Of a DNA stretch of 64,000 nucleotides, positions 1-64,000 are shown piece after piece. The position numbers and the translations under genes are program-made. Origin of the DNA: a virus. Every line of letters starts with the position of its first letter. Position 1 is the first letter of the stretch. The stretch lies in IMG/VR virus record IMGVR_UViG_3300045988_112022. One strand, written 5' to 3'. The notes under the pieces were generated by a model, which worked only from the letters and a program-made list of their open reading frames with translations, ran no database searches and was not told the DNA's origin.

Positions 1-450
1 CATATCTTTGATGCTCCAGCAATAGGGCCATGCGTATGCACAGCTCCGCAAGGAAGCCTCTTTATTACCTGACTGAATGTAGTAATCTTTCCATTTCTCA
101 TATAATTCACTCATAGTTATGGAATCGTCCAAATCATATGGGTTCCGATTATATTCCACAAGCGCTGCATAAGCATCGTTATAGTTTTCAAAGAATGCTT
201 CCGGTTTGAGCAGCTTGCATATAGGTTTACCCTTTGGAGTCTTTCCTACAGTCACCATAGCTCTGAATGGTTTCCGGAGATTACGTCCTTTAAGCTCACT
301 TATTTGGCCGAACCCATTAGGTAATCGGCGTCTCTTACGTGTGGATTTTCTTACAGGCTTAGGCTGTTCCTTCAGTGGATACCCGCAATGAGGACACGCG
401 AAGGCCCGATCGCTAACCTGTAAATCGCATTCTGGACATTTGATCAACAT
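1..450 (-). CDS. int: tyrosine integrase, N-terminal part (gene continues beyond left edge)
   Basis: Absent from the ORF track because it runs off the window. My reverse-strand translation from the ATG (complement of 448-450, RBS GGAAAGGA) gives MLIKCPECDLQVSDRAFACPHCGYPL..RRRLPNGFGQISELKGRNLRKPFRAMVTVG..NPYDLDDSITMSELYEKWKDYY. That is a zinc ribbon, an arm-type DNA-binding segment and the start of the core-binding domain, as in Firmicute phage integrases. The catalytic domain is not visible. Confidence 0.65.
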   Translation of the reverse strand, partial: MLIKCPECDLQVSDRAFACPHCGYPLKEQPKPVRKSTRKRRRLPNGFGQISELKGRNLRKPFRAMVTVGKTPKGKPICKLLKPEAFFENYNDAYAALVEYNRNPYDLDDSITMSELYEKWKDYYIQSGNKEASLRSCAYAWPYCWSIKDM

Positions 451-548
451 ATCGTTACCAATCCTTTCCATTGTATTTTCACTTTATATTATATATCATA
501 CGGTGTAGGAATAGTCAAATCCTACATTATATTTTTACGGAGGTTTAT

Positions 549-878
549 ATGACATATGATAATGGGCCTATCTGTCCACATTGTGGAGGACAGACACACT
601 ATTATGACAAAGCCAAAAGGATAGTAAAGGGTAAATACGGGGAATCCAAGAAAATCTATGTGTATAGATACAGATGCTCTCAATGCGGTGAAATACACCG
701 AGTCATACCGGACACATTAATACCTTTCAAACATTACGAAAAAGAGGTCATACAAGGCGTGATAGAAGGAACGATTACTCCTGAAACACTGGGCTTTGAA
801 GACTACCCAAGTGAAATGACCATGCATCGATGGAGAAAAGATAGCAGTAAAAACATTTTCATGTGTTTCGCATCATAA
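549..878 (+). CDS. zinc-ribbon protein (two CxxC pairs), function unknown
   Basis: In the track ORF 471-878 I prefer the ATG at 549, which follows GGAGG. Motifs: CPHCGG...CSQCGE. Divergent from int. Confidence 0.55.
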   Translation: MTYDNGPICPHCGGQTHYYDKAKRIVKGKYGESKKIYVYRYRCSQCGEIHRVIPDTLIPFKHYEKEVIQGVIEGTITPETLGFEDYPSEMTMHRWRKDSSKNIFMCFAS

Positions 879-962
879 GATTAAAAGGTTATATTTTCCA
901 CTGACTTTGTTTTAACAAATAGACGCCATTAGCCTACAATAATCGTGAAAGGAGGGAAAACA

Positions 963-1235
963 TTGGACGAAGTAATATTTGGACCTGGATCAGTGCCAGT
1001 AGCAGTAGCAGCACGGGTGTTTGGTAAAGATGCCTGCTGGGTTCGTGCGGGTATCATTACCGGTTATCTAAACATAGGTACCGCCACCAGGAATGGGAAA
1101 GTAATAACATCTATAGACCAGATGAATAGTAAATTCGGTCGCATTAACTATTATATTTCCCCGAAGAAACTTTATGAAGAAACAGGCTATATTTGGAAAG
1201 GACGAAGTAAACATGGGAACCACGATCAGACCTGA
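963..1235 (+). CDS. small putative DNA-binding protein (Xis/HTH-like)
   Basis: Track ORF 945-1235. The AAAGGAGGG at 948-956 looks like the RBS for the TTG at 963. VAVAARVFGKDACWVRAGIITGYL is HTH-like. Start and function are uncertain. Confidence 0.4.
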   Translation: MDEVIFGPGSVPVAVAARVFGKDACWVRAGIITGYLNIGTATRNGKVITSIDQMNSKFGRINYYISPKKLYEETGYIWKGRSKHGNHDQT

Positions 1236-1632
1236 ATTGTCGGAGAAGAATCCATATTGGATAGAACGACATCGGTATTATGAACTCAAACATTTCTGCC
1301 TGCAGTATCCTATATGGAAGAAAACCTACGAAGCCATGAACGGATTGCTTGGAAGACCCGCTGATCTGGCATCCTTCGGTAAAATGAAGCATATCTCGAA
1401 TCCGACCGAAAGAATTGCCACTATGAAAGCTTATTATTCCGAACGTATGGACATGATTCGTAAAGCTGCAGAGAAAGCAAATGGAGACTTAGCTGAATAC
1501 ATAGTGAGAGGAGTAACCGAGGGACTATCTTACGATGTGTTAAAAATCAAAATGGATATACCATGCTGTAAAGATGTGTATTACGAAAGCTATAGGAAAT
1601 TCTTCTGGATTCTGAATAAAATGAGAGATTAG
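1213..1632 (+). CDS. hypothetical protein, possible sigma/ArpU/RinA-like transcription regulator
   Basis: Track ORF 1174-1632, with an in-frame ATG at 1213. The C-terminal segment GLSYDVLKIKMDIPCCKDVYYESYRKFFWIL resembles a region-4-like HTH. Functional call is weak. Confidence 0.45.
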   Translation: MGTTIRPELSEKNPYWIERHRYYELKHFCLQYPIWKKTYEAMNGLLGRPADLASFGKMKHISNPTERIATMKAYYSERMDMIRKAAEKANGDLAEYIVRGVTEGLSYDVLKIKMDIPCCKDVYYESYRKFFWILNKMRD

Positions 1633-1634
1633 TT

Positions 1635-1661
1635 TCGCGAGAAAAACAGCTTGTTTTATGA
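1635..1661 (+). promoter_or_regulatory. TCGCG-N16-TAATGA box, copy 1
   Basis: TCGCGAGAAAAACAGCTTGTTTTATGA, upstream of CDS 1688. Confidence 0.5.
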
Positions 1662-1687
1662 CAAAGAAAAAGAAAGGAGAATTACTT

Positions 1688-1891
1688 ATGAATTACGAAC
1701 TTTTATTAGATGCAGTCAAAGAGGTGTCCAAGGACAAATTGAAGGAGATTAGCTTCAAACTTGATGATCAGACCATCCAGGCAATTAAAGAGATGGATCT
1801 GAGCGAAGACGAGAAGCGACAGCTCATTCTGATGTCCAAGGACAGAGCCTTCTTTGACATGCTGCTGATAAATGCACTCAAAGAAGAGTAA
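1688..1891 (+). CDS. hypothetical protein
   Basis: Track ORF 1658-1891. The ATG at 1658 lies inside the promoter-like box. GAAAGGAG RBS precedes the ATG at 1688. Confidence 0.55.
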   Translation: MNYELLLDAVKEVSKDKLKEISFKLDDQTIQAIKEMDLSEDEKRQLILMSKDRAFFDMLLINALKEE

Positions 1892-1955
1892 CATCTTTCA
1901 GCTAAAGAAAGTAAGGGGACGGCTGTTAGCGGACAGCTATCCTCTTATTTTTCTT

Positions 1956-2132
1956 TTAACGATTAATAACCTTACCAATCAGGTCTGCCATTTTCTCATG
2001 TGATGATCTACGATCGGCAATAGCTTCGTCAAGGGTGTTATTTCCATAGACTTCTTCTACCTGGTCGGCAGTCCAGATATCGCCGAATTCTTCCATGGTT
2101 TCGATAAAAGTGTTGATTTCTGTTTTTGTCAT
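1956..2132 (-). CDS. hypothetical 58-aa protein
   Basis: Below the track cutoff. Reverse translation gives MTKTEINTFIETMEEFGDIWTADQVEEVYGNNTLDEAIADRRSSHEKMADLIGKVINR, preceded by AAAGGAG. Confidence 0.5.
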   Translation of the reverse strand: MTKTEINTFIETMEEFGDIWTADQVEEVYGNNTLDEAIADRRSSHEKMADLIGKVINR

Positions 2133-2194
2133 ATTATTGAAGCTCCTTTCATGATTTGGTTGGGATAACAGTATACCACAAACCTAGATTAGCT

Positions 2195-2482
2195 TCAATC
2201 GTCAAATCTGTCGCAGGATGTCTTGCAATTCGGATATGGAGCGCCACATGAAACGCATCCTGATGGAATATCCGGTTCAGAATCGACGAGGATACAACCA
2301 TCTACAAGATTGATATACGGACCGTTATCCTCATATTCTCCAATATCGTAGACTTTACCGCAGTTGGGACATACGAATTGATCATCTTCTAAATTCATCA
2401 ATGCGCCGCAATCACAAACTGCTTCGCCCTGGAGAATAAGCTGAATAATTTCATCTTCATTTTCTGTGAAATATCCATTCAT
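2195..2482 (-). CDS. Cys-rich zinc-ribbon protein
   Basis: Track ORF 2195-2500. GAGGAGG RBS favours the start at MNGYF (complement of 2480-2482). Motifs: CDCG..CPNCG..CVSCG..C..C. Confidence 0.6.
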   Translation of the reverse strand: MNGYFTENEDEIIQLILQGEAVCDCGALMNLEDDQFVCPNCGKVYDIGEYEDNGPYINLVDGCILVDSEPDIPSGCVSCGAPYPNCKTSCDRFDD

Positions 2483-2529
2483 AATGGTGGACCTCCTCAT
2501 ATATTGGTCTAATAATTATACACCGTAAT

Positions 2530-2556
2530 TCGTGGAATTTACAGTCACTTTAATGA
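2530..2556 (+). promoter_or_regulatory. TCGCG-N16-TAATGA box, copy 2 (TCGTG variant)
   Basis: TCGTGGAATTTACAGTCACTTTAATGA, upstream of CDS 2585. Confidence 0.45.
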
Positions 2557-2584
2557 AAAAACTTATTTCAAAGGAGAGATTGAG

Positions 2585-2812
2585 ATGAATAGAATGAAAT
2601 TCGAAGGACGTATGAACTATTTTATGTTAACTGCCATCAGATCGGCTAAGAATGAAGATGGATTGATATCCGATCGAGATTTAAAAGCTATAGAACTGAT
2701 GAAGGAACTTATTGGTTATGCGGAGGAATTGAACTACGAAATTGAAAAACTCAAGAAAGAAGTGAGCAATTTGAAAAGAGAAAACGAGAGAGCAGAGAAG
2801 ATAGGGGCATAG
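2585..2812 (+). CDS. hypothetical coiled-coil protein
   Basis: Track ORF with GGAGAG RBS. C-terminal heptad-like EELNYEIEKLKKEVSNLKRENE. Confidence 0.6.
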   Translation: MNRMKFEGRMNYFMLTAIRSAKNEDGLISDRDLKAIELMKELIGYAEELNYEIEKLKKEVSNLKRENERAEKIGA

Positions 2813-2828
2813 CCTCTGTCTTTTATTT

Positions 2829-2855
2829 TCGCGTAGAAATCAGCCCCTTTTATGA
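2829..2855 (+). promoter_or_regulatory. TCGCG-N16-TAATGA box, copy 3
   Basis: TCGCGTAGAAATCAGCCCCTTTTATGA, upstream of CDS 2888. Confidence 0.5.
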
Positions 2856-2887
2856 GAAGAAAACATATTTTGAAGGAGGTTTTTATT

Positions 2888-3082
2888 ATGTCAATTAAAG
2901 AGAGGAAAGAAATCACAAAGATGCTCGTGAAAGTAGAAGTGGTGATATTGATGATGATATTTACAATAATATTGTTACACACAATGCCACTTGCTGGAAC
3001 CGCAATGTTTGTGGTCGACTGTATTTCTATTGGCTTATATGCCAAAGCAAAATCTGAAGAATACGAGGAAGAGTTCTATTAA
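2888..3082 (+). CDS. small membrane protein
   Basis: Track ORF 2852-3082. GAAGGAGG RBS precedes the ATG at 2888. Two hydrophobic helices. Confidence 0.55.
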   Translation: MSIKERKEITKMLVKVEVVILMMIFTIILLHTMPLAGTAMFVVDCISIGLYAKAKSEEYEEEFY

Positions 3083-3235
3083 GAGCTCTTTCTTTTATTT
3101 TTATCCTAGATTAGACAAAGCGCTATTCTAGGTTAGAATCCGTACGCAGGTTACTGGAAACAAAGTTATATTTGTAATGTGAAAAATTCCCGGGGAGGGA
3201 TTTTCATAAAAACAATTCAAAGGAGGGTACGACCG

Positions 3236-3319
3236 GTGGATGTATCATTTTTATTGGGAACAATTTTGGGAGCAGCATTAACCAATATCGTTTATGTGAT
3301 CATATTGAGGAGGAAATAG
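3236..3319 (+). CDS. possible 27-aa membrane peptide
   Basis: GTG start after AAAGGAGGG. Product VDVSFLLGTILGAALTNIVYVIILRRK. Too short to be sure. Confidence 0.3.
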   Translation: MDVSFLLGTILGAALTNIVYVIILRRK

Positions 3320-3320
3320 T

Positions 3321-3545
3321 ATGGTATATTTAGTTTTTCTTGGCGGAGTGTTTATAGGTGCTATTATCACTTGCGTTATTCATCAGAAAACATCTGCACA
3401 TGGATATTTTACCGTTACACCATATTCAGATGATGAGATTGCAGTTGATGAGGGATTCTATTCCGTGAAAGTATCCTTGCCAAAAGATGTAAACCTCGTG
3501 AATAAAGGCAGGATTATCTTACATAATTCCAATTCGCACAAATAA
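3321..3545 (+). CDS. small membrane-anchored protein
   Basis: Track ORF with GAGGAGG RBS and an N-terminal TM helix. Confidence 0.6.
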   Translation: MVYLVFLGGVFIGAIITCVIHQKTSAHGYFTVTPYSDDEIAVDEGFYSVKVSLPKDVNLVNKGRIILHNSNSHK

Positions 3546-3595
3546 CAGCTTCTTTTATGGAAACGTATTAATTTATTTTTAAGGAGGATTTCAAA

Positions 3596-3982
3596 ATGGA
3601 AACTATTGAAGAATTATTAAAAAATGAACTTGAAGTGGAACTCGAAGCTTTGGGTAAAACAAATCTTGGTTCGGATGATTATAAGGTAGCAGTTGATGGA
3701 ATCACCAGGCTTATGGACAGACATATCGAGATTAGCAAGCTTAACGATGAATATGAACTTAAAAGAGATGCACGAGAAATCGATACAGATCTTAAAGTTC
3801 AGCAGATGAAAGCAGATGCTAAGGATCGAAAAATCAAGTATGCCATAAGTATTGGTGAGACAGTCGTATCTACTGCAGTAATTATCTGGGGCACTTTGAA
3901 ATCATTCAAATTCGAGGAAAACGGAACAATTACTACAATAATGGGACGAGGTTTCATTAACAAACTTCTTCCGAAGAAGTAA
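3596..3982 (+). CDS. hypothetical protein with C-terminal TM helix
   Basis: Track ORF with AAGGAGG RBS. Confidence 0.65.
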   Translation: METIEELLKNELEVELEALGKTNLGSDDYKVAVDGITRLMDRHIEISKLNDEYELKRDAREIDTDLKVQQMKADAKDRKIKYAISIGETVVSTAVIIWGTLKSFKFEENGTITTIMGRGFINKLLPKK

Positions 3983-3998
3983 AATACGGATAAGCAGG

Positions 3999-4028
3999 GA
4001 CGCTGAGGAAACTTGGCGTCTTTGTTTT
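3999..4028 (+). terminator. rho-independent terminator
   Basis: GACGCTGAGG..CTTGGCGTC hairpin followed by TTTGTTTT. Confidence 0.5.
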
Positions 4029-4083
4029 ATTTTGTTTACACAATTATGTAGGAGTAGTATAATTAATTGGTACATTCAACTCT

Positions 4084-4998
4084 ATGGGGGAAATACGAAA
4101 GATGAAAGAAAAATTGTTATCAAAGAAAATACTACCAGTTCTACTATGTGTGATACTCATCGCAGGCTCCGTATGTTTCGGAACATTCATAGCAAGTAAG
4201 CCTAATACCTATAAGAAAACAATAGCCGAGCTTGATGAAAAATCCGCAGATGTTGCCAAAATGTCAGTCGCTACATTGGGCATGTCTACTTTAATTGCAG
4301 CTGTTCCGGGAGACACAACCACTCCAATCGCTGATTATCTTGTAGATTTAAATTCATGGTTACTGATAATCATGATGGTTTTGACGCTGGAAAAATATTT
4401 GCTGACAATAATCGGAAAAGCGGTATTTTGGCTCATAATACCTATAGGATTAGCTTTGATTGGGATAAGTATTCCTCCCAAAAGTCAATCATTAAAAATA
4501 AGAGGTTTTAACATTCTATTGGCTGGGCTTTTAGTATGGGCGATCGTCCCTACCGGAATGATGATATCCAGAGATATTGAAAGAACATATAGTTTTTCAG
4601 TAAGCGATGTTGCTAATGAAACCGAGAATATTCAGAATAAAGCAGCGGAAATAGAAGAGAACGACGATTCTGAAGAGTCAGATGGCGAGGAGGACGAAAA
4701 CATCATAAGCGGATTTATTTCGAAAGCCAAGGATGCCGTTGAAGATGTTATTATAAACCCGCTCGAAGAAAAAGTCGCTCAGGCCAAGAAAATGGTGAAT
4801 ACCGTGGTCAATGCGATCATCGTTTTGGTTATAACATCTTGTGTGATTCCATTGTTTACGTTAATTGCGTTCTTATTATTAATAAAAATAACATTGCATT
4901 TAGATCTACTTGGGGAAATAGATTCCGTACGGTTAGCGTTGGTTTCGGGACAGAAAAATGCACTCGGTAAAATCAAAATAAAACACAAAAAATCTTAA
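4084..4998 (+). CDS. multi-pass membrane protein with acidic loop
   Basis: Track ORF; the start could instead be the ATG at 4102. Several TM helices and an EENDDSEESDGEEDE loop. Upstream TTTACA-N17-TATAAT looks like a canonical sigma-A promoter (about 4036-4064). Confidence 0.7.
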   Translation: MGEIRKMKEKLLSKKILPVLLCVILIAGSVCFGTFIASKPNTYKKTIAELDEKSADVAKMSVATLGMSTLIAAVPGDTTTPIADYLVDLNSWLLIIMMVLTLEKYLLTIIGKAVFWLIIPIGLALIGISIPPKSQSLKIRGFNILLAGLLVWAIVPTGMMISRDIERTYSFSVSDVANETENIQNKAAEIEENDDSEESDGEEDENIISGFISKAKDAVEDVIINPLEEKVAQAKKMVNTVVNAIIVLVITSCVIPLFTLIAFLLLIKITLHLDLLGEIDSVRLALVSGQKNALGKIKIKHKKS

Positions 4999-5049
4999 AA
5001 TTTACATAAGAGCTTATATCAAAATGGTATAGGCTCTTTTTTTTTTAAG

Positions 5050-5076
5050 TCGCTAAAATTACAAGCTCTTTAATGA
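5050..5076 (+). promoter_or_regulatory. TCGCG-N16-TAATGA box, copy 4 (TCGCT variant)
   Basis: TCGCTAAAATTACAAGCTCTTTAATGA, upstream of CDS 5101. Confidence 0.45.
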
Positions 5077-5100
5077 AAAAAATTGAAAGGAGAAACATCT

Positions 5101-5343
5101 ATGAATAACGAGAAAATTGTAAAACATATACATTGGGGAGCGAATAACAATTACCAAAATAACTATGTTATAGTTTTATGGAGTGATTATACGTGGGAAC
5201 AGTTCAATCTTGGACCAGAGCCATATATCAAAGGTAAAACTATGAAACAGCATTATAATTTTGGTAAAGCAATAACCAGTAAAATGACCAAAAACCAATT
5301 CATAGAATATTTGAATCAAAAGAAAGCAGAGATTGAGTCCTAA
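5101..5343 (+). CDS. hypothetical protein
   Basis: Track ORF 5083-5343. GAAAGGAG RBS precedes the ATG at 5101. Ends ..EIES with GAG TCC TAA inside the terminator stem. Confidence 0.6.
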   Translation: MNNEKIVKHIHWGANNNYQNNYVIVLWSDYTWEQFNLGPEPYIKGKTMKQHYNFGKAITSKMTKNQFIEYLNQKKAEIES

Positions 5344-5365
5344 CAAGGGCTCTTTCTTTTTTTTT
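5335..5365 (+). terminator. terminator, GAGTCCT-AACA-AGGGCTC family
   Basis: GAGTCCTAACAAGGGCTC followed by a T-run. Confidence 0.7.
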
Positions 5366-5378
5366 CTAGGAATAACCA

Positions 5379-5738
5379 ATGAGATATCATTACGAAAAAC
5401 CGGATCACTATACATCAATGTACGGACGAACTTATATTTGTGATCATCTGGTATACAGTCATTGTACATTATATAAAATCGGAGAAAAGGGTCTGGCTGT
5501 TATTCAGCAGCGTTATATTCCGGAAACAAAGTCAACATGTTGGACCGAAATTGATCCATGGCTGGTTGATGCTTTATATTTACATGAAGGTTTCAAAAAG
5601 TTCTTCGATGATCGTGCTGGAAAGTGCAACGATGGATTATATCCTACAACCAGTATCAGGCAGATTATGTGGGCTTTGAAGATGAAACCTTTGAAACGAG
5701 AACGCTGGGAAACCTGTTTCGATCGCCGGAGTATTTAG
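5379..5738 (+). CDS. hypothetical protein
   Basis: Track ORF of 119 aa. Weak RBS, no motif recognised. Confidence 0.55.
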   Translation: MRYHYEKPDHYTSMYGRTYICDHLVYSHCTLYKIGEKGLAVIQQRYIPETKSTCWTEIDPWLVDALYLHEGFKKFFDDRAGKCNDGLYPTTSIRQIMWALKMKPLKRERWETCFDRRSI

Positions 5739-5762
5739 CGAAAATTACATTCTGTATTATGA
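5736..5762 (+). promoter_or_regulatory. TCGCG-N16-TAATGA box, copy 5 (TAGCG variant)
   Basis: TAGCGAAAATTACATTCTGTATTATGA, upstream of CDS 5778. Confidence 0.4.
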
Positions 5763-5777
5763 AAGGAGTGATTATTT

Positions 5778-6029
5778 ATGCGAGAATTGAATAAAAATGC
5801 GTGGGTATTTGAAATGACCGTTGATGAATCATGCAAAAATATCGATGATATCGAGGATATTATTAGACAATCTAATGGTACTATTATAGGATTAAGAGGT
5901 AGAAACCATGTAATAGAGTTTCTGATAGTTCTCGATTTATTGGCCATGGATGATTTGATTACAGATATGGTAGTGCGATATCCAGGCAGAACAAGATTCA
6001 GAAAAGCAAAAGCAATAAGCTTCAAATGA
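5778..6029 (+). CDS. hypothetical protein
   Basis: Track ORF with GAAAGGAG RBS. Confidence 0.6.
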   Translation: MRELNKNAWVFEMTVDESCKNIDDIEDIIRQSNGTIIGLRGRNHVIEFLIVLDLLAMDDLITDMVVRYPGRTRFRKAKAISFK

Positions 6030-6055
6030 GGGTCCTAACAAGGGCTCTTTCTTTT
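6030..6055 (+). terminator. terminator, same family
   Basis: GGGTCCTAACAAGGGCTC followed by TTTCTTTT. Confidence 0.7.
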
Positions 6056-6081
6056 CGCGCGAATTACAGATGCTATTATGA
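6055..6081 (+). promoter_or_regulatory. TCGCG-N16-TAATGA box, copy 6
   Basis: TCGCGCGAATTACAGATGCTATTATGA, fused to the preceding T-run. Confidence 0.5.
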
Positions 6082-6095
6082 AAGGAGTGATTTAT

Positions 6096-6356
6096 ATGAG
6101 AAAAATCTACATTAGAACATCAGATATTTTTGATTACAAGGATGCGGAAAAACGGATGAAACATTTTGACTTCTGTCGTAAAAAAGCTTTGGAATGCGGT
6201 CTTATATGTCGTTCGCATATTGATGGCATGAACACTAGGCTTTTTATAGAGGGAAGAAAATCGAAAATGGTTAGATATTATTTAGCAACCATATTCAAAA
6301 CTGGAGATGGAGCAAACGGTGTTAAACGTCTCATATCAATTATTTTTACTCATTAG
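6096..6356 (+). CDS. hypothetical protein
   Basis: Track ORF 6078-6356. The ATG at 6078 is the box ATG. GAAAGGAG RBS precedes the ATG at 6096. Confidence 0.6.
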   Translation: MRKIYIRTSDIFDYKDAEKRMKHFDFCRKKALECGLICRSHIDGMNTRLFIEGRKSKMVRYYLATIFKTGDGANGVKRLISIIFTH

Positions 6357-6364
6357 GGGGAAAA

Positions 6365-6390
6365 GAGCCCTAGTTAGGACTCTTTCTTTT
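6365..6390 (+). terminator. terminator, inverted copy of the same hairpin
   Basis: GAGCCCTAGTTAGGACTC is the reverse complement of the family hairpin. AAAA on the left and a T-run on the right. Confidence 0.6.
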
Positions 6391-6416
6391 CGCGCGAATC
6401 ACAGGTGCTATTATGA
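6390..6416 (+). promoter_or_regulatory. TCGCG-N16-TAATGA box, copy 7
   Basis: TCGCGCGAATCACAGGTGCTATTATGA. Confidence 0.5.
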
Positions 6417-6445
6417 AAAGACTAATTTTATGGAGGTGCATATTT

Positions 6446-6646
6446 ATGAGCATTGTGACTAAAGTAGCAAAAATGAGACTTAATTATCACGCAACTATGT
6501 TGGACATTTGCAATGTTGCTAATCAATTAGGAATATTGAAAGATGAGAAAGCGGAAGAGGTGATGAAAAAGCACACATTTAAATGCTTTGACGCAATGGA
6601 ACATATGGGATTGGATCCATATGGAGCAATGAAAGAAGAGTCCTAA
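6446..6646 (+). CDS. hypothetical protein
   Basis: Track ORF 6413-6646. GGAGGTG RBS precedes the ATG at 6446. Ends ..KEES with GAG TCC TAA in the terminator stem. Confidence 0.6.
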   Translation: MSIVTKVAKMRLNYHATMLDICNVANQLGILKDEKAEEVMKKHTFKCFDAMEHMGLDPYGAMKEES

Positions 6647-6665
6647 CCAGGGCTCTTTCTTTTTT
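6638..6665 (+). terminator. terminator, same family
   Basis: GAGTCCTAACCAGGGCTC followed by a T-run. Confidence 0.7.
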
Positions 6666-6691
6666 CGCGTTGAAAACAATTTCTCTAATGG
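6665..6691 (+). promoter_or_regulatory. TCGCG-N16-TAATGA box, copy 8
   Basis: TCGCGTTGAAAACAATTTCTCTAATGG. Confidence 0.45.
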
Positions 6692-6724
6692 AAAGATTAC
6701 TAATTTCAAAGGAGGGATTACATT

Positions 6725-6892
6725 ATGATATTATTTACAATCTTATTCATCATATTGGTGGTATTAGCAATATTGACAGTACTCGGCGTAGCAGCGTTGG
6801 GTGCTGCCGGAATTGTAGTATTCGGCGATGTGATTGTATGCGTTGTGATTATTGTATTAATAATCAAGCACTTTATTAAGAAAAGAAAGTAA
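6725..6892 (+). CDS. 55-aa double-TM peptide
   Basis: Not in the track (under 60 aa). AAGGAGGG RBS. Product MILFTILFIILVVLAILTVLGVAALGAAGIVVFGDVIVCVVIIVLIIKHFIKKRK. Preferred over track ORF 6670-6879. Confidence 0.55.
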   Translation: MILFTILFIILVVLAILTVLGVAALGAAGIVVFGDVIVCVVIIVLIIKHFIKKRK

Positions 6893-6902
6893 TTAGTAAG
6901 CG

Positions 6903-6927
6903 GAGTCAGCAATGGCTCTTGCTTTTT
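6903..6927 (+). terminator. terminator (variant hairpin GAGTCA-GCAA-TGGCTC)
   Basis: Hairpin followed by TTGCTTTTT. Confidence 0.55.
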
Positions 6928-6953
6928 CGCGTATCTTACAACTCCTATAATGA
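6927..6953 (+). promoter_or_regulatory. TCGCG-N16-TAATGA box, copy 9
   Basis: TCGCGTATCTTACAACTCCTATAATGA. Confidence 0.5.
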
Positions 6954-6983
6954 GAAAATTATATTTTAAAGGAGGAATTTACT

Positions 6984-7175
6984 ATGAAGAAATCATTAGA
7001 AGATTACAAAGAAATGGTTGTAAAACCGCAGTTTGATTGGATTAAAATCCATTGGAAAGGATGGATGTTGATTATGATAATTTCGGCATGTATACCATAT
7101 ATCGTATATTACGGCAATGATATTGTAGATTCTATTAAAACAAAATTCTCAAAGGAGGAAGAGGAAAATGAGTGA
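6984..7175 (+). CDS. small membrane protein
   Basis: Track ORF with AAAGGAGG RBS and one TM helix. Confidence 0.6.
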   Translation: MKKSLEDYKEMVVKPQFDWIKIHWKGWMLIMIISACIPYIVYYGNDIVDSIKTKFSKEEEENE

Positions 7176-7236
7176 TGTATTAATCGCAATTGTTGGAGGT
7201 ATATTTATCTACCTGTTATTAAACAGAGGTAAATAA
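7168..7236 (+). CDS. possible 22-aa membrane peptide
   Basis: The ATG overlaps the end of the previous gene and an internal AAAGGAGG lies upstream. Product MSDVLIAIVGGIFIYLLLNRGK. Confidence 0.3.
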   Translation: MSDVLIAIVGGIFIYLLLNRGK

Positions 7237-7282
7237 CTCAGCAAGAAAGGGGTGATCATTCATTAGCCTCTTTCTTTTATTT

Positions 7283-7309
7283 TCGCGAAATATACGCGGA
7301 CTATTATGA
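7283..7309 (+). promoter_or_regulatory. TCGCG-N16-TAATGA box, copy 10
   Basis: TCGCGAAATATACGCGGACTATTATGA. Confidence 0.5.
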
Positions 7310-7344
7310 AAGAATAAAACATTTAAATTTGCAGGAGGATCATT

Positions 7345-7585
7345 ATGTCTGAAGAAATCAAAGAGTTAACTGACAAAGAAGCAATGAAAATACTCGGGGA
7401 ATTTGCAACTGCATGCTACGTCAAAGGAGTAAAAGATGCTCTGATTGGAGTTAGTGTTGGGGGCAATATTTGGAGTGGTAATTGCGGGCGGGTTCGAAGT
7501 TATCAATCTGTGGAAAGACAAAAAGAAAACTGAGAAACAAATTAAAGAATTTAATACTTTTGTAAAGGAAGAGATTGAGTCCTAA
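7345..7585 (+). pseudogene. small membrane protein gene interrupted by a frameshift at a G5 run
   Basis: The track ORF stops at 7533. In the +1 frame, sequence after the G-run (7459-7463) reads VLGAIFGVVIAGGFEVINLWKDKKKTEKQIKEFNTFVKEEIES. It ends in the family GAG TCC TAA terminator codons at 7577-7585. Confidence 0.45.
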
Positions 7586-7602
7586 CCAGGGCTCTTTCTT
7601 TT
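7577..7602 (+). terminator. terminator, same family
   Basis: GAGTCCTAACCAGGGCTC followed by TTTCTTTT. Confidence 0.7.
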
Positions 7603-7628
7603 CGCGAAAAAACCATCTTCTTTAATGA
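7602..7628 (+). promoter_or_regulatory. TCGCG-N16-TAATGA box, copy 11
   Basis: TCGCGAAAAAACCATCTTCTTTAATGA. No ORF follows. Confidence 0.5.
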
Positions 7629-7757
7629 GAGAAAGAAGCGGCAGTAGTGAGTCGTGGGAGAATGTCCCACCAGCTGAGATGCTGTCACATAAGAACTAAG
7701 ACTGGGCGACTCCCAGGCAGGAAATGAACTGTATAAGACCACACTTTCTTTTTTTTT
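7627..7757 (+). ncRNA. candidate structured non-coding RNA (about 130 nt)
   Basis: Box-driven unit with no RBS or ORF. The 5' GAGAGAAAG (7627-7635) pairs with CTTTCTTTT (7744-7752) and is followed by a T-run. Internal hairpins: GTGGGA/TCCCAC, CAGC/GCTG, CTGGG/CCCAG. Confidence 0.35.
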
Positions 7758-7783
7758 CGTTAAATTTACAACCCATATTATGA
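7757..7783 (+). promoter_or_regulatory. TCGCG-N16-TAATGA box, copy 12 (TCGTT variant)
   Basis: TCGTTAAATTTACAACCCATATTATGA. Confidence 0.4.
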
Positions 7784-7800
7784 AGAAAGGAGAGATTAAT

Positions 7801-7878
7801 ATGAGTATACATACGGAAATTAACGGACCTGAAAAGAAGTATTTAGAGGATTTATGCAACACTAGATGGGTAAAATGA
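7801..7878 (+). CDS. possible 25-aa peptide
   Basis: GAAAGGAGAG RBS. Product MSIHTEINGPEKKYLEDLCNTRWVK. Overlaps the next ORF by ATGA. Confidence 0.3.
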   Translation: MSIHTEINGPEKKYLEDLCNTRWVK

Positions 7879-7991
7879 AACAGCCATGTAAGGGTTGCAA
7901 ATATAGATATCCTCTAAACAATAAATTAAGGTGCTGCATATTCCCATCAATACCGAGAGATTGGTCATTCTTGGAAAGAAACGAGTCCTAA
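7875..7991 (+). CDS. possible 38-aa Cys-rich peptide
   Basis: Product MKQPCKGCKYRYPLNNKLRCCIFPSIPRDWSFLERNES. Ends in GAG TCC TAA within the terminator stem. Confidence 0.35.
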   Translation: MKQPCKGCKYRYPLNNKLRCCIFPSIPRDWSFLERNES

Positions 7992-8010
7992 CAAGGGCTC
8001 TTTCTTTTCT
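7983..8010 (+). terminator. terminator, same family
   Basis: GAGTCCTAACAAGGGCTC followed by TTTCTTTTCT. Confidence 0.7.
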
Positions 8011-8036
8011 CGCGAAAAAATCAACTCCTTTAATGA
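8010..8036 (+). promoter_or_regulatory. TCGCG-N16-TAATGA box, copy 13
   Basis: TCGCGAAAAAATCAACTCCTTTAATGA. Confidence 0.5.
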
Positions 8037-8116
8037 GAGAAAGGCGGTTGACTATACCGCATAAACGCTAAGGGCGAGAAGGAATTAAAGACTTAGCACT
8101 TTCTCTTTTACTTTTT
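8035..8116 (+). promoter_or_regulatory. structured 5' leader / attenuator-like element before CDS 8140
   Basis: GAGAGAAAG (8035-8043) pairs with CTTTCTCTT (8099-8107), then TTACTTTTT. Inner hairpins: GCGGT/ACCGC and GCTAAG/CTTAGC. Confidence 0.35.
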
Positions 8117-8139
8117 ACACACGCGAAAGGAGAAATCGT

Positions 8140-8913
8140 ATGAACGTAAAAATGACACTCAGAAGAAACTCACCAAAGCTCCTGGCAATACTCGCTGCGA
8201 TGGGGACGGTATCTACGGCATTCGCAACGGCGAGAGCCACACCAAAAGCACTGTTACTTATTCAGGAGGCGGAAGCTCAAAAAGGAGAGGATTTGACTGC
8301 ACTTGAAAAAGTTAAAGTAGCTGCAGTGCCTTATGTTCCAGCAGTGTTACTTGGCTCGGCTACTATTGCGTGCATATTTGGAGTTCAGATGTTGAATCGA
8401 AAGACTCAATCCTCTATGACCAGTGCATACGCTTTGTTGGATCAGGGCTTTAAAGACTATCGGCGAAAACTTAAGGAATTATACGGTGACGAGGCAGATA
8501 AGAAAGTTATCGAAGCTCTGGCGGTAGAGAAGTCTCAAACAGTATATATCAATGCCTCCTATTTGGATGGACCTTGTGATTTAGCCCTAGAAGAAAATTC
8601 ATCTAAACCGGTTCTCTGGTACGATGAATATTCAAAGAGATTCTTCACAGCCAGTCTCGAACAGGTTCTCATGGCAGAATACCACCTGAACCGAAATTAT
8701 ATTCTCAGAGGAGAAGCTGTGATAAACGAACTGTATGAATTCCTCGGCCTGGAGCCTACTGATTGGGGTGCTGAAGCCGGATGGGCTCCGATGGATGAAG
8801 GAATGTTCTGGATCGAATTCAACCACATTCCGGCAAAACTTGATGATGGTTCCGTCTTTTATATTATTGAAATGCCGTTCGAACCAATTCTGAACTATGA
8901 TGAATATTACTGA
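8140..8913 (+). CDS. membrane-anchored protein, paralogue A of a three-member family (DUF6353-like by recollection)
   Basis: N-terminal SPKLLAILAAMGTVSTAFATARATPKALLL and C-terminal INELYEFLGLEPTDWGAEAGW are shared with CDS 9166 and 11567. Confidence 0.75.
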   Translation: MNVKMTLRRNSPKLLAILAAMGTVSTAFATARATPKALLLIQEAEAQKGEDLTALEKVKVAAVPYVPAVLLGSATIACIFGVQMLNRKTQSSMTSAYALLDQGFKDYRRKLKELYGDEADKKVIEALAVEKSQTVYINASYLDGPCDLALEENSSKPVLWYDEYSKRFFTASLEQVLMAEYHLNRNYILRGEAVINELYEFLGLEPTDWGAEAGWAPMDEGMFWIEFNHIPAKLDDGSVFYIIEMPFEPILNYDEYY

Positions 8914-8914
8914 C

Positions 8915-8941
8915 TCGCGAGAATTCCAACGACTTTAACGG
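8915..8941 (+). promoter_or_regulatory. TCGCG-N16-TAATGA box, copy 14 (degenerate 3' block)
   Basis: TCGCGAGAATTCCAACGACTTTAACGG. Confidence 0.35.
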
Positions 8942-8959
8942 AAAGGAGGTATACTAGAA

Positions 8960-9112
8960 ATGAAGAAATATGATTTAATAAAAATGGCTGGTTGGATTGC
9001 TGTGGCTATTGGCGGATTAGTTGCTAGCTGGGCTACAGATAAGCAGTCGAAAGAAGAAATCGACAAAAAACTTGAAGAGTATATTACCGAGAAAACAGAT
9101 AAGGAGTCCTAA
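8960..9112 (+). CDS. 50-aa membrane peptide
   Basis: GAAAGGAGG RBS. Product MKKYDLIKMAGWIAVAIGGLVASWATDKQSKEEIDKKLEEYITEKTDKES. Ends in GAG TCC TAA. Confidence 0.5.
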   Translation: MKKYDLIKMAGWIAVAIGGLVASWATDKQSKEEIDKKLEEYITEKTDKES

Positions 9113-9128
9113 TGGGCTTCTTATTTTT
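9103..9128 (+). terminator. terminator (degenerate family member)
   Basis: GGAGTCC-TAAT-GGGCTTC followed by TTATTTTT. Confidence 0.5.
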
Positions 9129-9165
9129 GTTTTAACAAAACTATGTTCATTTGAAAGGAGATATC

Positions 9166-9972
9166 ATGAACAAATCTGTAACAAAATTCATTAAAACTGT
9201 GAAACGAGGATTCGGAAAACGAAGTCCTGAGATTCTGCTCGGGATTGGCATTGCGAGCGGCATTACCGCGACTGTCTTAGCGGTTAAAGCTACCCCGAAA
9301 GCATTGGAACTTCTGACTGAAAAGAGATATGAGAAATATGGCGATACGTTGAAAGAAGATGATTCGTACGATGATATGCCAGAACTCAAGCCCGTTGAAG
9401 TAGTCAAAACCACATGGAAATGTTACATTCCAGCAGCTATCAGTGGTGCTGCATCCATCGCTTGTCTGCTCGGATCTCATTCGGTACATGCGAAAAGAAA
9501 TGCCGCACTGGCTACAGCCTATAAATTATCCGAAACGGCACTGAACGAATACCGTGAAAAAGTTGTAGAGGAAATCGGTGAAGAGAAAGAGAAAGTCATC
9601 CGAGATAAAGTTTCCCAGAAACATCTGGACGAGACGCCTGTATCCAAAAACGAAGTGATCATCACAGGGACTGGTAAGCAGCTTTGCTATGACGGCATTT
9701 CCGGACGATATTTTGAATCAGACATTCAGACAATCCGCGCTGCAGTCAACAAGATCAATGAAACCATGGTGTACGAGATGTATGCGGCATTAAATGATTT
9801 CTATAATGAAATCGGTTTGAGTAATACAGACATGGGTGATGAACTTGGCTGGAATCTTGATGATGGTTTACTCGAAATAAGTTACGGAGCCATGGTCGCG
9901 GATGACGGTAGACCTTGCATTACTCTGGACTATCATATTGCGCCGAGATACGACTTCTCAAAGCTTATGTAG
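9166..9972 (+). CDS. membrane-anchored protein, paralogue B
   Basis: Track ORF 9151-9972. GAAAGGAG RBS precedes the ATG at 9166. Motifs: SPEILLGIGIASGITATVLAVKATPKALELL ... NDFYNEIGLSNTDMGDELGW. Confidence 0.75.
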   Translation: MNKSVTKFIKTVKRGFGKRSPEILLGIGIASGITATVLAVKATPKALELLTEKRYEKYGDTLKEDDSYDDMPELKPVEVVKTTWKCYIPAAISGAASIACLLGSHSVHAKRNAALATAYKLSETALNEYREKVVEEIGEEKEKVIRDKVSQKHLDETPVSKNEVIITGTGKQLCYDGISGRYFESDIQTIRAAVNKINETMVYEMYAALNDFYNEIGLSNTDMGDELGWNLDDGLLEISYGAMVADDGRPCITLDYHIAPRYDFSKLM

Positions 9973-9974
9973 AT

Positions 9975-10001
9975 TCGCGAAAAATACATATTGTTTAATG
10001 G
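9975..10001 (+). promoter_or_regulatory. TCGCG-N16-TAATGA box, copy 15
   Basis: TCGCGAAAAATACATATTGTTTAATGG. Confidence 0.45.
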
Positions 10002-10036
10002 AAAGAATATAAAAATCTGAAAGGAGATTATTTAAG

Positions 10037-10345
10037 ATGAAAGAAATCAAAGCAGAAGAGGTTAAAGAAGTTGAGGTAACTACAGAAGAGAATACGGAGA
10101 CAGAAGTAGCCACTGAAGAAGTTAAGGAATCAAAGCTTAAAGCTTTTGGAACGAAAGTAAAAAGCGGGTTACAGAAACACGGAAAGAATATTGCAAAAGG
10201 TGCAGTGATCGGACTGGGTTTGGTAGCAGCTTATGCGATCGGATCAAGAGCTGGAGGCAGCGATGATGATTCTGACGTGGTAGCTGATTCCGATTATGTA
10301 ATCGACGAAGCTGAATCTACCGATGATGAAGCATCAGAAAACTAA
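10037..10345 (+). CDS. acidic protein with central TM helix
   Basis: Track ORF with GAAAGGAG RBS. Glu/Asp-rich termini. Confidence 0.65.
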   Translation: MKEIKAEEVKEVEVTTEENTETEVATEEVKESKLKAFGTKVKSGLQKHGKNIAKGAVIGLGLVAAYAIGSRAGGSDDDSDVVADSDYVIDEAESTDDEASEN

Positions 10346-10363
10346 GATTTATATTCTCTAACA

Positions 10364-10401
10364 GGGGAGTACCTATAACAAGGTATTCCTCTTTTTGTTT
10401 T
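10364..10401 (+). terminator. rho-independent terminator
   Basis: GGGGAGTACCT..AGGTATTCCTC followed by TTTTTGTTTT. Confidence 0.6.
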
Positions 10402-10420
10402 CAACGGAAAGGAGCGTATC

Positions 10421-10612
10421 ATGCCCAGGTATATTTACAAAGGTCCGGTCATGGAATTCAACACTCTTCTTGCTGATATTTGGGAGGGAGAGACTGTTGC
10501 TCCTTCTGAGAAGAAAGCAAGGAGTAATTTAACATATCAGTTTAAGAAAAGAAATAACCGTATTGCGGGAACACGCATAACGTTACCCGGAAAAATTATG
10601 ATGGTTGATTAA
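10421..10612 (+). CDS. hypothetical protein
   Basis: Track ORF with GGAAAGGAG RBS. Confidence 0.6.
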   Translation: MPRYIYKGPVMEFNTLLADIWEGETVAPSEKKARSNLTYQFKKRNNRIAGTRITLPGKIMMVD

Positions 10613-10625
10613 GAGAGGAGAACTC

Positions 10626-11216
10626 ATGGAAGATTATAAATCAAATTCCCATAAAGCAAAAGCTGAAGCTAAAGAAGCTGCTGAGAAAAAAGTAAATAAG
10701 GTCGTTACCGGTAATGTTAAGAGAAAAAAGAAGAGTGAGGTAAGCAAATTCAAAGATGTATTTATCTCCGAGGATGTATCTAATGTCAAAACTTATATTT
10801 TTCTTGACGTGCTGGTACCGGCAATCAAGAAAGCTGTCTCAGATATTGTGAAAGACGGAATCGATATGATGTTATATGGAGACAAACGAAGCAGCAGTCG
10901 TGGCTCATCCAGTTATGTATCATATAGATCATATTCCGATAACACGAGTCGTAACTCAAGAAGGTCGATAAGAGCCAGCTACGATTTTGATGATGTGGTG
11001 TTCGATACCCGAGGCGAGGCTGATGAAGTGTTATCCAGCATGGACGAATTGATGGATACTTACGGAGTTGTCAGTGTTGCTGATATGTATGATTTATGTG
11101 GCATGACTTGTAACTACACAGACAATAAATACGGTTGGAAGAGCCTTGCCAGAGCTGATATCTTAAGTGTTCGGGACGGTTACATGATCAAACTTCCAAA
11201 GGCAGAACCGATTTAA
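10626..11216 (+). CDS. hypothetical protein (basic N-terminus, Ser/Arg-rich centre)
   Basis: Track ORF 10605-11216. GAGAGGAG RBS precedes the ATG at 10626. Confidence 0.65.
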   Translation: MEDYKSNSHKAKAEAKEAAEKKVNKVVTGNVKRKKKSEVSKFKDVFISEDVSNVKTYIFLDVLVPAIKKAVSDIVKDGIDMMLYGDKRSSSRGSSSYVSYRSYSDNTSRNSRRSIRASYDFDDVVFDTRGEADEVLSSMDELMDTYGVVSVADMYDLCGMTCNYTDNKYGWKSLARADILSVRDGYMIKLPKAEPI

Positions 11217-11225
11217 GGAGAAGAT

Positions 11226-11567
11226 ATGGAAGATCTAAAAGAGATTATTTTAAAAACTGAATACAGTAATAAATTCGATGAGATTAGAAAAAACCTCGTC
11301 GTGCAGTCATATTTCAAATACGGGAAAGCTTCAAGAAATTTCGTAGCAGGGTATGTGGATGCGATTGGATCGCTTAAAAAGTGTATTCAGAAATTTGAAG
11401 AAACAGGTAACTTAGAATATCTGGCAGACGCTGCAAACTATTGCATGTTCAGATACATGTATCCACAAACAGGAGAATATTTCAAGCATACTGATTCCAA
11501 CGAATCTGCCGGAATTGATGGTATGTCAGTAAAAGAAATCGAAGAGTTTAAAAAGGAGAACGAATAA
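11226..11567 (+). CDS. hypothetical protein, possibly an all-alpha NTP pyrophosphohydrolase (MazG/DUF550-like)
   Basis: KYGKASRNF...NLEYLADAANYCMF resembles the family signature. Weak, from memory. Confidence 0.5.
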   Translation: MEDLKEIILKTEYSNKFDEIRKNLVVQSYFKYGKASRNFVAGYVDAIGSLKKCIQKFEETGNLEYLADAANYCMFRYMYPQTGEYFKHTDSNESAGIDGMSVKEIEEFKKENE

Positions 11568-12499
11568 TGAAAAAATTAGCATTTATGAATACTATTTCCA
11601 GATCAGCACACAGAATGGCATTTAAGCTTCAGAAACACAGCCCGGAAATCCTTGTGGTGGCTGGAGTAATCGGCGCGGTGGCAAGTGCAGTGATGGCTTG
11701 CAAGGCCACAACTAAACTGGGCGATATTTTAGACGACTCCAGAGATAAAATTGATTCCATTCATGATGTGATTGAGAATCCGGATAAGGTTAATGCGGAG
11801 TATACACAGGAAGACGGAAACAAAGATCTTGCTATTGTATATACGCAGACCGCTCTGAAGGTTGCTAAAGTTTATGCTCCTGCGGTTATTCTCGGAGGAT
11901 TATCTATCACGGCTATTCTTACGTCTAACAATATTCTCAGAAAGAGGAACATTGCACTGGCTGCAGCTTACACAGCAGTCGACAAAAGCTTCAAAGAATA
12001 TCGTGGAAGAGTCGTTGAAAGATTCGGAAAGGAATTGGATAAAGAGCTCCGTTACAACATCAAAGCTAAGGAAGTGGAAGAGACTGTTACCGACGAAAAA
12101 GGTAACGAAAAAACTGTGAAAAAGACTGTCGACGTAGTAGATCCAAATGCCATCAGTGAATTTGCGAAATTCTTCGATGATGGATGCATTGGATGGACCA
12201 AAGATCCGGAACTCAATATGATTTTCTTACGCCAGCAGGAAGCAGCGGCAACTAAACGTCTGGAAGATCGTGGACATTTATTCTTGAATGAAGTATACGA
12301 TATGCTTGGCATCCCACACACAAGAGCAGGTCAGATTGTAGGATGGATCTATGATAAAAAGAATCCGATCGGTGATAACTATGTCGATTTCGGCATTTAC
12401 GATACTAGCAAAGAAGCGAATCGTAACTTTGTGAACGGATACGAAAGAACAATTCTGCTTGATTTCAATGTTGATGGAAACATCCTTGATCTAATGTGA
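11567..12499 (+). CDS. membrane-anchored protein, paralogue C
   Basis: SPEILVVAGVIGAVASAVMACKATTKLGDIL ... NEVYDMLGIPHTRAGQIVGW. Confidence 0.75.
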   Translation: MKKLAFMNTISRSAHRMAFKLQKHSPEILVVAGVIGAVASAVMACKATTKLGDILDDSRDKIDSIHDVIENPDKVNAEYTQEDGNKDLAIVYTQTALKVAKVYAPAVILGGLSITAILTSNNILRKRNIALAAAYTAVDKSFKEYRGRVVERFGKELDKELRYNIKAKEVEETVTDEKGNEKTVKKTVDVVDPNAISEFAKFFDDGCIGWTKDPELNMIFLRQQEAAATKRLEDRGHLFLNEVYDMLGIPHTRAGQIVGWIYDKKNPIGDNYVDFGIYDTSKEANRNFVNGYERTILLDFNVDGNILDLM

Positions 12500-12576
12500 A
12501 TGACAGGACTCAATAGTATTGGGTCGGGGAATACCTATAGGGATATTTACGATCGCGTTTGGTGAAAGGAGAAATC

Positions 12577-12828
12577 ATGACAGGTAGAGAACTTATCATA
12601 TTCATTCTGGAAAATAATTTGGAAAACGTGTCCATATTCGATGGTGATACGCTTCCTGGTCTTATGACCCTGGACGAAGCTGCTGTCAAATGGCATAGTG
12701 GCAGAAATACTTTAAAAGCTCTTTTCGAAATGGGAAAAATACCCGGAGTGATAATCGACGAAAAGATTTATATTCATAAGAGCGTAGAGAACCCATTTTC
12801 AAAGGAAGGGAAAGACCATGATAAATAA
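12577..12828 (+). CDS. hypothetical protein (possible HTH)
   Basis: Track ORF 12559-12828. AAAGGAG RBS precedes the ATG at 12577. Confidence 0.55.
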   Translation: MTGRELIIFILENNLENVSIFDGDTLPGLMTLDEAAVKWHSGRNTLKALFEMGKIPGVIIDEKIYIHKSVENPFSKEGKDHDK

Positions 12829-13372
12829 AATTCTTATATTTGCTGCAGGAGTCGCTATTGGCTCCGCAGTAACATGGAAACTCGTAAAGGGTAAATATAA
12901 AAAACTGGCTGACGAGGAAATTGCTTCAGTAAAGGAAGTATGGAGTAAGAAACATCCGGCTAGTGAAGGTATCGCTGAGGCATGTGTAAAAGAAGGCGTG
13001 GACGTTGATGTTACGCTACAACCTAGAAAGAATCCGGATTTCAAAGATTATAGAGCGATGCAGGAAATCATTGATAAAAATAGTTATAAAGAGGAGGATT
13101 ATATGGATAAATATGTTATTTCACCGGAAGAATTCGGCGAAAGCGAACTTCCATCTGAAAGCCTGACATATTGGGCGGATGGAATTGTTACTGATGAGGC
13201 AAATTGTGTTATGGATGAAGACGACATTGAAGAAACTATTGGAAGTGATGCTCTGAATCATTTCGGTGAATATGAGGACGATTCGGTATTTGTCAGAAAC
13301 GAAACACTGGATAAAGAGTATGAGATTCTCATGGACACTCGAAGATTCAGTGACGTCTATCCTACACGATAG
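12818..13372 (+). CDS. hypothetical protein with N-terminal TM helix
   Basis: Track ORF. Confidence 0.65.
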   Translation: MINKILIFAAGVAIGSAVTWKLVKGKYKKLADEEIASVKEVWSKKHPASEGIAEACVKEGVDVDVTLQPRKNPDFKDYRAMQEIIDKNSYKEEDYMDKYVISPEEFGESELPSESLTYWADGIVTDEANCVMDEDDIEETIGSDALNHFGEYEDDSVFVRNETLDKEYEILMDTRRFSDVYPTR

Positions 13373-13383
13373 GAGAAGAATGG

Positions 13384-13935
13384 ATGGATAAAAACAATAT
13401 TATCAACGAATATTTCGAATGGATGACTAATATTGTCTGCGGAAAGAGGTTTTCAGGCAAGATGACTTATAAAAAACTTCTTTCATGCTTACATATGATT
13501 ACGTTCAGATGTGAAATGCGAAGCGACGAAAACCGAGCTGAGGATGGCGTAGATCTTAGATGGCGATTTGCTGTCGATACAGACAGAGAAAATCAGAATG
13601 ATTGGATTAGAGATTGTCTCGAAGGTCCATGCAGTGTTCTGGAGATGATGGTGGCTTTGGCCATTAGGATCGAGGAGACTATCATGGACAATCCGGCACT
13701 CGGCGATCGAACCGGGCAATGGTTTTGGGGAATGATCACGACCATGGGCCTTGGAGCTATGAACGATAATAATTTTGATAAGAAATCTGCTGGAAATATC
13801 GTAAATACATTTCTGGATAGACAGTATAAGTCAGACGGGGATGGCGGTTTATTCAGAATTCGAGGCGTTGACGTGGATTTAACAAAAGTGGACATTTGGA
13901 CACAATTGTGCTGGTATCTCGACAGCATATCTTAA
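13384..13935 (+). CDS. hypothetical protein
   Basis: Track ORF of 183 aa, immediately upstream of the replication fusion gene. Confidence 0.65.
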   Translation: MDKNNIINEYFEWMTNIVCGKRFSGKMTYKKLLSCLHMITFRCEMRSDENRAEDGVDLRWRFAVDTDRENQNDWIRDCLEGPCSVLEMMVALAIRIEETIMDNPALGDRTGQWFWGMITTMGLGAMNDNNFDKKSAGNIVNTFLDRQYKSDGDGGLFRIRGVDVDLTKVDIWTQLCWYLDSIS

Positions 13936-13960
13936 ATCTTGAAAGGAGAAGCATAGTGTA

Positions 13961-16900
13961 ATGATTGATTTCATGAAGATTTCGACGCGCCAAGTGAAAA
14001 AGGGTGTCACCGAGATATTCCCTAAATTTGTTCTGAAGAAATCGTCGGATCTCATGATACGGGGCGGCGATTTCTATGCTGTTTGGAATGAAGATACTGG
14101 TCTCTGGTCTACTGACGAAGAAGACGTGATCAACATGATTGATGCCGCATTATATGAATATACGAAAAAACAGGAAGAACACGCGATTGATGAACTTAAC
14201 ACAAAATATATGTGGGATTCAAATTCCGGTTCTATAGACGCCTGGCATAAATATTGCCAAAAGCAGATGCGAGACAACTATCATCCACTAGACGAGAAAA
14301 TTATATTTGGTGATACCAAGACGACCAAAAAGGATTACGCCAGTCGAACGCTCAGTTATCCGCTGAGAGAATGTGATATTTCAGGATACGAAAGGCTTAT
14401 GTCTACTTTATATTCTCCGGAAGAGCGAAAGAAAATCGAATGGGCCATCGGCGCAGTTATCGAAGGGGATTCCAAGAATATTCAAAAATTTATGGTTCTT
14501 TATGGTTCTGCGGGAACCGGTAAATCAACAGTCTTAAATATTATACAGCAGTTATTTGAGGGTTATTATTCGGTCTTTGACGCTAAGGCGTTGGGATCGG
14601 CTAATAACTCTTTTGCGTTAGAGGCGTTTAAAGCAAATCCGCTTATCGCAATTCAACATGATGGAGATTTATCCAAAATTGAGGATAACACTCGATTAAA
14701 CAGTCTTGTATCTCATGAACTTATGACTGTAAATGAGAAGTTTAAATCTACTTATGCGAATAGATTTAACGCTTTCTTATTTATGGGAACCAATAAGCCG
14801 GTAAAGATTACGGACAGCAAATCTGGTTTACTCAGACGATTGATCGATGTCACGCCATCCGGCAATAAACTCGACCAGAGAGAATATTCAGATTGTATGG
14901 ATAAAATCCCTTTTGAGCTTCCGGGAATTGCGTATCACTGTCATCAGGTATATTTGGCGAATAAACATGTGTACGATTCATACGTTCCGACGCTGATGAT
15001 GGGTGCTACGAACGATTTCTATAATTTCATGATTGATTCATTCAGTGTGTTTAAAAAGAATGACGGAACGACTCTCAAAACTGCCTGGGAGATGTATAAG
15101 GTGTATTGCGACGAGACCAAGGTACCGTATCCATATTCTCAGAGAGTGTTCAAAGAAGAGCTTAGGAATTATTTCTGGAATTTCGACGAGGAATTTGACA
15201 GTGAATCTCAGGCTCGGAATGTATATTCAGGGTTCCGACTTGATAAATTCGAGAAGGATATGAGGAGTGAGAAGAAAGATGATGGAGAGAAGACGAAAGG
15301 CACTATTGAATTTATGGAGGGAATATCTTCAAAATTCGATATCCTTGCGGGAGATTATTTGGCTCAATACGCCAATGAAAAGGAAACCCCTACCAAACCA
15401 TGGGATGTTGTTACCACGAGGTTACACGACATCAATGTTCATAAATTACATTATGTCAAGGTTCCAGAGAATCATATAGTCATTGATTTTGATATTAAGG
15501 ATGAATCCGGTAATAAATCATTCGAGAAAAATCTGGCTGCAGCAAGCAAATGGCCGGCTACATATGCTGAGTTAAGTAAAAGTGGCGCAGGGATTCACCT
15601 TCATTATATTTATGATGGCGATTCAACACTGCTCAACCGTCTTTACGACAAAGACATTGAAATAAAGGTATTCACAGGAAAAAGTTCACTCAGGAGAAAG
15701 CTTACAAAATGCAATGATTTACCTATTGCACATATTAGCTCAGGACTTCCTTTGAAGGAGGAAGGAAAAAAAGTGATAAATATTGAAGGATTTAAAAACG
15801 AACAGAGTCTCAGAACTACCATAAAAAGAAATCTCGAAAAAGAATATCATCACGACACTCGAAGTAGTGTTGATTTTATCAATAAGCTTCTCAATGATGC
15901 TTATGCCAGCGACAAAGCATATGATGTATCCGATATGAGAAATGCTGTATATTCTTTCGCAGCCCAAAGCACCAATCAGGCTGATTATTGTCTGAGACTT
16001 GTAAGCAAAATGAAATTTAAATCTGAAGAACCGGCGGTAGCGCTCACAAACGATGAGAAGCCGCTGGTTTTTTATGATTGCGAGGTATTTCCTAACTTGT
16101 TCCTGGTTAACTGGAAAGTACAGGGAGAGGGAAAGCCTATCGTAAGGCTGATAAATCCACGACCGCAGGACATTGAAGAACTTATCAAATTCCGGTTGGT
16201 AGGATTTAATTGTCGTAGATATGATAATCATATGTTATATGCTTGTATGATGGGGTATACGAACGAGCAGCTGTATGATTTATCCCAGAAAATTGTAAAT
16301 ACGAAAAAAGGCGACAGTCGAAAGGTATTGTTCGGCGAGGCGTACAATATTTCATATACTGATATTTATGATTTCGCTTCTGCGGGTAACAAAAAGAGCT
16401 TGAAAAAACTTGAGATCGAAATGGGGATTCACCATCAGGAGCTTGGACTTCCGTGGGACAAGCCTGTGCCTAAAGAATTATGGCAGAAAGTAGCGGAGTA
16501 TTGTGATAACGATGTCCTGGCGACGGAAGCTGCATGGGATTACCTGAAAAGTGATTTTATTGCAAGAGAGATTCTGGCTGATCTGGCCGGATTGACTGTG
16601 AACGACACCACCAATACTCTGACTCAGAGATTTATATTTGGTAATAATAAGCATCCTCAGAACGAGTTTCAGTATCGTAACTTGGCTGAGCCTGTATATG
16701 AGTTAGATCCGGAAGTAAAGGCCTTCCTTGAGAAATCCTGTAGGGAAATGATGGCCGAACCTCACGGAGAAGCCTGCAGCTTGTTGCCATATTTTCCGGG
16801 CTACAAATACGAAAATGGTGTTTCTACATATCGTGGAGAAGAAGTTGGCGAGGGCGGTTATGTATACGCCGAACCAGGCATGTATGGAAACGTAGCGTTG

Positions 16901-18184
16901 CTGGATATCGCTTCAATGCACCCACACAGCACCATTGCTGAATGTCTGTTTGGAGTCAGATACACAACAGCATATAGAGAAATTGTCGAGGGACGTGTAT
17001 CTATCAAACATGAGGCCTGGGATATTGTCAATGATATGCTTGGCGGTAAACTTACGAAACATATCGAGAGGGTTAAGAATGGCGAGTTGACATCCGAAGA
17101 TCTTGCTAACGCACTCAAGACTGCAATCAACTCGGTATATGGCCTTACATCAGCTAACTTCGACAATCCGTTCAGGGATATTCGTAACAAAGATAATATC
17201 GTTGCCAAACGTGGCGCGCTGTTTATGGTGGATCTTAAACATGAGGTACAGAAGAGAGGATTTACTGTTGCTCATATCAAGACAGATTCCATTAAGATTC
17301 CGGATGCTACACCGGAGATTATCAAATTCGTCATGGACTTTGGTAAGCGGTATGGCTACACATTTGAGCATGAGGCTACTTACGATCGAATGTGTCTCGT
17401 AAATAATGCGGTTTATATTGCTAAGTATAAAGACCCAGATGAGTGTGTGGCTATGTATGGATATGCTCCAGGCGATAATAAGAAACATAAGAATAATCCA
17501 TGGACAGCTACCGGCAAGCAGTTTGCGGTTCCTTATGTATTCAAGACTTGTTTCAGCCGGGAACCAGTAACAATCAATGATATGAGAGAAACTTTCTCAG
17601 TGAAATCGGCTTTATATTTGGATATGAATGAGAAATTACCGGACGTATCTGAATACGAGAAGAAACTTGAGAAGTTGGAATCCGACTACAAGAAAGGCAA
17701 AATCTCAGATACCACGTTTGAACCGGAAGCTGGCGTACTGCAGGAGCTGATCAATGATGGTCATGACCGTAAATTCGTTGGTAAAGTCGGAGAATTCTGT
17801 CCGGTTAAACCTGGCAAGGGCGGTGGCATTCTCGTCAGAGAGCAGAATGGTAAATTCTACGCGGCTACCGGCACTACCGGATTCAGATGGCTTGAGGCAG
17901 AAATGCTGTTGAAGAAAACCGCAGAGATGGCGACGATTATCGATCCGGATACTGGAAAAGAGAAAAAGATATCTGGAGCAGAGCTGATTACTGGCAACGA
18001 CGGTATTATCGACCGATCATATTATGACAAACTCGTTAATGACGCCATCGAATCTATTTCTAAATATGGTGATTATGAATGGTTTATATCTGAAGATCCG
18101 TATATTCCTAAAGAAAAACCATTACCGGATTTTATGAATATTCCAGAAGGCACCGATGAAGAGGTAGAGTTACCTTGGAATTGA
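13961..18184 (+). CDS. replication polyprotein-like fusion: SF3/D5-type NTPase-helicase + AEP primase + family-B-like DNA polymerase with 3'-5' exonuclease
   Basis: Helicase: Walker A LYGSAGTGKST, FLFMGTNKP, GLLRRLID. AEP motifs: VIDFDIKD and SKSGAGIHLHY. Exonuclease motifs: FYDCEVFPN, FNCRRYDNH, YCDNDVLAT. Polymerase motifs: LLDIASMHPHS, KTAINSVYG, HIKTDS. Confidence 0.8.
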   Translation: MIDFMKISTRQVKKGVTEIFPKFVLKKSSDLMIRGGDFYAVWNEDTGLWSTDEEDVINMIDAALYEYTKKQEEHAIDELNTKYMWDSNSGSIDAWHKYCQKQMRDNYHPLDEKIIFGDTKTTKKDYASRTLSYPLRECDISGYERLMSTLYSPEERKKIEWAIGAVIEGDSKNIQKFMVLYGSAGTGKSTVLNIIQQLFEGYYSVFDAKALGSANNSFALEAFKANPLIAIQHDGDLSKIEDNTRLNSLVSHELMTVNEKFKSTYANRFNAFLFMGTNKPVKITDSKSGLLRRLIDVTPSGNKLDQREYSDCMDKIPFELPGIAYHCHQVYLANKHVYDSYVPTLMMGATNDFYNFMIDSFSVFKKNDGTTLKTAWEMYKVYCDETKVPYPYSQRVFKEELRNYFWNFDEEFDSESQARNVYSGFRLDKFEKDMRSEKKDDGEKTKGTIEFMEGISSKFDILAGDYLAQYANEKETPTKPWDVVTTRLHDINVHKLHYVKVPENHIVIDFDIKDESGNKSFEKNLAAASKWPATYAELSKSGAGIHLHYIYDGDSTLLNRLYDKDIEIKVFTGKSSLRRKLTKCNDLPIAHISSGLPLKEEGKKVINIEGFKNEQSLRTTIKRNLEKEYHHDTRSSVDFINKLLNDAYASDKAYDVSDMRNAVYSFAAQSTNQADYCLRLVSKMKFKSEEPAVALTNDEKPLVFYDCEVFPNLFLVNWKVQGEGKPIVRLINPRPQDIEELIKFRLVGFNCRRYDNHMLYACMMGYTNEQLYDLSQKIVNTKKGDSRKVLFGEAYNISYTDIYDFASAGNKKSLKKLEIEMGIHHQELGLPWDKPVPKELWQKVAEYCDNDVLATEAAWDYLKSDFIAREILADLAGLTVNDTTNTLTQRFIFGNNKHPQNEFQYRNLAEPVYELDPEVKAFLEKSCREMMAEPHGEACSLLPYFPGYKYENGVSTYRGEEVGEGGYVYAEPGMYGNVALLDIASMHPHSTIAECLFGVRYTTAYREIVEGRVSIKHEAWDIVNDMLGGKLTKHIERVKNGELTSEDLANALKTAINSVYGLTSANFDNPFRDIRNKDNIVAKRGALFMVDLKHEVQKRGFTVAHIKTDSIKIPDATPEIIKFVMDFGKRYGYTFEHEATYDRMCLVNNAVYIAKYKDPDECVAMYGYAPGDNKKHKNNPWTATGKQFAVPYVFKTCFSREPVTINDMRETFSVKSALYLDMNEKLPDVSEYEKKLEKLESDYKKGKISDTTFEPEAGVLQELINDGHDRKFVGKVGEFCPVKPGKGGGILVREQNGKFYAATGTTGFRWLEAEMLLKKTAEMATIIDPDTGKEKKISGAELITGNDGIIDRSYYDKLVNDAIESISKYGDYEWFISEDPYIPKEKPLPDFMNIPEGTDEEVELPWN
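16469..16534 (+). repeat. 66-nt segment of the polymerase Exo III region, duplicated at 19508-19573
   Basis: About 58 of 66 nt identical by hand alignment. Encodes KELWQKVAEYCDNDVLATEAA. Confidence 0.85.
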
Positions 18185-18187
18185 TAT

Positions 18188-18214
18188 TCGCGGAGAAATC
18201 CTTTCCTGTTATGA
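18188..18214 (+). promoter_or_regulatory. TCGCG-N16-TAATGA box, copy 16
   Basis: TCGCGGAGAAATCCTTTCCTGTTATGA. Confidence 0.45.
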
Positions 18215-18227
18215 AAGGAGTGATTTT

Positions 18228-18431
18228 ATGAAGCATTATTTAAAATCCAAAGATGGTGAGATTAAATACACAGTGGACATGTATTGTGAACATCCGAATA
18301 TGAAAAACAATAACACGGAAAGTGTTGGATGTAACGGTGCTTGCAGTGAATGTAAATATGGTATGGCGACCTTATCACTAAAGGATTTCTATGAAATAAT
18401 GAAGTACGCGAAAATTGACTTCATTCAATAA
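18228..18431 (+). CDS. small Cys-rich protein
   Basis: Track ORF with GAAAGGAG RBS. Confidence 0.6.
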   Translation: MKHYLKSKDGEIKYTVDMYCEHPNMKNNNTESVGCNGACSECKYGMATLSLKDFYEIMKYAKIDFIQ

Positions 18432-18438
18432 GCAAACT

Positions 18439-18476
18439 GAGAGTCTTGGCTAGAAATAGCTGAGGCTCTTTGTTTT
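18439..18476 (+). terminator. rho-independent terminator
   Basis: GAGAGTCTTGGCTA-GAAA-TAGCTGAGGCTCTT followed by TGTTTT. Confidence 0.6.
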
Positions 18477-18515
18477 ATACAAAATTATATTTATTTAAAG
18501 GAGATTAAAAGAATT

Positions 18516-18995
18516 ATGGAACTGACATTTGCACCAAGAGACATTTTACAGATTAACGACGCAAGAATCATTTACAGAAACCTCAGAGGAGAGGGGAGCA
18601 AATTCAATCGTGAGGGCGATCGCAACTTCGCTGTGGTTATTCCAAACCAGGAGCTCGCTGATGAACTTATCGATCGTGGCTGGAATGTGAAAATCAAAGA
18701 GCCGAGAGACGAAGGCGAAGAGCCATTCAGATATCTCCCGGTTAAAGTGAAATTCAATGATCGTGGACCGCAGGTATATTTAGTATCCGGCGGAGCACAT
18801 AGACATCTGGATGAAGAGCTTGTGTCCATGATTGATGAGATTGATATTCGCTCAGTCAATCTGGACGTAAGACCATATGACTGGGAAGTAAATGGTAAAA
18901 CTGGTCGTACTGCATATCTGCAGTCTATGGAGGTCATTCAGGAGATTGACAGATTTGCAGCAAGATATGCTGAGGAAGAAAGCCCAGAGGAGTGA
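18516..18995 (+). CDS. putative ssDNA-binding protein
   Basis: Lies in the replication module, 159 aa, with an acidic C-terminal tail AEEESPEE as in phage SSBs. Fold not verified. Confidence 0.45.
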   Translation: MELTFAPRDILQINDARIIYRNLRGEGSKFNREGDRNFAVVIPNQELADELIDRGWNVKIKEPRDEGEEPFRYLPVKVKFNDRGPQVYLVSGGAHRHLDEELVSMIDEIDIRSVNLDVRPYDWEVNGKTGRTAYLQSMEVIQEIDRFAARYAEEESPEE

Positions 18996-18997
18996 AC

Positions 18998-19207
18998 ATG
19001 ATCGTACGAGCATTCGAAGTCCGAGCACATAACAGGTATTTAGTATGTGATTTGGCAAGTAATTTGGACAAAGAATTACGGAATCTGCAGGAAGATGGCT
19101 GGAACATCATTTCAGTAACTGCAACGCCGGTTAAGGAATACTATTACCCAGATCACTTTGATTCAACGTTATTCACAATAGTTGCGTCTAAGAATGAAGA
19201 TAAATGA
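18998..19207 (+). CDS. hypothetical protein
   Basis: Track ORF 18992-19207. AGAGGAG RBS favours the ATG at 18998. Confidence 0.55.
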   Translation: MIVRAFEVRAHNRYLVCDLASNLDKELRNLQEDGWNIISVTATPVKEYYYPDHFDSTLFTIVASKNEDK

Positions 19208-19220
19208 GGGAGTGATATTT

Positions 19221-19364
19221 ATGAGTGACGGAGCAAAAATTGTTATAGCCGGAATCATGGCTTATACAATATATAGAGTCGCAGGAAAGTGTACGGACGC
19301 TAGGATTGCAATTGCAGCTATGAGATGCGGAGTTACTATGAAATTGGAAGAAAAGGAGAAATGA
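19221..19364 (+). CDS. 47-aa membrane peptide
   Basis: Track ORF 19182-19364. GAGGGAG RBS precedes the ATG at 19221. Confidence 0.5.
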   Translation: MSDGAKIVIAGIMAYTIYRVAGKCTDARIAIAAMRCGVTMKLEEKEK

Positions 19365-19366
19365 TT

Positions 19367-19849
19367 ATGAATATTTATTGTGATTTATGTGCAAATAAAG
19401 ACCGTAAGGAAACGTGCAGAACTTGTGTTAGTGGTATCCTTAACATGACAACAGACGGAGCTGAATATAGTTTACCTTCGAAATTCTCAGTCATTATTAA
19501 GCCTGCGCCAAAAGAATTACGGCAGAAGGTAGCGGAGTACTGTGACAACGATGTCCTGGCGACTAAAGCTGCGTTCAACAAATTATTCGGAACAGGCCTT
19601 ACGGTATCACCATATCAGAAGGCTATGTCCAGAATTAAAAATGTTATCTTCAATGATCCGGCTACAATTGTATTTTGGAGTGATGGCACTAAGACCGTTG
19701 TAAAATGCGGTAAGGATGACACATTTGATCCGGAGAAAGGTCTGGCTATGGCGATTTCTAAATACTTCTTTGATAATGCCGGATATTTCAATGATGTGTT
19801 TAAGAAGTGGATTCCTAAGAAAGGAGAAAGCGATGGAAAAGACCAGTGA
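19367..19849 (+). CDS. chimeric protein: Cys4 N-terminus + polymerase-derived 21-aa segment + conserved phage C-terminal domain
   Basis: Track ORF 19325-19849, with candidate ATGs at 19361 and 19367 after AAAGGAG. Contains KELRQKVAEYCDNDVLATKAA. Confidence 0.65.
   Translation: MNIYCDLCANKDRKETCRTCVSGILNMTTDGAEYSLPSKFSVIIKPAPKELRQKVAEYCDNDVLATKAAFNKLFGTGLTVSPYQKAMSRIKNVIFNDPATIVFWSDGTKTVVKCGKDDTFDPEKGLAMAISKYFFDNAGYFNDVFKKWIPKKGESDGKDQ
19508..19573 (+). repeat. second copy of the polymerase Exo III segment
   Basis: See 16469-16534. Confidence 0.85.
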
Positions 19850-20015
19850 TTCATTAATTATAGGTTATGATTCATCGGCGGGTAAGGACGGCACAGTTTT
19901 AATCGTGGGGCGTAAAAAACCCCGCGAAGCCGTCGATGTTATAAATGCTTTCGATGGAGAAGAAGCTCTTGAACTTTATAAAAAGTTGATTACACCAAAG
20001 GCGAAAAATGAGTAA
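19833..20015 (+). CDS. hypothetical protein
   Basis: Track ORF 19716-20015. AAAGGAGAAAG RBS precedes the ATG at 19833. Confidence 0.55.
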   Translation: MEKTSDSLIIGYDSSAGKDGTVLIVGRKKPREAVDVINAFDGEEALELYKKLITPKAKNE

Positions 20016-21244
20016 TGACAGATTTCTTACGTAATTATCAAATGGCAGCTGTGCATAAAATGAAAAACGGCTGTATTCTCAACGGGGGGACTGGTTCTGG
20101 TAAATCTAGGACCGGTCTCTATTATTATTTCAAAGAGAATGGTGGTAGCTTCCTTAATCAAGAATTTATTCCGATGAAAAATCCTCAGAATCTTTACATC
20201 ATTACAACGGCAATGAAACGAGATTCTCATGAATGGGATAGTGAACTGGCGAATTATAGAATATCTACAAACCCAGATAAAAATGAATTATATCCAGGAC
20301 AGACAGTAGTAATCGACTCTTGGAATAATATAAAGAAGTATATAGAAATAAAAGATGCGTTCTTTATATTTGATGAGGATAGAGTTACAGGATCTGGTGA
20401 ATGGGTAAAATCGTTTCAGAAAATCGCTAAAAACAACGACTGGATTATATTATCGGCAACTCCTGGCGATTGCTGGGCGGATTATATTCCGGTATTTGTG
20501 GCGAATGGGTTCTATAAAAATAAAACGGAATTTTGTAGAGAGCATGTGGTATATTCCAGATTTACCAAATATCCTCAGATAGACAGATATTTGAATGTAG
20601 GTAGACTAGTTAGACTGAGAAACAGAATACTGGTTGATATGGATTTTCAACGAACTACGGTACAGCATCATATGGATGTATATGCGACTTATGATATTCC
20701 TAAATACAAAGATGCTATAAGAAATCGTTGGGACCCATTTAAAAACGAGCCTATTCAGCAGGCATCTGGTCTTTGCTATGTTCTCAGAAGGATTGTAAAT
20801 ACGGATGAGTCAAGGGTTGTAGCTCTTATGGAGATATTAGAAAAAACTCCAAGGGCTATTATATTTTACAATTTTGACTATGAAAGAGAAATATTATTGC
20901 ATCTGTTTAGCGATGATGAATATATAGGTTACGAAGTAGCTGAATGGTCCGGACATGCTCATCAACCGGTACCATATGCAGATAGATGGATATATTTGGT
21001 TCAGTACACTGCTGGATGTGAGGGATGGAACTGCATTAGTACAGATACTATCATATTCTTCTCTCAAAATTACAGCTATAAAGTTACTGAGCAGGCGTGT
21101 GGACGAATAGATCGATTGAATACTCCATATCGCAATTTATATTTTTATCACATAAAGAGCAGATCTGGAATTGATATGGCAATTACCAAAGCCTTAAATA
21201 AGAAGAAAAAATTCAACGAAAGGAAGTTTGCTGGATGGGGGTAA
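20015..21244 (+). CDS. SF2 (DEAD/SNF2-like) helicase
   Basis: Motif I GGTGSGKS, motif II FIFDEDR, motif III SATPG, motif VI QACGRIDR. Confidence 0.8.
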   Translation: MTDFLRNYQMAAVHKMKNGCILNGGTGSGKSRTGLYYYFKENGGSFLNQEFIPMKNPQNLYIITTAMKRDSHEWDSELANYRISTNPDKNELYPGQTVVIDSWNNIKKYIEIKDAFFIFDEDRVTGSGEWVKSFQKIAKNNDWIILSATPGDCWADYIPVFVANGFYKNKTEFCREHVVYSRFTKYPQIDRYLNVGRLVRLRNRILVDMDFQRTTVQHHMDVYATYDIPKYKDAIRNRWDPFKNEPIQQASGLCYVLRRIVNTDESRVVALMEILEKTPRAIIFYNFDYEREILLHLFSDDEYIGYEVAEWSGHAHQPVPYADRWIYLVQYTAGCEGWNCISTDTIIFFSQNYSYKVTEQACGRIDRLNTPYRNLYFYHIKSRSGIDMAITKALNKKKKFNERKFAGWG

Positions 21245-21429
21245 AACTTGATCTAAATAAATTACACGCGATAATCAATAGAATCGCGGCGGAAAATCAT
21301 TTACCGCTTAATTATGATACGTTCAATGCTATTTGTAAAGGGTATGAGACTGGATATACACAGGCCTGCAATGATGCAATAAAAATGATGGACGAGAAAG
21401 GACTTCTACCACAGAATGGAGACAAATGA
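21235..21429 (+). CDS. hypothetical protein
   Basis: Track ORF, overlaps the helicase stop. Confidence 0.5.
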   Translation: MGVKLDLNKLHAIINRIAAENHLPLNYDTFNAICKGYETGYTQACNDAIKMMDEKGLLPQNGDK

Positions 21430-21598
21430 ATTCAAAGATGCTGTTATAGGTATTCCTAAAATTAAAAATGGTTCGCGGATCAGAATTGGCAGAGTCAGAA
21501 CCTTGAATATTAACGTAGATCATCACTTCAACTGGTTTCAGAAGAGAATGATTAAATGGTGTTTCGGTTTTACTGTGGAGGATTACAGTGAGGAATGA
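21416..21598 (+). CDS. hypothetical protein
   Basis: Track ORF. Confidence 0.45.
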   Translation: METNEFKDAVIGIPKIKNGSRIRIGRVRTLNINVDHHFNWFQKRMIKWCFGFTVEDYSEE

Positions 21599-21624
21599 CG
21601 CGAAAATCACAACTCCTTTAATGA
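21598..21624 (+). promoter_or_regulatory. TCGCG-N16-TAATGA box, copy 17 (ACGCG variant)
   Basis: ACGCGAAAATCACAACTCCTTTAATGA. Confidence 0.45.
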
Positions 21625-21641
21625 AAAGGAGGAATGGTGTT

Positions 21642-21896
21642 ATGACAGATTATGAATATTTATTTAGTATGAACTTACAGGCTAAACTTAAAGAGAAGAT
21701 TCAGGGAGCTATATATGTAAAAGTTAATGAAAACGACAGTCTGGTTATTAAGATCACAAGACGTGATGAAAATAATTTTGATATGTCATTTACAGATTTT
21801 TCAAATAAATTCCTTAATGGATTTTCTACAGATTACGCAGCTTATGAGGTACAAAAAAAATATCAAAAATTTGTAATGAAACAATTTTTCAAATGA
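21642..21896 (+). CDS. hypothetical protein
   Basis: Track ORF 21588-21896. AAAAGGAGG RBS precedes the ATG at 21642. Confidence 0.6.
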   Translation: MTDYEYLFSMNLQAKLKEKIQGAIYVKVNENDSLVIKITRRDENNFDMSFTDFSNKFLNGFSTDYAAYEVQKKYQKFVMKQFFK

Positions 21897-21903
21897 GTTA
21901 AAA

Positions 21904-21935
21904 GGCTCGGCGGAAACGTCGGGTCTTTTATTTTT
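21904..21935 (+). terminator. rho-independent terminator
   Basis: GGCTCGGCG-GAAA-CGTCGGGTC followed by TTTTATTTTT. Confidence 0.6.
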
Positions 21936-21955
21936 ATGAATAAGGAGAGATTCAA

Positions 21956-22429
21956 ATGCTGGCCAGAAGATACGAAACCAGACTTGACGAAGACGGATTA
22001 ATCACATTTGAAAAAGTTTGGTCGAAAAGAATTAACATTCATGTCGAGAAAAATGAATTCAAACATCCTGAGCATATTTATGAATTATGTAAAGCTCTTC
22101 GATTAGACACTTACTCAGAGGAGCATGTGTTTTTGCTCATGTTTGATACAAAAATGCACTTCAAATCTTTCATTGAGATTGGCGTTGGAGATGTTTCTGC
22201 AAGCGTTGTCGACAAGCGTGGAATAGCACAGAAGGTTCTCATATTTAACGCAACGGCATTTGTTTTAGTTCATAATCATCCTTCAGGGGATTCAACACCT
22301 AGTGTAGTAGACATTGCAACGGCTAAAACAATTTCAGAGCTTGGCGATTTAATTGGTATTCCATTTAAAGACATGATAATTCTTGGTGATGACAACTATA
22401 CCAGTTTAAAACAGGAAGGATACTTTTAG
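21956..22429 (+). CDS. RadC-like JAB/MPN domain protein
   Basis: LVHNHPSGDSTPSVVDIATAK is the classic RadC HxHPSG..PS..D signature. Confidence 0.85.
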   Translation: MLARRYETRLDEDGLITFEKVWSKRINIHVEKNEFKHPEHIYELCKALRLDTYSEEHVFLLMFDTKMHFKSFIEIGVGDVSASVVDKRGIAQKVLIFNATAFVLVHNHPSGDSTPSVVDIATAKTISELGDLIGIPFKDMIILGDDNYTSLKQEGYF

Positions 22430-22442
22430 GAGGTGTTTTCAT

Positions 22443-22934
22443 GTGAACTATCATAACATAACTACTGATGATATGCGGAACGGCGATGGGCTGCGGACAG
22501 TGCTCTGGGTGGCCGGATGCAATCATCATTGTAAAGGGTGTCAAAACCCTGTGACTTGGAATCCACATGACGGATTGATATTTGACGTTGAGGCTGAGCA
22601 GGAATTATATAGCAAAGTAAATAAGTCTTATATCAGTGGTGTCACTTTTTCTGGAGGAGATCCTTTATATCCGGAGAATAGGGACACCATTTTTCATTTG
22701 GCAAAATACATCAAAAAATATATGCCCGGTAAGACTGTTTGGTTGTATACCGGATATTTATGGGAAGAAATTCGAGATCTACCTGGTATGAAATGGATTG
22801 ATATTTTGGTAGATGGAGAATTCGTAGATGAGCTTTCCGATGTCACTTATCACTGGGCTGGCAGTACAAATCAGAGGGTGATCGATGTACAGGAGAGTTT
22901 AAGAACGGGGACGGTTGTTTTGAAAGGAGAGTAA
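22443..22934 (+). CDS. nrdG: anaerobic ribonucleotide reductase activating protein (radical SAM)
   Basis: GTG start after AGGAGG. NGDGLRTVLWVAGCNHHCKGCQNP...FSGGDPL...VDGEF...GSTNQRV is collinear with E. coli NrdG as I recall it. Confidence 0.88.
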   Translation: MNYHNITTDDMRNGDGLRTVLWVAGCNHHCKGCQNPVTWNPHDGLIFDVEAEQELYSKVNKSYISGVTFSGGDPLYPENRDTIFHLAKYIKKYMPGKTVWLYTGYLWEEIRDLPGMKWIDILVDGEFVDELSDVTYHWAGSTNQRVIDVQESLRTGTVVLKGE

Positions 22935-22937
22935 ACT

Positions 22938-23129
22938 GTGTTTGCAACATATTGTGTCGCATTTTGCATAATCGTTGCGATTTTTGTGATTAGTTTCGTT
23001 TTTTCATGGCTTATTGGTATTACAACCAACGATGATATCGATGAAAACATATTCTTCGCATGGGTATTATCATCTATCGGCTTTGGAATTTGTTTAACTT
23101 ATATCCTGTTTAATCGCGGAATTATATAA
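22938..23129 (+). CDS. small membrane protein
   Basis: Track ORF, GTG start after GAAAGGAGAG. Two TM helices. Confidence 0.55.
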   Translation: MFATYCVAFCIIVAIFVISFVFSWLIGITTNDDIDENIFFAWVLSSIGFGICLTYILFNRGII

Positions 23130-23146
23130 AAGGAGAGGAGAGTAGA

Positions 23147-23311
23147 ATGAACGTAACAATTGGATGGATTTTGCTGTTAATCACCATGAGTGTATTCATA
23201 ACTTTTGTATTCGGATATGATTTGGATCTTAAAGATAAGATTATATGTATCGTGGGAACGGATACTCTTGTTATCTTACTCGCAGTTGGTGTGTATTTGA
23301 TAGCTGGATAG
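23147..23311 (+). CDS. 54-aa membrane peptide
   Basis: Not in the track. AAAGGAGAGGAG RBS. Product MNVTIGWILLLITMSVFITFVFGYDLDLKDKIICIVGTDTLVILLAVGVYLIAG. Confidence 0.5.
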   Translation: MNVTIGWILLLITMSVFITFVFGYDLDLKDKIICIVGTDTLVILLAVGVYLIAG

Positions 23312-23325
23312 AACAGGAGGAGCAA

Positions 23326-23517
23326 ATGGAATACATATATAAAGAAGTAAATTTCTCAAAGTATTGTCCGTTATGTGAATATGCGGATTTATATGAGGAG
23401 AAAGACCCGTGCAACGAATGTTTAGGCATTCCCATGAACGAGCATTCAGAGAAGCCGGTTTGCTATAAACCTAACGAAAAGAAAATTAAAAAAGCAGAAA
23501 AGGAGAATACGAAATGA
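23326..23517 (+). CDS. small Cys-rich protein
   Basis: Track ORF 23245-23517. CAGGAGGAG RBS precedes the ATG at 23326. Motifs: CPLCE..CNEC. Confidence 0.55.
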   Translation: MEYIYKEVNFSKYCPLCEYADLYEEKDPCNECLGIPMNEHSEKPVCYKPNEKKIKKAEKENTK

Positions 23518-23756
23518 AAGTAAAGATTTTTGGAAGTGATGGCGATTCACTGGCACTGGAGAAAGCTGTAAATGATTTTATTAAGGATAAAGATGTAGTT
23601 GATATCAAATACACGACAACCTTCGTCATCAATAAATATGGTAACTTTGGAGTTCCGGATGGTGGCATATTCATCGATCGAGCTATGGTTATATGGAATC
23701 CAGATTCTAGCATTTTATATGCTGACGGACAAATGGTCGGCGTTGAAGGAGAGTAA
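23514..23756 (+). CDS. hypothetical protein
   Basis: Track ORF with AAAAGGAG RBS. Confidence 0.6.
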   Translation: MKVKIFGSDGDSLALEKAVNDFIKDKDVVDIKYTTTFVINKYGNFGVPDGGIFIDRAMVIWNPDSSILYADGQMVGVEGE

Positions 23757-23757
23757 T

Positions 23758-24024
23758 ATGCTCACATGGGTGTTTATATTTTTAGGGGCGGTCGGTTTAA
23801 CGGCTGTCCTTATTTTAATTGGATTGGCGATTGCCACATTAGAAGAAATTTGCAAAAGAGAGGTAATTGATAAGATGAGATGGAGAGATCCAGATCCGGG
23901 AAGAGATGGAAGAAGCGTAGAGCATGGTAAAGAAATCAAAAGAGATTTCATGAGTAGACCTGAACTGAGAAATAGAGAAGCAGAGAAATGGTTTAGAAGA
24001 AAACCTTATGGAAAGGAGAAATAA
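23758..24024 (+). CDS. membrane-anchored basic protein
   Basis: In-frame ATG at 23758 within track ORF 23599-24024, after GAAGGAGAG. N-terminal TM helix. Confidence 0.55.
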   Translation: MLTWVFIFLGAVGLTAVLILIGLAIATLEEICKREVIDKMRWRDPDPGRDGRSVEHGKEIKRDFMSRPELRNREAEKWFRRKPYGKEK

Positions 24025-24254
24025 TTATGACAGGAAATGAGTATCAGACGGCCTACTCCGCCCTGTACTTATTATCGGTAAATATAGGCGTTTGGATAGA
24101 TTGACAGGTTTAAAACCAGACTTTTGGATTACTGGAGATGATGATAGTCGTACAATGCTGACACTAGGTGCCAGCAAGGTCGGAGGAGTAGAACTCAACC
24201 GGATAGAGGATGTACTGAAAATTGTAGAGATATTAAGAGTGGAGGGAGAAGGAA

Positions 24255-24443
24255 ATGATTAAATTAGAAGTTGAGGAGTATTGCGATGACTGTCCGGAGT
24301 TTGACGCTCATATAGAGAAAGCGGTACTATTCGATGGTTATTCTAAGGAATATTGTAACACAAATATTACATGCGAGCATAAAGACAAATGTAAACGTTT
24401 AAAAGATATGATTGAAAAGGAGGTTAAGAAAAGAAATGATTAA
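24255..24443 (+). CDS. small Cys-rich protein
   Basis: Track ORF with GGAGGGAGAAGG RBS. Confidence 0.6.
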   Translation: MIKLEVEEYCDDCPEFDAHIEKAVLFDGYSKEYCNTNITCEHKDKCKRLKDMIEKEVKKRND

Positions 24444-24591
24444 ATGTAGAGATTGCAGGTTTGGCGGTCTTAAAGTTTTACTGGATAACGAATCAGCGCC
24501 TTGCCTCCGATTAGATGACGAAGAGTGCCCGAATTACAATGAAAAAACTGGCGAAATCGAAATGCGAAATGCTGAGAGAAGGGAAGAATAA
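24436..24591 (+). CDS. 51-aa Cys-rich peptide
   Basis: Not in the track. Product MIKCRDCRFGGLKVLLDNESAPCLRLDDEECPNYNEKTGEIEMRNAERREE. Confidence 0.45.
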   Translation: MIKCRDCRFGGLKVLLDNESAPCLRLDDEECPNYNEKTGEIEMRNAERREE

Positions 24592-24594
24592 AGG

Positions 24595-24924
24595 ATGTAT
24601 GAGAATTTCATCAATGAGATATCAACGAAAGTGATTGAAACAAGGGATGAATTTATATTTCAGACAATATCGTCGTGGATTGTAAATAATCACCAGATAA
24701 CCGTAAGCAAAGAGACATTATCTAAAGCTGTTGCACTTGTCAAAATGATGGAAGATCGCGGAGTTGATATTTGCGAAACTACAGTCAACGAGAAGATTTT
24801 ATATGATGAGTACATGCGTGGATACAGAAAAGGTTATCGAGAGGGTCGCGATGTGATAGTTGAAATCTTTGATGATAAGATGAAAGAGCTTAAAAACGAA
24901 ATTGCGGAGGAAGCGGTTAGATAA
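24595..24924 (+). CDS. hypothetical protein
   Basis: Track ORF. Confidence 0.6.
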   Translation: MYENFINEISTKVIETRDEFIFQTISSWIVNNHQITVSKETLSKAVALVKMMEDRGVDICETTVNEKILYDEYMRGYRKGYREGRDVIVEIFDDKMKELKNEIAEEAVR

Positions 24925-24933
24925 GGAAAAATA

Positions 24934-25449
24934 ATGGGTGATAAATTCAAACTGGTGCTAAAAATCGAAGAACGATTCAACGCAGGAAATGCTCAAAGGA
25001 AGGTTTTCGGTAAAATTAAAGGCAGACCTAATAAAAACATAGAGGTTATTCATCATAGCGGTGTCAAAGGAATGAAGTGGGGAGTGAGAAACGGTCCACC
25101 ATATCCAATCAAGAATAAAGGAAAGGTTGCAAAAGCTCAAAGCACATTGAAAAATGCTGATGGAAAAGATATAATCAGCGTAAATTATGTTGAATTAACT
25201 TGGAAACCAAATAGCATTACTCAGATTCAGAGAAAAAATGGTGGAATTGACCGAAATTATTATGATAGTTCCGGACGACAAATAAAACAAATTAGTAATC
25301 ATAATCACGGGCAGCCAAAACACCATCCATATGGGAAATATGGAGAACACGTACATGATTATATTTATGATATATCTGGAAAATTATGTGGTCGTCCAGT
25401 CAGAGAATTAACACAAAATGAACGAAGGGAAAATGGTGATATTTTATGA
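24934..25449 (+). CDS. protein with HxG..MKWGVR N-terminal motif and His-rich C-terminal module (toxin-like?)
   Basis: IHHSGVKGMKWGVRNGPPYP ... NHNHGQPKHHPYGKYGEHVHDY. Confidence 0.65.
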   Translation: MGDKFKLVLKIEERFNAGNAQRKVFGKIKGRPNKNIEVIHHSGVKGMKWGVRNGPPYPIKNKGKVAKAQSTLKNADGKDIISVNYVELTWKPNSITQIQRKNGGIDRNYYDSSGRQIKQISNHNHGQPKHHPYGKYGEHVHDYIYDISGKLCGRPVRELTQNERRENGDIL

Positions 25450-25676
25450 CAGAGTTTAATATGAAAGAATATCTTGGTAATTTGACAAGTCATGTTATGT
25501 TTGAATACAATGGATATTCTTGCGGTGTAGATCCATTGGCACGTGATAACTTTGATATGTGGTATGGTGATGAAAGCATGACGGCTCATTCTATTGATGA
25601 GGTTATGACTACAAAGTTCTTTGATGGAAAATCTCTGGAGAATATTTTGGATGATATAACGGATCTGGAGTATTAG
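25446..25676 (+). CDS. small acidic protein, translationally coupled to the previous gene (immunity-like?)
   Basis: ATGA overlap with 24934-25449. 76 aa, Asp/Glu-rich. Confidence 0.6.
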   Translation: MTEFNMKEYLGNLTSHVMFEYNGYSCGVDPLARDNFDMWYGDESMTAHSIDEVMTTKFFDGKSLENILDDITDLEY

Positions 25677-25710
25677 TCTATTTTGGTGGTAAGAGAGGAA
25701 TTGAATAAGT

Positions 25711-25737
25711 TCGCTAAAAATACAGTTCCTTTAATGA
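25711..25737 (+). promoter_or_regulatory. TCGCG-N16-TAATGA box, copy 18 (TCGCT variant)
   Basis: TCGCTAAAAATACAGTTCCTTTAATGA. Confidence 0.45.
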
Positions 25738-25752
25738 AAGGAGTGATATTAT

Positions 25753-25941
25753 ATGGCGAAAGACTATATTGTTAAAACGACTAAATACGGAAGAGATTGG
25801 AAAAAAATTGGTGAGGGTATTGATTTTTTAGAAGATGATAAGTTATATCGACTAGAATTTCATGCAAGAGGATTGATCCAATATATCCGCGCAAAAAGGG
25901 CGTTTAAACGAAACGAGAAATTCAAAATTTACACTTATTAA
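25753..25941 (+). CDS. hypothetical protein
   Basis: Track ORF with GAAAGGAG RBS. Confidence 0.6.
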   Translation: MAKDYIVKTTKYGRDWKKIGEGIDFLEDDKLYRLEFHARGLIQYIRAKRAFKRNEKFKIYTY

Positions 25942-25945
25942 AAGT

Positions 25946-25984
25946 AGAGACTCAGCGTAGAAATTACGTTGGGTCTCTTCTTTT
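25946..25984 (+). terminator. terminator, GACTCAGCGT..ACGTTGGGTC family
   Basis: AGAGACTCAGCGTA-GAAAT-TACGTTGGGTCTCT followed by TCTTTT. Confidence 0.65.
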
Positions 25985-26020
25985 ATATTCCATCACATTT
26001 ACAGAAAGGAGAATTTTAAA

Positions 26021-27082
26021 ATGATCAAATTAGAAAATGTAGTTCCGGCAAGCCTAGAGCAGATGGAGTTTATTATTCAAGGAATGAGGAATCCGATGAA
26101 CTCGTGGGAGAAGAGTGATAGTGGTAGAGGCTGCGCTGGCAAGTTATGCGGAAGCCATTGTGCGTTTAGTTCTCAGTGGTGTGGTAACACTCCGAAATAT
26201 GTAGTAGGAGAAGCCGATCACTCCCTCATGCAGCGCTTATCCAATGCTGGTACAGAACACCGTAAGTATTTAAGAATGATGCCGGTGTATGTGAGAATTA
26301 CGGCGTCTTTATATTGGTGGAAAGAATTTGATACTTATAAGGTTGGAACAGTTGCAAACTCTTGCAGTACAATGCATAAGATTGCGGAGAAAGAATTTAC
26401 GCTGGAGGATTTTTCGATAGAACATATCTGTATCCGGCAGTCGATGGATGTATTAAAGGAAACGATCGACACATTGAACGTATTCAGAGGCGTTTATTTG
26501 AATGGTGGAATTTTACGTTATGAGAACGGCAATATAAAATGCTTTGGTAAAAAAGATAAAGAAATTTGGTGGCAGCTTATTCAGCTTCTTCCGAGCAGCT
26601 ATAACCAGACTCGTAATGTTATGTTGAATTATGAGGTTCTGGCGAATATTTACAGACAGCGGAAAAATCATAAGCTGGATGAGTGGCGAGAGGTTTGTAA
26701 GTGGATTGAGAGCTTGCCGTACAGTGAGCTGATTACTGGACTTCCTATCGAGTCAGATCAGGCAGTTGAAGAAAAACGTTTTCCGCAGCCATTTCCTTGG
26801 AATAAGGACGATGTATATTGCGATAATTGTGAACATTTTCATGACTGCTTAAACAAAGGAGGTCTCGCTGACGTTACAACCAGTGATGATATTGTAAAAA
26901 ATGGTTTTGGACGACAACATTACGTTAACAAACCTGGGTATGATTGTCCGAAGAAGGTTCAGTCCCAACTTGCCGAAGATGATCCCATGAATTTTAGTGT
27001 TGGAAAAATTATTCATGATCTCATGGCTAAAGAACTTACCGAAGACGTTAAGAAACAGATTTTAGAGGAGGATTCGAAATGA
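26021..27082 (+). CDS. divergent ThyX-like protein with extra Cys clusters (function unknown)
   Basis: GTEHRKYLRMMPVYVRITASLYWWKEFDTYKVGTVANSCSTMH and LPSSYNQTRNVMLNYEVLANIYRQR parallel ThyX blocks. The RHR..S motif is not conserved. Cys clusters: CAGKLCGSHC..C and CDNCEHFHDC. Confidence 0.4.
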   Translation: MIKLENVVPASLEQMEFIIQGMRNPMNSWEKSDSGRGCAGKLCGSHCAFSSQWCGNTPKYVVGEADHSLMQRLSNAGTEHRKYLRMMPVYVRITASLYWWKEFDTYKVGTVANSCSTMHKIAEKEFTLEDFSIEHICIRQSMDVLKETIDTLNVFRGVYLNGGILRYENGNIKCFGKKDKEIWWQLIQLLPSSYNQTRNVMLNYEVLANIYRQRKNHKLDEWREVCKWIESLPYSELITGLPIESDQAVEEKRFPQPFPWNKDDVYCDNCEHFHDCLNKGGLADVTTSDDIVKNGFGRQHYVNKPGYDCPKKVQSQLAEDDPMNFSVGKIIHDLMAKELTEDVKKQILEEDSK

Positions 27083-27225
27083 TATTTTTAATAAAAATTT
27101 GTTTAGCAGTATTCATGCTTATCGATCTGCTCTTGGCATGGCGGTACGCAAACGATCGGGATATCTGTAAAGTTGTTATATTCTGTTCTGCTATTATATG
27201 CAGCATGTTGAGTCTTTGTAGATGA
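27079..27225 (+). CDS. 48-aa membrane peptide
   Basis: ATGA overlap with the previous gene. Product MIFLIKICLAVFMLIDLLLAWRYANDRDICKVVIFCSAIICSMLSLCR. Confidence 0.4.
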   Translation: MIFLIKICLAVFMLIDLLLAWRYANDRDICKVVIFCSAIICSMLSLCR

Positions 27226-27238
27226 GGAGAGAATCAAA

Positions 27239-27397
27239 ATGTTTGCTTTGGTATTCGGAGTGTTATTTGCGGTGTCGTTTTTAGGATTTGAGATAACCTC
27301 CAGGAGTAAATACAGCGCTGCGTCACATCTCATTTGGGGTGTGGCGTTTATTATTTTCACGGTATGTTATTACCTGCGCATTTTGCTACACAATTGA
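27239..27397 (+). CDS. 52-aa membrane peptide
   Basis: GAGGAGAG RBS. Product MFALVFGVLFAVSFLGFEITSRSKYSAASHLIWGVAFIIFTVCYYLRILLHN. Preferred over minus-strand track ORF 27103-27360. Confidence 0.45.
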   Translation: MFALVFGVLFAVSFLGFEITSRSKYSAASHLIWGVAFIIFTVCYYLRILLHN

Positions 27398-27653
27398 AAC
27401 ATCTGATTTACCGATGTGGGTTAAATTTTTATTATTAAAATGAGGAGGAATTGTGTATGAGATGTAACCGAAGAAGAGTAATGAATACGATACCGTCGAG
27501 TATGGACAAGAGCATCCTGAGTGGGCTGAAAAGATTATTGAGAAATTTTCAAAAGAGAATTAAGTTCGAAAGGTGGGACGAATGACAGTCACATCAACTA
27601 TTTTAGCTTTAATTATCATAGCGTGGGTTTTATTTAATTGGAGGAAAATCGAA

Positions 27654-28202
27654 ATGAAAAAATCAAATTGGAAATTAGTTCTTATTATTGTTGCAGGGAT
27701 TCTTGCAGTTGTCATGACAGGCGTATTCGGAGTGCAGAGTTCACAAAATAAAGCTTTTTCACTGGAGGAACAGGTGAATACAGCTGATTCAGACATCAAA
27801 GTTCAGGAAAAAAGACGTGTGGATCTGATTTATAACCTTGCAGATTGTGTAAAGCAGTATGATAAACACGAAGCTGATACACTTACCGCTATCGTAGAAG
27901 GGCGAGGCTCCACTGGAGATATTGAAAATGTTACCACTGCGATTGCAGCTGTAAGCGAAGCTTATCCGGAATTAAAATCAGATGAAAATTATAAGGAACT
28001 GATGAATGAACTCTCTATTACAGAAAATCTGATTGCAGAATATCGTAGCAATTATAATAAACAGATAAAATTGTACAGACGTTATATAAGAAAATTCCCT
28101 ACGCGAATCTTTTTGGATATTCTTGGATATGAGGTTCATGAGTATGCATATTTAGATTACGAAGCTCCTGTCGATGCTCCACAGAATCTGTTCGTGGAAT
28201 AA
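27654..28202 (+). CDS. lemA: LemA family membrane protein
   Basis: Track ORF 27573-28202. GGAGG RBS precedes the ATG at 27654. N-terminal TM helix plus EEQVNTADSDIKVQEKRRVDLIYNL...AYPELKSDENYKELMNELSITENLIAEYRSNYN...FP. Confidence 0.8.
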   Translation: MKKSNWKLVLIIVAGILAVVMTGVFGVQSSQNKAFSLEEQVNTADSDIKVQEKRRVDLIYNLADCVKQYDKHEADTLTAIVEGRGSTGDIENVTTAIAAVSEAYPELKSDENYKELMNELSITENLIAEYRSNYNKQIKLYRRYIRKFPTRIFLDILGYEVHEYAYLDYEAPVDAPQNLFVE

Positions 28203-28206
28203 GCTT

Positions 28207-28965
28207 ATGAATAAATGGAACGGATTTGATTTCGGAGACTTTAAAATCACAAAAAGAGAAATCTTAGCAAGTATATCTATCATTGCGGTTCTGTTACTTA
28301 TTGGCTTTATAATTTCTGGTAAAATCTCAGATCATGCGATGGACAAAAACGAAAAATACAATAAAGCAGTAAAGATTAAAGAACAGGATCTGTTTGAATA
28401 TGGTATGCGGACTGATATTGGAAACGCATTTATCTATGGCGATTTGGAAGCTGTCGACACTGTTACTTATCCGGAGATTGGTGGAAAGTATATGTATGTG
28501 CAAAAGGTCGAAGAACATTACACGAGACACACTCGTAAGGTGGCTCACACAAAGACTGTGAATGGAAAATCTCACACATATTATACAACTGAGGTTTATT
28601 GGTCATGGGATTATGTCGGGAGTGAGGATAAGACTTGTAAAGAGATATCTTTCTTGAAACATGTATTCTCAAGTAAGAAAATTCAATTACCGGATGATGA
28701 TTATATTGATACCTTAAAAGAATCATCTAATGTACGCTTCAAATACTATGGAGTTGGTTTGAAGTACACCGGAACGATATTTACAGAATTAAAAAATAAA
28801 ACAATAAAAAATAATTCGCCATTCTATGAAAATATGACGATTGATGAGACCGTGGAACACTTAGAATCCGATTTTGCATTATGGTTATTCTGGATTTTCT
28901 GGATATTTTTAATCGGAGCATGTGTCTACGGTTTTTATTATCTTGATAATGAATGGCTTGAATAA
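28207..28965 (+). CDS. membrane protein, partner of LemA (N- and C-terminal TM helices)
   Basis: Track ORF 28174-28965 with an ATG at 28207. Trp/Phe-rich C-terminal TM pair FALWLFWIFWIFLIGACVYGFYYL. Confidence 0.65.
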   Translation: MNKWNGFDFGDFKITKREILASISIIAVLLLIGFIISGKISDHAMDKNEKYNKAVKIKEQDLFEYGMRTDIGNAFIYGDLEAVDTVTYPEIGGKYMYVQKVEEHYTRHTRKVAHTKTVNGKSHTYYTTEVYWSWDYVGSEDKTCKEISFLKHVFSSKKIQLPDDDYIDTLKESSNVRFKYYGVGLKYTGTIFTELKNKTIKNNSPFYENMTIDETVEHLESDFALWLFWIFWIFLIGACVYGFYYLDNEWLE

Positions 28966-29036
28966 AAAAGAAAAGGAGATTAAAGAAATGAGCGAAGAAA
29001 TAAAGAGAGAGAAAACAACAATAGAGGGAGAGTATT

Positions 29037-29261
29037 ATGAAACAGATACTTTTAGTAGACATACTTGCGATCTTGAGAAATAACGAAACAATTTATCTTT
29101 ACGAGTCACCTAATCATTCAATCGGGTCATTCTATGTTGATAGTCTGCTTGCCTATCTCAGCGATGCAGCGATATTAAACAGGGAAGTGCAGCTTATCGA
29201 AACAACGACCTCAGGTAGTATCTGCATTACGCTTAAATCAAATAAAGAAAAGGAGAAGTAA
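29037..29261 (+). CDS. hypothetical protein
   Basis: Track ORF with GAGGGAGAG RBS. Confidence 0.55.
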   Translation: MKQILLVDILAILRNNETIYLYESPNHSIGSFYVDSLLAYLSDAAILNREVQLIETTTSGSICITLKSNKEKEK

Positions 29262-29270
29262 TTATTTTTT

Positions 29271-29297
29271 TCGCGTTGAAAACATCTCCTATAATGA
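29271..29297 (+). promoter_or_regulatory. TCGCG-N16-TAATGA box, copy 19
   Basis: TCGCGTTGAAAACATCTCCTATAATGA. Near-identical 5' half to copy 8. Confidence 0.5.
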
Positions 29298-29325
29298 GAA
29301 AATTATTTTAAGGAGGAATTTGGTT

Positions 29326-29535
29326 ATGGCAAATCTGAAAACATTGAAAACAGTAGGAGTAGTGATAACAGGTGTGACTGGTGTGTTAGCATGGTACAAT
29401 TCTTGCAAAAGTTGTGTGTCAATAGAGGATGATGACACCACAAGCGTTGCAATTAGAAAGGCCACTGACAGCATAACATACGGCATTCTGTACGGCAGTT
29501 GTGTTAAAATGATTTGTGATGTGTACAACAAATAA
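29326..29535 (+). CDS. small membrane protein
   Basis: Track ORF 29320-29535. AAGGAGG RBS precedes the ATG at 29326. Confidence 0.6.
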   Translation: MANLKTLKTVGVVITGVTGVLAWYNSCKSCVSIEDDDTTSVAIRKATDSITYGILYGSCVKMICDVYNK

Positions 29536-29552
29536 TTTTATCGAAGACATTG

Positions 29553-29588
29553 GACTCAGCGTTAAATACGTTGGGTCTTTTGTTTTTT
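29553..29588 (+). terminator. terminator, GACTCAGCGT..ACGTTGGGTC family
   Basis: GACTCAGCGT-TAAAT-ACGTTGGGTC followed by TTTTGTTTTTT. Confidence 0.65.
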
Positions 29589-29624
29589 ATTTAAACTATT
29601 TTAATAAAGAAAGGATTCGCATTA

Positions 29625-29747
29625 ATGCTACATATTTTAGCTATCGGCAGCGTTGTGCTCGGTGTATTTGAATATTTATTAGCCAGCGATAAAGCAGATC
29701 AGATCAAGGGTCTGCTTTTAATTATCTTAGCTGCTGTTATTATGTAA
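29625..29747 (+). CDS. 40-aa membrane peptide
   Basis: Product MLHILAIGSVVLGVFEYLLASDKADQIKGLLLIILAAVIM, after AAAGGA. Confidence 0.35.
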   Translation: MLHILAIGSVVLGVFEYLLASDKADQIKGLLLIILAAVIM

Positions 29748-29789
29748 ACTAAAAATTATATCCATACAAAACGATAAGGAGGATTAGCT

Positions 29790-30455
29790 ATGATGTTGAA
29801 TTTTAACAGTTATGAAGATCTCAAAGACAAACTGCAGATTCGTATTTATGATCCTGATTTCAGTCGTAATTTATTGGAAGGAAAAGTTGTAACTCATATT
29901 GGCGATTTCGCTCTGGTTTATATGGCTACCTTGTATGAATCAGAAAAAAGACTGGGTAATCTGATGTTTACTCAGGAGTTGATGGATGTGCTTGGGATTG
30001 ATATTCAGACATTACATAGGGATGCCATGATCAGCGATATGAATTACGAACCGGTATTATTCACTACTGAGGATCTCATTGAAGCGTTTGCCCTTAAAAA
30101 ACCATTGTTTGCGATTAATTTATTCAATAGAAAAGTTCGTATGCGAGGTGATAAGTTACCGATGCTGACGCTCACTAAAGGTAATCAGATGAACGGAGCC
30201 AGTTTGATATTACATAAGAGCATTCGGAAGAAGATCGGAGATATCGTCGGTGGTAACTTTTATGTTCTCCCATCATCCATTCATGAAGTCATGATTATTC
30301 CGGAAGAGGGGTTTGAAGCAGGCGAATTATCCAAACTGGTATCCACGTGTAATTCCCAATTATACACAGAAGCAAATTCAAAAGATATTTTATCAGATAA
30401 GGTTCAGTGGTGCAGTATGGACGGAGAAATTCTCAGGAGAGCAGAAAATGAATAG
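29790..30455 (+). CDS. hypothetical protein (DUF5688-like by recollection)
   Basis: Track ORF with AAGGAGG RBS. FYVLPSSIHEVMIIP motif. Confidence 0.65.
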   Translation: MMLNFNSYEDLKDKLQIRIYDPDFSRNLLEGKVVTHIGDFALVYMATLYESEKRLGNLMFTQELMDVLGIDIQTLHRDAMISDMNYEPVLFTTEDLIEAFALKKPLFAINLFNRKVRMRGDKLPMLTLTKGNQMNGASLILHKSIRKKIGDIVGGNFYVLPSSIHEVMIIPEEGFEAGELSKLVSTCNSQLYTEANSKDILSDKVQWCSMDGEILRRAENE

Positions 30456-30846
30456 AGCAGAAATGAGACGTATGAAGCGAGAACAGGAGAAAGCTCATAC
30501 CGCAACCTACAACCTGACGCAGGCGCAGCTGGACGCTATCGTTCAGGAAAAAATCGGGGTTAAGATCGCCGAGACTAAGAAAGATGTTTATGAAGAAACT
30601 GTTAATACTGTACTAGCGTTGGTTCTCACCCTGCCATTAGAAGTGCTCATGGATCACTATTGGCCTAAATCATATCGTGAACGACTTCCGGGATTCGTGG
30701 GTAAAGTTCTGGAATATTACGGACGTTGGGAAGACGGTGAATTGGATATGGATAAGCTCAAAGAAGATTTATGGGAATATGGCGGAATCCGGTTGGAACC
30801 AGCGCAGATAGATATGGAGGATATTTCAAAGAATAATGAAAAATGA
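30448..30846 (+). CDS. hypothetical protein
   Basis: In-frame ATG at 30448 within track ORF 30313-30846, overlapping the previous stop. Confidence 0.6.
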   Translation: MNRAEMRRMKREQEKAHTATYNLTQAQLDAIVQEKIGVKIAETKKDVYEETVNTVLALVLTLPLEVLMDHYWPKSYRERLPGFVGKVLEYYGRWEDGELDMDKLKEDLWEYGGIRLEPAQIDMEDISKNNEK

Positions 30847-31081
30847 TTTAAAGCGGAATGGGTCTGGATGTCTGGACCCTACTGCATATCAGGCTATTAT
30901 GAACGCCGATGCTGTGTCATCGGTGGATAAAGCAAATAGGTACAAACGTAGAGAAAACGATTCAGAGGAACGACTCAATAAATTACTCACTGCTATATTC
31001 GCTATTTGTGACGCTTCGGATTTTCATATTGAAGAGAGGATCGTAGTTAAGGATAAACGGACCGGGAAGATTTGGAGGTAG
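30836..31081 (+). CDS. hypothetical protein
   Basis: Track ORF. Confidence 0.55.
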   Translation: MKNDLKRNGSGCLDPTAYQAIMNADAVSSVDKANRYKRRENDSEERLNKLLTAIFAICDASDFHIEERIVVKDKRTGKIWR

Positions 31082-31085
31082 TGGG

Positions 31086-31268
31086 ATGAGTAAAAAGAAA
31101 GGGAGACCGAAGAAAGATTTCGCTCGGGAGTACCAGTATCGAGTGCGTTTATCACTTGGCGATATTTATACTTTAGAATATATACAGGAAGTGACTGGTA
31201 AAACAAAGGCCGAAATTTTCAGAGATGGATTGAAAGCGGAGTATGAAAAGGCGAGACGGCTTGATTAA
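31086..31268 (+). CDS. small ribbon-helix-helix-like DNA-binding protein
   Basis: Basic N-terminus KKKGRPKKDFAREYQYRVRLSLGDIYTLEYIQEVTGKTKAEIFRDGL fits a beta-strand plus two helices. Sits directly upstream of the iteron array. Confidence 0.5.
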   Translation: MSKKKGRPKKDFAREYQYRVRLSLGDIYTLEYIQEVTGKTKAEIFRDGLKAEYEKARRLD

Positions 31269-31283
31269 TTGGATATCCAAAAA
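31269..31283. repeat. iteron 1 (type A: GATTAATTGGATATCCAAAAAAT)
   Basis: Core TTGGATATCCAAAAA contains the 12-bp palindrome TTGGATATCCAA. Confidence 0.9.
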
Positions 31284-31300
31284 ATGCGAAAAATGAATTA

Positions 31301-31315
31301 TTGGATATCCAAAAA
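31301..31315. repeat. iteron 2 (type B: GAATTATTGGATATCCAAAAAGTC)
   Basis: 32 bp from iteron 1. Confidence 0.9.
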
Positions 31316-31367
31316 GTCACGAATATTAATCGTTGCAGGAGGTACAGGTTTGAATTATTGGATATCC

Positions 31368-31382
31368 AAAAAGTCTACGAAA
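31368..31382. repeat. iteron 3 (type B)
   Basis: 67 bp from iteron 2. Confidence 0.9.
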
Positions 31383-31399
31383 CGATTAATTGGATATCC

Positions 31400-31414
31400 A
31401 AAAAATCGGAAATT
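31400..31414. repeat. iteron 4 (type A)
   Basis: 32 bp from iteron 3. Confidence 0.9.
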
Positions 31415-31460
31415 AGCCCAAAATAGGCTAAAAATGGCTTAAAATGGCTATTTTCATCAT

Positions 31461-31548
31461 GGTACTGTAGTACCGATCTAATTAGCTATCTTATTTATTT
31501 AAAAAATTGAATTTTTCGTATAGCTAATATACATTGTACTACAGTACC
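31461..31548. repeat. long imperfect inverted repeat around an AT-rich core
   Basis: Outer arms GGTACTGTAGTACC (31461-31474) and GTACTACAGTACC (31536-31548). Inner arms TTAGCTAT (31482-31489) and ATAGCTAA (31520-31527). Confidence 0.85.
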
Positions 31549-31585
31549 ACCATTTATTGTACGTACAATAAAGAAAGGAGATTCT

Positions 31586-31816
31586 ATGACTGAACAGGAG
31601 CTTATTGAATCGTTTGCAGGCAACTTGGATTACATTATGAGATCGGAACATATGAATCAAAGTGAGCTGGCACGAAGGAGTCATTTGAGTAGGGAGTCAA
31701 TCTGTAAATATTTAAAAGGTCAGCGTATGCCTACGTTGAAGGCACTTATGAATTTAAGCTATGCCTTGAGATGCAACATTGAAGAATTAACTCCGTTTAT
31801 TCAACTTATCGATTGA
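31586..31816 (+). CDS. XRE-family HTH regulator
   Basis: MNQSELARRSHLSRESICKYLKGQRMPTLKALMNLSYAL. Confidence 0.8.
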   Translation: MTEQELIESFAGNLDYIMRSEHMNQSELARRSHLSRESICKYLKGQRMPTLKALMNLSYALRCNIEELTPFIQLID

Positions 31817-31826
31817 GGTGACGGAA

Positions 31827-32261
31827 ATGAGCGAATTAAAAAAACAATGGATTGACGATGAATATCTGTGGCAGGATTTCTTGGACTACTTCAATCCAGA
31901 CTTCGATGAGATTGCCGATATTAAACAGATGAGCTGTTATGATATTCTGGTCACCATGAAAAATGGGGTGCAATATATTTACGACAATTACCGTCAGACA
32001 CGAAGGCGACTCCCAAATAGTTGGGATGATATGAGTCTTAAAGAATTTCATATGGATGCACATATAAGATTATATTCTATGATGAAGCGGGAAGGTTTCA
32101 CATATGATGACCTGTCTGAAGAAACGGGCATATCTCCAGGAACTATAAGTAATTATGTGAATGGCGTGACATCCCCAACCCTCGACAGATTATTTCTGAT
32201 TGCCAAAGCATTAGGCTGCCGGATTGAAGACCTAATCTATATCGAGCATATGTACAGATAA
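31827..32261 (+). CDS. protein with C-terminal XRE-family HTH
   Basis: Track ORF 31818-32261 with an ATG at 31827. FTYDDLSEETGISPGTISNYVNGVTSPTLDRLFLIAKAL. Confidence 0.75.
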   Translation: MSELKKQWIDDEYLWQDFLDYFNPDFDEIADIKQMSCYDILVTMKNGVQYIYDNYRQTRRRLPNSWDDMSLKEFHMDAHIRLYSMMKREGFTYDDLSEETGISPGTISNYVNGVTSPTLDRLFLIAKALGCRIEDLIYIEHMYR

Positions 32262-32319
32262 CCCATGAGGGCGCTTGGTTTACAGGCGCTCTTTTTTTGG
32301 TGCAGAAAGGAGATATTCT

Positions 32320-32700
32320 ATGGGGGAATTTGACACCAAACGAAATGGTATTCCGGTGAAGATATTAGAAACCGGTGAAGAATTCAATTCTATCAAAGCT
32401 TGCGCCGATGCGATTGGCGGCAATGCGTCCTGCGTCAGCAGAGTTGTGAATGGCAGTAAAGGATATTGTACTTGTCATGGGTTCCATATTTCAAAAGCTG
32501 GTGAAGAATCTGAAGTCCGCACGGATCAGCGAGGACGTCCAGGAATTGGAGTACAGATTATCGAAACCGGAAAAACGTATGGGTCCGTAGAAAAATGTGC
32601 CAAAGACATCGGGGGCAGTCCGACAGCCATTAAAGATATTTTGAAACAACAAAACAATCGAGTATCACACAAAGGTTATCATTTCAAACGTATAACTTAA
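32320..32700 (+). CDS. stand-alone tandem homing-endonuclease-type DNA-binding modules (no nuclease domain)
   Basis: Track ORF 32275-32700. GAAAGGAG RBS precedes the ATG at 32320. Two repeats (VKILETGEEFNSIKACADAIGGNASCVSRVVNG..GFHI and VQIIETGKTYGSVEKCAKDIGGSPTAIKDILK..GYHF) match the C-terminus of CDS 33660. Confidence 0.6.
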   Translation: MGEFDTKRNGIPVKILETGEEFNSIKACADAIGGNASCVSRVVNGSKGYCTCHGFHISKAGEESEVRTDQRGRPGIGVQIIETGKTYGSVEKCAKDIGGSPTAIKDILKQQNNRVSHKGYHFKRIT

Positions 32701-32836
32701 CCACTGTGTCGAAAAACTCACACGTGAAAATAACATCCCCTTTTATAGGGAGAAGATAATATATCGGTCAAAATCGGTCAATGTATTATCTTTTTATTTT
32801 TATGGATATTCAGCTCTATGAAAGGAGAAAGAGTTC

Positions 32837-33127
32837 ATGAAAGAAAATAAGTTTCAGGCAGATTTGAAAAAAGAGCTTAGAGCTATATTTCCTGGTTGCA
32901 TTGTAACCAAACTGGATTCGAGCGATATTCAGGGTATCCCCGATCTTCTTGTTTTATACAAAGACAAGTGGGCGGCTCTGGAAGTTAAGAAAAGTGCTAC
33001 GGCATCACATCGTCCGAATCAGGATTACTATGTTGCAAAAATGAACGCCATGTCATTTTCACGATTTATCTACCCAGAAAATAAGGAGGATGTTTTAGAT
33101 GAACTTCGTGAATCATTCAAAGCTTAG
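32837..33127 (+). CDS. VRR-NUC-like PD-(D/E)XK nuclease
   Basis: GIPDLLVLYKDKWAALEVKK (D...E-x-K). Confidence 0.65.
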   Translation: MKENKFQADLKKELRAIFPGCIVTKLDSSDIQGIPDLLVLYKDKWAALEVKKSATASHRPNQDYYVAKMNAMSFSRFIYPENKEDVLDELRESFKA

Positions 33128-33656
33128 TGGACTTCACGCACCATTCAGCCCAAGTCAGCCAGCATGGTTGAGATATAGTGATGAGAAAGCAATCGCAGTT
33201 CGACAGAACAAGAAAGCTGCAGAACTTGGCACACGCTTACATGCATGGGCAAAAGAAACTATTGATATGGGTATTAAACAGCCTCGCTCGAAGAAAACCT
33301 TATACGCATATGTAAACGATGCTATCGGTTTTCGCATGAGTACAGAGGTTGTTTTATATTATTCAGACAGATTCTTCGGAACTGCAGATGCGATTTGTTT
33401 CCGGAATAATAAGCTCAGAATCCATGATTTGAAGACTGGCGTCGGTCCAGTGCATATGGAGCAGCTTGAGGTGTATGCAGCGTTATTCTGTCTTGAATAT
33501 AAGATCAGACCAGGCGATATCGAGTTTGAACTCTGTATTTACCAGAATGATGAAGTAGTAGTATTCAACCCGACTGCAGAAGATATTCTGCCGATTATGG
33601 ATAAGATTGTTCATCTTGACAAGATACTTGCGGAATGTGATGCAGAGGAGGCATAA
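33099..33656 (+). CDS. PD-(D/E)XK (RecB/Cas4-like) nuclease family protein
   Basis: GTADAICFRNNKLRIHDLKTG...QLEVYAALF. Confidence 0.6.
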   Translation: MNFVNHSKLSGLHAPFSPSQPAWLRYSDEKAIAVRQNKKAAELGTRLHAWAKETIDMGIKQPRSKKTLYAYVNDAIGFRMSTEVVLYYSDRFFGTADAICFRNNKLRIHDLKTGVGPVHMEQLEVYAALFCLEYKIRPGDIEFELCIYQNDEVVVFNPTAEDILPIMDKIVHLDKILAECDAEEA

Positions 33657-33659
33657 CCG

Positions 33660-34205
33660 ATGACTGAATTCTATAACGGTTGGGAAGAAAATGAAGTATG
33701 GGTTAATCTTGAGCGTTTCCCGAAACATCAAATCAGCACATTCGGTAGAATACGGAATAAATGTAGCGGCCATATTCTCAAACCATTTTTGGACAGATAC
33801 GGTTATCTACGGGTTAGCATCGGTAATACCGATAATGTATACATACATCGTCTAATGTGTGAAACTTTTTATGGCGCACCAAAATTCGATCGAGCTCAAG
33901 TTAACCATATAGATTGCGATCGAGAAAATAACCACATATTTAATCTTGAATGGTGTTCAGCTAAAGATAACATAAAATGGGCTTGTGAACACGGAAAACT
34001 AGATTATAAAAAAGGGTTGAAAATGGCGGTTAAAGCCAACGTAAAACCTGTCCGGATAATAGAACTCGATAAAACCTTTTCGAGTGTAAAAGATTGTGCC
34101 AAATTTCTTCATATAAATCCGAATAGAGTAAGTAGATGTCTTATCGGATCAAGAAAAGGGCAACGTATACATGGATATCATATAGAGTACGCGGAGGCAG
34201 AATGA
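33660..34205 (+). CDS. HNH homing endonuclease (NUMOD4-like N-terminus, HNH_3-like core, C-terminal DNA-binding module)
   Basis: FPKHQISTFGRIRN..GYLRVSI..HRLMCETFYG..VNHIDCDRENNHIFNLEWCSAKDN. Confidence 0.8.
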   Translation: MTEFYNGWEENEVWVNLERFPKHQISTFGRIRNKCSGHILKPFLDRYGYLRVSIGNTDNVYIHRLMCETFYGAPKFDRAQVNHIDCDRENNHIFNLEWCSAKDNIKWACEHGKLDYKKGLKMAVKANVKPVRIIELDKTFSSVKDCAKFLHINPNRVSRCLIGSRKGQRIHGYHIEYAEAE

Positions 34206-37114
34206 TGAATAGTATAGTAGAAGAAATTGAATCATTTTTAGGATCAGCCTCTATGACAGATGAGGAATATCTGGCTCATTATGGTATGCCCCGCCGTTCC
34301 GGGCGATATCCTTGGGGGTCGGGGAAAAATGGCTATCAAAGCTCACGTGACTTCTTAGGTCGTGTTGAGCAGATGCGAAAATCTGGTTTTACATATACTG
34401 ATGAAAACGGTAAGAAATGGACTGGTGATAATGCGATTGCTAAATCACTTGGTTACAATTCTACCGATTTCCGAACAGTGTATGCGATTGCAAAAGACGA
34501 GCGTAGATCAGATATGGTTGCCACAGCCAAACGTCTCAGAGACAAAGAAGGAATGAACAATTCTGAGATTGGTCGAAAAATGGGAATCAATGAATCATCT
34601 GTTCGATCACTCCTTGATCCAAATTCCGAGTCAAGAATGAAGCAGGCCAGAGACACGGCCAAATTCTTGAAAGAACAGGTTGATAAAAAAGGCATGGTTG
34701 ATGTCGGTGCCGGTGTAAACAATGATCTGAAAATCACAAAAGAAAAACTGGATCAGGCATTGTTTATATTACAGGCTGAAGGAAACTATGAGGTTTATGG
34801 AGGTCGATTCTCACAGGTCACAAATAAAGGTCAGATGACGACTCAGAGAGTTCTTTGTAAACCAGGAACACCGCATAGTGCAATCTACGATTTTGATAAT
34901 GTCAAGACAGTCACTGATTATATTTCCAGAGATGATGGGAAGACCTATGAAAAGAAATTCACATATCCTGAAAGCTTAGATTCCAAGCGTCTTATGATTC
35001 GCTATAAAGAAGATGGCGGTATTGATAGAGATGGAACCGTTGAACTCAGGAGAAATGTACCGGATCTGTCGCTTGGCGAATCCAAATATTCTCAGGTCCG
35101 TATAATGGTTGACGGAAAGAAATATATCAAAGGCATGGCTGTCTATAAAGATGATAAAGACTTTCCACCAGGTGTCGATGTTATATTTAACACCAACAAG
35201 TCCAAGAGTGTTCCGAAACTGGAAGTTCTCAAAGATGTGAAACCAGATCCGGACAACCCCTTCGGCTCTCTTATTAAAGATGCCGATCAAGGCGGGCAGT
35301 ATTGGTATACCGACAAAAATGGTAAGAAGAAGCTCGGCCTTATTAATAAGCGATCCGATGAAGGCGATTGGACTGAATGGAAAGATGCTTTACCATCTCA
35401 GTTCTTATCCAAACAGTCAAAAGCTATGGCAGAAAAACAGCTTGGCATCGCTAAAGCAGACAAGCAGGCAGAATATGAAGCTATCATGGCTCTGACTAAT
35501 CCGACTGTAAAGAAATATTATCTTGATAAATTCGCAAGCAGTTGTGACTCAGCAGCCGTACATCTTAAAGCAGCCGCATTACCGGGTCAGAAATACCATG
35601 TTATTCTACCTGTCACATCTCTGAGTGAGAAAGAAGTATACGCCCCTGGATATCCTGATGGAAGTAAACTTGCTCTTGTTCGATATCCTCATGGTGGTAC
35701 ATTTGAGATTCCAATCTGTACAGTCAACAACAAAAACAAAGATGCTATCAAGATGATTGGAAAGGATTCTATCGACGCGATTGGTATCAACAGTAGAGTT
35801 GCTGAACGATTATCTGGAGCCGACTTCGATGGCGACACTGTAATGTGTATTCCCACTCATGATCGTGCCGGAAAAGTTAAGATCGCTAGTCGTCCGCCTC
35901 TTGAAGGGCTCGAGGGATTCGATCCTAAGATGGGTTATCAGGGCGAGAAGAAAACTGGATCTGATGGTAAAGAACATTGGTATCGAGACGGCAGAGAATA
36001 CCAGCTCATGAAGAAGACTGATACTGAGATGGGTAAAATCTCTAATCTGATTACCGATATGACTATCATTGGAGCTACCGATGATGAATTAGCTCGTGCT
36101 GTAAGACATAGCATGGTCGTCATCGATGCTGAGAAGCATCATCTGGATTACAAACAGAGTGAAAAAGACAACAACATTCAGGCACTAAAGCAGAAGTATC
36201 AGATCAAGGTCGACGAGAACGGGAAGATCAAATACGGCGGCGCATCCACCCTTATTTCCAGAGCCAAAGGAGAAGTTACTGTTGATAAGCGACAGGGAAC
36301 TCCTAAACCAAACCTCCCGGGTAAAGAATGGTATGATCCATCCAGACCTGACGGAGCTCTTATCTACAAGAAAGCTGACGACGCTACCTATACCGTCAAG
36401 AAAGTGGATAAGAAGACCGGTGAGGTAACGGAGGTAACTAAGAAGCGTACCGATAAGAGTAACCGTATGTCTGAAACTGATGACGCTATGACCTTGGTAT
36501 CTAAGTATAGACACCCAATGGAACTTGTGTATGCTGATTACGCTAATAGCATGAAAGCTATGGCCAACAAAGCAAGGGTTGAGTCCAGTAAAGCCGGTAA
36601 GATAGCCTACAGTAAGGATGCTAAGAGGAAGTATCAGGAAGAGTATGACAGTCTCACTAAGAAACTGGCGATAGCCGAATCTAATACACCTCGTGAACGT
36701 GCAGCCCAGCGTATGGCTAATGCTACCGTTCAGAGAAAGCAGAAAGCTGCTGAAGAAGCTGGTGTTAAGCTCAAACCGAAGGATGTTAAGAAAGCAAGTC
36801 AGCAAGCACTCACGAAAGCAAGAGAAGAAGTTGGCTCTGTTTCGAGAAGAGACCGAAACATCGTCATCACTGATAAAGAATGGGATGCTATACAGGCAGG
36901 TGCAGTCAGTGAATCCATACTCAAACGTGTTCTCAATAACTGTGATCCGGATTCTTTAAGACAAAGAGCAATGCCGAAAGAAACAAAAGTTCTTAATCAA
37001 GCAAAGATTAACAGAATCAAAGCGATGTCTGCATCGTACACAATTCAGCAGATTGCAGAAAAGCTTGGCGTTTCAACCTCAACAGTTTCCAAGTATTTGA
37101 AAGGAGCGAATTAG
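34202..37114 (+). CDS. candidate single-subunit two-barrel RNA polymerase (YonO/RdRP-like) with N- and C-terminal HTH modules
   Basis: ATG at 34202 overlaps the HNH stop (track ORF starts at 34136). LVRYPHGGTFEI...IGINSRVAERLSGADFDGDTVMCIP (DFDGD at 35822-35836) fits the beta-prime DPBB signature. DGKKYIKGMAVYKDDKDFPPGVDVIFNTN (about 35111-35200) fits the beta DPBB lysine block. HTH modules: NSEIGRKMGINESSVRSLL and YTIQQIAEKLGVSTSTVSKYLKG. Confidence 0.6.
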   Translation: MMNSIVEEIESFLGSASMTDEEYLAHYGMPRRSGRYPWGSGKNGYQSSRDFLGRVEQMRKSGFTYTDENGKKWTGDNAIAKSLGYNSTDFRTVYAIAKDERRSDMVATAKRLRDKEGMNNSEIGRKMGINESSVRSLLDPNSESRMKQARDTAKFLKEQVDKKGMVDVGAGVNNDLKITKEKLDQALFILQAEGNYEVYGGRFSQVTNKGQMTTQRVLCKPGTPHSAIYDFDNVKTVTDYISRDDGKTYEKKFTYPESLDSKRLMIRYKEDGGIDRDGTVELRRNVPDLSLGESKYSQVRIMVDGKKYIKGMAVYKDDKDFPPGVDVIFNTNKSKSVPKLEVLKDVKPDPDNPFGSLIKDADQGGQYWYTDKNGKKKLGLINKRSDEGDWTEWKDALPSQFLSKQSKAMAEKQLGIAKADKQAEYEAIMALTNPTVKKYYLDKFASSCDSAAVHLKAAALPGQKYHVILPVTSLSEKEVYAPGYPDGSKLALVRYPHGGTFEIPICTVNNKNKDAIKMIGKDSIDAIGINSRVAERLSGADFDGDTVMCIPTHDRAGKVKIASRPPLEGLEGFDPKMGYQGEKKTGSDGKEHWYRDGREYQLMKKTDTEMGKISNLITDMTIIGATDDELARAVRHSMVVIDAEKHHLDYKQSEKDNNIQALKQKYQIKVDENGKIKYGGASTLISRAKGEVTVDKRQGTPKPNLPGKEWYDPSRPDGALIYKKADDATYTVKKVDKKTGEVTEVTKKRTDKSNRMSETDDAMTLVSKYRHPMELVYADYANSMKAMANKARVESSKAGKIAYSKDAKRKYQEEYDSLTKKLAIAESNTPRERAAQRMANATVQRKQKAAEEAGVKLKPKDVKKASQQALTKAREEVGSVSRRDRNIVITDKEWDAIQAGAVSESILKRVLNNCDPDSLRQRAMPKETKVLNQAKINRIKAMSASYTIQQIAEKLGVSTSTVSKYLKGAN

Positions 37115-37118
37115 TTAA

Positions 37119-37391
37119 ATGGATGATTTCAGATTAACAACATTTGACAATCCTTACGATCCATTCGAACAGTTCACTCTTTGGTACTTGTTCGATACAG
37201 AAAAAGGTTACAACACTTGTGGAAAACTGGATCGTATTTCCAATTATTCTGACGACATGACAGAAAAAGAGGTCAATGATGAACATAATCGTGCAATCGA
37301 TGAGTTAATATCATTTGATTTCTTGAATATTTACAAAAAAGTTCCGCGAAATTCGAAAGTTGCGCTGGATTTAGGCGCTGCCCAGGTGTAA
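37119..37391 (+). CDS. hypothetical protein
   Basis: Track ORF. Confidence 0.6.
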   Translation: MDDFRLTTFDNPYDPFEQFTLWYLFDTEKGYNTCGKLDRISNYSDDMTEKEVNDEHNRAIDELISFDFLNIYKKVPRNSKVALDLGAAQV

Positions 37392-37407
37392 TCCGATATC
37401 AAAGCAT

Positions 37408-37441
37408 AGGGGGAGGGTCGCTAAAAAAGCACCCCCTCCCT
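37408..37441 (+). other. GC-rich hairpin
   Basis: AGGGGGAGGGT-N12-ACCCCCTCCCT (imperfect). Locally much more GC-rich than the surrounding sequence. Confidence 0.5.
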
Positions 37442-37447
37442 GCATCG

Positions 37448-37481
37448 CGCCGGTCTTCCGAATTTCCCCGGCGGGATTTTT
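37448..37481 (+). terminator. possible terminator
   Basis: CGCCGG-N14-CCGGCG followed by GGATTTTT. Confidence 0.4.
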
Positions 37482-37695
37482 CCAGAAACAATTTATATTT
37501 TTATGCTGCCCTCAGAGGGGTTTATTGAACCACAAAGCCATTTAATCCGCGTGTATTTCTCCTTTCAAGATTTGTACTTCTTTTGAGTTAGTCAACCTCG
37601 TACCGATAGGTTCCTTAAACTCCTCTAAAGACAGCATAACATTAATGAAATCTGACAAATAGTCGATAACAATTAAATTCAAGGAGGCGTAAACG

Positions 37696-38013
37696 ATGCC
37701 AAAGGTAGCAAAAACTGAACGGCGTCCAATGCTTACGCCGGAAGCAAAAGAAAACCAGATGATATCTCTGGCTATGGATTGCGCTGAAAGACAGATGATG
37801 GAAGGTACGGCTTCTTCGCAGGTTATAACTCATTTTTTAAAACTGGGTTCGGGAAAAGAAAGACTCGAGAGAGAAAAACTTGAAGAAGAGAACAAGCTTC
37901 TGAGAGCGAAGACAAAAGCGTTGGAAGAGAGTGCTGAATCTAAGGTTATGTATGAAGAAGTTCTTCGAGCTATGCGCGACTACAGCGGAGCAGGTGATCC
38001 GGATGAGTATTAA
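37696..38013 (+). CDS. terS: terminase small subunit (putative)
   Basis: 105 aa. ENQMISLAMDCAERQMMEGTASSQVITHFLKLGS followed by a coiled coil. Lies at the head of the packaging module. Confidence 0.6.
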   Translation: MPKVAKTERRPMLTPEAKENQMISLAMDCAERQMMEGTASSQVITHFLKLGSGKERLEREKLEEENKLLRAKTKALEESAESKVMYEEVLRAMRDYSGAGDPDEY

Positions 38014-38419
38014 GACATATTCTGAGTTGATCACATTTCCAACTTTTAAAGAACGATACAAGTACCTTCGGATCGGCGGTGTAGTTGGTCAGGAGACGTT
38101 CGGATTCGACAGATATTTGAATCAGCTTTTCTATAAGTCGCCGGAATGGTTGTCGGTAAGAGATCAGGTGATTTTTCGAGACAGTGGGTGCGATCTGGGG
38201 ATTCCTGGGCGAGAAATCTATAGCAAAATTCTGGTTCATCATATGAATCCGATCACGAAAGAGGATATTCTCAAGCGAAGTGATTTGTTGCTGGACCCGG
38301 AATATCTGATTTGCACTGTCAAAAGAACACATGACGCAATTCACTATGGGGATGATTCCATATTATGGAGCGATCCTGTAGAACGATGTAGAAATGATAC
38401 TTGTCCATGGAAGAAATAA
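38003..38419 (+). CDS. terminase-associated HNH endonuclease
   Basis: In-frame ATG at 38003 within track ORF 37931-38419. ILVHHMNPITKEDI...THDAIHYG. Confidence 0.75.
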   Translation: MSIKTYSELITFPTFKERYKYLRIGGVVGQETFGFDRYLNQLFYKSPEWLSVRDQVIFRDSGCDLGIPGREIYSKILVHHMNPITKEDILKRSDLLLDPEYLICTVKRTHDAIHYGDDSILWSDPVERCRNDTCPWKK

Positions 38420-38433
38420 AGAGGAGTAGCTTG

Positions 38434-38775
38434 ATGAATGAAAGTATTCTAATATCGATCAAGGCACAACTGGGTATTCAGGAAGAGTATACAGCTTTTG
38501 ACCAGCAGCTTATTATGCACATCAATTCGGTGTTTATGGTTTTAAAGCAGCTTGGAGTAGGTCCTGCGGCTGGTTTCACTATTTCAGATAAAACAGCTAC
38601 ATGGAATGATTTTCTCTCATCCGATAAGAACCTCGAAGCAACGAAGTCTTATGTCGGCATGAGAGTGAGAATGCTGTTCGATCCGCCAACAACTTCAATT
38701 GTTGCCGAAAGTATGAATCGTATGATCAATGAGTTTGAGTGGCGACTTAACTCGGAAGCGGAAAGTGATAATTAA
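38434..38775 (+). CDS. gp6-like head-tail connector / QLRG-family protein
   Basis: Track ORF 38401-38775. AGAGGAG RBS precedes the ATG at 38434. N-terminal SIKAQLGI..FD..L..HIN. Confidence 0.5.
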   Translation: MNESILISIKAQLGIQEEYTAFDQQLIMHINSVFMVLKQLGVGPAAGFTISDKTATWNDFLSSDKNLEATKSYVGMRVRMLFDPPTTSIVAESMNRMINEFEWRLNSEAESDN

Positions 38776-39410
38776 TCTAAAATTCCCTTGAAGAAAACAT
38801 CTTGGGATTTGGCGGCAATAGCTGAGGTTCCGACAAAATCAAATCCAGCTCCAACCAAACCGCCAACAAATGGAACCATTTTTCCAAGATTAATTATACC
38901 TTTGGTTCCAAATTTTGTTATAAATCGCTGACCAACTTTCTGGTTAATTTTGGTTAAAACTTCCCCAGGGATTTTCTTGATCATGCTTATGGTAAATTTG
39001 TTGGTAAATTGAACTCCCGCTTCACGGCAGATTTTTGAAACAGAAGCGCCAGTAAGACATACGTACGCCATAGTTTGAACTTCATCATCGGAAGGATCGT
39101 AGCCAGCCAGAACGGCAATAGTTGCGATCATACGAAGTTGTATATACCATACGCTTGCTAAATTAGCAGGAATCGCCACCGGAAGAGTTAATATTCCGCC
39201 AAGACTTGTTATAAATCCGGATGTGGAACATTTCATAATTTGCCATTTCGCAAAAGCAGCGGTAGCTTTTTCGGCATCACCGTATTTATTAAGATACTGC
39301 TCGGCTATTTCATAACAATTTGGTGTGTTAGGTAAACCATTAAGCGCAGCTTCGTAACATTTATTCAATGCACTCATCACTTGATCTTCGGTTAAAGCGA
39401 GTTTTGACAT
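38772..39410 (-). CDS. EcsC-family protein (reverse-oriented moron)
   Basis: Track ORF 38772-39428. GGAAGGAG RBS favours MSKLAL (complement of 39408-39410). Gly-rich GGLVGAGFDFVGTSAIA and overall EcsC-like pattern. Confidence 0.65.
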   Translation of the reverse strand: MSKLALTEDQVMSALNKCYEAALNGLPNTPNCYEIAEQYLNKYGDAEKATAAFAKWQIMKCSTSGFITSLGGILTLPVAIPANLASVWYIQLRMIATIAVLAGYDPSDDEVQTMAYVCLTGASVSKICREAGVQFTNKFTISMIKKIPGEVLTKINQKVGQRFITKFGTKGIINLGKMVPFVGGLVGAGFDFVGTSAIAAKSQDVFFKGILD

Positions 39411-39498
39411 ATGTATATCTCCTTCCAATACGATGATTGTATTGTAACAAGAGACGAATGTGAATGCAAGACAGTATGATAGAAATGAGGTGATATAA

Positions 39499-39960
39499 AT
39501 GGGAGATACAGAATTTTTAGCCCATCATGGTGTCCTTAACATGAAATGGGGAGTTCGACGATATCAGAACAAAGACGGAAGTCTCACTAGAGCCGGACAG
39601 AAAAAAGCTAAAAAAATGAAAGATAAGTATACGAAGCTCACCGGAAAACAGCTGAGAAGGAATCCGACTAAAAAATCGTCCACTCAAAAACCGAAGCAAA
39701 AAAGTATCAGCGAAATGTCTGATGAAGAAATTCGTACTAAAATCAACAGAATCAAACTGGAGCAGGAACTTGGGAGTTTGAGTCCTAAGAAAATTTCCCG
39801 CGGTAAAGCTTTTATAGATAAAGTAGCAAAAGACATAATCGCTCCAGCTGCAACAGATGTGGCTAAGCAGGTTGTAAATTCAAAACTTGCCGATGCGGCT
39901 AACCGTATATTCGGCTTAAGCGGAGATCTGAAAGTCCATACCAACAATAAGAAAAAATAG
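39499..39960 (+). CDS. highly basic protein with HHG..MKWGVR N-terminal motif
   Basis: MGDTEFLAHHGVLNMKWGVRRYQ, followed by a Lys-rich region. Confidence 0.7.
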   Translation: MGDTEFLAHHGVLNMKWGVRRYQNKDGSLTRAGQKKAKKMKDKYTKLTGKQLRRNPTKKSSTQKPKQKSISEMSDEEIRTKINRIKLEQELGSLSPKKISRGKAFIDKVAKDIIAPAATDVAKQVVNSKLADAANRIFGLSGDLKVHTNNKKK

Positions 39961-39972
39961 GAGTAACAACAA

Positions 39973-41736
39973 ATGGCATTATCGAACACCGCCGTACCGA
40001 AGTATTATGGCATGTTTCGAGATGCCGTAATCCGGAGAGAAATCTCGGTTTGTGAAACGGTTTCATTGGAAATGAATCGAATCGATCAGCTTATCGATAA
40101 TCAAAGATATTGGTATGATGATCGGGCAGTTGAAGGATTTATCCACTATTGTGAGAATGAGCTCACTCTAACGGACGGTAGCGATTTATATCTCCTCGAC
40201 TCTTTCAAGCTATGGGCTGAACAGATTTTTGGATGGTATTACTTCATTGAGCGCAGTGTTTTTGTTCCGTCAGAAACAGGCAGTGGTGGTCACTACGAAA
40301 TGAGACGGATTAAGAAAAGGTTAACTACCAAGCAGTATTTAATTGTTGCTCGAGGCGCTGCGAAATCAATGTATGCGTCCTGTTTGCAGAATTACGAACT
40401 GAACGTCAACACCGCGACAACTCATCAAGTAACAACTGCTCCGACTATGCCTCAGGCCGAAGAGGTTATGTCGCCAATTCGAACCGCCATCACCAGAGCA
40501 AGAGGGCCGTTGTATAAGTTTCTCACTGAAGGCTCGCTTCAGAACACGACTGGATCTAAGGCGAATCGTGTTAAACTGGCTTCGACTAAGAAAGGAATTC
40601 AGAATTTTTTAACCGGATCACTTTTGGAAGTCAGACCCATGTCCATTGATAAACTGCAGGGATTGCGTGTCAAGATTGCAACTGTTGACGAATGGCTTTC
40701 CGGAGATATACGGGAGGACGTCATCGGAGCATTGGAACAAGGTGCCGCAAAAGAGCAGAGTGGAGGTTCAAATGATGATTACCTTATAGTTGCCATCAGC
40801 TCAGAAGGAACTGTCCGTAATGGATCTGGCGATACAATCAAAATGGAATTGATGAAGATACTCAAAGGTGAGTATAAAGCTCCGCATACTTCCATTTGGT
40901 GGTATAAATTAGACTCCATTGATGAAGTTAACGATCCGGATAAATGGATTAAAGCAAATCCGAATCTCGGAAAGACTGTTACTTATGAAACTTATCAGCT
41001 GGATGTGGAACGAGCTGAGAACAACCCCGCAGTCCGCAATGATATTCTTGCCAAACGTTTTGGTATTCCTATGGAGGGATACACATATTACTTCACATAT
41101 GAAGAAACTCTTCCGCATCGACGAAGAGAGTATTGGCAGATGCCTTGCTCTATGGGTGCGGATTTATCCCAGGGAGATGACTTCTGTTCATTTACATTTT
41201 TATTCCCGTTATCGAATGGTGCTTTCGGTATAAAAACCCGAAATTACATATCCGAGCTCACTCTGAGCAAACTTCCCACAGCAATGCGAATCAAATACAA
41301 CGATTTTATGAAAGAGGGCAGTCTTATTGTTATGCCCGGAAATATTCTCGACATGATGCAGGTGTATGAAGATCTTGACAATTTCATAGCCGAAGCAGAA
41401 TACGACGTTCGTTGTTTGGGATATGACCCGTATAATGCCAGAGACTTCGTGGAGAGGTGGGAACGGGAAAATGGACCGTTTGGAATTGAAAAAGTCATCC
41501 AGGGAGCTAAGACAGAATCAGTCCCGCTTGGTGAGCTGAAGAAACTGTCTGAGGAAAGAATGCTTATTTTTGATGAGGCTCTTATGTCATTTACCATGGG
41601 TAACTGCATCGCAATAGAAGACACAAATGGAAACCGTAAATTGTTGAAACGACGACATGAAGCGAAGATCGATGCTGTCGCGGCTATGATGGATGCTTTT
41701 GTCGCCTTCAAATTAAACAGAGAAGCTTTTGAATAA
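39973..41736 (+). CDS. terL: terminase large subunit
   Basis: 587 aa. Walker A-like VARGAAKSMYAS, Walker B IATVDEW, C-terminal nuclease-like GADLSQGDD and KIDAVAAMMDA. Confidence 0.85.
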   Translation: MALSNTAVPKYYGMFRDAVIRREISVCETVSLEMNRIDQLIDNQRYWYDDRAVEGFIHYCENELTLTDGSDLYLLDSFKLWAEQIFGWYYFIERSVFVPSETGSGGHYEMRRIKKRLTTKQYLIVARGAAKSMYASCLQNYELNVNTATTHQVTTAPTMPQAEEVMSPIRTAITRARGPLYKFLTEGSLQNTTGSKANRVKLASTKKGIQNFLTGSLLEVRPMSIDKLQGLRVKIATVDEWLSGDIREDVIGALEQGAAKEQSGGSNDDYLIVAISSEGTVRNGSGDTIKMELMKILKGEYKAPHTSIWWYKLDSIDEVNDPDKWIKANPNLGKTVTYETYQLDVERAENNPAVRNDILAKRFGIPMEGYTYYFTYEETLPHRRREYWQMPCSMGADLSQGDDFCSFTFLFPLSNGAFGIKTRNYISELTLSKLPTAMRIKYNDFMKEGSLIVMPGNILDMMQVYEDLDNFIAEAEYDVRCLGYDPYNARDFVERWERENGPFGIEKVIQGAKTESVPLGELKKLSEERMLIFDEALMSFTMGNCIAIEDTNGNRKLLKRRHEAKIDAVAAMMDAFVAFKLNREAFE

Positions 41737-41746
41737 GGAGATTGAC

Positions 41747-41995
41747 ATGGAATTGAAAGACACAATCGAACTCATGAACAGTTCTGATTATAAAGAACGA
41801 TTTAAAGCCGAGTATCTTCAGGTGAAGATCCGGTATGACAAATTACATAAGATGCTTGTTAAGTGGGATGCAGGCACTCTTAACTTCACACCGACATGTG
41901 CCAAAGCACTTTTGCTGGAGCAGAAACGGTATATGGGAGAATATATCCGTTGTTTGCAGGTAAGAGCTGAAGTAGAAGGCATTGAACTTGAGTAA
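41747..41995 (+). CDS. hypothetical protein
   Basis: Track ORF 41729-41995. AAGGAG RBS precedes the ATG at 41747. Confidence 0.6.
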   Translation: MELKDTIELMNSSDYKERFKAEYLQVKIRYDKLHKMLVKWDAGTLNFTPTCAKALLLEQKRYMGEYIRCLQVRAEVEGIELE

Positions 41996-42113
41996 TATGG
42001 AGGCGAAATATGAACAACGATGAATTAATGCAGTTGCTACGGCTGGTGCTATCGGTAGAAATTATCTTATAGACCATGCAATAGATTCGTTTTCTTAATT
42101 ACAAGGAGATTTT

Positions 42114-43364
42114 ATGTCATTAAATTTAAGCACTAGGCTTGCTCATGCCTGGAACGCATTCACCAGTCGTGACCCAACCCAGTATATAATCACTGGTCCG
42201 GGATATTCCTCACGTCCTGATAGACCACGGCTTAGTAGAGGAAATGAGAAATCAATAGCAACGTCCATATTTAACAGGATTGCTCTTGATGTATCATCCG
42301 TTAATATCAAACATTGTCGATTGGATAAGAACGGACGCTATGTAGAAGATATTGATTCCGGTTTGAATAATTGCCTTAATTTAGAGGCAAACAAAGATCA
42401 GACAGGCCGGGCTTTCATTCAGGATGTAGTATTATCGATGCTCGATGAGGGTTGCGTAGCATTGGTTCCAGTCGAAACCACCATCGACCCGAAAAGTTCG
42501 AATTCGTACCAGATTGATTCCATGCGAACCGGAAAGATTACGGAATGGTATCCAGATATGGTAAGGGTTCGTTTGTACAATGACCGAACCGGCGAAAAAG
42601 AAGAGATTTTACTCCCTAAAAACCAGGTGGCCATTATCGAAAATCCGCTATATGCAGTGGTCAACGAATACAACTCAACCATGCAGCGTCTTATAAGAAA
42701 ACTCAGTTTATTGGATGTGACAGATGAACAAACGGCATCCGGAAAACTGGATTTGATTATACAGCTTCCGTATGTAATAAAGACGGAGGCCCGACGTGAG
42801 CAGGTTGAGCGAAGGCGAAAAGATATTATCAATCAGTTGGCTGGTTCTCAGTATGGCATTGCATATACGGATGGAACAGAGAAAATCACCCAGTTGAATC
42901 GTTCATTGGAAAACAATCTGCTCAAACAGGTTGAATACCTTACCAACATGGTTTATAGCCAGCTTGGCATTACCCAGTCAGTGCTCGATGGTACGGCTGA
43001 TGAAAAAACAATGCTGAATTATATGAATCGCACAGTCGAGCCAATAATTTCGGCCATTGTTGATGAATTAAAACGAAAATTTCTCACAAAGACCGCTCGG
43101 TCGCAGTTACAGTCTATTGTCTATTTCAGAGATCCATTCCGACTGGTTCCAGTCAATGATATCGCAGAAATCGCTGATAAGTTTACACGTAACGAAATCA
43201 TGACCTCCAATGAGATCCGTCAGATCGTTGGTATGCAACCATCTAAAGATCCGAAGGCAGATAAGTTAGTCAACAGCAACATCAGTCAAGCTAAGCAGGA
43301 CATGTCTCAGACTTCTAGCGCTACCGAAGCATATGAAGAAGGAGGATACAGTCAAAATGGTTAA
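42114..43364 (+). CDS. portal protein
   Basis: 416 aa, sits directly after terL and before the protease-capsid gene. Confidence 0.75.
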   Translation: MSLNLSTRLAHAWNAFTSRDPTQYIITGPGYSSRPDRPRLSRGNEKSIATSIFNRIALDVSSVNIKHCRLDKNGRYVEDIDSGLNNCLNLEANKDQTGRAFIQDVVLSMLDEGCVALVPVETTIDPKSSNSYQIDSMRTGKITEWYPDMVRVRLYNDRTGEKEEILLPKNQVAIIENPLYAVVNEYNSTMQRLIRKLSLLDVTDEQTASGKLDLIIQLPYVIKTEARREQVERRRKDIINQLAGSQYGIAYTDGTEKITQLNRSLENNLLKQVEYLTNMVYSQLGITQSVLDGTADEKTMLNYMNRTVEPIISAIVDELKRKFLTKTARSQLQSIVYFRDPFRLVPVNDIAEIADKFTRNEIMTSNEIRQIVGMQPSKDPKADKLVNSNISQAKQDMSQTSSATEAYEEGGYSQNG

Positions 43365-45165
43365 ATGCGATTTCAGTGGTTATGCCACTAGGAACGATCT
43401 GCTCTGTGGCGATGGGCGAACGATTCGAAAAGATGCGTTTAAGGAGAACGACGGCTGCGAAGTCCCGCTTATCTGGAATCATGAACACAATGATCCAAAT
43501 GCGGTACTTGGACACGCTGTTCTTGAAAATCGTGAAGATGGTGTATATGCCTACGGAGTGTTCAACGATACCGAACAGGGGCAGACCGCGAAGAAACTTG
43601 TCCAGAATGGCGATGTACGATCACTGTCTATTTGGGCGAATCAGTTAAAACATATCGGTAAAGATGTGATCCACGGAAACATCAGAGAACTCAGTCTCGT
43701 ATTGGCTGGAGCTAATCCTGGTGCCTACGTGGATTTTATTATGGCGCATAGCGCAGACGGCGAAGAAGAGCTTGAAGCATCCTGGGATGAAAACATTATG
43801 CTCTATCATTCCGCTGATGCTGAAAACAACCAGAAAGGAGATTCAAAAGTGGCAGAAGAAAAGAAAAATGAGGGAGTGAAAACTGGAGAAAAAACAATTA
43901 AGGAGATTCTTAACACCCTTAATGACGAGCAGAAAGATGCGGTAGCAGCTGTTGTAGGCATGGCTCTCGAAGAAAACGGAGTAGACGACTCCGATGACGA
44001 TGATGAAGAAGGAGGAAAAGTAGTGAAACATAATGTATTTGACAATGAAGATACAAACCAGGGCACTGTACTGAGTCATTCCGATGAGCAGAGAATCATC
44101 TCTATGGCTAAGCATAGCAATGTCGGAACATTGAAACAGGCGATGAAGATTTTCGCAGAGGAAAACTCTGACACACTTGCTCATGGTGTATTCGACGATG
44201 AAGTGGAAGCTCTGTTCCCAGAATATGAGCTTCTGAAAAAAGGTGAGCCGGATACTCTCGAAAGAGATCAGACATGGATTGATTCTGTAATGTCTAAAAT
44301 CCATAAATCTCCGTACAGCAGAATCCGTACTCGCCAGGCTGATGCTCGTATTGCAGATCTGAAAGCTAAAGGATACCAGAAGAAAGGTAATTACAAAGAG
44401 GACATGGCTAAGATCAAACTTCTCAGCCGTACCACTGATCCTCAGACAGTATACATCAAAGATCAGATGCACCGAGACGATGTGGTAGATATTACAGATT
44501 TCGACGTAGTTGCTTACCAGTGGAAGATGATGAGACATGTTCTGAACGAGGAGCTCGCTATGGCAGCACTTGTCGGTGACGGACGTGAAGATGGTGATCC
44601 GGACAAAATCCATGAGGATCATATTCGTTCCATCTGGCATGACGACGAGCTGTACTGCATCCATCAGGACGTTGACTTCGAAGCAGCCAAAACCAAACTG
44701 CAGGGTACCAACACTGGAGCAAACTTCAGCGAGAACTACATCAAGGCAGAGGCTATGATCGAAGCTGCACTGTATTCCAGAGAAAAATTCAAAGGCACAG
44801 GTACACCGGATCTGTACTGTACACCGCACCTGCTGAACGTAATGCTTCTGGCAAGAGACCTTAACGGTCGTCGTATTTACGATTCCAAAGCAGATCTTGC
44901 TGCAGCGCTCAATGTAGCATCTATCCAGACTGTTGAACAGTTTGAGGGTCTGGAGAGAACATCCAACGGTGGTAAGAAGAAACTGCTTGGTCTGTTTGTA
45001 AACCTGGCAGACTATCAGTTCGGTTCCACCAGAGGTGGTGAAGTTACCAAGTTCGAAGATTTCGACATGGACTTCAACCGCTACAAATACATGCTGGAGA
45101 CAAGACTCTCCGGTGCGCTTACTCAGGTATATTCCGCTATCGCTCTTGAGGAACCGGTAGCCTAA
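43357..45165 (+). CDS. prohead protease (HK97/S78-like) fused via an acidic linker to an HK97-fold major capsid protein
   Basis: GAAGGAGG RBS precedes the ATG at 43357 (track start is 43333). N-terminal part: PLIWNHEHNDPNAVLGHA...ELSLVLAGANPGA. Linker: DDSDDDDEEGG. C-terminal roughly 280 aa look capsid-like. Confidence 0.75.
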   Translation: MVKCDFSGYATRNDLLCGDGRTIRKDAFKENDGCEVPLIWNHEHNDPNAVLGHAVLENREDGVYAYGVFNDTEQGQTAKKLVQNGDVRSLSIWANQLKHIGKDVIHGNIRELSLVLAGANPGAYVDFIMAHSADGEEELEASWDENIMLYHSADAENNQKGDSKVAEEKKNEGVKTGEKTIKEILNTLNDEQKDAVAAVVGMALEENGVDDSDDDDEEGGKVVKHNVFDNEDTNQGTVLSHSDEQRIISMAKHSNVGTLKQAMKIFAEENSDTLAHGVFDDEVEALFPEYELLKKGEPDTLERDQTWIDSVMSKIHKSPYSRIRTRQADARIADLKAKGYQKKGNYKEDMAKIKLLSRTTDPQTVYIKDQMHRDDVVDITDFDVVAYQWKMMRHVLNEELAMAALVGDGREDGDPDKIHEDHIRSIWHDDELYCIHQDVDFEAAKTKLQGTNTGANFSENYIKAEAMIEAALYSREKFKGTGTPDLYCTPHLLNVMLLARDLNGRRIYDSKADLAAALNVASIQTVEQFEGLERTSNGGKKKLLGLFVNLADYQFGSTRGGEVTKFEDFDMDFNRYKYMLETRLSGALTQVYSAIALEEPVA

Positions 45166-45186
45166 ATCGCATAAGGAGGATAAGCC

Positions 45187-45477
45187 ATGATCGAAAAAAT
45201 TCGTCCAGTCGCTGACGACGTGAATGTCGCAGTGAGAAAAGTTTACGGAAAAGCAAACGATGCATATGCATATTATGATTCTGCTTGTAAGAACAAAGTG
45301 ACTTGCGCTGAGCTGCAGGATGCGTATATCAAAGGACTTATGATCGATGTTGCCGGTACATTATATAAACCGGTCAGCTGTGCTGTTGCCGGAAATGTGG
45401 CGACTGTCACATATGTGACGACAGATTCTGCTACAGCCACAACAGCCAAACTTGCGACAGTTAAGTCTGACAAATGA
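45187..45477 (+). CDS. hypothetical head-associated protein
   Basis: Track ORF with TAAGGAGG RBS. Confidence 0.6.
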   Translation: MIEKIRPVADDVNVAVRKVYGKANDAYAYYDSACKNKVTCAELQDAYIKGLMIDVAGTLYKPVSCAVAGNVATVTYVTTDSATATTAKLATVKSDK

Positions 45478-45494
45478 TCAAGGAGTGAATCGAT

Positions 45495-45833
45495 ATGAGT
45501 AAATGGTTCGGCAAGATAGGATTCACTCTTCCGGTAAGGGAAATTGAGCCTGGGGTATGGGATAACCCTGTTGAAGAGCATGAGTATTATGGCGACATGA
45601 CGAGCAATCGCTGGAAACGTCAGAGCTCAGGTGAGATCAATGATAATCTCAACCTTGCGAATGTTCTGAGCATCTTGGCCGACCCATTTGCTTTCGGGAA
45701 TCATTCTTGTATAGCATATGTTGATATCCTGGGGACGAAATGGAAAGTAACTGATGTTGAACTCCAATATCCCAGGATGATCTTATCTATAGGAGGTATT
45801 TGGAATGGGAACTCGCCTGGAGCTACAGAATAA
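45495..45833 (+). CDS. putative head closure / head-tail joining protein
   Basis: Called from position and size only. Confidence 0.5.
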   Translation: MSKWFGKIGFTLPVREIEPGVWDNPVEEHEYYGDMTSNRWKRQSSGEINDNLNLANVLSILADPFAFGNHSCIAYVDILGTKWKVTDVELQYPRMILSIGGIWNGNSPGATE

Positions 45834-46110
45834 GTTGGAAGAACTGCTTGGTTCCAGGCATGTTTATTTCCAACCACCTGAATCAGTCAAAATGGAATAC
45901 CCAGCGATTAAGTATTCTATGACAAGTATAAAAAAAGACAAAGCTGATAACACAGCTTACTTACTTACCAAAAAATACAGCGTGGTAGTGATCGATAAGA
46001 AACCTGATAATCAAGTTATCTCTAAATTGTTGATGATTCCATATTGTGCTTATGATACGTCATATAAATCCGAGAATCTCTACCACGATGTATTAACACT
46101 ATATTTCTAA
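45805..46110 (+). CDS. putative tail completion / head-tail joining protein
   Basis: Called from position and size only. Confidence 0.5.
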   Translation: MGTRLELQNKLEELLGSRHVYFQPPESVKMEYPAIKYSMTSIKKDKADNTAYLLTKKYSVVVIDKKPDNQVISKLLMIPYCAYDTSYKSENLYHDVLTLYF

Positions 46111-46123
46111 GGAGGAAAAAGAA

Positions 46124-46783
46124 ATGTTCAAACTTGTATGGGACGAAGTCGGTAAAAGACTTTACGAAACCGGTGTCAGCAAGGGCGTTTTATATCCGCA
46201 GTCTAATGGCACATATCCGAAAGGTGTTGCCTGGAGCGGACTTACAGCAGTAAATGAGGCTCCGGAAGGCGCTGAGGCAAACCCTATGTATGCTGACAAC
46301 ATTAAGTATCTCAATATTCTGTCCGCAGAAGAGTTTAAAGCCACTATCGAAGCGTATACATATCCCGATGAATTTAAACCGTGCATTGGCGCAGAGGAGC
46401 TTGTCGAAGGAGTATCTCTTGGTCAGCAGGATCACGTTCCGTTTGGTTTCTCTTATCAGACAATCATCGGCAATGATACTGAAAACAATTCTCATGGTTA
46501 TAAGATTCATGTTGTATACGGTTGCTTAGCTGCGCCATCTGCAGCTGACTATCAGTCGGTTAATGATAGTCCGGAAGCAGCGACTATGTCTTGGGAAATT
46601 TCCACAACACCTGTATCAGTAGCTGGGTTTAAGCCTACAGCAACTCTGGTGTTCGATTCCACCAAACTTAGCGAAAAGAAGATGGCTGCCATTGAGAAAG
46701 TTCTGTATGGTGACGCAGACACTGAAGCACGTCTTCCGTTACCGGATGAAGTAAAAACTATCATTACTGCAGTAACAGAGTAA
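46124..46783 (+). CDS. major tail (tube) protein
   Basis: 219 aa. GKRLYETGVSKGVLYP...GVAWSGLTAVNEAPEGAE..YADN. Followed by a strong terminator and then the chaperone genes. Confidence 0.7.
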   Translation: MFKLVWDEVGKRLYETGVSKGVLYPQSNGTYPKGVAWSGLTAVNEAPEGAEANPMYADNIKYLNILSAEEFKATIEAYTYPDEFKPCIGAEELVEGVSLGQQDHVPFGFSYQTIIGNDTENNSHGYKIHVVYGCLAAPSAADYQSVNDSPEAATMSWEISTTPVSVAGFKPTATLVFDSTKLSEKKMAAIEKVLYGDADTEARLPLPDEVKTIITAVTE

Positions 46784-46797
46784 AATGGAATCGTTTT

Positions 46798-46827
46798 AGA
46801 GGCCCAACATACAGGGCCTCTTTTTTT
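46798..46827 (+). terminator. rho-independent terminator
   Basis: AGAGGCCC-N8-GGGCCTCT followed by TTTTTT. Confidence 0.8.
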
Positions 46828-46847
46828 AATATGAAAGGAGAAAGAAT

Positions 46848-47267
46848 ATGTTTAAGAAAACCATTACATATGAAGACTACAACGGAGTAAAGAGGACCGA
46901 AGACTTTCATTTCCACTTCAGCAAAGCCGAGATCATCGAAATGCAGCTGAGTACAGCCGGTGGCCTGGATGCTACCATCAAAAGAATTGTAGCAGCGAAT
47001 AATGAGCCTGAGATCATCAAGTATTTCAAAGATCTGGTTCTCAAAGCATACGGCGAAAAGAGTGCCGATGGACGAAGATTTATGAAGAGTCCGGAGATCT
47101 CCAGAGCTTTCGCTGAGACTGAGGCATATTCGGTCCTGTTTATGGAATTGGCAACAGATGCAAAAGCCGCCGCAGAGTTTGTTAACGGTTTATTACCGGC
47201 TGATGTCAGAGAGCAGGCCAAAGTCGAGGCTGACAAAATCGTAGCAGGCCAGTTTCCGGAGGCGTAA
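46848..47267 (+). CDS. tail assembly chaperone
   Basis: Position between tube protein and tape measure. Acidic, 139 aa. Confidence 0.6.
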   Translation: MFKKTITYEDYNGVKRTEDFHFHFSKAEIIEMQLSTAGGLDATIKRIVAANNEPEIIKYFKDLVLKAYGEKSADGRRFMKSPEISRAFAETEAYSVLFMELATDAKAAAEFVNGLLPADVREQAKVEADKIVAGQFPEA

Positions 47268-47296
47268 CAAAGAAGAAAACTATGGAGGGATAAGAG

Positions 47297-47854
47297 ATGC
47301 TTGAGATAACCGTTCCGGCACAAGAAGTGTGGGATGATGAAAAAGAAGAATTCGTATTCTCGTCAGCTTTCAAAGAATGGCATTTACAATTAGAACATTC
47401 TCTTGTCTCTCTGTCAAAATGGGAACGTAAATGGCATAAACCATTCTTCAGTAAGAGAGACAAAACGTTACCCGAAATCATAGATTATATCAAATGCATG
47501 ACTATCACTAAGAACGTTCCGTCCGAGGTGTATGATCGCATTTCTAAAAGTCAAACTCTGATTGATCAGATATCAGCTTATATAGACGACCCGATGACAG
47601 CTACCACTTTTCGCAATGATCCATCAAAACGAGGAAGCCGCGAGGGCATAACAGCAGAGTTGATTTATTACTGGATGATTTCACAAGGCATTCCAGTGGA
47701 GTTTGAAAAGTGGCATATAAACAGCTTATTGACTTTAATCAGAGTTTGCAATGTTAAAAATTCACCAGGTAAAAAAATGAGTGCAGCTGATATTACAAGA
47801 CGCAATGAAGCACTGAATAAAGCTCGTCGAGCAAAACATCATTCAAAGGGGTGA
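47297..47854 (+). CDS. second tail-chaperone-like protein (Gp15-like by recollection)
   Basis: LEHSLVSLSKWERKWHKPF. Separate ORF; I found no slippery site linking it to 46848. Confidence 0.5.
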   Translation: MLEITVPAQEVWDDEKEEFVFSSAFKEWHLQLEHSLVSLSKWERKWHKPFFSKRDKTLPEIIDYIKCMTITKNVPSEVYDRISKSQTLIDQISAYIDDPMTATTFRNDPSKRGSREGITAELIYYWMISQGIPVEFEKWHINSLLTLIRVCNVKNSPGKKMSAADITRRNEALNKARRAKHHSKG

Positions 47855-47858
47855 TCGA

Positions 47859-49259
47859 ATGAAAAAAGGAATTGATATTAGTTATCATCAGGGATCGATT
47901 AATTTCGCGCAAGTCAAAAAAGCAGGAATCGATTTCGCCATCTTACGATCAAGCTATCGCAAGACAACTGATACTCGATTTTTCGAATACGCGAAAAAAT
48001 GTAAATCTGCGAAACTTCCTATTAAGGGGGTTTATCATTTCATCTATGCGCTTAGTGAAACACAGGCGTTGGCTGAAGCTCAGTTTTGTATTTCTCAGGT
48101 CAAAAAAGCAGGTCTCGGAAAAGACATCTATATTTTTGCCGACTTCGAGTATGACACTGTCAATAAAGCCAAGAAAGCTGGAGTCACTTTAGGGAAGGCA
48201 GAATGCAATAAGTTCACCGAGATTTTCTGTAGCTATGTGAAATCTCAGGGATACAAAACAGGTATTTACACCAACATTGATTACTATAAGAACTGGTATT
48301 CGAAGAGCTTACTCTCAAAGTATCCGGTTTGGCTTGCAGATTATGAGGGTGGCCCAGATTTCGCTTGCATTATCCAGCAGTTTACAAGCTCCGGTCGAGT
48401 AGCCGGAATTAGCGGGAATGTCGACATGGATCACTGGTATGGTGAGTCTACAGGCTCTGCCAAAGTTCGCTCCCGACAGGCAGTAGTAGATCTCATTTGT
48501 TCTTGGGAAGGCCTAAACGAAGCCGATGGTTCTTATAAGAAAATCGTGGATATTTACAATTCATATACCGGTTCATTTCCGCGCGGTGTAAAGATGCAGT
48601 ATGGATGGGCTTGGTGTGCTTGTACGTGGTCAGCGACAGCGATTAAGCTCGGCTATACAGACATCATGCCGATTGAAATCGGATGCGAAGAGCTCATTAA
48701 CCGGGCAAAGAAAATGGGTTGTTGGGTAGAAGCAGACGGCTATGTAGCCAATATCGGCGACGCCGTTTTATATGACTGGAATGATAACGGAGTTGGCGAC
48801 TGTACCGGTTATGCCGATCATATCGGAATCATCATCGAGGTGAATAAATCTCAGGGTTATTTCATCGTAATGGAGGGCAACTACAAGGATTCAGTCCGTA
48901 GACGCAAACTTTCCATCAATGGTCGATATATCCGAGGTTTTGTTACTCCGAAATACACAGACAATACTATAACGTACGTCCCGCCGACAAAGACGGACAC
49001 GTCAGTGAAATCTGAAAGGAGCGGTTACATGTTTAATCCAGAAGTTGTAAAGAACGGCAGTAAAGGAACCTCTGTTCTTTTAGCGCAGGAAATCCTCAGA
49101 GCCCGTGGTTTTAAAGGAGAAGATGGAAAAGAGCTTAGTCTTGATAGAGAGGCTGGTTCAAACACCGTTTACGCTATCAAACAGTACCAGAAGTCCAGAG
49201 GACTTACTGCAAATGGTATTTGCGGTACAAATACATGGAAAGATCTTATCGCAATTTAA
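47859..49259 (+). CDS. three-domain cell-wall hydrolase: GH25 muramidase + CHAP/NlpC-like amidase-peptidase + PG_binding_1
   Basis: GH25: KGIDISYHQGSINFAQVKKAGIDFAILRS. CHAP-like: GWAWCACTWSA...DHIGIIIE. PG-binding: GSKGTSVLLAQEILRARGF...YAIKQYQKSRGLTANGICGTNTWKDL. Confidence 0.85.
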   Translation: MKKGIDISYHQGSINFAQVKKAGIDFAILRSSYRKTTDTRFFEYAKKCKSAKLPIKGVYHFIYALSETQALAEAQFCISQVKKAGLGKDIYIFADFEYDTVNKAKKAGVTLGKAECNKFTEIFCSYVKSQGYKTGIYTNIDYYKNWYSKSLLSKYPVWLADYEGGPDFACIIQQFTSSGRVAGISGNVDMDHWYGESTGSAKVRSRQAVVDLICSWEGLNEADGSYKKIVDIYNSYTGSFPRGVKMQYGWAWCACTWSATAIKLGYTDIMPIEIGCEELINRAKKMGCWVEADGYVANIGDAVLYDWNDNGVGDCTGYADHIGIIIEVNKSQGYFIVMEGNYKDSVRRRKLSINGRYIRGFVTPKYTDNTITYVPPTKTDTSVKSERSGYMFNPEVVKNGSKGTSVLLAQEILRARGFKGEDGKELSLDREAGSNTVYAIKQYQKSRGLTANGICGTNTWKDLIAI

Positions 49260-49270
49260 TGAGGTAACAC

Positions 49271-49648
49271 ATGATTGAATTCAGACAAAAGGGAGATTTC
49301 TCAAAACTCTCGAGATATCTCGAAAGAGTTAAGGAAGCGGCTAAAATCGGCGACCTGGATAAGTATGGGCGAGCTGGCGTAGCCGCCCTTTCGTCTGCAA
49401 CGCCGACTGATACCGGTAAGACTGCCGCTTCATGGACATACGTGATAAAACGTCAAAATGGATCTGTATCCATAGAATTTCATAACACCAATGTTAACAA
49501 AGGAATTCCAATCGCTATTATTTTGCAGTATGGACATGCGACTGGAACCGGAGGCTGGGTAGAAGGAAGAGATTACATCAATCCTGCTATTCAGCCTATT
49601 TTTGACCAAATTGCTGAAAGCGCATGGAAGGAGGTTACTAAGAAATGA
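49271..49648 (+). CDS. HK97 gp10-like tail-completion family protein
   Basis: LDKYGRAGVAALSSATPTDTGKTAASW...ILQYGH. Confidence 0.55.
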   Translation: MIEFRQKGDFSKLSRYLERVKEAAKIGDLDKYGRAGVAALSSATPTDTGKTAASWTYVIKRQNGSVSIEFHNTNVNKGIPIAIILQYGHATGTGGWVEGRDYINPAIQPIFDQIAESAWKEVTKK

Positions 49649-52600
49649 GTGAAACTATAGATAGCAAAGTCGTCGAAATGCGGTTTGACAATAAGGACTT
49701 CGAGGCAAATACTCGAACCACAATGTCAACCCTCGATAAGCTTAAAGCAAAACTTCATTTTCCAGGAGCCTCCAAAGGTCTTGAGGAAATAGGGCAGACT
49801 GCTAAGAGAGTCGATTTCTCCGGTATGAGTAGCGGTATTCAAACTGTTCAGATGAAATTTTCTGCTCTACAGGTAATGGGTATCACTGCGCTACAGAACA
49901 TTACTAATGCCGCGATATCCGCTGGCAAACAGCTTACTGATGCCATCACGATTGATCCGGTGAAAGATGGATTTGCTGAGTATGAAACCCAGATGAATTC
50001 AGTTCAGACCATTCTGGCGAATACCCAGAAAGAGGGTACGAATGTTCAGACTGTCAATAAAGCTTTGGATGAATTGAATACATATGCTGATAAAACCATC
50101 TACAATTTTACCGAAATGACCCGTAACATTGGTACATTCACTGCAGCTGGTGTAAAACTGGACGCTTCGGTATCGGCAATCAAGGGTATTGCCAATCTTG
50201 CAGCCGTATCCGGTTCGAATTCTCAGCAGGCCTCTACAGCAATGTATCAGTTATCTCAGGCTTTGGCTGCCGGTAAAGTTCAGCTCATGGACTGGAATTC
50301 AGTCGTTAATGCCGGAATGGGCGGTCAAGTATTTCAGGACGCCCTTATTCGAACCTCCGAGCATTTACAAACTGGCGCGAAGGCAGCGATTGAAGCCAAA
50401 GGATCGTTTAGAGAGTCGTTGCAGGATGAATGGCTTACGACAGAAGTGCTTACTCAGACGCTTGATCAGTTTGCTACAGCAGCTGATACTCAGGAAGAAT
50501 ATAATGCGGCTGTTAAAAAGTTTGTTGATCAGGGATACACCCAGGAACAGGCGAAAGAGATGGCTGACATGGCGAAAACAGCAGGTGACGCAGCCACTAA
50601 AGTTAAAACTTTTTCCCAGCTCATAGATACTCTGAAAGAGGCATTAGGCTCCGGATGGACAAAAACCTGGCAGCTTATCATAGGTGACTTTGACGAAGCC
50701 AAAGAAGTTTGGACCAAAGTGAGTGATGTACTCGGCGGTTTCATTAATAAAGCTTCCGATGCTCGTAACGCTATTGTGGAAGCAGCTATGGGTAATCCGT
50801 ATAGTAACCTTGCTAAAAATATTCAGAAAGTAACAAGCGCCACAAGTGACTACAAAGACATTGTTGACTCCGTTATCAAAGGCGATTACGGGAATGGTCA
50901 GCCTAGATTCGATAAGCTTACTGCTGAAGGTCATGACTGGGCAAGAGTCCAGAATCTGGTTAATGAGCGGCTTGGATGTTCCTTCCGATACACCGAAGAA
51001 CTCACCACTTCACAGGAAGACCTTAATAAAGAGCAGGCAAAGACAATCGATCAAATCCTCAAAATGTCAGACGCGGAGTTAACGAAAAATGGCCTCACGA
51101 AAGAAGACGTGAAGGCTCTTAAAGAACTTCAGAAACAGTCCGAAAAGACAGGAATACCCATCAATGACCTCATCAACGATATGGATAAATTGAGTGGTAA
51201 AGAATTGCTTCACGGCTCCGTAGCTAACATGGGAAATGCATTAATCAATCTTTTCACCGAAATACATAATGCTTGGCAGAAAGTGTTTGATCCAGTTTCG
51301 GCAATGACGTTATATAACATCATCGCAAGTATGCATGGAGTCACTTCGAAATTCCTGAAATTCACCAAAGATAACGGTGATGAGCTTACTAGGACATTGG
51401 CTGGCGTATTTGCGGCTCTTGATATTATCAGACAGTGCTTAGGCGGATCGCTCAAATTTTCGATTAAAGCCATCAATGCAGTTCTCAGTGTATTCGGTAT
51501 GAATACGTTGGATCTCACTGCAGATTTGGGCGATTTGCTTGTGAAATTTGATAAATGGCTGAAGAAAACCGATCCGTTTACGCAGGGATTTACGAAAGTT
51601 GGCGAAGGAATAAAATTCGTAGTTGAGCAGTTCGATAAATTCGTTGCTTTTCTAAATACTATTCCAGAGTTTCAGGCATTCACTGCAGAATTGAATAGTT
51701 TCAAAGAATCTATTAAGGGGTTATCGTTCGAAGACATACAAAAGAATTTTGAAAAGTTCGTATCATATATCGAAAGTATACTTCCGAAAAGTATGAAAAA
51801 TGTCGGTAAAAATGTTATTTCCGGATTCAAAAACGGATTGTCTTCTGGTAAAACGGAGATTCCTAAAATATTAGCCGACATTGGCATACGACTCCTTAAA
51901 GCAATCAAGAAAGTGCTTGGAATTCATTCACCATCCAAAGAGATGGAAGCAGTAGGCGAGAACACCCTTTCTGGTTTGTGGAATGGTCTTATATCAGGAA
52001 GAATCAAGATCGTCGATTTCTTTAAAACTCTTGGTTCGGACATGCTTAATGGATTACAAAGCATCGATTGGGACAATGTAGTCGCTGGTGGAATCGGAGT
52101 CGGACTTGTATGGGGGTTAAAGAAACTTTATGATATCGCAGATAAAGCACTTAGTCCCGCTGAGGGAATCGGAAAAGTTTTATCTGGAGTAGGAGAAGTA
52201 GTTGAGAAATCTGCGGATAAAATCCCCAAAATTCTCAATAACGCTTCTAAAGTTGTAAAAAGTTTCTCCAAAGTCTTGAAAGCGAAAGCATTTAAAACGC
52301 GTATGGAGGGTGTGAAAGATTTAGCTATCTCCATCGCTATTTTGGCCGGATCGTTATGGGTGTTATCGACAATAAATACGGACGCACTTCACAATGCAGA
52401 AGAAGCTATGCTTATTCTTGGTGGAACTTTAGCAGTTATGACATGGGTTATGGATAAACTTTCGTCAGCGTCTGCATCTGTTGGAAAAGATGGAATTCAG
52501 ATCAACGGGTTGAAAACTGGATTAGCTGGTCTTGGTATAGCAGTATTGCTTATAGCCGAGTCAGTTAAGATACTAGGAAAGCTAAACGAAGATGAAATAA

Positions 52601-55600
52601 ATCAGGGGATGGAATGCGCGGGACTTTTGTTGCTTGGAATTACCGGTATTTTATTCATGTACGGAGAGCTCGTGAAAGGTGAAGCTGCTAAAAATATTGA
52701 TAAAGCTGGAAAAATGATAAGCAAGATTGGTAAAACCATGTTGCTTATAGTAGGCGTTATCAAGCTATTCAGTATGTTATCAGTAGGTGAGGTTGAGAAT
52801 GGTCTTAATTTCGCAGGCGTATTCTTAGGATTTGTTATTGCGTATTTAGCTATATCGAATCTAGCTGGAGATAAAATAGACTCTGTTGGCAAAATGGTAA
52901 AATCCATAGTAGTTTCCATGGGTCTTATGGTTGGGGTAGTGAAACTTGTGTCTAAACTGGAACCAGGTGAAATGGGTAAAGGTGCTGCTTTTGCTGCCGT
53001 TTTCGCTGGCTTTGTGTGGTTGCTTGTGAAAATCACAAAATCCAATGAGAAAATAATGGATGGTCTGGGTAAATTGTTATTATCAGTGTCTGCGTCGATG
53101 CTAATTATGGTTGGAGTAGCGAAACTTGCGGGACAGCTTAGTATGGGCGAAATCGTAAAGGCTATAGCATTCGCTGGTGCTTTTCTTCTATTCATAAAAG
53201 CTCTGAAAAAGATTACGACTGATAGCGGCACTGGCGAAACTGTAAAACTTGCCGGAACCGTACTCGCAGTATCCGTCGCAATCGGTATTCTTGCCGGAAT
53301 AGCAGTATTGCTCGGTCTTGTTGATACCAAGCAATTGGTAAAAGGTGTTCTAGCTGTTACTTTACTCGGAGCAATCATGACAGCAATGATCTGGGCGACC
53401 AGAGGGGCTAATGATGTTAAAGGCAATGTCATCGCTATGGCAGTTGCTATTGGCGTGATGGCGGCCGCAGTTGCAGCTTTATCCATGATTGATTCAACAA
53501 AACTCGCCATTGCGACAGCATGTTTAGGATCTCTCATTGGTATGTTTGCTCTCATAGAGTTAGCTGGAAGTAAAGCAAAAGGATCTATTGCCATGATAGC
53601 CACAATGGTCATAGCAGTTGCAGCTCTTGCCGGAATCCTAGGAGTGATGTCAGCTCTTCAAGTTGAAAATGCTTTGCCAAATGCTTTGGCATTATCAACC
53701 TTACTTTTATCTTTATCCGTATCTATGGCGATTATTGGTAAAGTTGGGACAATAAGCGCTAAAGCATTGATTTCCGTCGGAGTAATGACACTGGTAGTAG
53801 CAGCTCTTGCTGGAATACTATATCTAATACGAGATTTAAACCCAGAATCTTCTATCGGGAATGCAGAAGCGTTATCTATGTTACTTTTATCATTGTCTGC
53901 ATCTTGTGGTATTTTAGCGGCTGTAGGATTAGCTGGGACTGCCGGTTTTGCTGGCATTGGTGTTTTAGCGGCATTGATAGCCGCAGTCGGAGCTATCGTA
54001 GTCGCTATTGGTGCATTATTTAAAAAAGTTCCCGCGTTGGAAGGTTTCTTGGATAAGGGTATTCCGATACTACAGAAGATAGGTTATGCGTTGGGATCAT
54101 TCCTCGGAAATATTGTAGGAGGATTCACAGAAGGAGCTACATCAGGACTCCCTGGAGTGGGTAAAAACCTCTCTGACTTCATGAAGAACGCTCAGCCATT
54201 TATTGATGGGGCGAAGGGAATCGATTCATCAGTCACGACAGGTATCACTTCATTATGTAAGGCAATTCTTGCCCTGACCGGAACTGATCTTCTCAATGCA
54301 ATAGCATCTTTCGTAACAGGCGGAGCATCTTTCGTCAAAATGGGTGAGCAACTTAAACCATTTGGTGAAGCATTATCTGATTATGCACAGAGCGTAAAAG
54401 GAATTAATGCAAAAGATATCCAGGCATCCGCAAAAGCGACAAAAGCTCTGGTTTCCTTGAACGATGCTCTTCCGAAGAGTGGCGGTTTCCTTGGTGCGTT
54501 GCTGGGAAATAGCGACCTGTCAAATCTTGGCAATCAGCTTAAACCATTCGGTGAAGCGTTATCCGATTATTCGAATTCAGTAGCTAATGTGAATCCGGAT
54601 AAAGTAGCCAATGCATCTACGGCGGTAAAAAGCCTTGTTGAAGCTATTAATGCTACGGATTCTGTGAAAGCTACAGGCACAAGCACTTTCGTACAAGCTG
54701 TCGATACACTTGCGGAAACTAACATCAGTGGATTCGTGTCCGCATTCAAAGGCTCTTCATCAAAGGTGCGGAATGTTGGAAGCACATTGACCTCCGCTCT
54801 TGCCAGTGGTGTGAAATTGAAATCCAACACACTTTCGGCTACAGCATCCAACATGGCTGAATCTATGAAAAACTCCATCGCTTCAAAAGATAAAGAGTTT
54901 CAGAAGGTCGGTGTAGCATTGATTTCAGCTCTCGTGATAGGTATTCAGACTCAGGCTAATCAGGCAGTTAACGCGGCAAACTATGTTGGAGCATCTGCAG
55001 CGAACGGCTCTGGTCAAGCTTATACCAGCTTCTATATGAACGGTATCAATCTTGGTAGAGGTCTGGTGCTGGGTATGAATGCTATGCAGCAATCTGCTTA
55101 TAATTCCGGTTACGCGCTCGGTCAAGCTGCGGTTAGAGGTGAAAAGGATGGACAGAAATCGCATTCACCTTCTAAACTCACCATTCAAGCAGGTAAATGG
55201 CTCGGCGAGGGTCTGATCATAGGTATGAATGCCATGGAGTCGAAGACATACGGCGCTGGTAAGAGCATGGGCGAAACAGCTTTCGATTCGATTCGTAGCG
55301 CTCTTTCCGGAATGAATGACATCATTGATTCTGATATGGACACTACACCAACCATTCGACCCGTACTAGATCTCACGAATGTAAAAGCGACCGCTGGGAA
55401 ACTCAATGGTTTATTTACTGACCCAGCGTTTACCCCGCTGACAAATCTCCGAGCAATCGGTAATATATCAGCACGCAACAATCAAAATGGAAATTCCGAC
55501 GAAGTGGTCAGAGCAATTAACCGACTCGGTAAGAGTCTTAATAATGTCGGAAACACATATAACAGCATCAACAGCGTTACTTACGATAATGGTAGCGAAA

Positions 55601-55656
55601 TTTCCAATGCTGTTGAAACACTTGTCAGGGCAGCAACGGTAGGAAGGAGGCGATAA
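49645..55656 (+). CDS. tape measure protein (2003 aa) with very long hydrophobic core
   Basis: Size and position. N-terminal MSETIDSKVVEMRFDNKDFE is a typical TMP start. The hydrophobic helices explain the long shadow ORFs on the minus strand. Confidence 0.9.
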   Translation: MSETIDSKVVEMRFDNKDFEANTRTTMSTLDKLKAKLHFPGASKGLEEIGQTAKRVDFSGMSSGIQTVQMKFSALQVMGITALQNITNAAISAGKQLTDAITIDPVKDGFAEYETQMNSVQTILANTQKEGTNVQTVNKALDELNTYADKTIYNFTEMTRNIGTFTAAGVKLDASVSAIKGIANLAAVSGSNSQQASTAMYQLSQALAAGKVQLMDWNSVVNAGMGGQVFQDALIRTSEHLQTGAKAAIEAKGSFRESLQDEWLTTEVLTQTLDQFATAADTQEEYNAAVKKFVDQGYTQEQAKEMADMAKTAGDAATKVKTFSQLIDTLKEALGSGWTKTWQLIIGDFDEAKEVWTKVSDVLGGFINKASDARNAIVEAAMGNPYSNLAKNIQKVTSATSDYKDIVDSVIKGDYGNGQPRFDKLTAEGHDWARVQNLVNERLGCSFRYTEELTTSQEDLNKEQAKTIDQILKMSDAELTKNGLTKEDVKALKELQKQSEKTGIPINDLINDMDKLSGKELLHGSVANMGNALINLFTEIHNAWQKVFDPVSAMTLYNIIASMHGVTSKFLKFTKDNGDELTRTLAGVFAALDIIRQCLGGSLKFSIKAINAVLSVFGMNTLDLTADLGDLLVKFDKWLKKTDPFTQGFTKVGEGIKFVVEQFDKFVAFLNTIPEFQAFTAELNSFKESIKGLSFEDIQKNFEKFVSYIESILPKSMKNVGKNVISGFKNGLSSGKTEIPKILADIGIRLLKAIKKVLGIHSPSKEMEAVGENTLSGLWNGLISGRIKIVDFFKTLGSDMLNGLQSIDWDNVVAGGIGVGLVWGLKKLYDIADKALSPAEGIGKVLSGVGEVVEKSADKIPKILNNASKVVKSFSKVLKAKAFKTRMEGVKDLAISIAILAGSLWVLSTINTDALHNAEEAMLILGGTLAVMTWVMDKLSSASASVGKDGIQINGLKTGLAGLGIAVLLIAESVKILGKLNEDEINQGMECAGLLLLGITGILFMYGELVKGEAAKNIDKAGKMISKIGKTMLLIVGVIKLFSMLSVGEVENGLNFAGVFLGFVIAYLAISNLAGDKIDSVGKMVKSIVVSMGLMVGVVKLVSKLEPGEMGKGAAFAAVFAGFVWLLVKITKSNEKIMDGLGKLLLSVSASMLIMVGVAKLAGQLSMGEIVKAIAFAGAFLLFIKALKKITTDSGTGETVKLAGTVLAVSVAIGILAGIAVLLGLVDTKQLVKGVLAVTLLGAIMTAMIWATRGANDVKGNVIAMAVAIGVMAAAVAALSMIDSTKLAIATACLGSLIGMFALIELAGSKAKGSIAMIATMVIAVAALAGILGVMSALQVENALPNALALSTLLLSLSVSMAIIGKVGTISAKALISVGVMTLVVAALAGILYLIRDLNPESSIGNAEALSMLLLSLSASCGILAAVGLAGTAGFAGIGVLAALIAAVGAIVVAIGALFKKVPALEGFLDKGIPILQKIGYALGSFLGNIVGGFTEGATSGLPGVGKNLSDFMKNAQPFIDGAKGIDSSVTTGITSLCKAILALTGTDLLNAIASFVTGGASFVKMGEQLKPFGEALSDYAQSVKGINAKDIQASAKATKALVSLNDALPKSGGFLGALLGNSDLSNLGNQLKPFGEALSDYSNSVANVNPDKVANASTAVKSLVEAINATDSVKATGTSTFVQAVDTLAETNISGFVSAFKGSSSKVRNVGSTLTSALASGVKLKSNTLSATASNMAESMKNSIASKDKEFQKVGVALISALVIGIQTQANQAVNAANYVGASAANGSGQAYTSFYMNGINLGRGLVLGMNAMQQSAYNSGYALGQAAVRGEKDGQKSHSPSKLTIQAGKWLGEGLIIGMNAMESKTYGAGKSMGETAFDSIRSALSGMNDIIDSDMDTTPTIRPVLDLTNVKATAGKLNGLFTDPAFTPLTNLRAIGNISARNNQNGNSDEVVRAINRLGKSLNNVGNTYNSINSVTYDNGSEISNAVETLVRAATVGRRR

Positions 55657-55658
55657 TC

Positions 55659-58031
55659 TTGGCAGATGAATTTACTGATGGTGGTTCTGGTGAAGGATAT
55701 TATGTCGTCAGATTTCTAGGCGCGGTAAATATAACCAAGTTTGGACTTCAGACGGGTACCGACAGAACCGTATATGTAACATGGAGTTGGGGCGGAGACC
55801 ATACGAAAGAATATCATGTTATTTGGTACTACTATACCGGGAACGGAGTAGCTTTCGTAGGCGATGATTCGACAACTACTTCAAACCAAAGTAGTTACAC
55901 AGCACCATCCAATGCAACTTCAGTAAAAGTCAAAATTAGACCAGTATCTGAGACCACTCAGGTAAACGGACATGATTCCGTATATTGGTCATCCATGTGG
56001 TCTACATTAAAAGGTTACTCCTTCTCACATAACCCTCCAACCAAACCGTCCGCCCCGACAGTGACAATTGAAAAACAGAAGCTTACCGCTAAGTTAGACA
56101 ATCTCAGCGTGAATGGCACCCGGATTGAATTCTATGTCGTAAAAAACAATTTAAAGAAGTATAAATCCGGAAAGGCTGTTATTCATACGAACTCTGCGTC
56201 GTGGTCATGCACCGTGGCTAATGGCGCGGAGTATAAAGTAAAATGTCGAGCATGGAGAGGTAATCAATACAGCGAATGGTCTGAGTATTCATCTAACGCA
56301 TCGTCCGGACCCGCGACTCCGAAACAAATAAAAACTCTGAAGGCGCTTTCTGATACCGGAGTATTAGTCACATGGGTGAAAGTTAGTGGATGTACAAAAT
56401 ACGAAGTGCAGTATGCCACGAATCGAACCTACTTTGACAGTAATCCGGATCAGGTACATTCTCGGACTGTTGAAAATGTAACACATACCGAAATCACGGG
56501 TATCGAAACCGGGTATCAGTATTTTTTCCGATTAAGAGCATACAACAGCAACGATCAGGTTTCTGGCTGGTCGGCTATTAAATCACTCAAGCTCGGTAAA
56601 GCCCCGGGGGCACCTACTACTTGGTCGTCAACAACAACCGCTACAGTAGGAGAGAGTGTTCGGTTATATTGGGTTCATAATTCTGAAGATAATTCAAGTC
56701 AGACTTATGCTCAGTTAGAAACAACCATCAACGGAACGACGAAAACAGAAACTATAAAGAATACAAAAACTGGCGACAACATTGATGACACAAGCTATAA
56801 ATCTTTAAGCACAACAGCTTATACCGAGGGAACCACTATTCTATGGAGAATGCGTACAGCAGGCGTAACCGGTAAATATGGAGCTTGGTCTGTACAAAGA
56901 ACGATCAATGTATACGCCGTCCCAACCGTGCAGCTCAACGTGACCGATTCGACAGGTTCAGAAGTAACCACTCTTGAGTCTTTCCCGTTTTATATTAAAG
57001 CGGAAACCGCGCCGAACACCCAGTCGGTATTGAGTTACCACGTGTCGATTACATCTACTCAGGCTTATAGTACGAGTGATCGCACAGGCACTGAAACAGT
57101 AATCAGTAGAGGTCAGGAAGTATATTCCGGATTCTATGAAATGAACAACGATATATTTACTGATGGTGTGCAGAATCTACTTGTCGAACTGAATGCTGGC
57201 AACATTGATCTGGAGAACAACATCACTTATAAAGTGACTTGCACAGCCTCCTTTGATTCAGGATTGACTGCAAGTGCGGAGTCTGAATTTGATGTGGGAT
57301 GGACTGAGCAAACTTACGGCATTAATGCGGAAATAGGGTATAACTCAGATACGTATGCTTGCTCTATTAGGGCATATTGTGTCGATGAAAAGAATAATCT
57401 CATCCCTGGAGTTACACTCGCTATTTACCGGCGTGATTATACCGGTGAATTAATTGAGATAGCCAACGGCTTAGACAACTCATCATACACATACGTGACC
57501 GACCCACATCCGGCTCTTGATTATGGCAGATACCGGATAGTAGCAACTGAAGTGTCAACAGGCGCAATAAGTTATTACGATGTTCCGCCATATCCAATAA
57601 AAGAGACATCCATAATCATACAGTGGGAGGAAACCTGGGATAATCTTGTAACGGAAGGTCTTAACGAAAGGGACATCGTCATGGAGCCATTATGGTCCGG
57701 ATCACTCGTAAAACTTCCTTATAATATAGATGTTTCGGATAAAAACGGAGTTGATGTCAGTCTTGTCGAATACATAGGGCGAAAACGTCCCGTATCATAC
57801 TATGGCACTCAGTTGGGTGAAACGTCCTCCTGGAAAACAGAAATCCCAAGATGGGATATTGATACATTGTATGCATTGCGTAGGCTGGCCGTCTACACTG
57901 GTGACGTTTATATCAGGGAACCGTCCGGAACCGGATACTGGGCAAATGTTGCGGTGTCAATCAGTCAGACACATTGTGAAGTTAAGATACCTGTATCGTT
58001 TGATATAACAAGGGTAGAAGGAGGAATTTAA
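55659..58031 (+). CDS. distal tail protein (Dit-like) extended by fibronectin-III-like repeats
   Basis: TTG start after GGAAGGAGG. Repeated W..W.....Y.V blocks (YHVIWYY, YEVQYATN, FFRLRAYN). C-terminal YGTQLGETSSWKTEIP...GDVYIREPSGTGYWANV. Confidence 0.65.
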   Translation: MADEFTDGGSGEGYYVVRFLGAVNITKFGLQTGTDRTVYVTWSWGGDHTKEYHVIWYYYTGNGVAFVGDDSTTTSNQSSYTAPSNATSVKVKIRPVSETTQVNGHDSVYWSSMWSTLKGYSFSHNPPTKPSAPTVTIEKQKLTAKLDNLSVNGTRIEFYVVKNNLKKYKSGKAVIHTNSASWSCTVANGAEYKVKCRAWRGNQYSEWSEYSSNASSGPATPKQIKTLKALSDTGVLVTWVKVSGCTKYEVQYATNRTYFDSNPDQVHSRTVENVTHTEITGIETGYQYFFRLRAYNSNDQVSGWSAIKSLKLGKAPGAPTTWSSTTTATVGESVRLYWVHNSEDNSSQTYAQLETTINGTTKTETIKNTKTGDNIDDTSYKSLSTTAYTEGTTILWRMRTAGVTGKYGAWSVQRTINVYAVPTVQLNVTDSTGSEVTTLESFPFYIKAETAPNTQSVLSYHVSITSTQAYSTSDRTGTETVISRGQEVYSGFYEMNNDIFTDGVQNLLVELNAGNIDLENNITYKVTCTASFDSGLTASAESEFDVGWTEQTYGINAEIGYNSDTYACSIRAYCVDEKNNLIPGVTLAIYRRDYTGELIEIANGLDNSSYTYVTDPHPALDYGRYRIVATEVSTGAISYYDVPPYPIKETSIIIQWEETWDNLVTEGLNERDIVMEPLWSGSLVKLPYNIDVSDKNGVDVSLVEYIGRKRPVSYYGTQLGETSSWKTEIPRWDIDTLYALRRLAVYTGDVYIREPSGTGYWANVAVSISQTHCEVKIPVSFDITRVEGGI

Positions 58032-58032
58032 C

Positions 58033-59091
58033 ATGCCAGACTGGACCAAGTCTATGGAGCAGACTTTTGAGTATTACGTCGTAGACCCTGGGACCTGGTG
58101 TGATAAATCCCAGATAAAGGACATAATACAAAGCAGTATTGAATGGGATGCAGACGCTGATACGCTTGGCTCTGCATCTTTTGACGTAGGTAGTGTGCTT
58201 GGTGAATGCTATGTTCGTACATACCTCATAACAATTCAAAATGGAATAAGAGAAAAGTTTCCAATGGGCACTTTCTTGGTCCAGACCCCAAAATCATCTT
58301 TTGATGGTCGGTATCAGAAGGTGTCCATTGATGCTTATACACCATTATTGGAATTGAAGGAAGGCATTCCTCCTCTAGGATATTCAATTCTGAAAAACGG
58401 GAATGTAATGAGTAATGCTTATAAGATTATAAGTGAAAATATGCGAGCACCGGTTATAAAAACCGCAAGCGATGATAAACTCTACAACGATTTTGTAGCA
58501 AACACCAGTGATACCTGGTTAACCTTTACAAAAGATCTGTTATCAAATGCAAAATACAATCTAGGACTTGATGAAATAGGCCGTGTTCTTTTCCTTCCGG
58601 ATCAGGATGCGGCTTCTTTACAACCCGTTTGGACTTACACCGATGATAACAGCTCAATTCTATATCCGGACATGAGTGTCGAGCATGATATTTACGGAAT
58701 CCCGAATGTAGTAGAAGTCTATTATTCAGGAAGTCATGACAACTACTTTGCAAGAGTCGTTAATGATGATCCAAACAGTCCTACTTCAACAGTTAATCGT
58801 GGACGAGAAATTGTTCATAGAGAGACCGATCCGCAATTCTCAGGAGAACCAACAAACCGTCAGGTCAAGGATTACGCCACATCTTTATTATCCCAGCTTT
58901 CATCAGTTGAATACACAATTTCATATTCGCACGGATATTGCCCGGTTCGTCTGTACGATTGCGTAAGGCTGAATTACGAACGAGCTGGGCTAATGGATAT
59001 TAAAGCAAAAGTCACAAGACAGTCGATTGAGTGTAAACCGGGATGCAAAGTGACTGAAACCGCAGTATTTACAACAAATTTATGGAGGTGA
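58033..59091 (+). CDS. tail-associated / baseplate hub protein (Tal-like)
   Basis: Called from its position after the Dit-like gene. 352 aa. Confidence 0.55.
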   Translation: MPDWTKSMEQTFEYYVVDPGTWCDKSQIKDIIQSSIEWDADADTLGSASFDVGSVLGECYVRTYLITIQNGIREKFPMGTFLVQTPKSSFDGRYQKVSIDAYTPLLELKEGIPPLGYSILKNGNVMSNAYKIISENMRAPVIKTASDDKLYNDFVANTSDTWLTFTKDLLSNAKYNLGLDEIGRVLFLPDQDAASLQPVWTYTDDNSSILYPDMSVEHDIYGIPNVVEVYYSGSHDNYFARVVNDDPNSPTSTVNRGREIVHRETDPQFSGEPTNRQVKDYATSLLSQLSSVEYTISYSHGYCPVRLYDCVRLNYERAGLMDIKAKVTRQSIECKPGCKVTETAVFTTNLWR

Positions 59092-59097
59092 TGTTTC

Positions 59098-62000
59098 ATG
59101 GCGTTATCGAAAAATCTTATTTCCGATTTTGTGAAAGCCACGACCGACGATAAGAAAACTGCCGAGGAGACAACCCTCTACGGCACTATTGTCGAATATA
59201 ATGGGAGTAAAAACGTTCGTCTTGACGGATCGGACATGCTTACTCCTTATACGGCTACGGTGGCTGCTAAAGCTGGCGAAAGGGTTAGGGTTTCGGTTGG
59301 TAAACACTCTGCAACTGTAACCGGAAACGTATCCAGTCCGGCGGCTCGAACTGGTGATGTAGAAGAGCTTGGGCAGAAAGTGGACACGTTTGATGCTGTG
59401 GTTGCTAATAAAGCGACTATTAAGGATCTGGAAGTTGAGCGTGCTCGAGTGGACGATCTTGTTGCCGATAATGTTGTTATTAAAAACCAGCTTACTGCAG
59501 ATTCTGCAGAAATCAAAGATCTCAAAGCAGATAATGTCGATATTAAAGGAAAACTAACCGCCAGAGATGCGGAAATTGAAAATCTAAAAGCAAATAAGAT
59601 TGACGCGGAAGTTGTGTCGGCGAATTATGCTACAATCAAAAATCTTGAGGCTACTCAGGCGAGTGTTAAAGAACTCTCTGCCAACAAAGCGAATATCACA
59701 GATCTTACTGCAGCTACCGGTCGGATCGATAAGCTGGAATCAAAAGATATCGAAACCGATAAGCTCATTGCCGGTAAAGCAGATATCACAGATCTTACCG
59801 CAGCTACCGGTCGTATTGATAATCTGGAATCAAAGAATATTGAGACAGATAATCTCGTTGCCAAAAAAGCAGATATTGATCTTGCGAATGTAAATAATGC
59901 ATGGATCAATAAAGGTGTTCTCAAAGATGGCTCCATCGGTTCGGCAGCAATCCATGAAGGCGCTGTAACGAACGCTAAGATTGCTGATGCGACGATTGAA
60001 GCAGCGAAAATCAAGTCTATCAATGCAGATTCTATTGTAGCCGGTACGATTAAGACAGAGCGCCTTATCATCGCCGGTCCGGATGGTCAGGACTCTATCG
60101 TCAAAGCAATTAACATCGCAAATGGCGTATCTGAAGCAGAAGTGAATGGTCGGAAGATCCAGGCCGCTTCTATAGACGTCGTTGACCTGTCTGCATTCCA
60201 GGCTAAGATTGCCCAGTTTGATATGAGTCAAAATGCCATATATAGTGGCAAACTGGCTATTAATGATCCGACAAGCGGTGTGTATATTTCCACCACCGGT
60301 CTTGGGCTTGGTGACGGAGCTCTTACAAGTAAGAAAGAATCGCCAATTCAGATGTATGCTGATGGTGTATTTAAACTTAAAGGCAAAAATTCATCGTTGG
60401 AGTTTAATCCAGTGACGGATATGTTGGACATCAATGTCAGCAATTTCCGGATTGGTTCAAAAGAAGCAGCCACAGTAGATAATACAGTCAAATCAACACT
60501 CGAACAGTTTTATTCATCCACATCCCCAACATCATTAGTTGGTGGTTCATGGAGTAATGATCAGCCCACATGGACAGAGGGTAAGTATATTTGGAGACGA
60601 AATTTCGTAACCTATGGAGATGATCGTACTGAATTCACGCCTTCTGAAAACGGAGTATGTATAACCGGTAATACCGGAGCCCAGGGCGCTCGTGGTCCAC
60701 AAGGTGTCGCCGGACCCAAAGGCGAAACTGGCGCTCATGGACCGCAAGGTGAAACTGGACCTCAGGGACCGCAAGGTGACAAAGGAGCTACCGGACCACA
60801 GGGACCGACTGGACCTCAGGGACCGACTGGACCACAGGGGCCGACTGGGCCTAAAGGAGATAAAGGTGCAACTGGCGCTCAAGGTCCTACAGGAGCGTCT
60901 GGCAAAGGAATTAAATCCACAGCTATAGCATATCAATTATGTGCATCACAGACCACTGCACCGACGGGAACGTGGCTTGGATCACCGCCTGCTATAGATA
61001 TTTTCAAACCATTTTTATGGACAAGAACTGTTACTACCTACACGGATAACACAACATCAACAGCATATAGCGTAAGTAATACGTCAAACAATGTAAGGAT
61101 ACATTCCGTGCCTGGCAACGGTAACACTAACATGTATGTTAAATTCGCCACGTTGACAATAGTATCAAACTATATCAACACTCCTATGACATTCAAACTT
61201 GTTAGTAGGGGATGGGAAACGTCAAACGTTCAGATAATGTTCAAATCAATCAACGACCACGACCCTGGATTGGATTGGTTCAGAGCTGACGGTACAGTGC
61301 CATTATGGATAAAGAAATCGGGCACATCAAAATGGGATTTATACATGCAAAAAAGCGAACCGTGTGGCAGCTGTATTATTTATAATTTCGTTATGTCGGA
61401 TAGACAAGCTGACGTCACGTGGACTACCGATCAAGTAGCGGCAATTCCGAATGGAGCTGTAAAAGTAGCTTTATTATCGGCTGATGCAAACGCAATATCA
61501 CGTATCTCCGCGGCCGAGACTGAAATCTCAAATAACAAAAAGCAGATTGCTCTTAAAGCATCTCAAACGGAAGTCACTAATCTCAAAGGTGCGCTTGGTG
61601 ACTTGAGTGTGTATACCAATAAAAAGACTACGATGGTCCAAGATATTACAGGCTGGCAATATACCTGGGATACCGTTATAAGCACTGATGCGGCTGAGAT
61701 TGCTAGTCATAAAGACTATATTACTTTCGATAAAGGTAATATTATCCTTGGCGACTCCGCCAGTGCATCCAAACTTAAACTTACAAAAGATTCCATCCAG
61801 TTCAAAGGCACCAGCGACACCGCCATAAAACCAGATTCCGACGCAACTGCCTGGATCACCGGAAAGGTATTCCATATCAATTCCGGAGAGATTGAGAGCA
61901 GCTTGAAGTTTGGTAAGGTGCAGCTGAGACCATCCAGTAATAACACACTGATTATCAGAGACCCAGACGACACTCAAGACATTGCGGAATTTGGTTCTGT

Positions 62001-62970
62001 TATAAAGATTGGCAAAACCAATGGCCAGAATGTGCAAATTGATAAGGATGGATTGAGAGTATTTAGCTGGAGCAATACTATCGCGCACATTGGATATGGA
62101 CCAGCCAACGTCGGAAACAATAAATATGTCGATCAGTCTTTTTATACCTTTGGTGTTAGAAAAAAGGGATCGTTAATTGGTGGTTTTTCAGTAGCGGAGG
62201 GTGATAATTCGACGGCGAGCGGTTATTGTGCACACGCAGAAGGAGCGGGCTGTGTGGCTAGTGGTGATCAATCACATGCGGAAGGATGTAACCCAATTGC
62301 GTCGGGACAGGCCTCACATGCACAGGGAGTAAACACAGTAGCATCAGGAGAGTGCTCTTGCGCTGGTGGAGAAGGTTCGAAAGCAACAGAGAGATTTTCG
62401 TGCGCGATTGGAAACCATGTTATTGCAGCTTCTGCGAGCCAAACTGTTATTGGAAAATATAATACTCAGGATGCTTCAAATGCATATTCGTTAATTATAG
62501 GTAATGGCGGGTCTGATACAACTCGTTCAAACGCACTCACTGTAGGATGGGGAGGAGACATCACTGCTCCTAGACTCACATCTAAAGCTGATTTATATTT
62601 TGGATTTGCTGGAGGGAATTCATTCAGACCATACTACACAAAAGGTAATTCTGCATCGTTTAAAGTATGGCTAATGGGATATACAACATCTGGTATGGCA
62701 GAAGTGCTATTTTTCATGCCATTCTCAAGACCAATTATTGGCGCAAGCGGCGTGAGTGTATCAAGTGTCAACGGTCTTATCATACGTCAGAACAATAAAT
62801 ATCTGTATGGCAGTACGGCGACAGTATATGTGAAACCATCATCATATACTTCAGAAATTGTGGATAGAGGCCAAGGCGTAAACATCCGAGCCAAAATGCC
62901 GAACACCACTAATGTCACAAATAACACAGCGTGTGCTATCACGGCAAGCATAAAAATCACATTCAGCTAA
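59098..62970 (+). CDS. tail fibre / receptor-binding protein with coiled-coil repeats, collagen-like tract and C-terminal SG..AHAEG repeats
   Basis: 1290 aa. See the repeat features below. Confidence 0.8.
59689..59868 (+). repeat. 2 x 90-nt tandem repeat (30-aa unit A[ND][23 protein letters not shown])
   Basis: Direct reading of the nucleotide and protein sequence. Confidence 0.85.
60667..60909 (+). repeat. collagen-like G-X-Y tract (81 residues)
   Basis: [81 protein letters not shown]. Confidence 0.95.
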
Positions 62971-62982
62971 AGGAGAATCGAA

Positions 62983-63282
62983 ATGGCATTAAAAAAGAAG
63001 ATAATCCAGGATGATGGTGTAACTACCGAATATCATCGTATTTTATACGTTCAGTCAACAGTAAACAGTCATTGCTCTGTTGCTGTGATTTCCTTGGCTT
63101 CCGAAGAAATCAGGAATAAACAGCTCGCGGGAGAAATTCAGCAGCCTTATCAGAAAATTGTCACTTATGAGACAACTGAATACGATGACTTAACTATCGA
63201 AAAAGCTTACGAATATCTCAAGACTCTTCAGGAATTCGAAGGAGCTGAGGATATTCTCGAAGAAAAGCATATTTTATCATAA
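62983..63282 (+). CDS. hypothetical protein (XkdW-like position)
   Basis: Track ORF between the fibre and the holin. Confidence 0.6.
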   Translation: MALKKKIIQDDGVTTEYHRILYVQSTVNSHCSVAVISLASEEIRNKQLAGEIQQPYQKIVTYETTEYDDLTIEKAYEYLKTLQEFEGAEDILEEKHILS

Positions 63283-63294
63283 GGAGGATTCAAA

Positions 63295-63606
63295 ATGGAT
63301 TTTACAACATTAACTGAACATTTCGTACTCGTAGTATTAGTCGCTTGTCTGGTGGTAGGTTATATCATCAAACATGCGACTTTTTTAAACAAGATTCCCA
63401 ATACGGATATTCCATGCATCCTTGCAGTGATTGGAGCCGTACTGAACGGAGTCGTTAGTGGATTTTCTGTCGAATCCATCGTGTATGGAGCCGTCATGGG
63501 CTTAGCGTCCACCGGATTACACCAGGCATTCACACAGTTTATTGAAGGTAAGAATAATATCAGCACTGAGGAGGACGACACAGATGGGGTTCACAATCAC
63601 CAGTGA
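63295..63606 (+). CDS. holin
   Basis: 103 aa with three hydrophobic helices and a charged C-terminus. IPCILAVIGAVLNG motif as in LC3/Hol44-type holins. Confidence 0.7.
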   Translation: MDFTTLTEHFVLVVLVACLVVGYIIKHATFLNKIPNTDIPCILAVIGAVLNGVVSGFSVESIVYGAVMGLASTGLHQAFTQFIEGKNNISTEEDDTDGVHNHQ

Positions 63607-63883
63607 TCAGATTATGTGGTTCTGCACGATCGTAGGCGGAATCTGGGGTATCTTGAAGATCATTAAAGAGCTTCGGAAACCCAACGAAGATATGAAAGCT
63701 GAGGTACAGAAACACACCGAGCTTTTAGACAAAGACAATAGACGAATGAAGCAGTGTGAGGATGCGAACCAGATGATCCTCAAGTGTTTGCTTGTGATAA
63801 TCAATCATGAGATAACCGGGAACGGAATCGAAAAAATGAAAGAGACCAGAGATAAGCTTCAGGACTTTTTAGTCGATAATTAA
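63584..63883 (+). CDS. holin-associated membrane protein (N-terminal TM + coiled coil)
   Basis: Track ORF 63542-63883. GAGGAGG RBS precedes the ATG at 63584. Confidence 0.55.
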   Translation: MGFTITSDQIMWFCTIVGGIWGILKIIKELRKPNEDMKAEVQKHTELLDKDNRRMKQCEDANQMILKCLLVIINHEITGNGIEKMKETRDKLQDFLVDN

Positions 63884-63897
63884 GTAGAAGAGTGGCC

Positions 63898-63948
63898 CGT
63901 AGGAGTAACACTTAACCTGTTTTAGGTTATTCATACGTTACTCCTACG
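63898..63948. repeat. perfect 12-bp inverted repeat (terminator or attP-associated)
   Basis: CGTAGGAGTAAC-N27-GTTACTCCTACG, followed by TTTG. Inner hairpin AACCT-GTTTT-AGGTT. Confidence 0.8.
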
Positions 63949-64000
63949 TTTGCCATTAGAAACCCTTGAGTTTACTGGATTGTTTGTTTCCACAGCAACA

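Follow-up and report, generated by a model that had tools for sequence, protein, structure and literature searches.

The locus

The window, that is, the whole 64-kb stretch of viral DNA that was analysed, contains a long non-structural arm whose last gene (31086..31268, plus strand) codes for a predicted ribbon-helix-helix (RHH) protein of 60 amino acids and is preceded by DUF5688, phrog_16126 and phrog_6568 genes. The preliminary description of this DNA had an array of palindromes starting right after the stop codon of this gene, and the first palindrome does begin at the base directly following the stop (31266-31268). There are four exact copies of TTGGATATCCAAAAA, with starts at 31269, 31301, 31358 and 31390; the sites themselves, TTGGATATCCAA in each case, occupy 31269..31280 (with the end and the stop codon of the RHH gene as 5' flank and A6 as 3' flank), 31301..31312 (32 nt past site 1), 31358..31369 (57 nt past site 2) and 31390..31401 (32 nt past site 3). 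The start-to-start spacing is 32/57/32 and the distance from pair to pair 89 nt. The preliminary description was right about the number of exact copies, the position of the first two and the 32 nt within pairs, but it placed the last two 10 nt too high (at 31368 and 31400) and the pairs 99 nt apart; its argument from helical phasing relied on these wrong coordinates of the second pair and is not supported.

No further copy of TTGGATATCCAAAAA with up to two mismatches was found in the 64-kb window, and in a shuffled-sequence control the mean number of matches was 0.37, with none of 100 shuffles reaching eight. Perfect TTG-N6-CAA palindromes are restricted, in the window, to the four array copies and to one TTGTACGTACAA at 31557. 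The flanks are of the two types described earlier, GATTAA..AAAAAAT for copies 1 and 4 (A) and GAATTA..AAAAAGTC(T)ACGAA for copies 2 and 3 (B). The "ABBA" pattern that was read from them has no demonstrated meaning, because the A flank of copy 1 consists of the final codons and the TAA stop of the RHH gene, and because the pattern in close relatives is ABBB.

After the array come phased A-tracts, about 10 bp apart and alternating with GGCT/GCCC blocks (31409..31455: AAATTAGCCC AAAATAGGCT AAAAATGGCT TAAAATGGCT ATTTT), which probably form intrinsically bent DNA or else belong to a second family of repeats. The small repeats reported before are found here, at 31413-31449: TTAGCC (31413-18), GGCTAA (31426-31) and two copies of AAAATGGCT (31431-39 and 31441-49). 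A second repeat family after or among the RHH sites also occurs in other loci; its units are AAAATGGCT or AAAATAGGCT in the window and, elsewhere, GCCCACTTTT, in three to six copies and both orientations (L073, L142, L172, L203, L382, L139 intergenic).

The next element is a nested inverted repeat (31460..31549), with the 14-bp near-palindromes TGGTACTGTAGTAC and GTACTACAGTACCA outermost and, inside them, TTAGCTAT (31482-89), a 30-nt A/T core with TTGAAT, and ATAGCTAA (31520-27). We presume that this is the operator and promoter region of the operon that follows. Scans for σ70 promoters over 31460-31585 gave no convincing promoter for the first gene of this operon, so that "repression of a promoter" is not anchored here to a mapped start site. 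The outer palindromes (14-16 bp) differ with the downstream HTH genes, being GGTACTGTAGTACC in the window, TTACTATAGTA in L135 and another inverted repeat in L143, and they are therefore probably HTH operators; the inner pair TTAGCTAT/ATAGCTAA is kept across lineages. The counterparts of window 31460-31549 lie at 1868-1965 in L143 and at 1885-1985 in L135, and the A/T core between the inner arms of L143 resembles the reverse complement of the window core.

The operon itself, on the plus strand, is made of HTH1 (31586..31816), an XRE/Cro-type protein of 76 aa (HTH_26, 1e-9; HTH_3, 7e-8), and HTH2 (31818..32261, with an ATG at 31827), a protein of 147 aa with a C-terminal XRE HTH (HTH_3, 1e-14; Phage_CI_repr, 6e-4). 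A strong intrinsic-terminator-like hairpin on the same strand (32267..32293) closes it and is the first convincing one past ~29700; no intrinsic terminator was found between the RHH stop and HTH1. The palindromes lie in the control region of the two XRE genes.

Downstream of the HTH operon are genes for a NUMOD protein, a VRR-NUC-like endonuclease and a PD-(D/E)XK exonuclease, an HNH gene, and the gene for a two-barrel RNA polymerase of 992 aa; such a polymerase was present a few kb downstream in 10 of the 10 records tested. The presumed box promoters of this polymerase, TCGCG-N16-TWATGA, number 21 on the plus strand of the window, from 1635 to 29298, with none after. Two features of the surrounding genome may be recorded in passing. 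The HNH/NUMOD endonuclease gene just upstream of the polymerase gene (33660-34205) is absent from all 13 close relatives, whose alignments break off at 33663 and pick up again at 34204, the relative itself showing no gap; this stretch looks like a recent homing-endonuclease insertion. The non-structural arm also contains three DUF6353 paralogues, at 8140, 9151 and 11567 (region 8140-12499).

The RHH protein

The 60-aa protein has an N-terminal basic arm (GRPKK), a β-strand (Q17-Y18-R19-V20-R21-L22-S23) and two helices (24-37 and 41-59). It matches phrog_876, "transcriptional repressor", in PHROGs (1e-7); it has no Pfam match at E<=0.1, and its homologues P0060 and P0072 bear PF01402 and PF21983. 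The AlphaFold model (AF2), computed as a monomer from an alignment of 31 homologues, has a pLDDT of 87 and consists of an extended segment (15-23) followed by helices 24-37 and 41-59, the β-strand being left unpaired in the monomer. The best Foldseek matches of this model are all RHH proteins (the Arc-operator complex 1par, TacA, CopG-DNA, MatP, PrpA and NikA), with weak E-values, as expected at 60 aa. A profile search with the family gave weak matches to CopG and DUF1778 RHH chains (E 0.006-0.3), and a single-sequence search of the PDB gave only noise. As modelled, then, the protein belongs to the ribbon-helix-helix (Arc/MetJ/CopG) fold.

Co-variation of protein and palindrome

A scan of viral contigs for the motif returned three phage contigs with 3-5 copies, which in each of them lie directly after a homologous GRPKK...YRLRLS gene. 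A protein-based scan with the RHH returned 15 loci, and 13 of these (L116-L128; RHH 54-62% identical) are without TTGGATATCCAA. They have TTGTACGTACAA at +2, +34, +91 and +123 after the RHH stop, that is, at the same positions as the window array, and a fifth TTGTACGTACAA at +290, 28 nt ahead of the HTH1 start; their β-strand reads RLNVRLS, versus QYRVRLS in the window. A database search gave 77 RHH homologues, whose contexts were looked up, and with array-first scans for three palindrome types and an HMM search for the RHH the total came to about 40 distinct proteins. Arrays of TG-N6-CA palindromes follow the genes of these homologues or, in a few cases, precede them.

Throughout this set the core of the palindrome tracks two residues of the β-strand, and not one exception was seen in the ~40 distinct homologues. 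In brief, and in the numbering of the window RHH, R19 goes with GGATATCC, R17 together with N, E or G at 19 goes with GTACGTAC, and L, F, Y or M at 19 goes with GTATATAC. The full cores are TGGATATCCA where R19 is combined with Q17 or G17 (~17 different proteins, belonging to several diverged clades), TGTACGTACA for R17 with N, E or G at 19 (13 distinct proteins) and TGTATATACA for L, F, Y or M at 19 (5 distinct proteins), to which are added TGTCNGACA for R17 with T19 (L139) and TGTAWTACA for I17 with S19 (L140). Residue 17 co-varies with palindrome positions 6/7 and residue 19 with positions 4/9, which is comparative, not physical, evidence. The residues between and beside them (18, 20 and 22) remain hydrophobic, and R21 and the outer TG/CA are invariant across all RHH-array pairs compared. 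Variable residues at alternate positions are expected for an RHH β-ribbon, and the pairing of arginine with guanine and of hydrophobic residues with thymine is chemically sensible.

Two cores were predicted ahead of the look-up. For P0046 the prediction, GGATATCC, was borne out; for P0065 a TACGTA core was predicted and a half-palindrome pair was found in the gene's own promoter, which agrees in part. In five R19 loci the RHH domain heads a longer Zn-ribbon protein, and two GGATATCC sites lie upstream of the gene, in the manner of an ordinary operator.

Could the correlation simply reflect common descent of protein and sites? Several pairs of relatives speak to this. The proteins of L130 and L137 are 83% identical over the helices, yet their core types differ. 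Those of L129 and L135 are 71% identical, and essentially R19Y alone accompanies the change from G to T at position 4. L003 and L131 (also 71% identical) have identical site positions, including two inside the coding region, and differ in type, as do the window and L116, both with the spacing 32/57/32/167. By these comparisons the core type has switched four times or more while the rest of the scaffold stayed similar. With respect to the protein scaffold the types are polyphyletic, and shared ancestry therefore does not explain the residue-base correlation. It is almost certain, in our view, that the RHH protein encoded directly upstream has its cognate binding sites in the four palindromes. 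The preliminary description had read the array as one that binds protein, which the comparative evidence supports, and had named as candidate binders this protein and the two XRE proteins; the co-variation of β-strand and core and their joint exchange (see below) single out the RHH, and the XRE proteins are likelier to sit on other palindromes.

In some relatives the sites extend into the gene. Two sites lie within the 3' coding region of the RHH gene in L003 (1393-1441), L131 (2174-2222), L133 (2174-2216) and L167 (~4261), and these proteins end in an acidic C-terminal tail with a peptide repeat that is dictated by the site, IGYP for GGATATCC and NVYT for GTATATAC; with another type of site comes another tail, as between L003 (IGYP) and L131 (NVYT).

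A protein search of genome contigs with the RHH and a blastn search of 30300-32300 against phage and plasmid collections had no match, and a two-site DNA pattern run over genome contigs met unrelated loci only (Parapedobacter operators, archaeal coding repeats, and a ParA-linked repeat gene in a Chitinophagaceae MAG). In the last of these (L156, ~2990-3620 of contig JACMKU010000065.1) an apparent ParA C-terminus is followed by a gene with at least eight copies of (T)TGGATATCC(AA) in its coding region, and this repeat-filled gene ends in an RHH-like segment. It is possibly a type Ib partition locus that uses the same palindrome and is apparently unrelated to the phage family.

A cassette exchanged between related phages

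In pairwise alignment and blastn the window and L123 are 98% identical up to 31089, only ~65% identical over ~31119-31398, and again 99-100% identical from the A-tract of site 4 onward. The primase-helicase (replicase) is 96-99% identical between phages of the two core types. From the contrast between this divergent stretch and its near-identical surroundings we conclude that the protein and its sites were exchanged as one module of ~280 bp, made of the body of the RHH and the four sites (31119..31398, plus strand) and limited on the left by a conserved coding stretch (MSKKKGRPKK) and on the right by a conserved AAAAAATCGGAAATTAGCCC. Replacement of a protein together with its sites, between otherwise near-identical genomes, is a feature of exchangeable immunity or specificity modules, and related gut phages, by this comparison, trade the RHH and its sites as a matched cassette. 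Just outside it, L116-L128 have about 195 bp more than the window (locus ~2806-3000, falling between window 31085 and 31086); this stretch, a small ORF, separates their RHH gene from the phrog_6568 gene.

The fifth palindrome of the window, TTGTACGTACAA at 31557..31568 (extended form TTTATTGTACGTACAATAAA, 31553-72), lies close to the RBS of HTH1. It follows the same palindrome grammar, and its core is of the type paired with R17/N19 RHH proteins. In relatives the site at this position, whose 10-bp core begins 28-32 nt ahead of the ATG, is of the same type as their array. Among ~34 distinct arrays a distal site of another type occurs only in the window and in L143, whose RHH is 88% identical to that of the window and whose promoter region is different; elsewhere the distal site is of the array type. 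The window phage is thus a hybrid, in which a GGATATCC-type cassette has probably replaced a GTACGTAC-type one while the site at the RBS of HTH1 stayed of the old type.

Function of the array

What do these sites do? The order RHH, array, ~77-aa HTH, ~140-aa HTH is kept in all lineages, even with different upstream genes, and in all syntenic loci HTH1 comes after the array; in most lineages a homotypic site abuts its RBS. The array lies ~100-270 bp upstream of the presumed promoter core; the outer palindromes around this A/T core, which differ with the HTH genes, and the conserved inner pair give the pattern of a promoter with HTH operators (31460-31549). Distant homologues from cultured phages belong to switches that resemble Arc/ant. 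The RHH gene of Streptococcus phages has a σA promoter with GGTAACAC/GTGTTACC on its two sides and is followed by an antirepressor gene, and in C. difficile phiCD211 RepR is encoded on one side of the RHH gene, in divergent orientation, and an antirepressor on the other. On the strength of the conserved order, the site at the HTH1 RBS, the promoter- or operator-like region, the Arc-like homologues and the linked polymerase, we read the array as a multi-operator of the RHH: its most likely function would be the Arc-like control of transcription into the two-HTH operon ahead of the phage RNA polymerase gene. To the reading as a whole (cognate RHH sites, a portable cassette and an Arc-like multi-operator over HTH1-HTH2), which is drawn from sequence comparison, we would give a probability of about 0.6.

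The mechanism that we have in mind is the following. The RHH would be produced at the end of the long non-structural arm and would then occupy the array, with one dimer per 12-bp palindrome. The two-fold β-ribbon would read the central six base pairs, R19 reading G4/C9, position 17 the central step and the invariant R21 the invariant TG/CA, while the basic GRPKK arms would lie in the A/T-rich flanks. In relatives with sites of a single type it would bind the proximal site too. The bound protein would repress or road-block transcription that enters HTH1-HTH2, an operon directly ahead of the nuclease genes and the RNA polymerase gene, and the outcome would be feedback at the boundary of the two genome arms. 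In the window the proximal site is non-cognate, and the array may therefore act independently of it. Either the proximal site of the window and of L143 is dispensable or cross-bound, or the main job of the array is something other than repression of HTH1.

In a bolder version RHH and array form a programmable protein roadblock or insulator, a termination-feedback device for the phage's own RNA polymerase at the boundary of the arms. It would come in at least five orthogonal specificities, determined by two residues of the β-strand and swapped to escape cross-regulation by co-infecting relatives, and the window phage, with its non-cognate proximal site, would have been caught in the middle of such a swap. 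We consider this speculative and rather unlikely.

Somewhat less credit still is due, in our opinion, to the idea of a replication origin. It would consist of RHH-bound iterons, bent A-tracts and the A/T core within the 88-bp inverted repeat, with the RHH marking the origin for the primase-helicase, on the model of λ O at its four dyad-symmetric iterons and of the SaPI Rep/ori pairs, with sites just 3' of the initiator gene. In its favour are the four dyad-symmetric iterons, the phased A-tracts (31409-31455) and, between inverted repeats, an A/T-rich core (31476-31535), as well as the position where the replication arm meets the right arm. Initiator/ori pairs typically show matched and diversifying specificities of protein and site, and this is also what the RHH and its sites display. 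However, phages that differ in their cores have replicases 96-99% identical to each other, hence the replicase does not read the sites, and a 60-aa RHH is without a helicase-loading domain. Moreover, the cultured members of the family are in switch or antirepressor contexts, some members carry the same sites upstream of their own RHH gene, like an ordinary operator, and one further site abuts an RBS. Of the origin-type array proposed in the preliminary description there remain the iterons and their A/T-rich neighbourhood, but the co-variation of sites with the replicase is missing. The λ O/ori iterons are comparable in the same limited sense, with four dyad-symmetric sites and A-tracts beside A/T-rich DNA but no counterpart, in the family of the window, to an initiator that co-varies with them.

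That the array is a centromere-like site, where the RHH would coat the repeats like ParG, ParR or ω in order to segregate or pair genomes, seems to us improbable. RHH proteins that bind centromeres and have arrays of short repeats next to their own genes are well known, and here too repeated candidate sites adjoin an RHH gene, as in partition systems of types Ib and II; the Chitinophagaceae MAG, in which TTGGATATCC repeats fill the gene after a ParA gene, goes in the same direction. Yet no ParA, ParM or TubZ-like gene was found among the larger ORFs of the window (Pfam, PHROGs), which tells against the partition-like array of the preliminary description, and in every lineage the module goes with the HTH operon and not with an NTPase.

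We attach even less weight to the view that the palindromes are RNA or ssDNA hairpins, serving processing, stability or attenuation in a read-through transcript, or else sites of the downstream XRE proteins. The region folds as RNA far better than shuffles (z = -8.5), which repeated palindromes produce automatically, and the lack of a terminator between the RHH gene and HTH1 would allow read-through; but the core of a hairpin need not track residues 17 and 19 of the RHH, and no Rfam family scored above threshold. As for the XRE proteins, the half-sites are 6 bp apart, too close for an HTH dimer, and HTH1 is unchanged between the window and the L116-type phages though the cores differ. It is more likely that these proteins bind the palindrome pair at 31460-73 and 31536-49 rather than the array. 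Finally, an excisionase- or Cox-like role was ruled out since in the window the site copies are confined to the array, and a pac site since the terminase genes are 8 kb away.

Known and new

There is precedent for RHH repressors, for arrays of RHH sites (ω, ParR, ParG), for RHHs with a basic arm (ArtA, PMC2777438) and for exchangeable immunity modules. When the literature was searched for the motif and for phage RHH-array systems, nothing relevant came up except ArtA as an analogue. What is new, we believe, is threefold. The first point is that the array is fused to the stop codon of its own gene and is sometimes written into the coding sequence. The second is a natural recognition table, deduced from sequence comparison, of two residues versus two bases with at least five types. 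The third is the fixed place of the RHH-array unit before the HTH operon and the polymerase gene of a phage lineage.

RHH proteins are hard to retarget, and here is a family that forms a natural table in which two residues are matched with two symmetric base positions and a single scaffold has switched several times independently; its small, orthogonal pairs of repressor and operator should be useful as a set. The array also marks what is probably the point of control where the two genome arms meet, in a widespread lineage of gut phages with an uncharacterised single-chain RNA polymerase, and it illustrates phage mosaicism at a scale of ~280 bp, that of one protein and its sites.

Comparison with known systems

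The array might be, as the preliminary description suggested, the real genetic switch of the phage. One parallel is with lambdoid immunity regions, where matched specificities of protein and site are likewise swapped between near-identical phages with sharp mosaic boundaries. The differences are that the protein of the window is an RHH, not an HTH or winged helix, and that the cassette has only ~280 bp. The RHH is without its own promoter and lies at the end of a lytic-phase arm, so that classical lysogenic immunity is unlikely.

With ω (pSM19035), ParG and ParR the system would share one RHH dimer per short repeat, as well as a variable number and spacing of sites and the combination of a regulator with its array in cis. 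But those arrays serve a partner NTPase (δ, ParF or ParM), of which none was found in the window, and their repeats are direct or inverted units of 7-20 bp upstream of operons.

ArtA of pSK41 is an RHH with an extended N-terminal basic arm, which binds as a single dimer to an operator of ~10 bp and has multiple sites on one replicon (PMC2777438). The basic extension, the short operator and the several sites per replicon are points of likeness. On the other hand, no sequence relationship to the window RHH is shown, and ArtA sites are dispersed at several promoters of a plasmid, whereas those of the window form a tandem array fused to a phage gene.

Another system close in kind is the immI region of P22, with Arc and Mnt. 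There too a small phage RHH reads DNA by alternate residues of its β-strand (for the window protein, this is deduced from the comparison above), the Arc-operator complex is the best structural match of the window RHH, and the distant cultured homologues stand ahead of an antirepressor gene, just as arc stands ahead of ant. Arc, however, binds as a dimer of dimers to one 21-bp operator that overlaps its promoter, whereas the family described here has 2-6 separate palindromes of 10-12 bp, which start from the stop codon of their own gene or sometimes inside its 3' end and extend over 130-350 bp ahead of the next operon. A further difference from the Arc/Mnt switch is that no ant (antirepressor) gene lies downstream in the window phage.

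An observation on the cultured homologues may be added. In the Streptococcus phages phiJH1301-1 (L145) and Javan362 (L146), at 3440-4850, the RHH gene, a small gene and the antirepressor gene form a three-gene unit with its own operator-flanked σA promoter. The unit lies in the replication module of one phage and between the terminase and portal genes in the other, and this presence in different modules suggests that it is a mobile moron.

Follow-up and report, generated by a model that had tools for sequence, protein, structure and literature searches.

Two-barrel polymerases and the phage 1706 family

YonO, encoded by the Bacillus prophage SPbeta, is a proven single-chain DNA-dependent RNA polymerase (RNAP; PMC5467207). 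Also of the two-barrel kind are crAss gp66 (phi14:2) and the Thermus phage P23-45 RNAP, which is fused to the tape measure (10.1101/2020.03.07.982082; PMC10770324). The large family of Lactococcus phage 1706 ORF75 was called YonO-like in 2010 (PMC2919709), and helix-turn-helix (HTH) domains at both termini as well as a DxDGD loop were noted for it in 2021 (bioRxiv 10.1101/842583); the idea of a YonO-like polymerase in this family was thus published earlier and is not new. The literature searched contained no biochemical or transcript-mapping data for any family member.

The window analysed here, a 64,000-nucleotide stretch of viral DNA (IMG/VR record IMGVR_UViG_3300045988_112022), carries on its plus strand a gene (34202..37114) for a two-barrel (RdRP/YonO-type) polymerase-like protein, a single chain of 970 aa with an HTH at each end. 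The program-called ORF starts mechanically at 34136; the start at 34202 (or 34205) is preceded by GGAGG (34193-34197) and overlaps the HNH gene's stop codon. The product aligns end to end with PHROG 4291 (positions 4-908 of the 909 in the profile; E = 0, 1243 bits), full-length homologues are found in 249 sequenced phages, and a 50%-identity library yields 879 clusters at E ≤ 1e-30; judged by these sequence scores, both the match and the counts are well beyond chance. On the same grounds, the protein is a member of the already described phage 1706 ORF75 family (PHROG 4291; FP_oengus AUV56548.1), with full-length homology at 36-62% identity. The family includes the right-end 'HTH DNA-binding domain protein' of Arthrobacter AM/AU-type phages and of related Gordonia, Streptomyces and Rhodococcus phages, and shares with the window protein an N-terminal GRYPWGSG motif, the two HTH ends and the catalytic motifs. 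Its genes, like that of the window, follow those for VRR-Nuc and a Cas4-like nuclease; next come a small gene of PHROG 4303 and the genome end. In the window, an HNH endonuclease gene is inserted between those for the exonuclease and the polymerase, and the protein has ~17 additional N-terminal residues; neither difference is essential.

Gene neighbourhood and probable genome terminus

Upstream of the polymerase gene, on the same strand, are genes for a VRR-Nuc-like endonuclease (32837-33127) and a Cas4/RecB-type exonuclease (33099-33656), both identified by PHROG matches and synteny, and for the inserted HNH endonuclease (33660-34205), identified by its PHROG match (PHROGs 93, 3953 and 59, respectively). 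These three genes probably share an operon with the polymerase gene, and the order VRR-Nuc, exonuclease, polymerase recurs in relatives. Directly downstream is a small conserved partner gene of 90 aa (37119..37391, plus strand; PHROG 4303, E 4e-33), which follows the polymerase gene in six of the seven annotated phages, contig89 being the exception, and was called in one metagenomic relative too. A probable genome terminus lies at 37411..37480 (plus strand), with a G-rich/C-rich hairpin, terminator-like sequence and a putative cos junction near 37456/37457. The sequence there, ..GGGAGGGTCGC..CCCCCTCCCTGCATCGCGCCGGTCT|TCCGAATTTCCCC.., has counterparts at the right ends of phages 1706, HotFries, GantcherGoblin, ReqiPoco6, Burley and P092 and at the left ends of 1706 and HotFries. 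The polymerase gene is penultimate before the junction, beyond which packaging and head genes follow. The first-pass annotation had seen no further RNAP subunit here; a scan of 30 window ORFs against PHROGs likewise revealed neither a sigma factor nor another subunit.

Fold and catalytic residues

The first-pass annotation had located the DFDGD motif (residues 541-545, within RYPHGG...GADFDGD) at nt 35822-35836 of the 970-aa ORF, with a second block ~230 residues upstream; the coordinates are exact, and the block, QVR300IMVDGKKYIK310G, lies 231 residues before DFDGD. It falls into Barrel 1, a beta-subunit-like double-psi beta-barrel region (aa ~264-345, D277, R300, K310; 34991..35236, plus strand) delimited by the beta-strand pattern of the structure model and by residue invariance. 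Barrel 2, a beta-prime-like double-psi beta-barrel (aa ~464-552; 35591..35857, plus strand) recognized by invariant residues and by hhalign comparison with YonO, contains R494-Y-P496-H497, 47 residues before D541, and the metal-binding loop D541-F-D543-G-D545; the Pfam RdRP match to this stretch is weak (E 0.15, 11.1 bits versus a cut-off of 23.8 bits).

Across 52 homologues of 45-83% identity, D277, R300, K310, R494, P496, D541, D543 and D545 are invariant, as is the K310-G311 pair, and the motifs D, Q-V-R, K-G, R-x-P-H and S-G-A-D-F-D-G-D are invariant also in seven phage proteins 36-44% identical to that of the window. As mapped here, these eight residues would represent the invariant catalytic set of the superfamily. 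Region-restricted hhalign brings them into register with the invariant D249, R266, K271, R492, P494, D535, D537 and D539 of the YonO family, and R494-x-P496-H497 with YonO R492/P494/H495; for D277, R300 and K310 versus D249, R266 and K271, this is a register assignment with no significant alignment (pairwise P 0.023, weak). Nevertheless, hhalign detected no significant sequence similarity to YonO (probability 0.5-11%), and phmmer and hmmsearch by sequence against the PDB linked the core to no solved polymerase.

A Foldseek search with an AlphaFold2 model (pLDDT 77, pTM 0.58), a comparison proposed in the first-pass annotation, placed two-barrel polymerases on top. The only confident PDB matches are QDE-1 (E 1.4e-7 to 7.4e-7, probability 1.00) and the RDR2 enzymes of maize (1.6e-5) and Arabidopsis (4.6e-4), with low global TM-scores (0.23-0.32); behind RDR2 come weaker matches to the largest subunits of multisubunit RNAPs (Rpb1, beta-prime), and the best BFVD matches are models of phage proteins named 'RNA dependent RNA polymerase'. 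The significant Foldseek matches listed for PDB and BFVD include neither a crAss nor a P23-45 polymerase. QDE-1 and RDR2 (PDB 7y7t, 7w82, 7roz), the best structural matches, share with the window protein the DxDGD loop and the R-x-P strand but are ~11% identical and are eukaryotic silencing enzymes without HTH domains. Together with the eight residues, the modelled fold supports the assignment to the YonO/QDE-1 class of single-chain two-barrel nucleotidyl-transferases. Given that kinship in hhalign is not statistically supported and the Pfam RdRP match stays below threshold, the protein is, as far as sequence comparison goes, a sister family within the superfamily and not a YonO orthologue; the original description as a YonO-like two-barrel RNAP thus stands for the fold class but not for significant sequence kinship to YonO.

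YonO and the window protein are alike in being phage-encoded single chains of 800-1000 aa with the same barrel order and the eight key residues in register, encoded just before the late packaging and head genes. YonO differs in having four invariant cysteines at its end (C799, C802, C816, C819), probably a zinc ribbon, and RdRP as its only Pfam domain on record, whereas the phage 1706 family has HTH modules at both ends and the GRYPWGSG motif instead; the first-pass annotation had singled out the HTH fusion as a departure from YonO.

Terminal HTH domains and N-terminal motif

The two HTH segments initially pointed out are real and retained across the family. The N-terminal one (aa 106-138, ..MNNSEIGRKMGINESSVRSLL; 34517..34615, plus strand) scores slightly below threshold with Pfam HTH_28 (aa 116-138, 23.8 bits versus the 25-bit cut-off), and its recognition helix is kept across clades, with E131, S132, R135 and L138 invariant in the 52 homologues. 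The C-terminal DNA-binding region (36866..37105, plus strand) consists, by Pfam matches and model helices, of a helical module, ITDKEWDAIQAGAVS.. (aa 889-925), in which E893, W894, A896-Q898, G900 and A901 are invariant in the same set, and an HTH, YTIQQIAEKLGVSTSTVSKYLKG (aa 944-968), matched above cut-off by HTH_23 (1.2e-8), Sigma70_r4 (5.7e-8, 32.6 bits versus 24.1), Sigma70_r4_2 and HTH_3. Because generic HTH models score as well as sigma region 4, the label 'sigma-region-4-like' used in the first-pass annotation is not established.

The N-terminal motif YLAHYGMPRRSGRYPWGSG (aa 23-41; 34268..34324, plus strand), with H26, G28 and S33-G41 invariant in the 52 homologues, is unstructured in the model (pLDDT < 50 at aa 1-34 and 41-43) and is a candidate interaction or virion-incorporation peptide. 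Two other window proteins had been thought to share it, which is borne out only in part. One, a 153-aa DUF7211 protein (39499..39960, plus strand; Pfam PF23847, E 1.7e-8; N-terminus EFLAHHGVLNMKWGVRRYQ) encoded directly before the large terminase, has a short LAH[HY]G..G.RRY likeness and is the best non-self match in the window, albeit not significant (E 0.38); the window search found no third motif-bearing protein. In phage 1706, the motif-bearing orf7, with a DUF7211-like N-terminus and an equivalent position, is annotated as 'structural protein', and the same GenBank label, as annotation only, is attached to the polymerase homologue orf75.

A conserved 29-bp box

The TCGCG-N16-TAATGA box noted in the first-pass annotation turned out to be part of a conserved 29-bp element, TCGCR-N6-ACA-N4-YTATAATGAGA, or, more generally, TCGCR-N6-ACA-N4-YT(A/T)TAATGA(G/A)A. 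With ≤1 mismatch, the window contains 16 matches, all on the plus strand, versus 1.5 expected; a PWM scan finds 21 plus-strand sites and no minus-strand site, none past 32.8 kb; and the consensus of Arthrobacter phage GantcherGoblin has 13 sites versus 0.11 expected. Mismatch search, PWM, context and GantcherGoblin consensus agree at 2530..2558, 2829..2857, 5050..5078, 6055..6083, 6390..6418, 6665..6693, 7283..7311, 7602..7630, 8010..8038, 21598..21626 and 25711..25739. The first three criteria identify 1635..1663, 9975..10003 and 18188..18216, the last located after the DNA polymerase/primase gene. Perfect copies of the Arthrobacter-phage consensus, found also by mismatch search and PWM, occupy 6927..6955 and 29271..29299; 3534..3562, 5736..5764, 7757..7785 and 8915..8943 were found by PWM only, and a weak variant, ACGTGAAAATAACATCCCCTTTTATAGGG (32722..32750, 14.5 bits by PWM), lies upstream of the nuclease-polymerase operon. 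The boxes front small early genes, replication genes and the polymerase operon, with none in the structural half; nearly all lie 2-35 nt upstream of a Shine-Dalgarno sequence, and many are preceded by a T-rich, terminator-like stretch.

The box is not a normal sigma-A promoter, because no -35 element lies 16-18 bp upstream in the window boxes, only 5 bp separate a TTTACA-like block from the TATAAT-like one, and the would-be -11 position is T, not A, in 13 of the 20 strong boxes. It recurs in phage 1706 (12 sites versus 0.48 expected), Streptomyces phage HotFries (5 exact sites versus 0.01) and GantcherGoblin (9 versus 0.00), and the site sets of the window, phage 1706 and HotFries align with the box in register; MT835495, a 62%-identical relative, has only two boxes in 70 kb. 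Among metagenomic (IMG/VR) relatives, 71 of 80 carry the box, with 171 matches on the plus (gene) strand and three on the minus strand. Of the plus-strand matches, 170 fall into 603 kb upstream of the gene, none into 224 kb of polymerase ORFs and one into 374 kb downstream, mostly structural DNA. In 64/72 metagenomic relatives, a box lies before the nuclease-polymerase operon, 700-1300 bp ahead of where the polymerase gene starts. The strand bias, the regional bias and the conservation across phyla, from phages of soil Actinobacteria to those of gut Firmicutes, are clear, and the box in gene-carrying phages makes it possible to examine directly if a polymerase of this kind locates its promoters unaided.

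A proposed self-targeting phage polymerase and its alternatives

We infer, with a probability of about 0.6, that the protein is the phage's own DNA-dependent RNAP, which directs itself to the boxes, reads them in place of the host RNAP and is possibly delivered in the virion. Catalysis would involve the metal loop D541-x-D543-G-D545 in barrel 2 and D277, R300 and K310 of barrel 1, and promoters would be chosen without a sigma factor, through contacts that the N-terminal (aa 106-138) and C-terminal (aa 889-968) HTH modules of the enzyme itself make with the 29-bp box, present in ~20 copies on the coding strand of the window phage. T7 promoters are comparable, being contiguous 25-30 bp phage-specific elements repeated before many genes, with a TATA end followed by a purine-rich start region; this is a functional analogy only, the T7-type polymerase fold being unrelated to the window protein. 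As the polymerase's own operon has a box, the first enzyme molecules probably come with the virion, like the virion RNAPs of N4, whose enzyme is of the T7-like right-hand type, and of crAss-like phages. Delivery with the DNA and an early start of transcription would be the possible working likeness to the crAss-like, N4 and P23-45 polymerases; for the window polymerase, the 'structural protein' labels of phage 1706 orf75 and orf7 are a hint, and virion presence rests only on that annotation. Alternatively, the polymerase operon might be read first owing to its position at the genome end expected to enter the cell first. The absence of boxes from the late region leaves late transcription unexplained by a box-reading polymerase.

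T4 MotA/AsiA middle promoters combine a -10-like block with a phage-specific upstream block that replaces the -35 element. It is possible that the host sigma-A RNAP reads the box in a similar way, with a phage activator, as the TATAAT-like block would allow; with respect to the window enzyme, T4 is a functional analogy only, its middle promoters being read by the host polymerase plus activator. A broader and rather unlikely scheme treats the boxes as early/middle promoters for the host RNAP, aided or not by a small phage activator, and the enzyme, made from a box, as a late polymerase in the manner of YonO, which would use another promoter to transcribe the structural genes past the genome junction. 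Transcription by YonO is confined to the late operon of SPbeta, directly upstream of which it is encoded (PMC5467207), in the order yonO, yonN, yonK ... terminase, portal, and the window gene likewise precedes packaging and head genes; a box before the polymerase operon in most relatives would be natural if the host enzyme reads it, and the late region, having no box, needs another driver. However, the boxes lack a -35 element at a workable distance and, in 13/20 cases, the key A at -11, and a three-block element in register across Arthrobacter, Streptomyces, Lactococcus and gut Firmicutes phages is difficult to reconcile with reading by host sigma factors, whose promoter preferences differ. 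Furthermore, no repeated late-promoter candidate was seen in 37.4-39.5 kb, and between the polymerase operon and the late genes lie terminator-like hairpins.

That the protein is mainly a DNA-binding regulator (an activator or origin-binding protein acting via its HTHs) or replication-associated, with a core that makes short RNAs (primers, regulatory) or is idle, appears improbable, although the majority of GenBank homologue records are titled 'helix-turn-helix DNA binding domain protein', the gene adjoins nucleases and a helicase in a replication/recombination module, to which Koert et al. assign it (10.1101/842583), and QDE-1 synthesizes RNA on single-stranded DNA (PMC9508822). An idle core would drift, whereas the eight mapped residues are invariant at 45-83% identity and across phyla; a conserved core of ~600 residues would be superfluous for a simple activator, and the phage has a separate primase-polymerase of its own (13961-18184, PHROG 4210). 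Least credible is a true RNA-dependent RNA polymerase that would use transcripts of the phage or the host as templates for double-stranded or antisense RNA, with a role in regulation or counter-defence. The nearest solved folds are indeed the eukaryotic RdRPs QDE-1 and RDR2, the PHROG 4291 label and several GenBank records bear this name, and RNA amplification was raised as one possibility by Ruprich-Robert and Thuriaux (PMC2919709). Yet the name derives only from the Pfam RdRP resemblance, YonO, the only bacterial or phage relative tested, is DNA-dependent (PMC5467207), QDE-1 uses DNA templates as well (PMC9508822), and HTH domains binding double-stranded DNA, together with a conserved DNA box, suit a DNA template better.

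Fold and catalytic residues of the polymerase

The window represents a tailed-phage genome in which essentially every gene is located on the plus strand. The 970-aa ORF at 34202-37114 proposed in the first-pass annotation is present. A GGAGG sequence (34193-34197) lies ahead of the start at 34202 or, one codon on, the ATG at 34205, and the start overlaps the stop codon with which the HNH gene upstream ends; the 970-aa product is hence the sensible choice, and this start is preferred over the mechanical one at 34136. The DFDGD motif occupies residues 541-545 (nt 35822-35836) and is preceded by R494-Y-P496-H497, located 47 residues before D541; the KYIKG block, announced about 230 residues upstream, is found at a distance of about 231 residues (QVR300..KYIK310G). 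The helix-turn-helix (HTH) segments reported at both ends were recovered as well. The C-terminal one (aa 944-968) scores above the cut-off of several Pfam HTH models over the same 24 residues, including Sigma70_r4 (32.6 bits, cut-off 24.1) and HTH_23 (34.9), with similar scores for Sigma70_r4_2, HTH_3 and HTH_24; the N-terminal one (aa 116-138) is slightly under the Pfam threshold. Consistent with the earlier remark that no other RNAP subunit is visible in the window, no sigma factor or second RNAP was found among the 30 window ORFs scanned.

When the AlphaFold2 model of the polymerase (mean pLDDT 77.3, pTM 0.58) was compared with the PDB using Foldseek, only five matches were obtained at E <= 0.001, all of them two-barrel RdRPs, namely, three entries of QDE-1 (1.4e-7 to 7.4e-7), maize RDR2 (1.6e-5) and Arabidopsis RDR2 (4.6e-4); Rpb1 and beta-prime subunits came next, with weak matches. 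The fold matches support a single catalytic core with two double-psi beta-barrels, although their global TM-scores are low (0.23-0.32), and sigma-factor matches of the model reach probabilities of 0.2-0.3 only. In a comparison with predicted viral structures, other phage 'RdRP' models ranked best. Searches of the PDB chains with the full protein, the 52-sequence profile and the barrel-2 sub-profile returned HTH proteins or chance DxDGD matches and no polymerase. The Pfam RdRP model (PF05183) on the core also remained below threshold (11.1 bits vs the 23.8 cut-off, E 0.15), matching the DFDGD stretch only.

The putative catalytic residues were assessed in an alignment of 52 sequences with 45-83% identity to the window polymerase. 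In barrel 2, R494 and P496 of the R-x-P strand and D541, D543 and D545 of the DxDxD metal loop are invariant (52/52), and the R-to-D spacing is 47 residues in the window protein, vs 45 in QDE-1 and 43 in YonO, the single-chain RNAP of Bacillus prophage SPbeta. The invariant residues of QDE-1 are R962, P964, D1007, D1009 and D1011 in barrel 2 and D709, R738 and K743, that is, one Asp and two basic residues, in barrel 1 (Ruprich-Robert and Thuriaux, NAR 2010, PMC2919709). In barrel 1 of the window polymerase, D277, R300 and K310 are likewise invariant (52/52) and pair with YonO D249, R266 and K271 at a pairwise P of 0.023 and a probability of 2%, so that their assignment as barrel-1 residues is a provisional one, guided by conservation and register rather than significance.

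Relationship to YonO and the 1706-type family

The first-pass annotation had called the protein a YonO-like RNAP. The two-barrel class was upheld, but homology to YonO was not detectable at the sequence level. A 22-sequence YonO alignment has its own invariant residues, D249, R266 and K271 in one barrel and R492, P494, D535, D537 and D539 in the other, and hhalign pairs the key residues of both barrels in the expected register, although without significance: the probability was 1.1% for our family profile against YonO alone, 0.5% (E 0.11) against the full-length 22-sequence YonO profile, and 2% and 11% when the comparison was restricted to the barrels. Accordingly, the polymerase was not filed as a member of the YonO family. 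The two families also differ in their C-terminal regions: YonO carries a four-cysteine cluster (C799, C802, C816 and C819, invariant in 22 homologues), whereas the family of the window polymerase, referred to as 1706-type after a Lactococcus phage homologue, ends in HTH modules and lacks invariant cysteines. We conclude that the protein is a two-barrel polymerase of the YonO/QDE-1 class that represents a separate family rather than a YonO orthologue, and it is very probably a two-barrel nucleotidyl-transferase.

This assignment places the window polymerase within a family already described bioinformatically, and as a family assignment it is ordinary; the first-pass inference was right, but already published. 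Ruprich-Robert and Thuriaux (PMC2919709) counted the protein of phage 1706 among five 'YonO-like' families, only distantly related to one another, in which the eight residues invariant in all two-barrel RNAPs are also present. The 1706-type family was recognized by Koert et al. (bioRxiv 10.1101/842583, PCI Genomics-recommended) as the signature gene of an actinophage/Firmicutes-phage supergroup, with a 95.7% HHpred match of the family alignment to Pfam RdRP, a DxDGD loop and an HTH at both termini, a description that both termini and the DxDGD loop of the window protein match. YonO itself has been shown to transcribe the late genes of SPbeta as a processive, DNA-dependent RNAP, and whether it recognizes promoters alone was left open (Forrest et al., PMC5467207). 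Our search of the literature for experimental work on the 1706-type family, the box sequences described below, DUF7211 and virion proteomics recovered only the two bioinformatic papers.

The polymerase matches PHROG 4291 ('RNA-dependent RNA polymerase') end to end (E = 0, 1243 bits, aa 16-969 on positions 4-908 of 909). Using tblastn, we identified homologues in 251 sequenced phages, full length in 249 of these and about 36-62% identical, with hosts including Arthrobacter, Gordonia, Streptomyces, Rhodococcus, Curtobacterium, Microbacterium, Lactococcus (1706, P092) and Faecalibacterium. Their annotations vary among 'HTH DNA-binding domain protein', 'RNA-dependent RNA polymerase', 'structural protein' and 'hypothetical'. 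A metagenome protein database holds at least 8000 polymerase-family clusters at 90% identity, and an exhaustive HMMER search of 1.84 billion representatives yielded 879 clusters (50% identity) at E <= 1e-30, nearly all of 890-1080 aa and matched from about residue 20 through the C-terminus; many of these are from human gut samples. The family is uncharacterized and abundant, and labels such as 'RNA-dependent RNA polymerase' and 'HTH DNA-binding protein' would usefully give way to a more informative annotation.

The polymerase gene at the right genome end

Gene order is fixed in the seven phages that were opened: helicase, HNH, VRR-Nuc, Cas4/RecB-type exonuclease and polymerase genes are followed by the right end of the genome, with a gene of ~80 codons (PHROG 4303) annotated between the polymerase gene and the genome end in six of the seven (contig89 being the exception). 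The order in the window is the same, with an additional HNH gene inserted. This gene (33660-34205) splits the exonuclease and polymerase genes, which adjoin each other in relatives; a second HNH gene (37931-38419) adjoins the connector and terminase genes, a location usual for cos phages that need HNH for packaging.

The right-end sequence of the opened phages (..GGGGAGGGGTC.CGC...CCCCCCTCTGCATCGCCGCCCT) recurs at window 37411-37480, where GGGAGGGTCGC..CCCCCTCCCTGCATCGCGCCGGTCT|TCCGAATTTCCCCGGCGGGATTTTTCC matches both the conserved right ends of 1706, HotFries, GantcherGoblin, ReqiPoco6, Burley and P092 and the left ends of 1706 and HotFries; therefore, the window crosses a cos-type junction near 37456/37457. 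The source is thus a permuted contig or an assembly that is either circularized or concatemeric, and in the linear genome the polymerase gene comes last but one. Many metagenomic contigs end 300-450 bp past the polymerase gene.

A scan for consensus promoters and terminators across 32-40 kb gave nothing over background, and neither tRNA genes nor Rfam families were found in the window. The 724 bp between the connector and DUF7211 genes (38775-39499) are devoid of plus-strand ORFs and missing from the 82%-identical relative L011; a 218-codon minus-strand ORF in this interval has no PHROG match.

A 29-bp promoter-like box shared across host phyla

The motif TCGCG-N16-TAATGA noted in the first-pass annotation occurs at 16 window sites at <=1 mismatch, all on the plus strand, with 1.5 expected. 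A weight matrix located 21 plus-strand and 0 minus-strand sites, all within 1.6-32.8 kb; none lies at 33-64 kb, the region of the polymerase, packaging, head and tail genes. Many of the boxes come after a T-rich, terminator-like stretch and nearly all are 2-35 nt before a Shine-Dalgarno sequence and ATG. In a few ORF calls the ATG within TAATGA coincides with the start codon; as a second ATG and its Shine-Dalgarno sequence are located 10-35 nt downstream, we rejected the former as the start.

Boxes in the same register are present in three distant phages that carry the polymerase gene: 1706 of Lactococcus (12 sites, plus strand, 24.0-46.5 kb; 0.48 expected by chance; consensus.cacAtgTTTTACAta..CTATAGTAGAa), HotFries of Streptomyces (5 exact and 1 at one mismatch, plus strand, 22.7-27.0 kb; 0.01 expected; TCGCA.GtTTT.C..Gc.tTATAaTGAGA) and GantcherGoblin of Arthrobacter (9 sites, plus strand; 0.00 expected; TCGCR-N6-ACA-N4-YTATAATGAGA). 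Two variants can be distinguished, cCACA/TAGTAG of the 1706 type vs TCGCR/TAATGAGA. Applied to the window, the Arthrobacter consensus finds 13 sites, two of them perfect, vs 0.11 expected. The box is missing from a 50-kb SPbeta segment, and we found no mention of it in the searchable literature.

We then scanned 80 IMG/VR loci encoding proteins 52-99% identical to the window polymerase with a four-phage matrix. The 171 sites on the gene strand, vs 3 on the opposite strand, are spread over 71 loci and are confined almost entirely to one side of the polymerase gene: 170 fall in the 603 kb upstream, none in the 224 kb of polymerase ORFs and one in the 374 kb downstream. In 64 of the 72 loci with enough upstream DNA, a box, usually of the variant ..ACATgCCCTTTTATGAgA, is located 700-1300 bp before the polymerase start, ahead of the VRR-Nuc/exonuclease/polymerase operon; its window counterpart is a weak site at 32722. 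The closest GenBank relative, MT835495 (62% identity, an unverified scaffold), has only two boxes, which shortly precede the polymerase operon, and neither a box nor another repeated intergenic element elsewhere in 70 kb. The last 20 kb of this scaffold appear compositionally different, and it may be chimeric or lack the early region.

Long non-coding stretches with short repeats of their own occur near the polymerase operons of two phages, namely, AAAACTTCGGGA directly upstream of the polymerase gene in 1706 (L001 3553-4000; 51634-52081) and GCCCAC/AGTGGGC-type repeats upstream of the VRR-Nuc gene in GantcherGoblin (L016 31039-31349); an origin or regulatory sites may be located there. Toward its 3' end, the box (..CTATAGTGAGACCCC in HotFries, L015 23150-23185; CACTATAGTAGA in 1706) is similar to the core of the T7 promoter, ..CACTATAGGGAGACC. 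Despite this likeness, the T7 polymerase is unrelated to the 1706-type polymerase, and both promoters may have converged on an AT-rich block for melting with a purine-rich start behind it.

The N-terminal motif and DUF7211 proteins

The polymerase was previously thought to share an N-terminal motif with two other window proteins. A window-wide HMM search pointed to one of these, the 153-aa protein at 39499-39960, at a non-significant E of 0.38, and no third carrier emerged. The 39499-39960 protein, encoded before the terminase gene, matches DUF7211 (E 1.7e-8). The polymerase motif itself could not be equated with DUF7211 (PF23847), as the N-termini of the window, 1706 and GantcherGoblin proteins have no match to this model and that of ReqiPoco6 scores 14.3 bits, under the 27-bit cut-off. 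In HotFries, the annotated start of the polymerase gene, gp56 (40664), omits the conserved N-terminus; the 'intergenic' DNA upstream (L015 40515-40663) encodes ..EALAHYGVLRRSGRYPWGSG.., and the true start is therefore earlier.

In the phage group, genes for small proteins that begin with the DUF7211 motif (..LxHxGxxGxKWGVRRY..) are found on the flanks of the large terminase gene, a genome having as many as three (window 39499-39960; L011 14531-15004 and 16798-17190; MT835495, locus L009, 7206, 7749 and 11151; 1706 orf7); these may be capsid-internal or packaging proteins. Orf7 of 1706, ahead of the terminase, is annotated as 'structural protein' and starts with the DUF7211-like ..LQHRGVIGMRWG.., which resembles ..LQHYGTKRHSGRYPWGSG.. 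of the polymerase without statistical support. The polymerase orthologue of 1706, orf75, is also annotated as 'structural protein', and the ReqiPoco6 homologue is named likewise in UniRef. The N-terminal motif of the polymerase is invariant in the alignment yet unstructured in the AlphaFold2 model, as would be expected of a docking peptide. Virion delivery of the polymerase is a real possibility, if one that falls a little short of even odds.

A candidate phage-encoded transcription system

In the simplest and most likely reading of these features, the phage supergroup carries its own transcription system, in which a single-chain two-barrel RNAP would act on a 29-bp promoter repeated ahead of early, replication and polymerase-operon genes, with promoter recognition supplied by the terminal HTH modules of the enzyme. 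We estimate the probability that the polymerase reads the boxes at about 0.55-0.6. The main rival explanation holds that the protein is a late polymerase, similar to YonO, and that the boxes are read by the host enzyme, which is consistent with the -10-like block within the box and with the late genes being devoid of boxes. An ordinary sigma-A promoter was rejected as an account of the box, both for its spacing and for the lack of an A at -11: a -35 element is missing at 16-18 bp, the TTTACA-like block is only 5 bp from the TATAAT-like block, and T occupies the would-be -11 position, where A is essential in sigma-A promoters, in 13 of the 20 strong window boxes.

If the polymerase reads the boxes, its operon is itself box-driven, and therefore the first enzyme must have another source. 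It could be delivered in the virion or, alternatively, the polymerase operon could enter the cell first, being at the right genome end; in cos/pac siphoviruses, the last-packaged end is, as a general rule, the first to be ejected. Tentatively, and on the whole with more doubt than belief, the polymerase can be envisaged as a sigma-independent, self-sufficient two-barrel RNAP that would recognize the promoter TCGCR-N6-ACA-N4-YTATAATGAGA via its terminal HTHs, be packaged in the capsid via the N-terminal GRYPWGSG peptide and be injected to start infection. With enzyme and specificity both supplied by the phage, one promoter grammar would then serve in hosts ranging from Actinobacteria to Firmicutes, and the polymerase would amount to a minimal and portable relative of the cellular RNA polymerases that is promoter-specific.

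How a single-chain enzyme of ~100 kDa, related to the cellular RNA polymerases, locates its promoters is a question across the YonO class. The 1706-type family offers a tractable test, with built-in DNA-binding domains, a well-defined 29-bp candidate promoter present in many copies per genome and conserved across host phyla, and representatives among the phages of Lactococcus, Arthrobacter, Gordonia and Streptomyces that can be cultured; with this cross-phylum candidate sharply defined, the recognition of promoters by a two-barrel RNAP of a single chain can be put to a direct test in such phages. Were the link between polymerase and box true, it would provide a compact orthogonal transcription system and an extant two-barrel polymerase that carries initiation-factor-like HTH modules of its own, a fusion that bears on how sigma/TFB-type factors came to work with two-barrel polymerases.

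Other genes of the window and its relatives

The relative L011 carries a reverse-transcriptase gene (RVT_1, 20530-21621) between the terminase and portal genes, which may belong to a diversity-generating retroelement and is missing from the equivalent interval of the window. Three PHROG 2152 paralogues of the window (8140-8913, 9151-9972 and 11567-12499), located in its box-rich early region, each encode an N-terminal hydrophobic segment, and the third also matches Pfam DUF6353.
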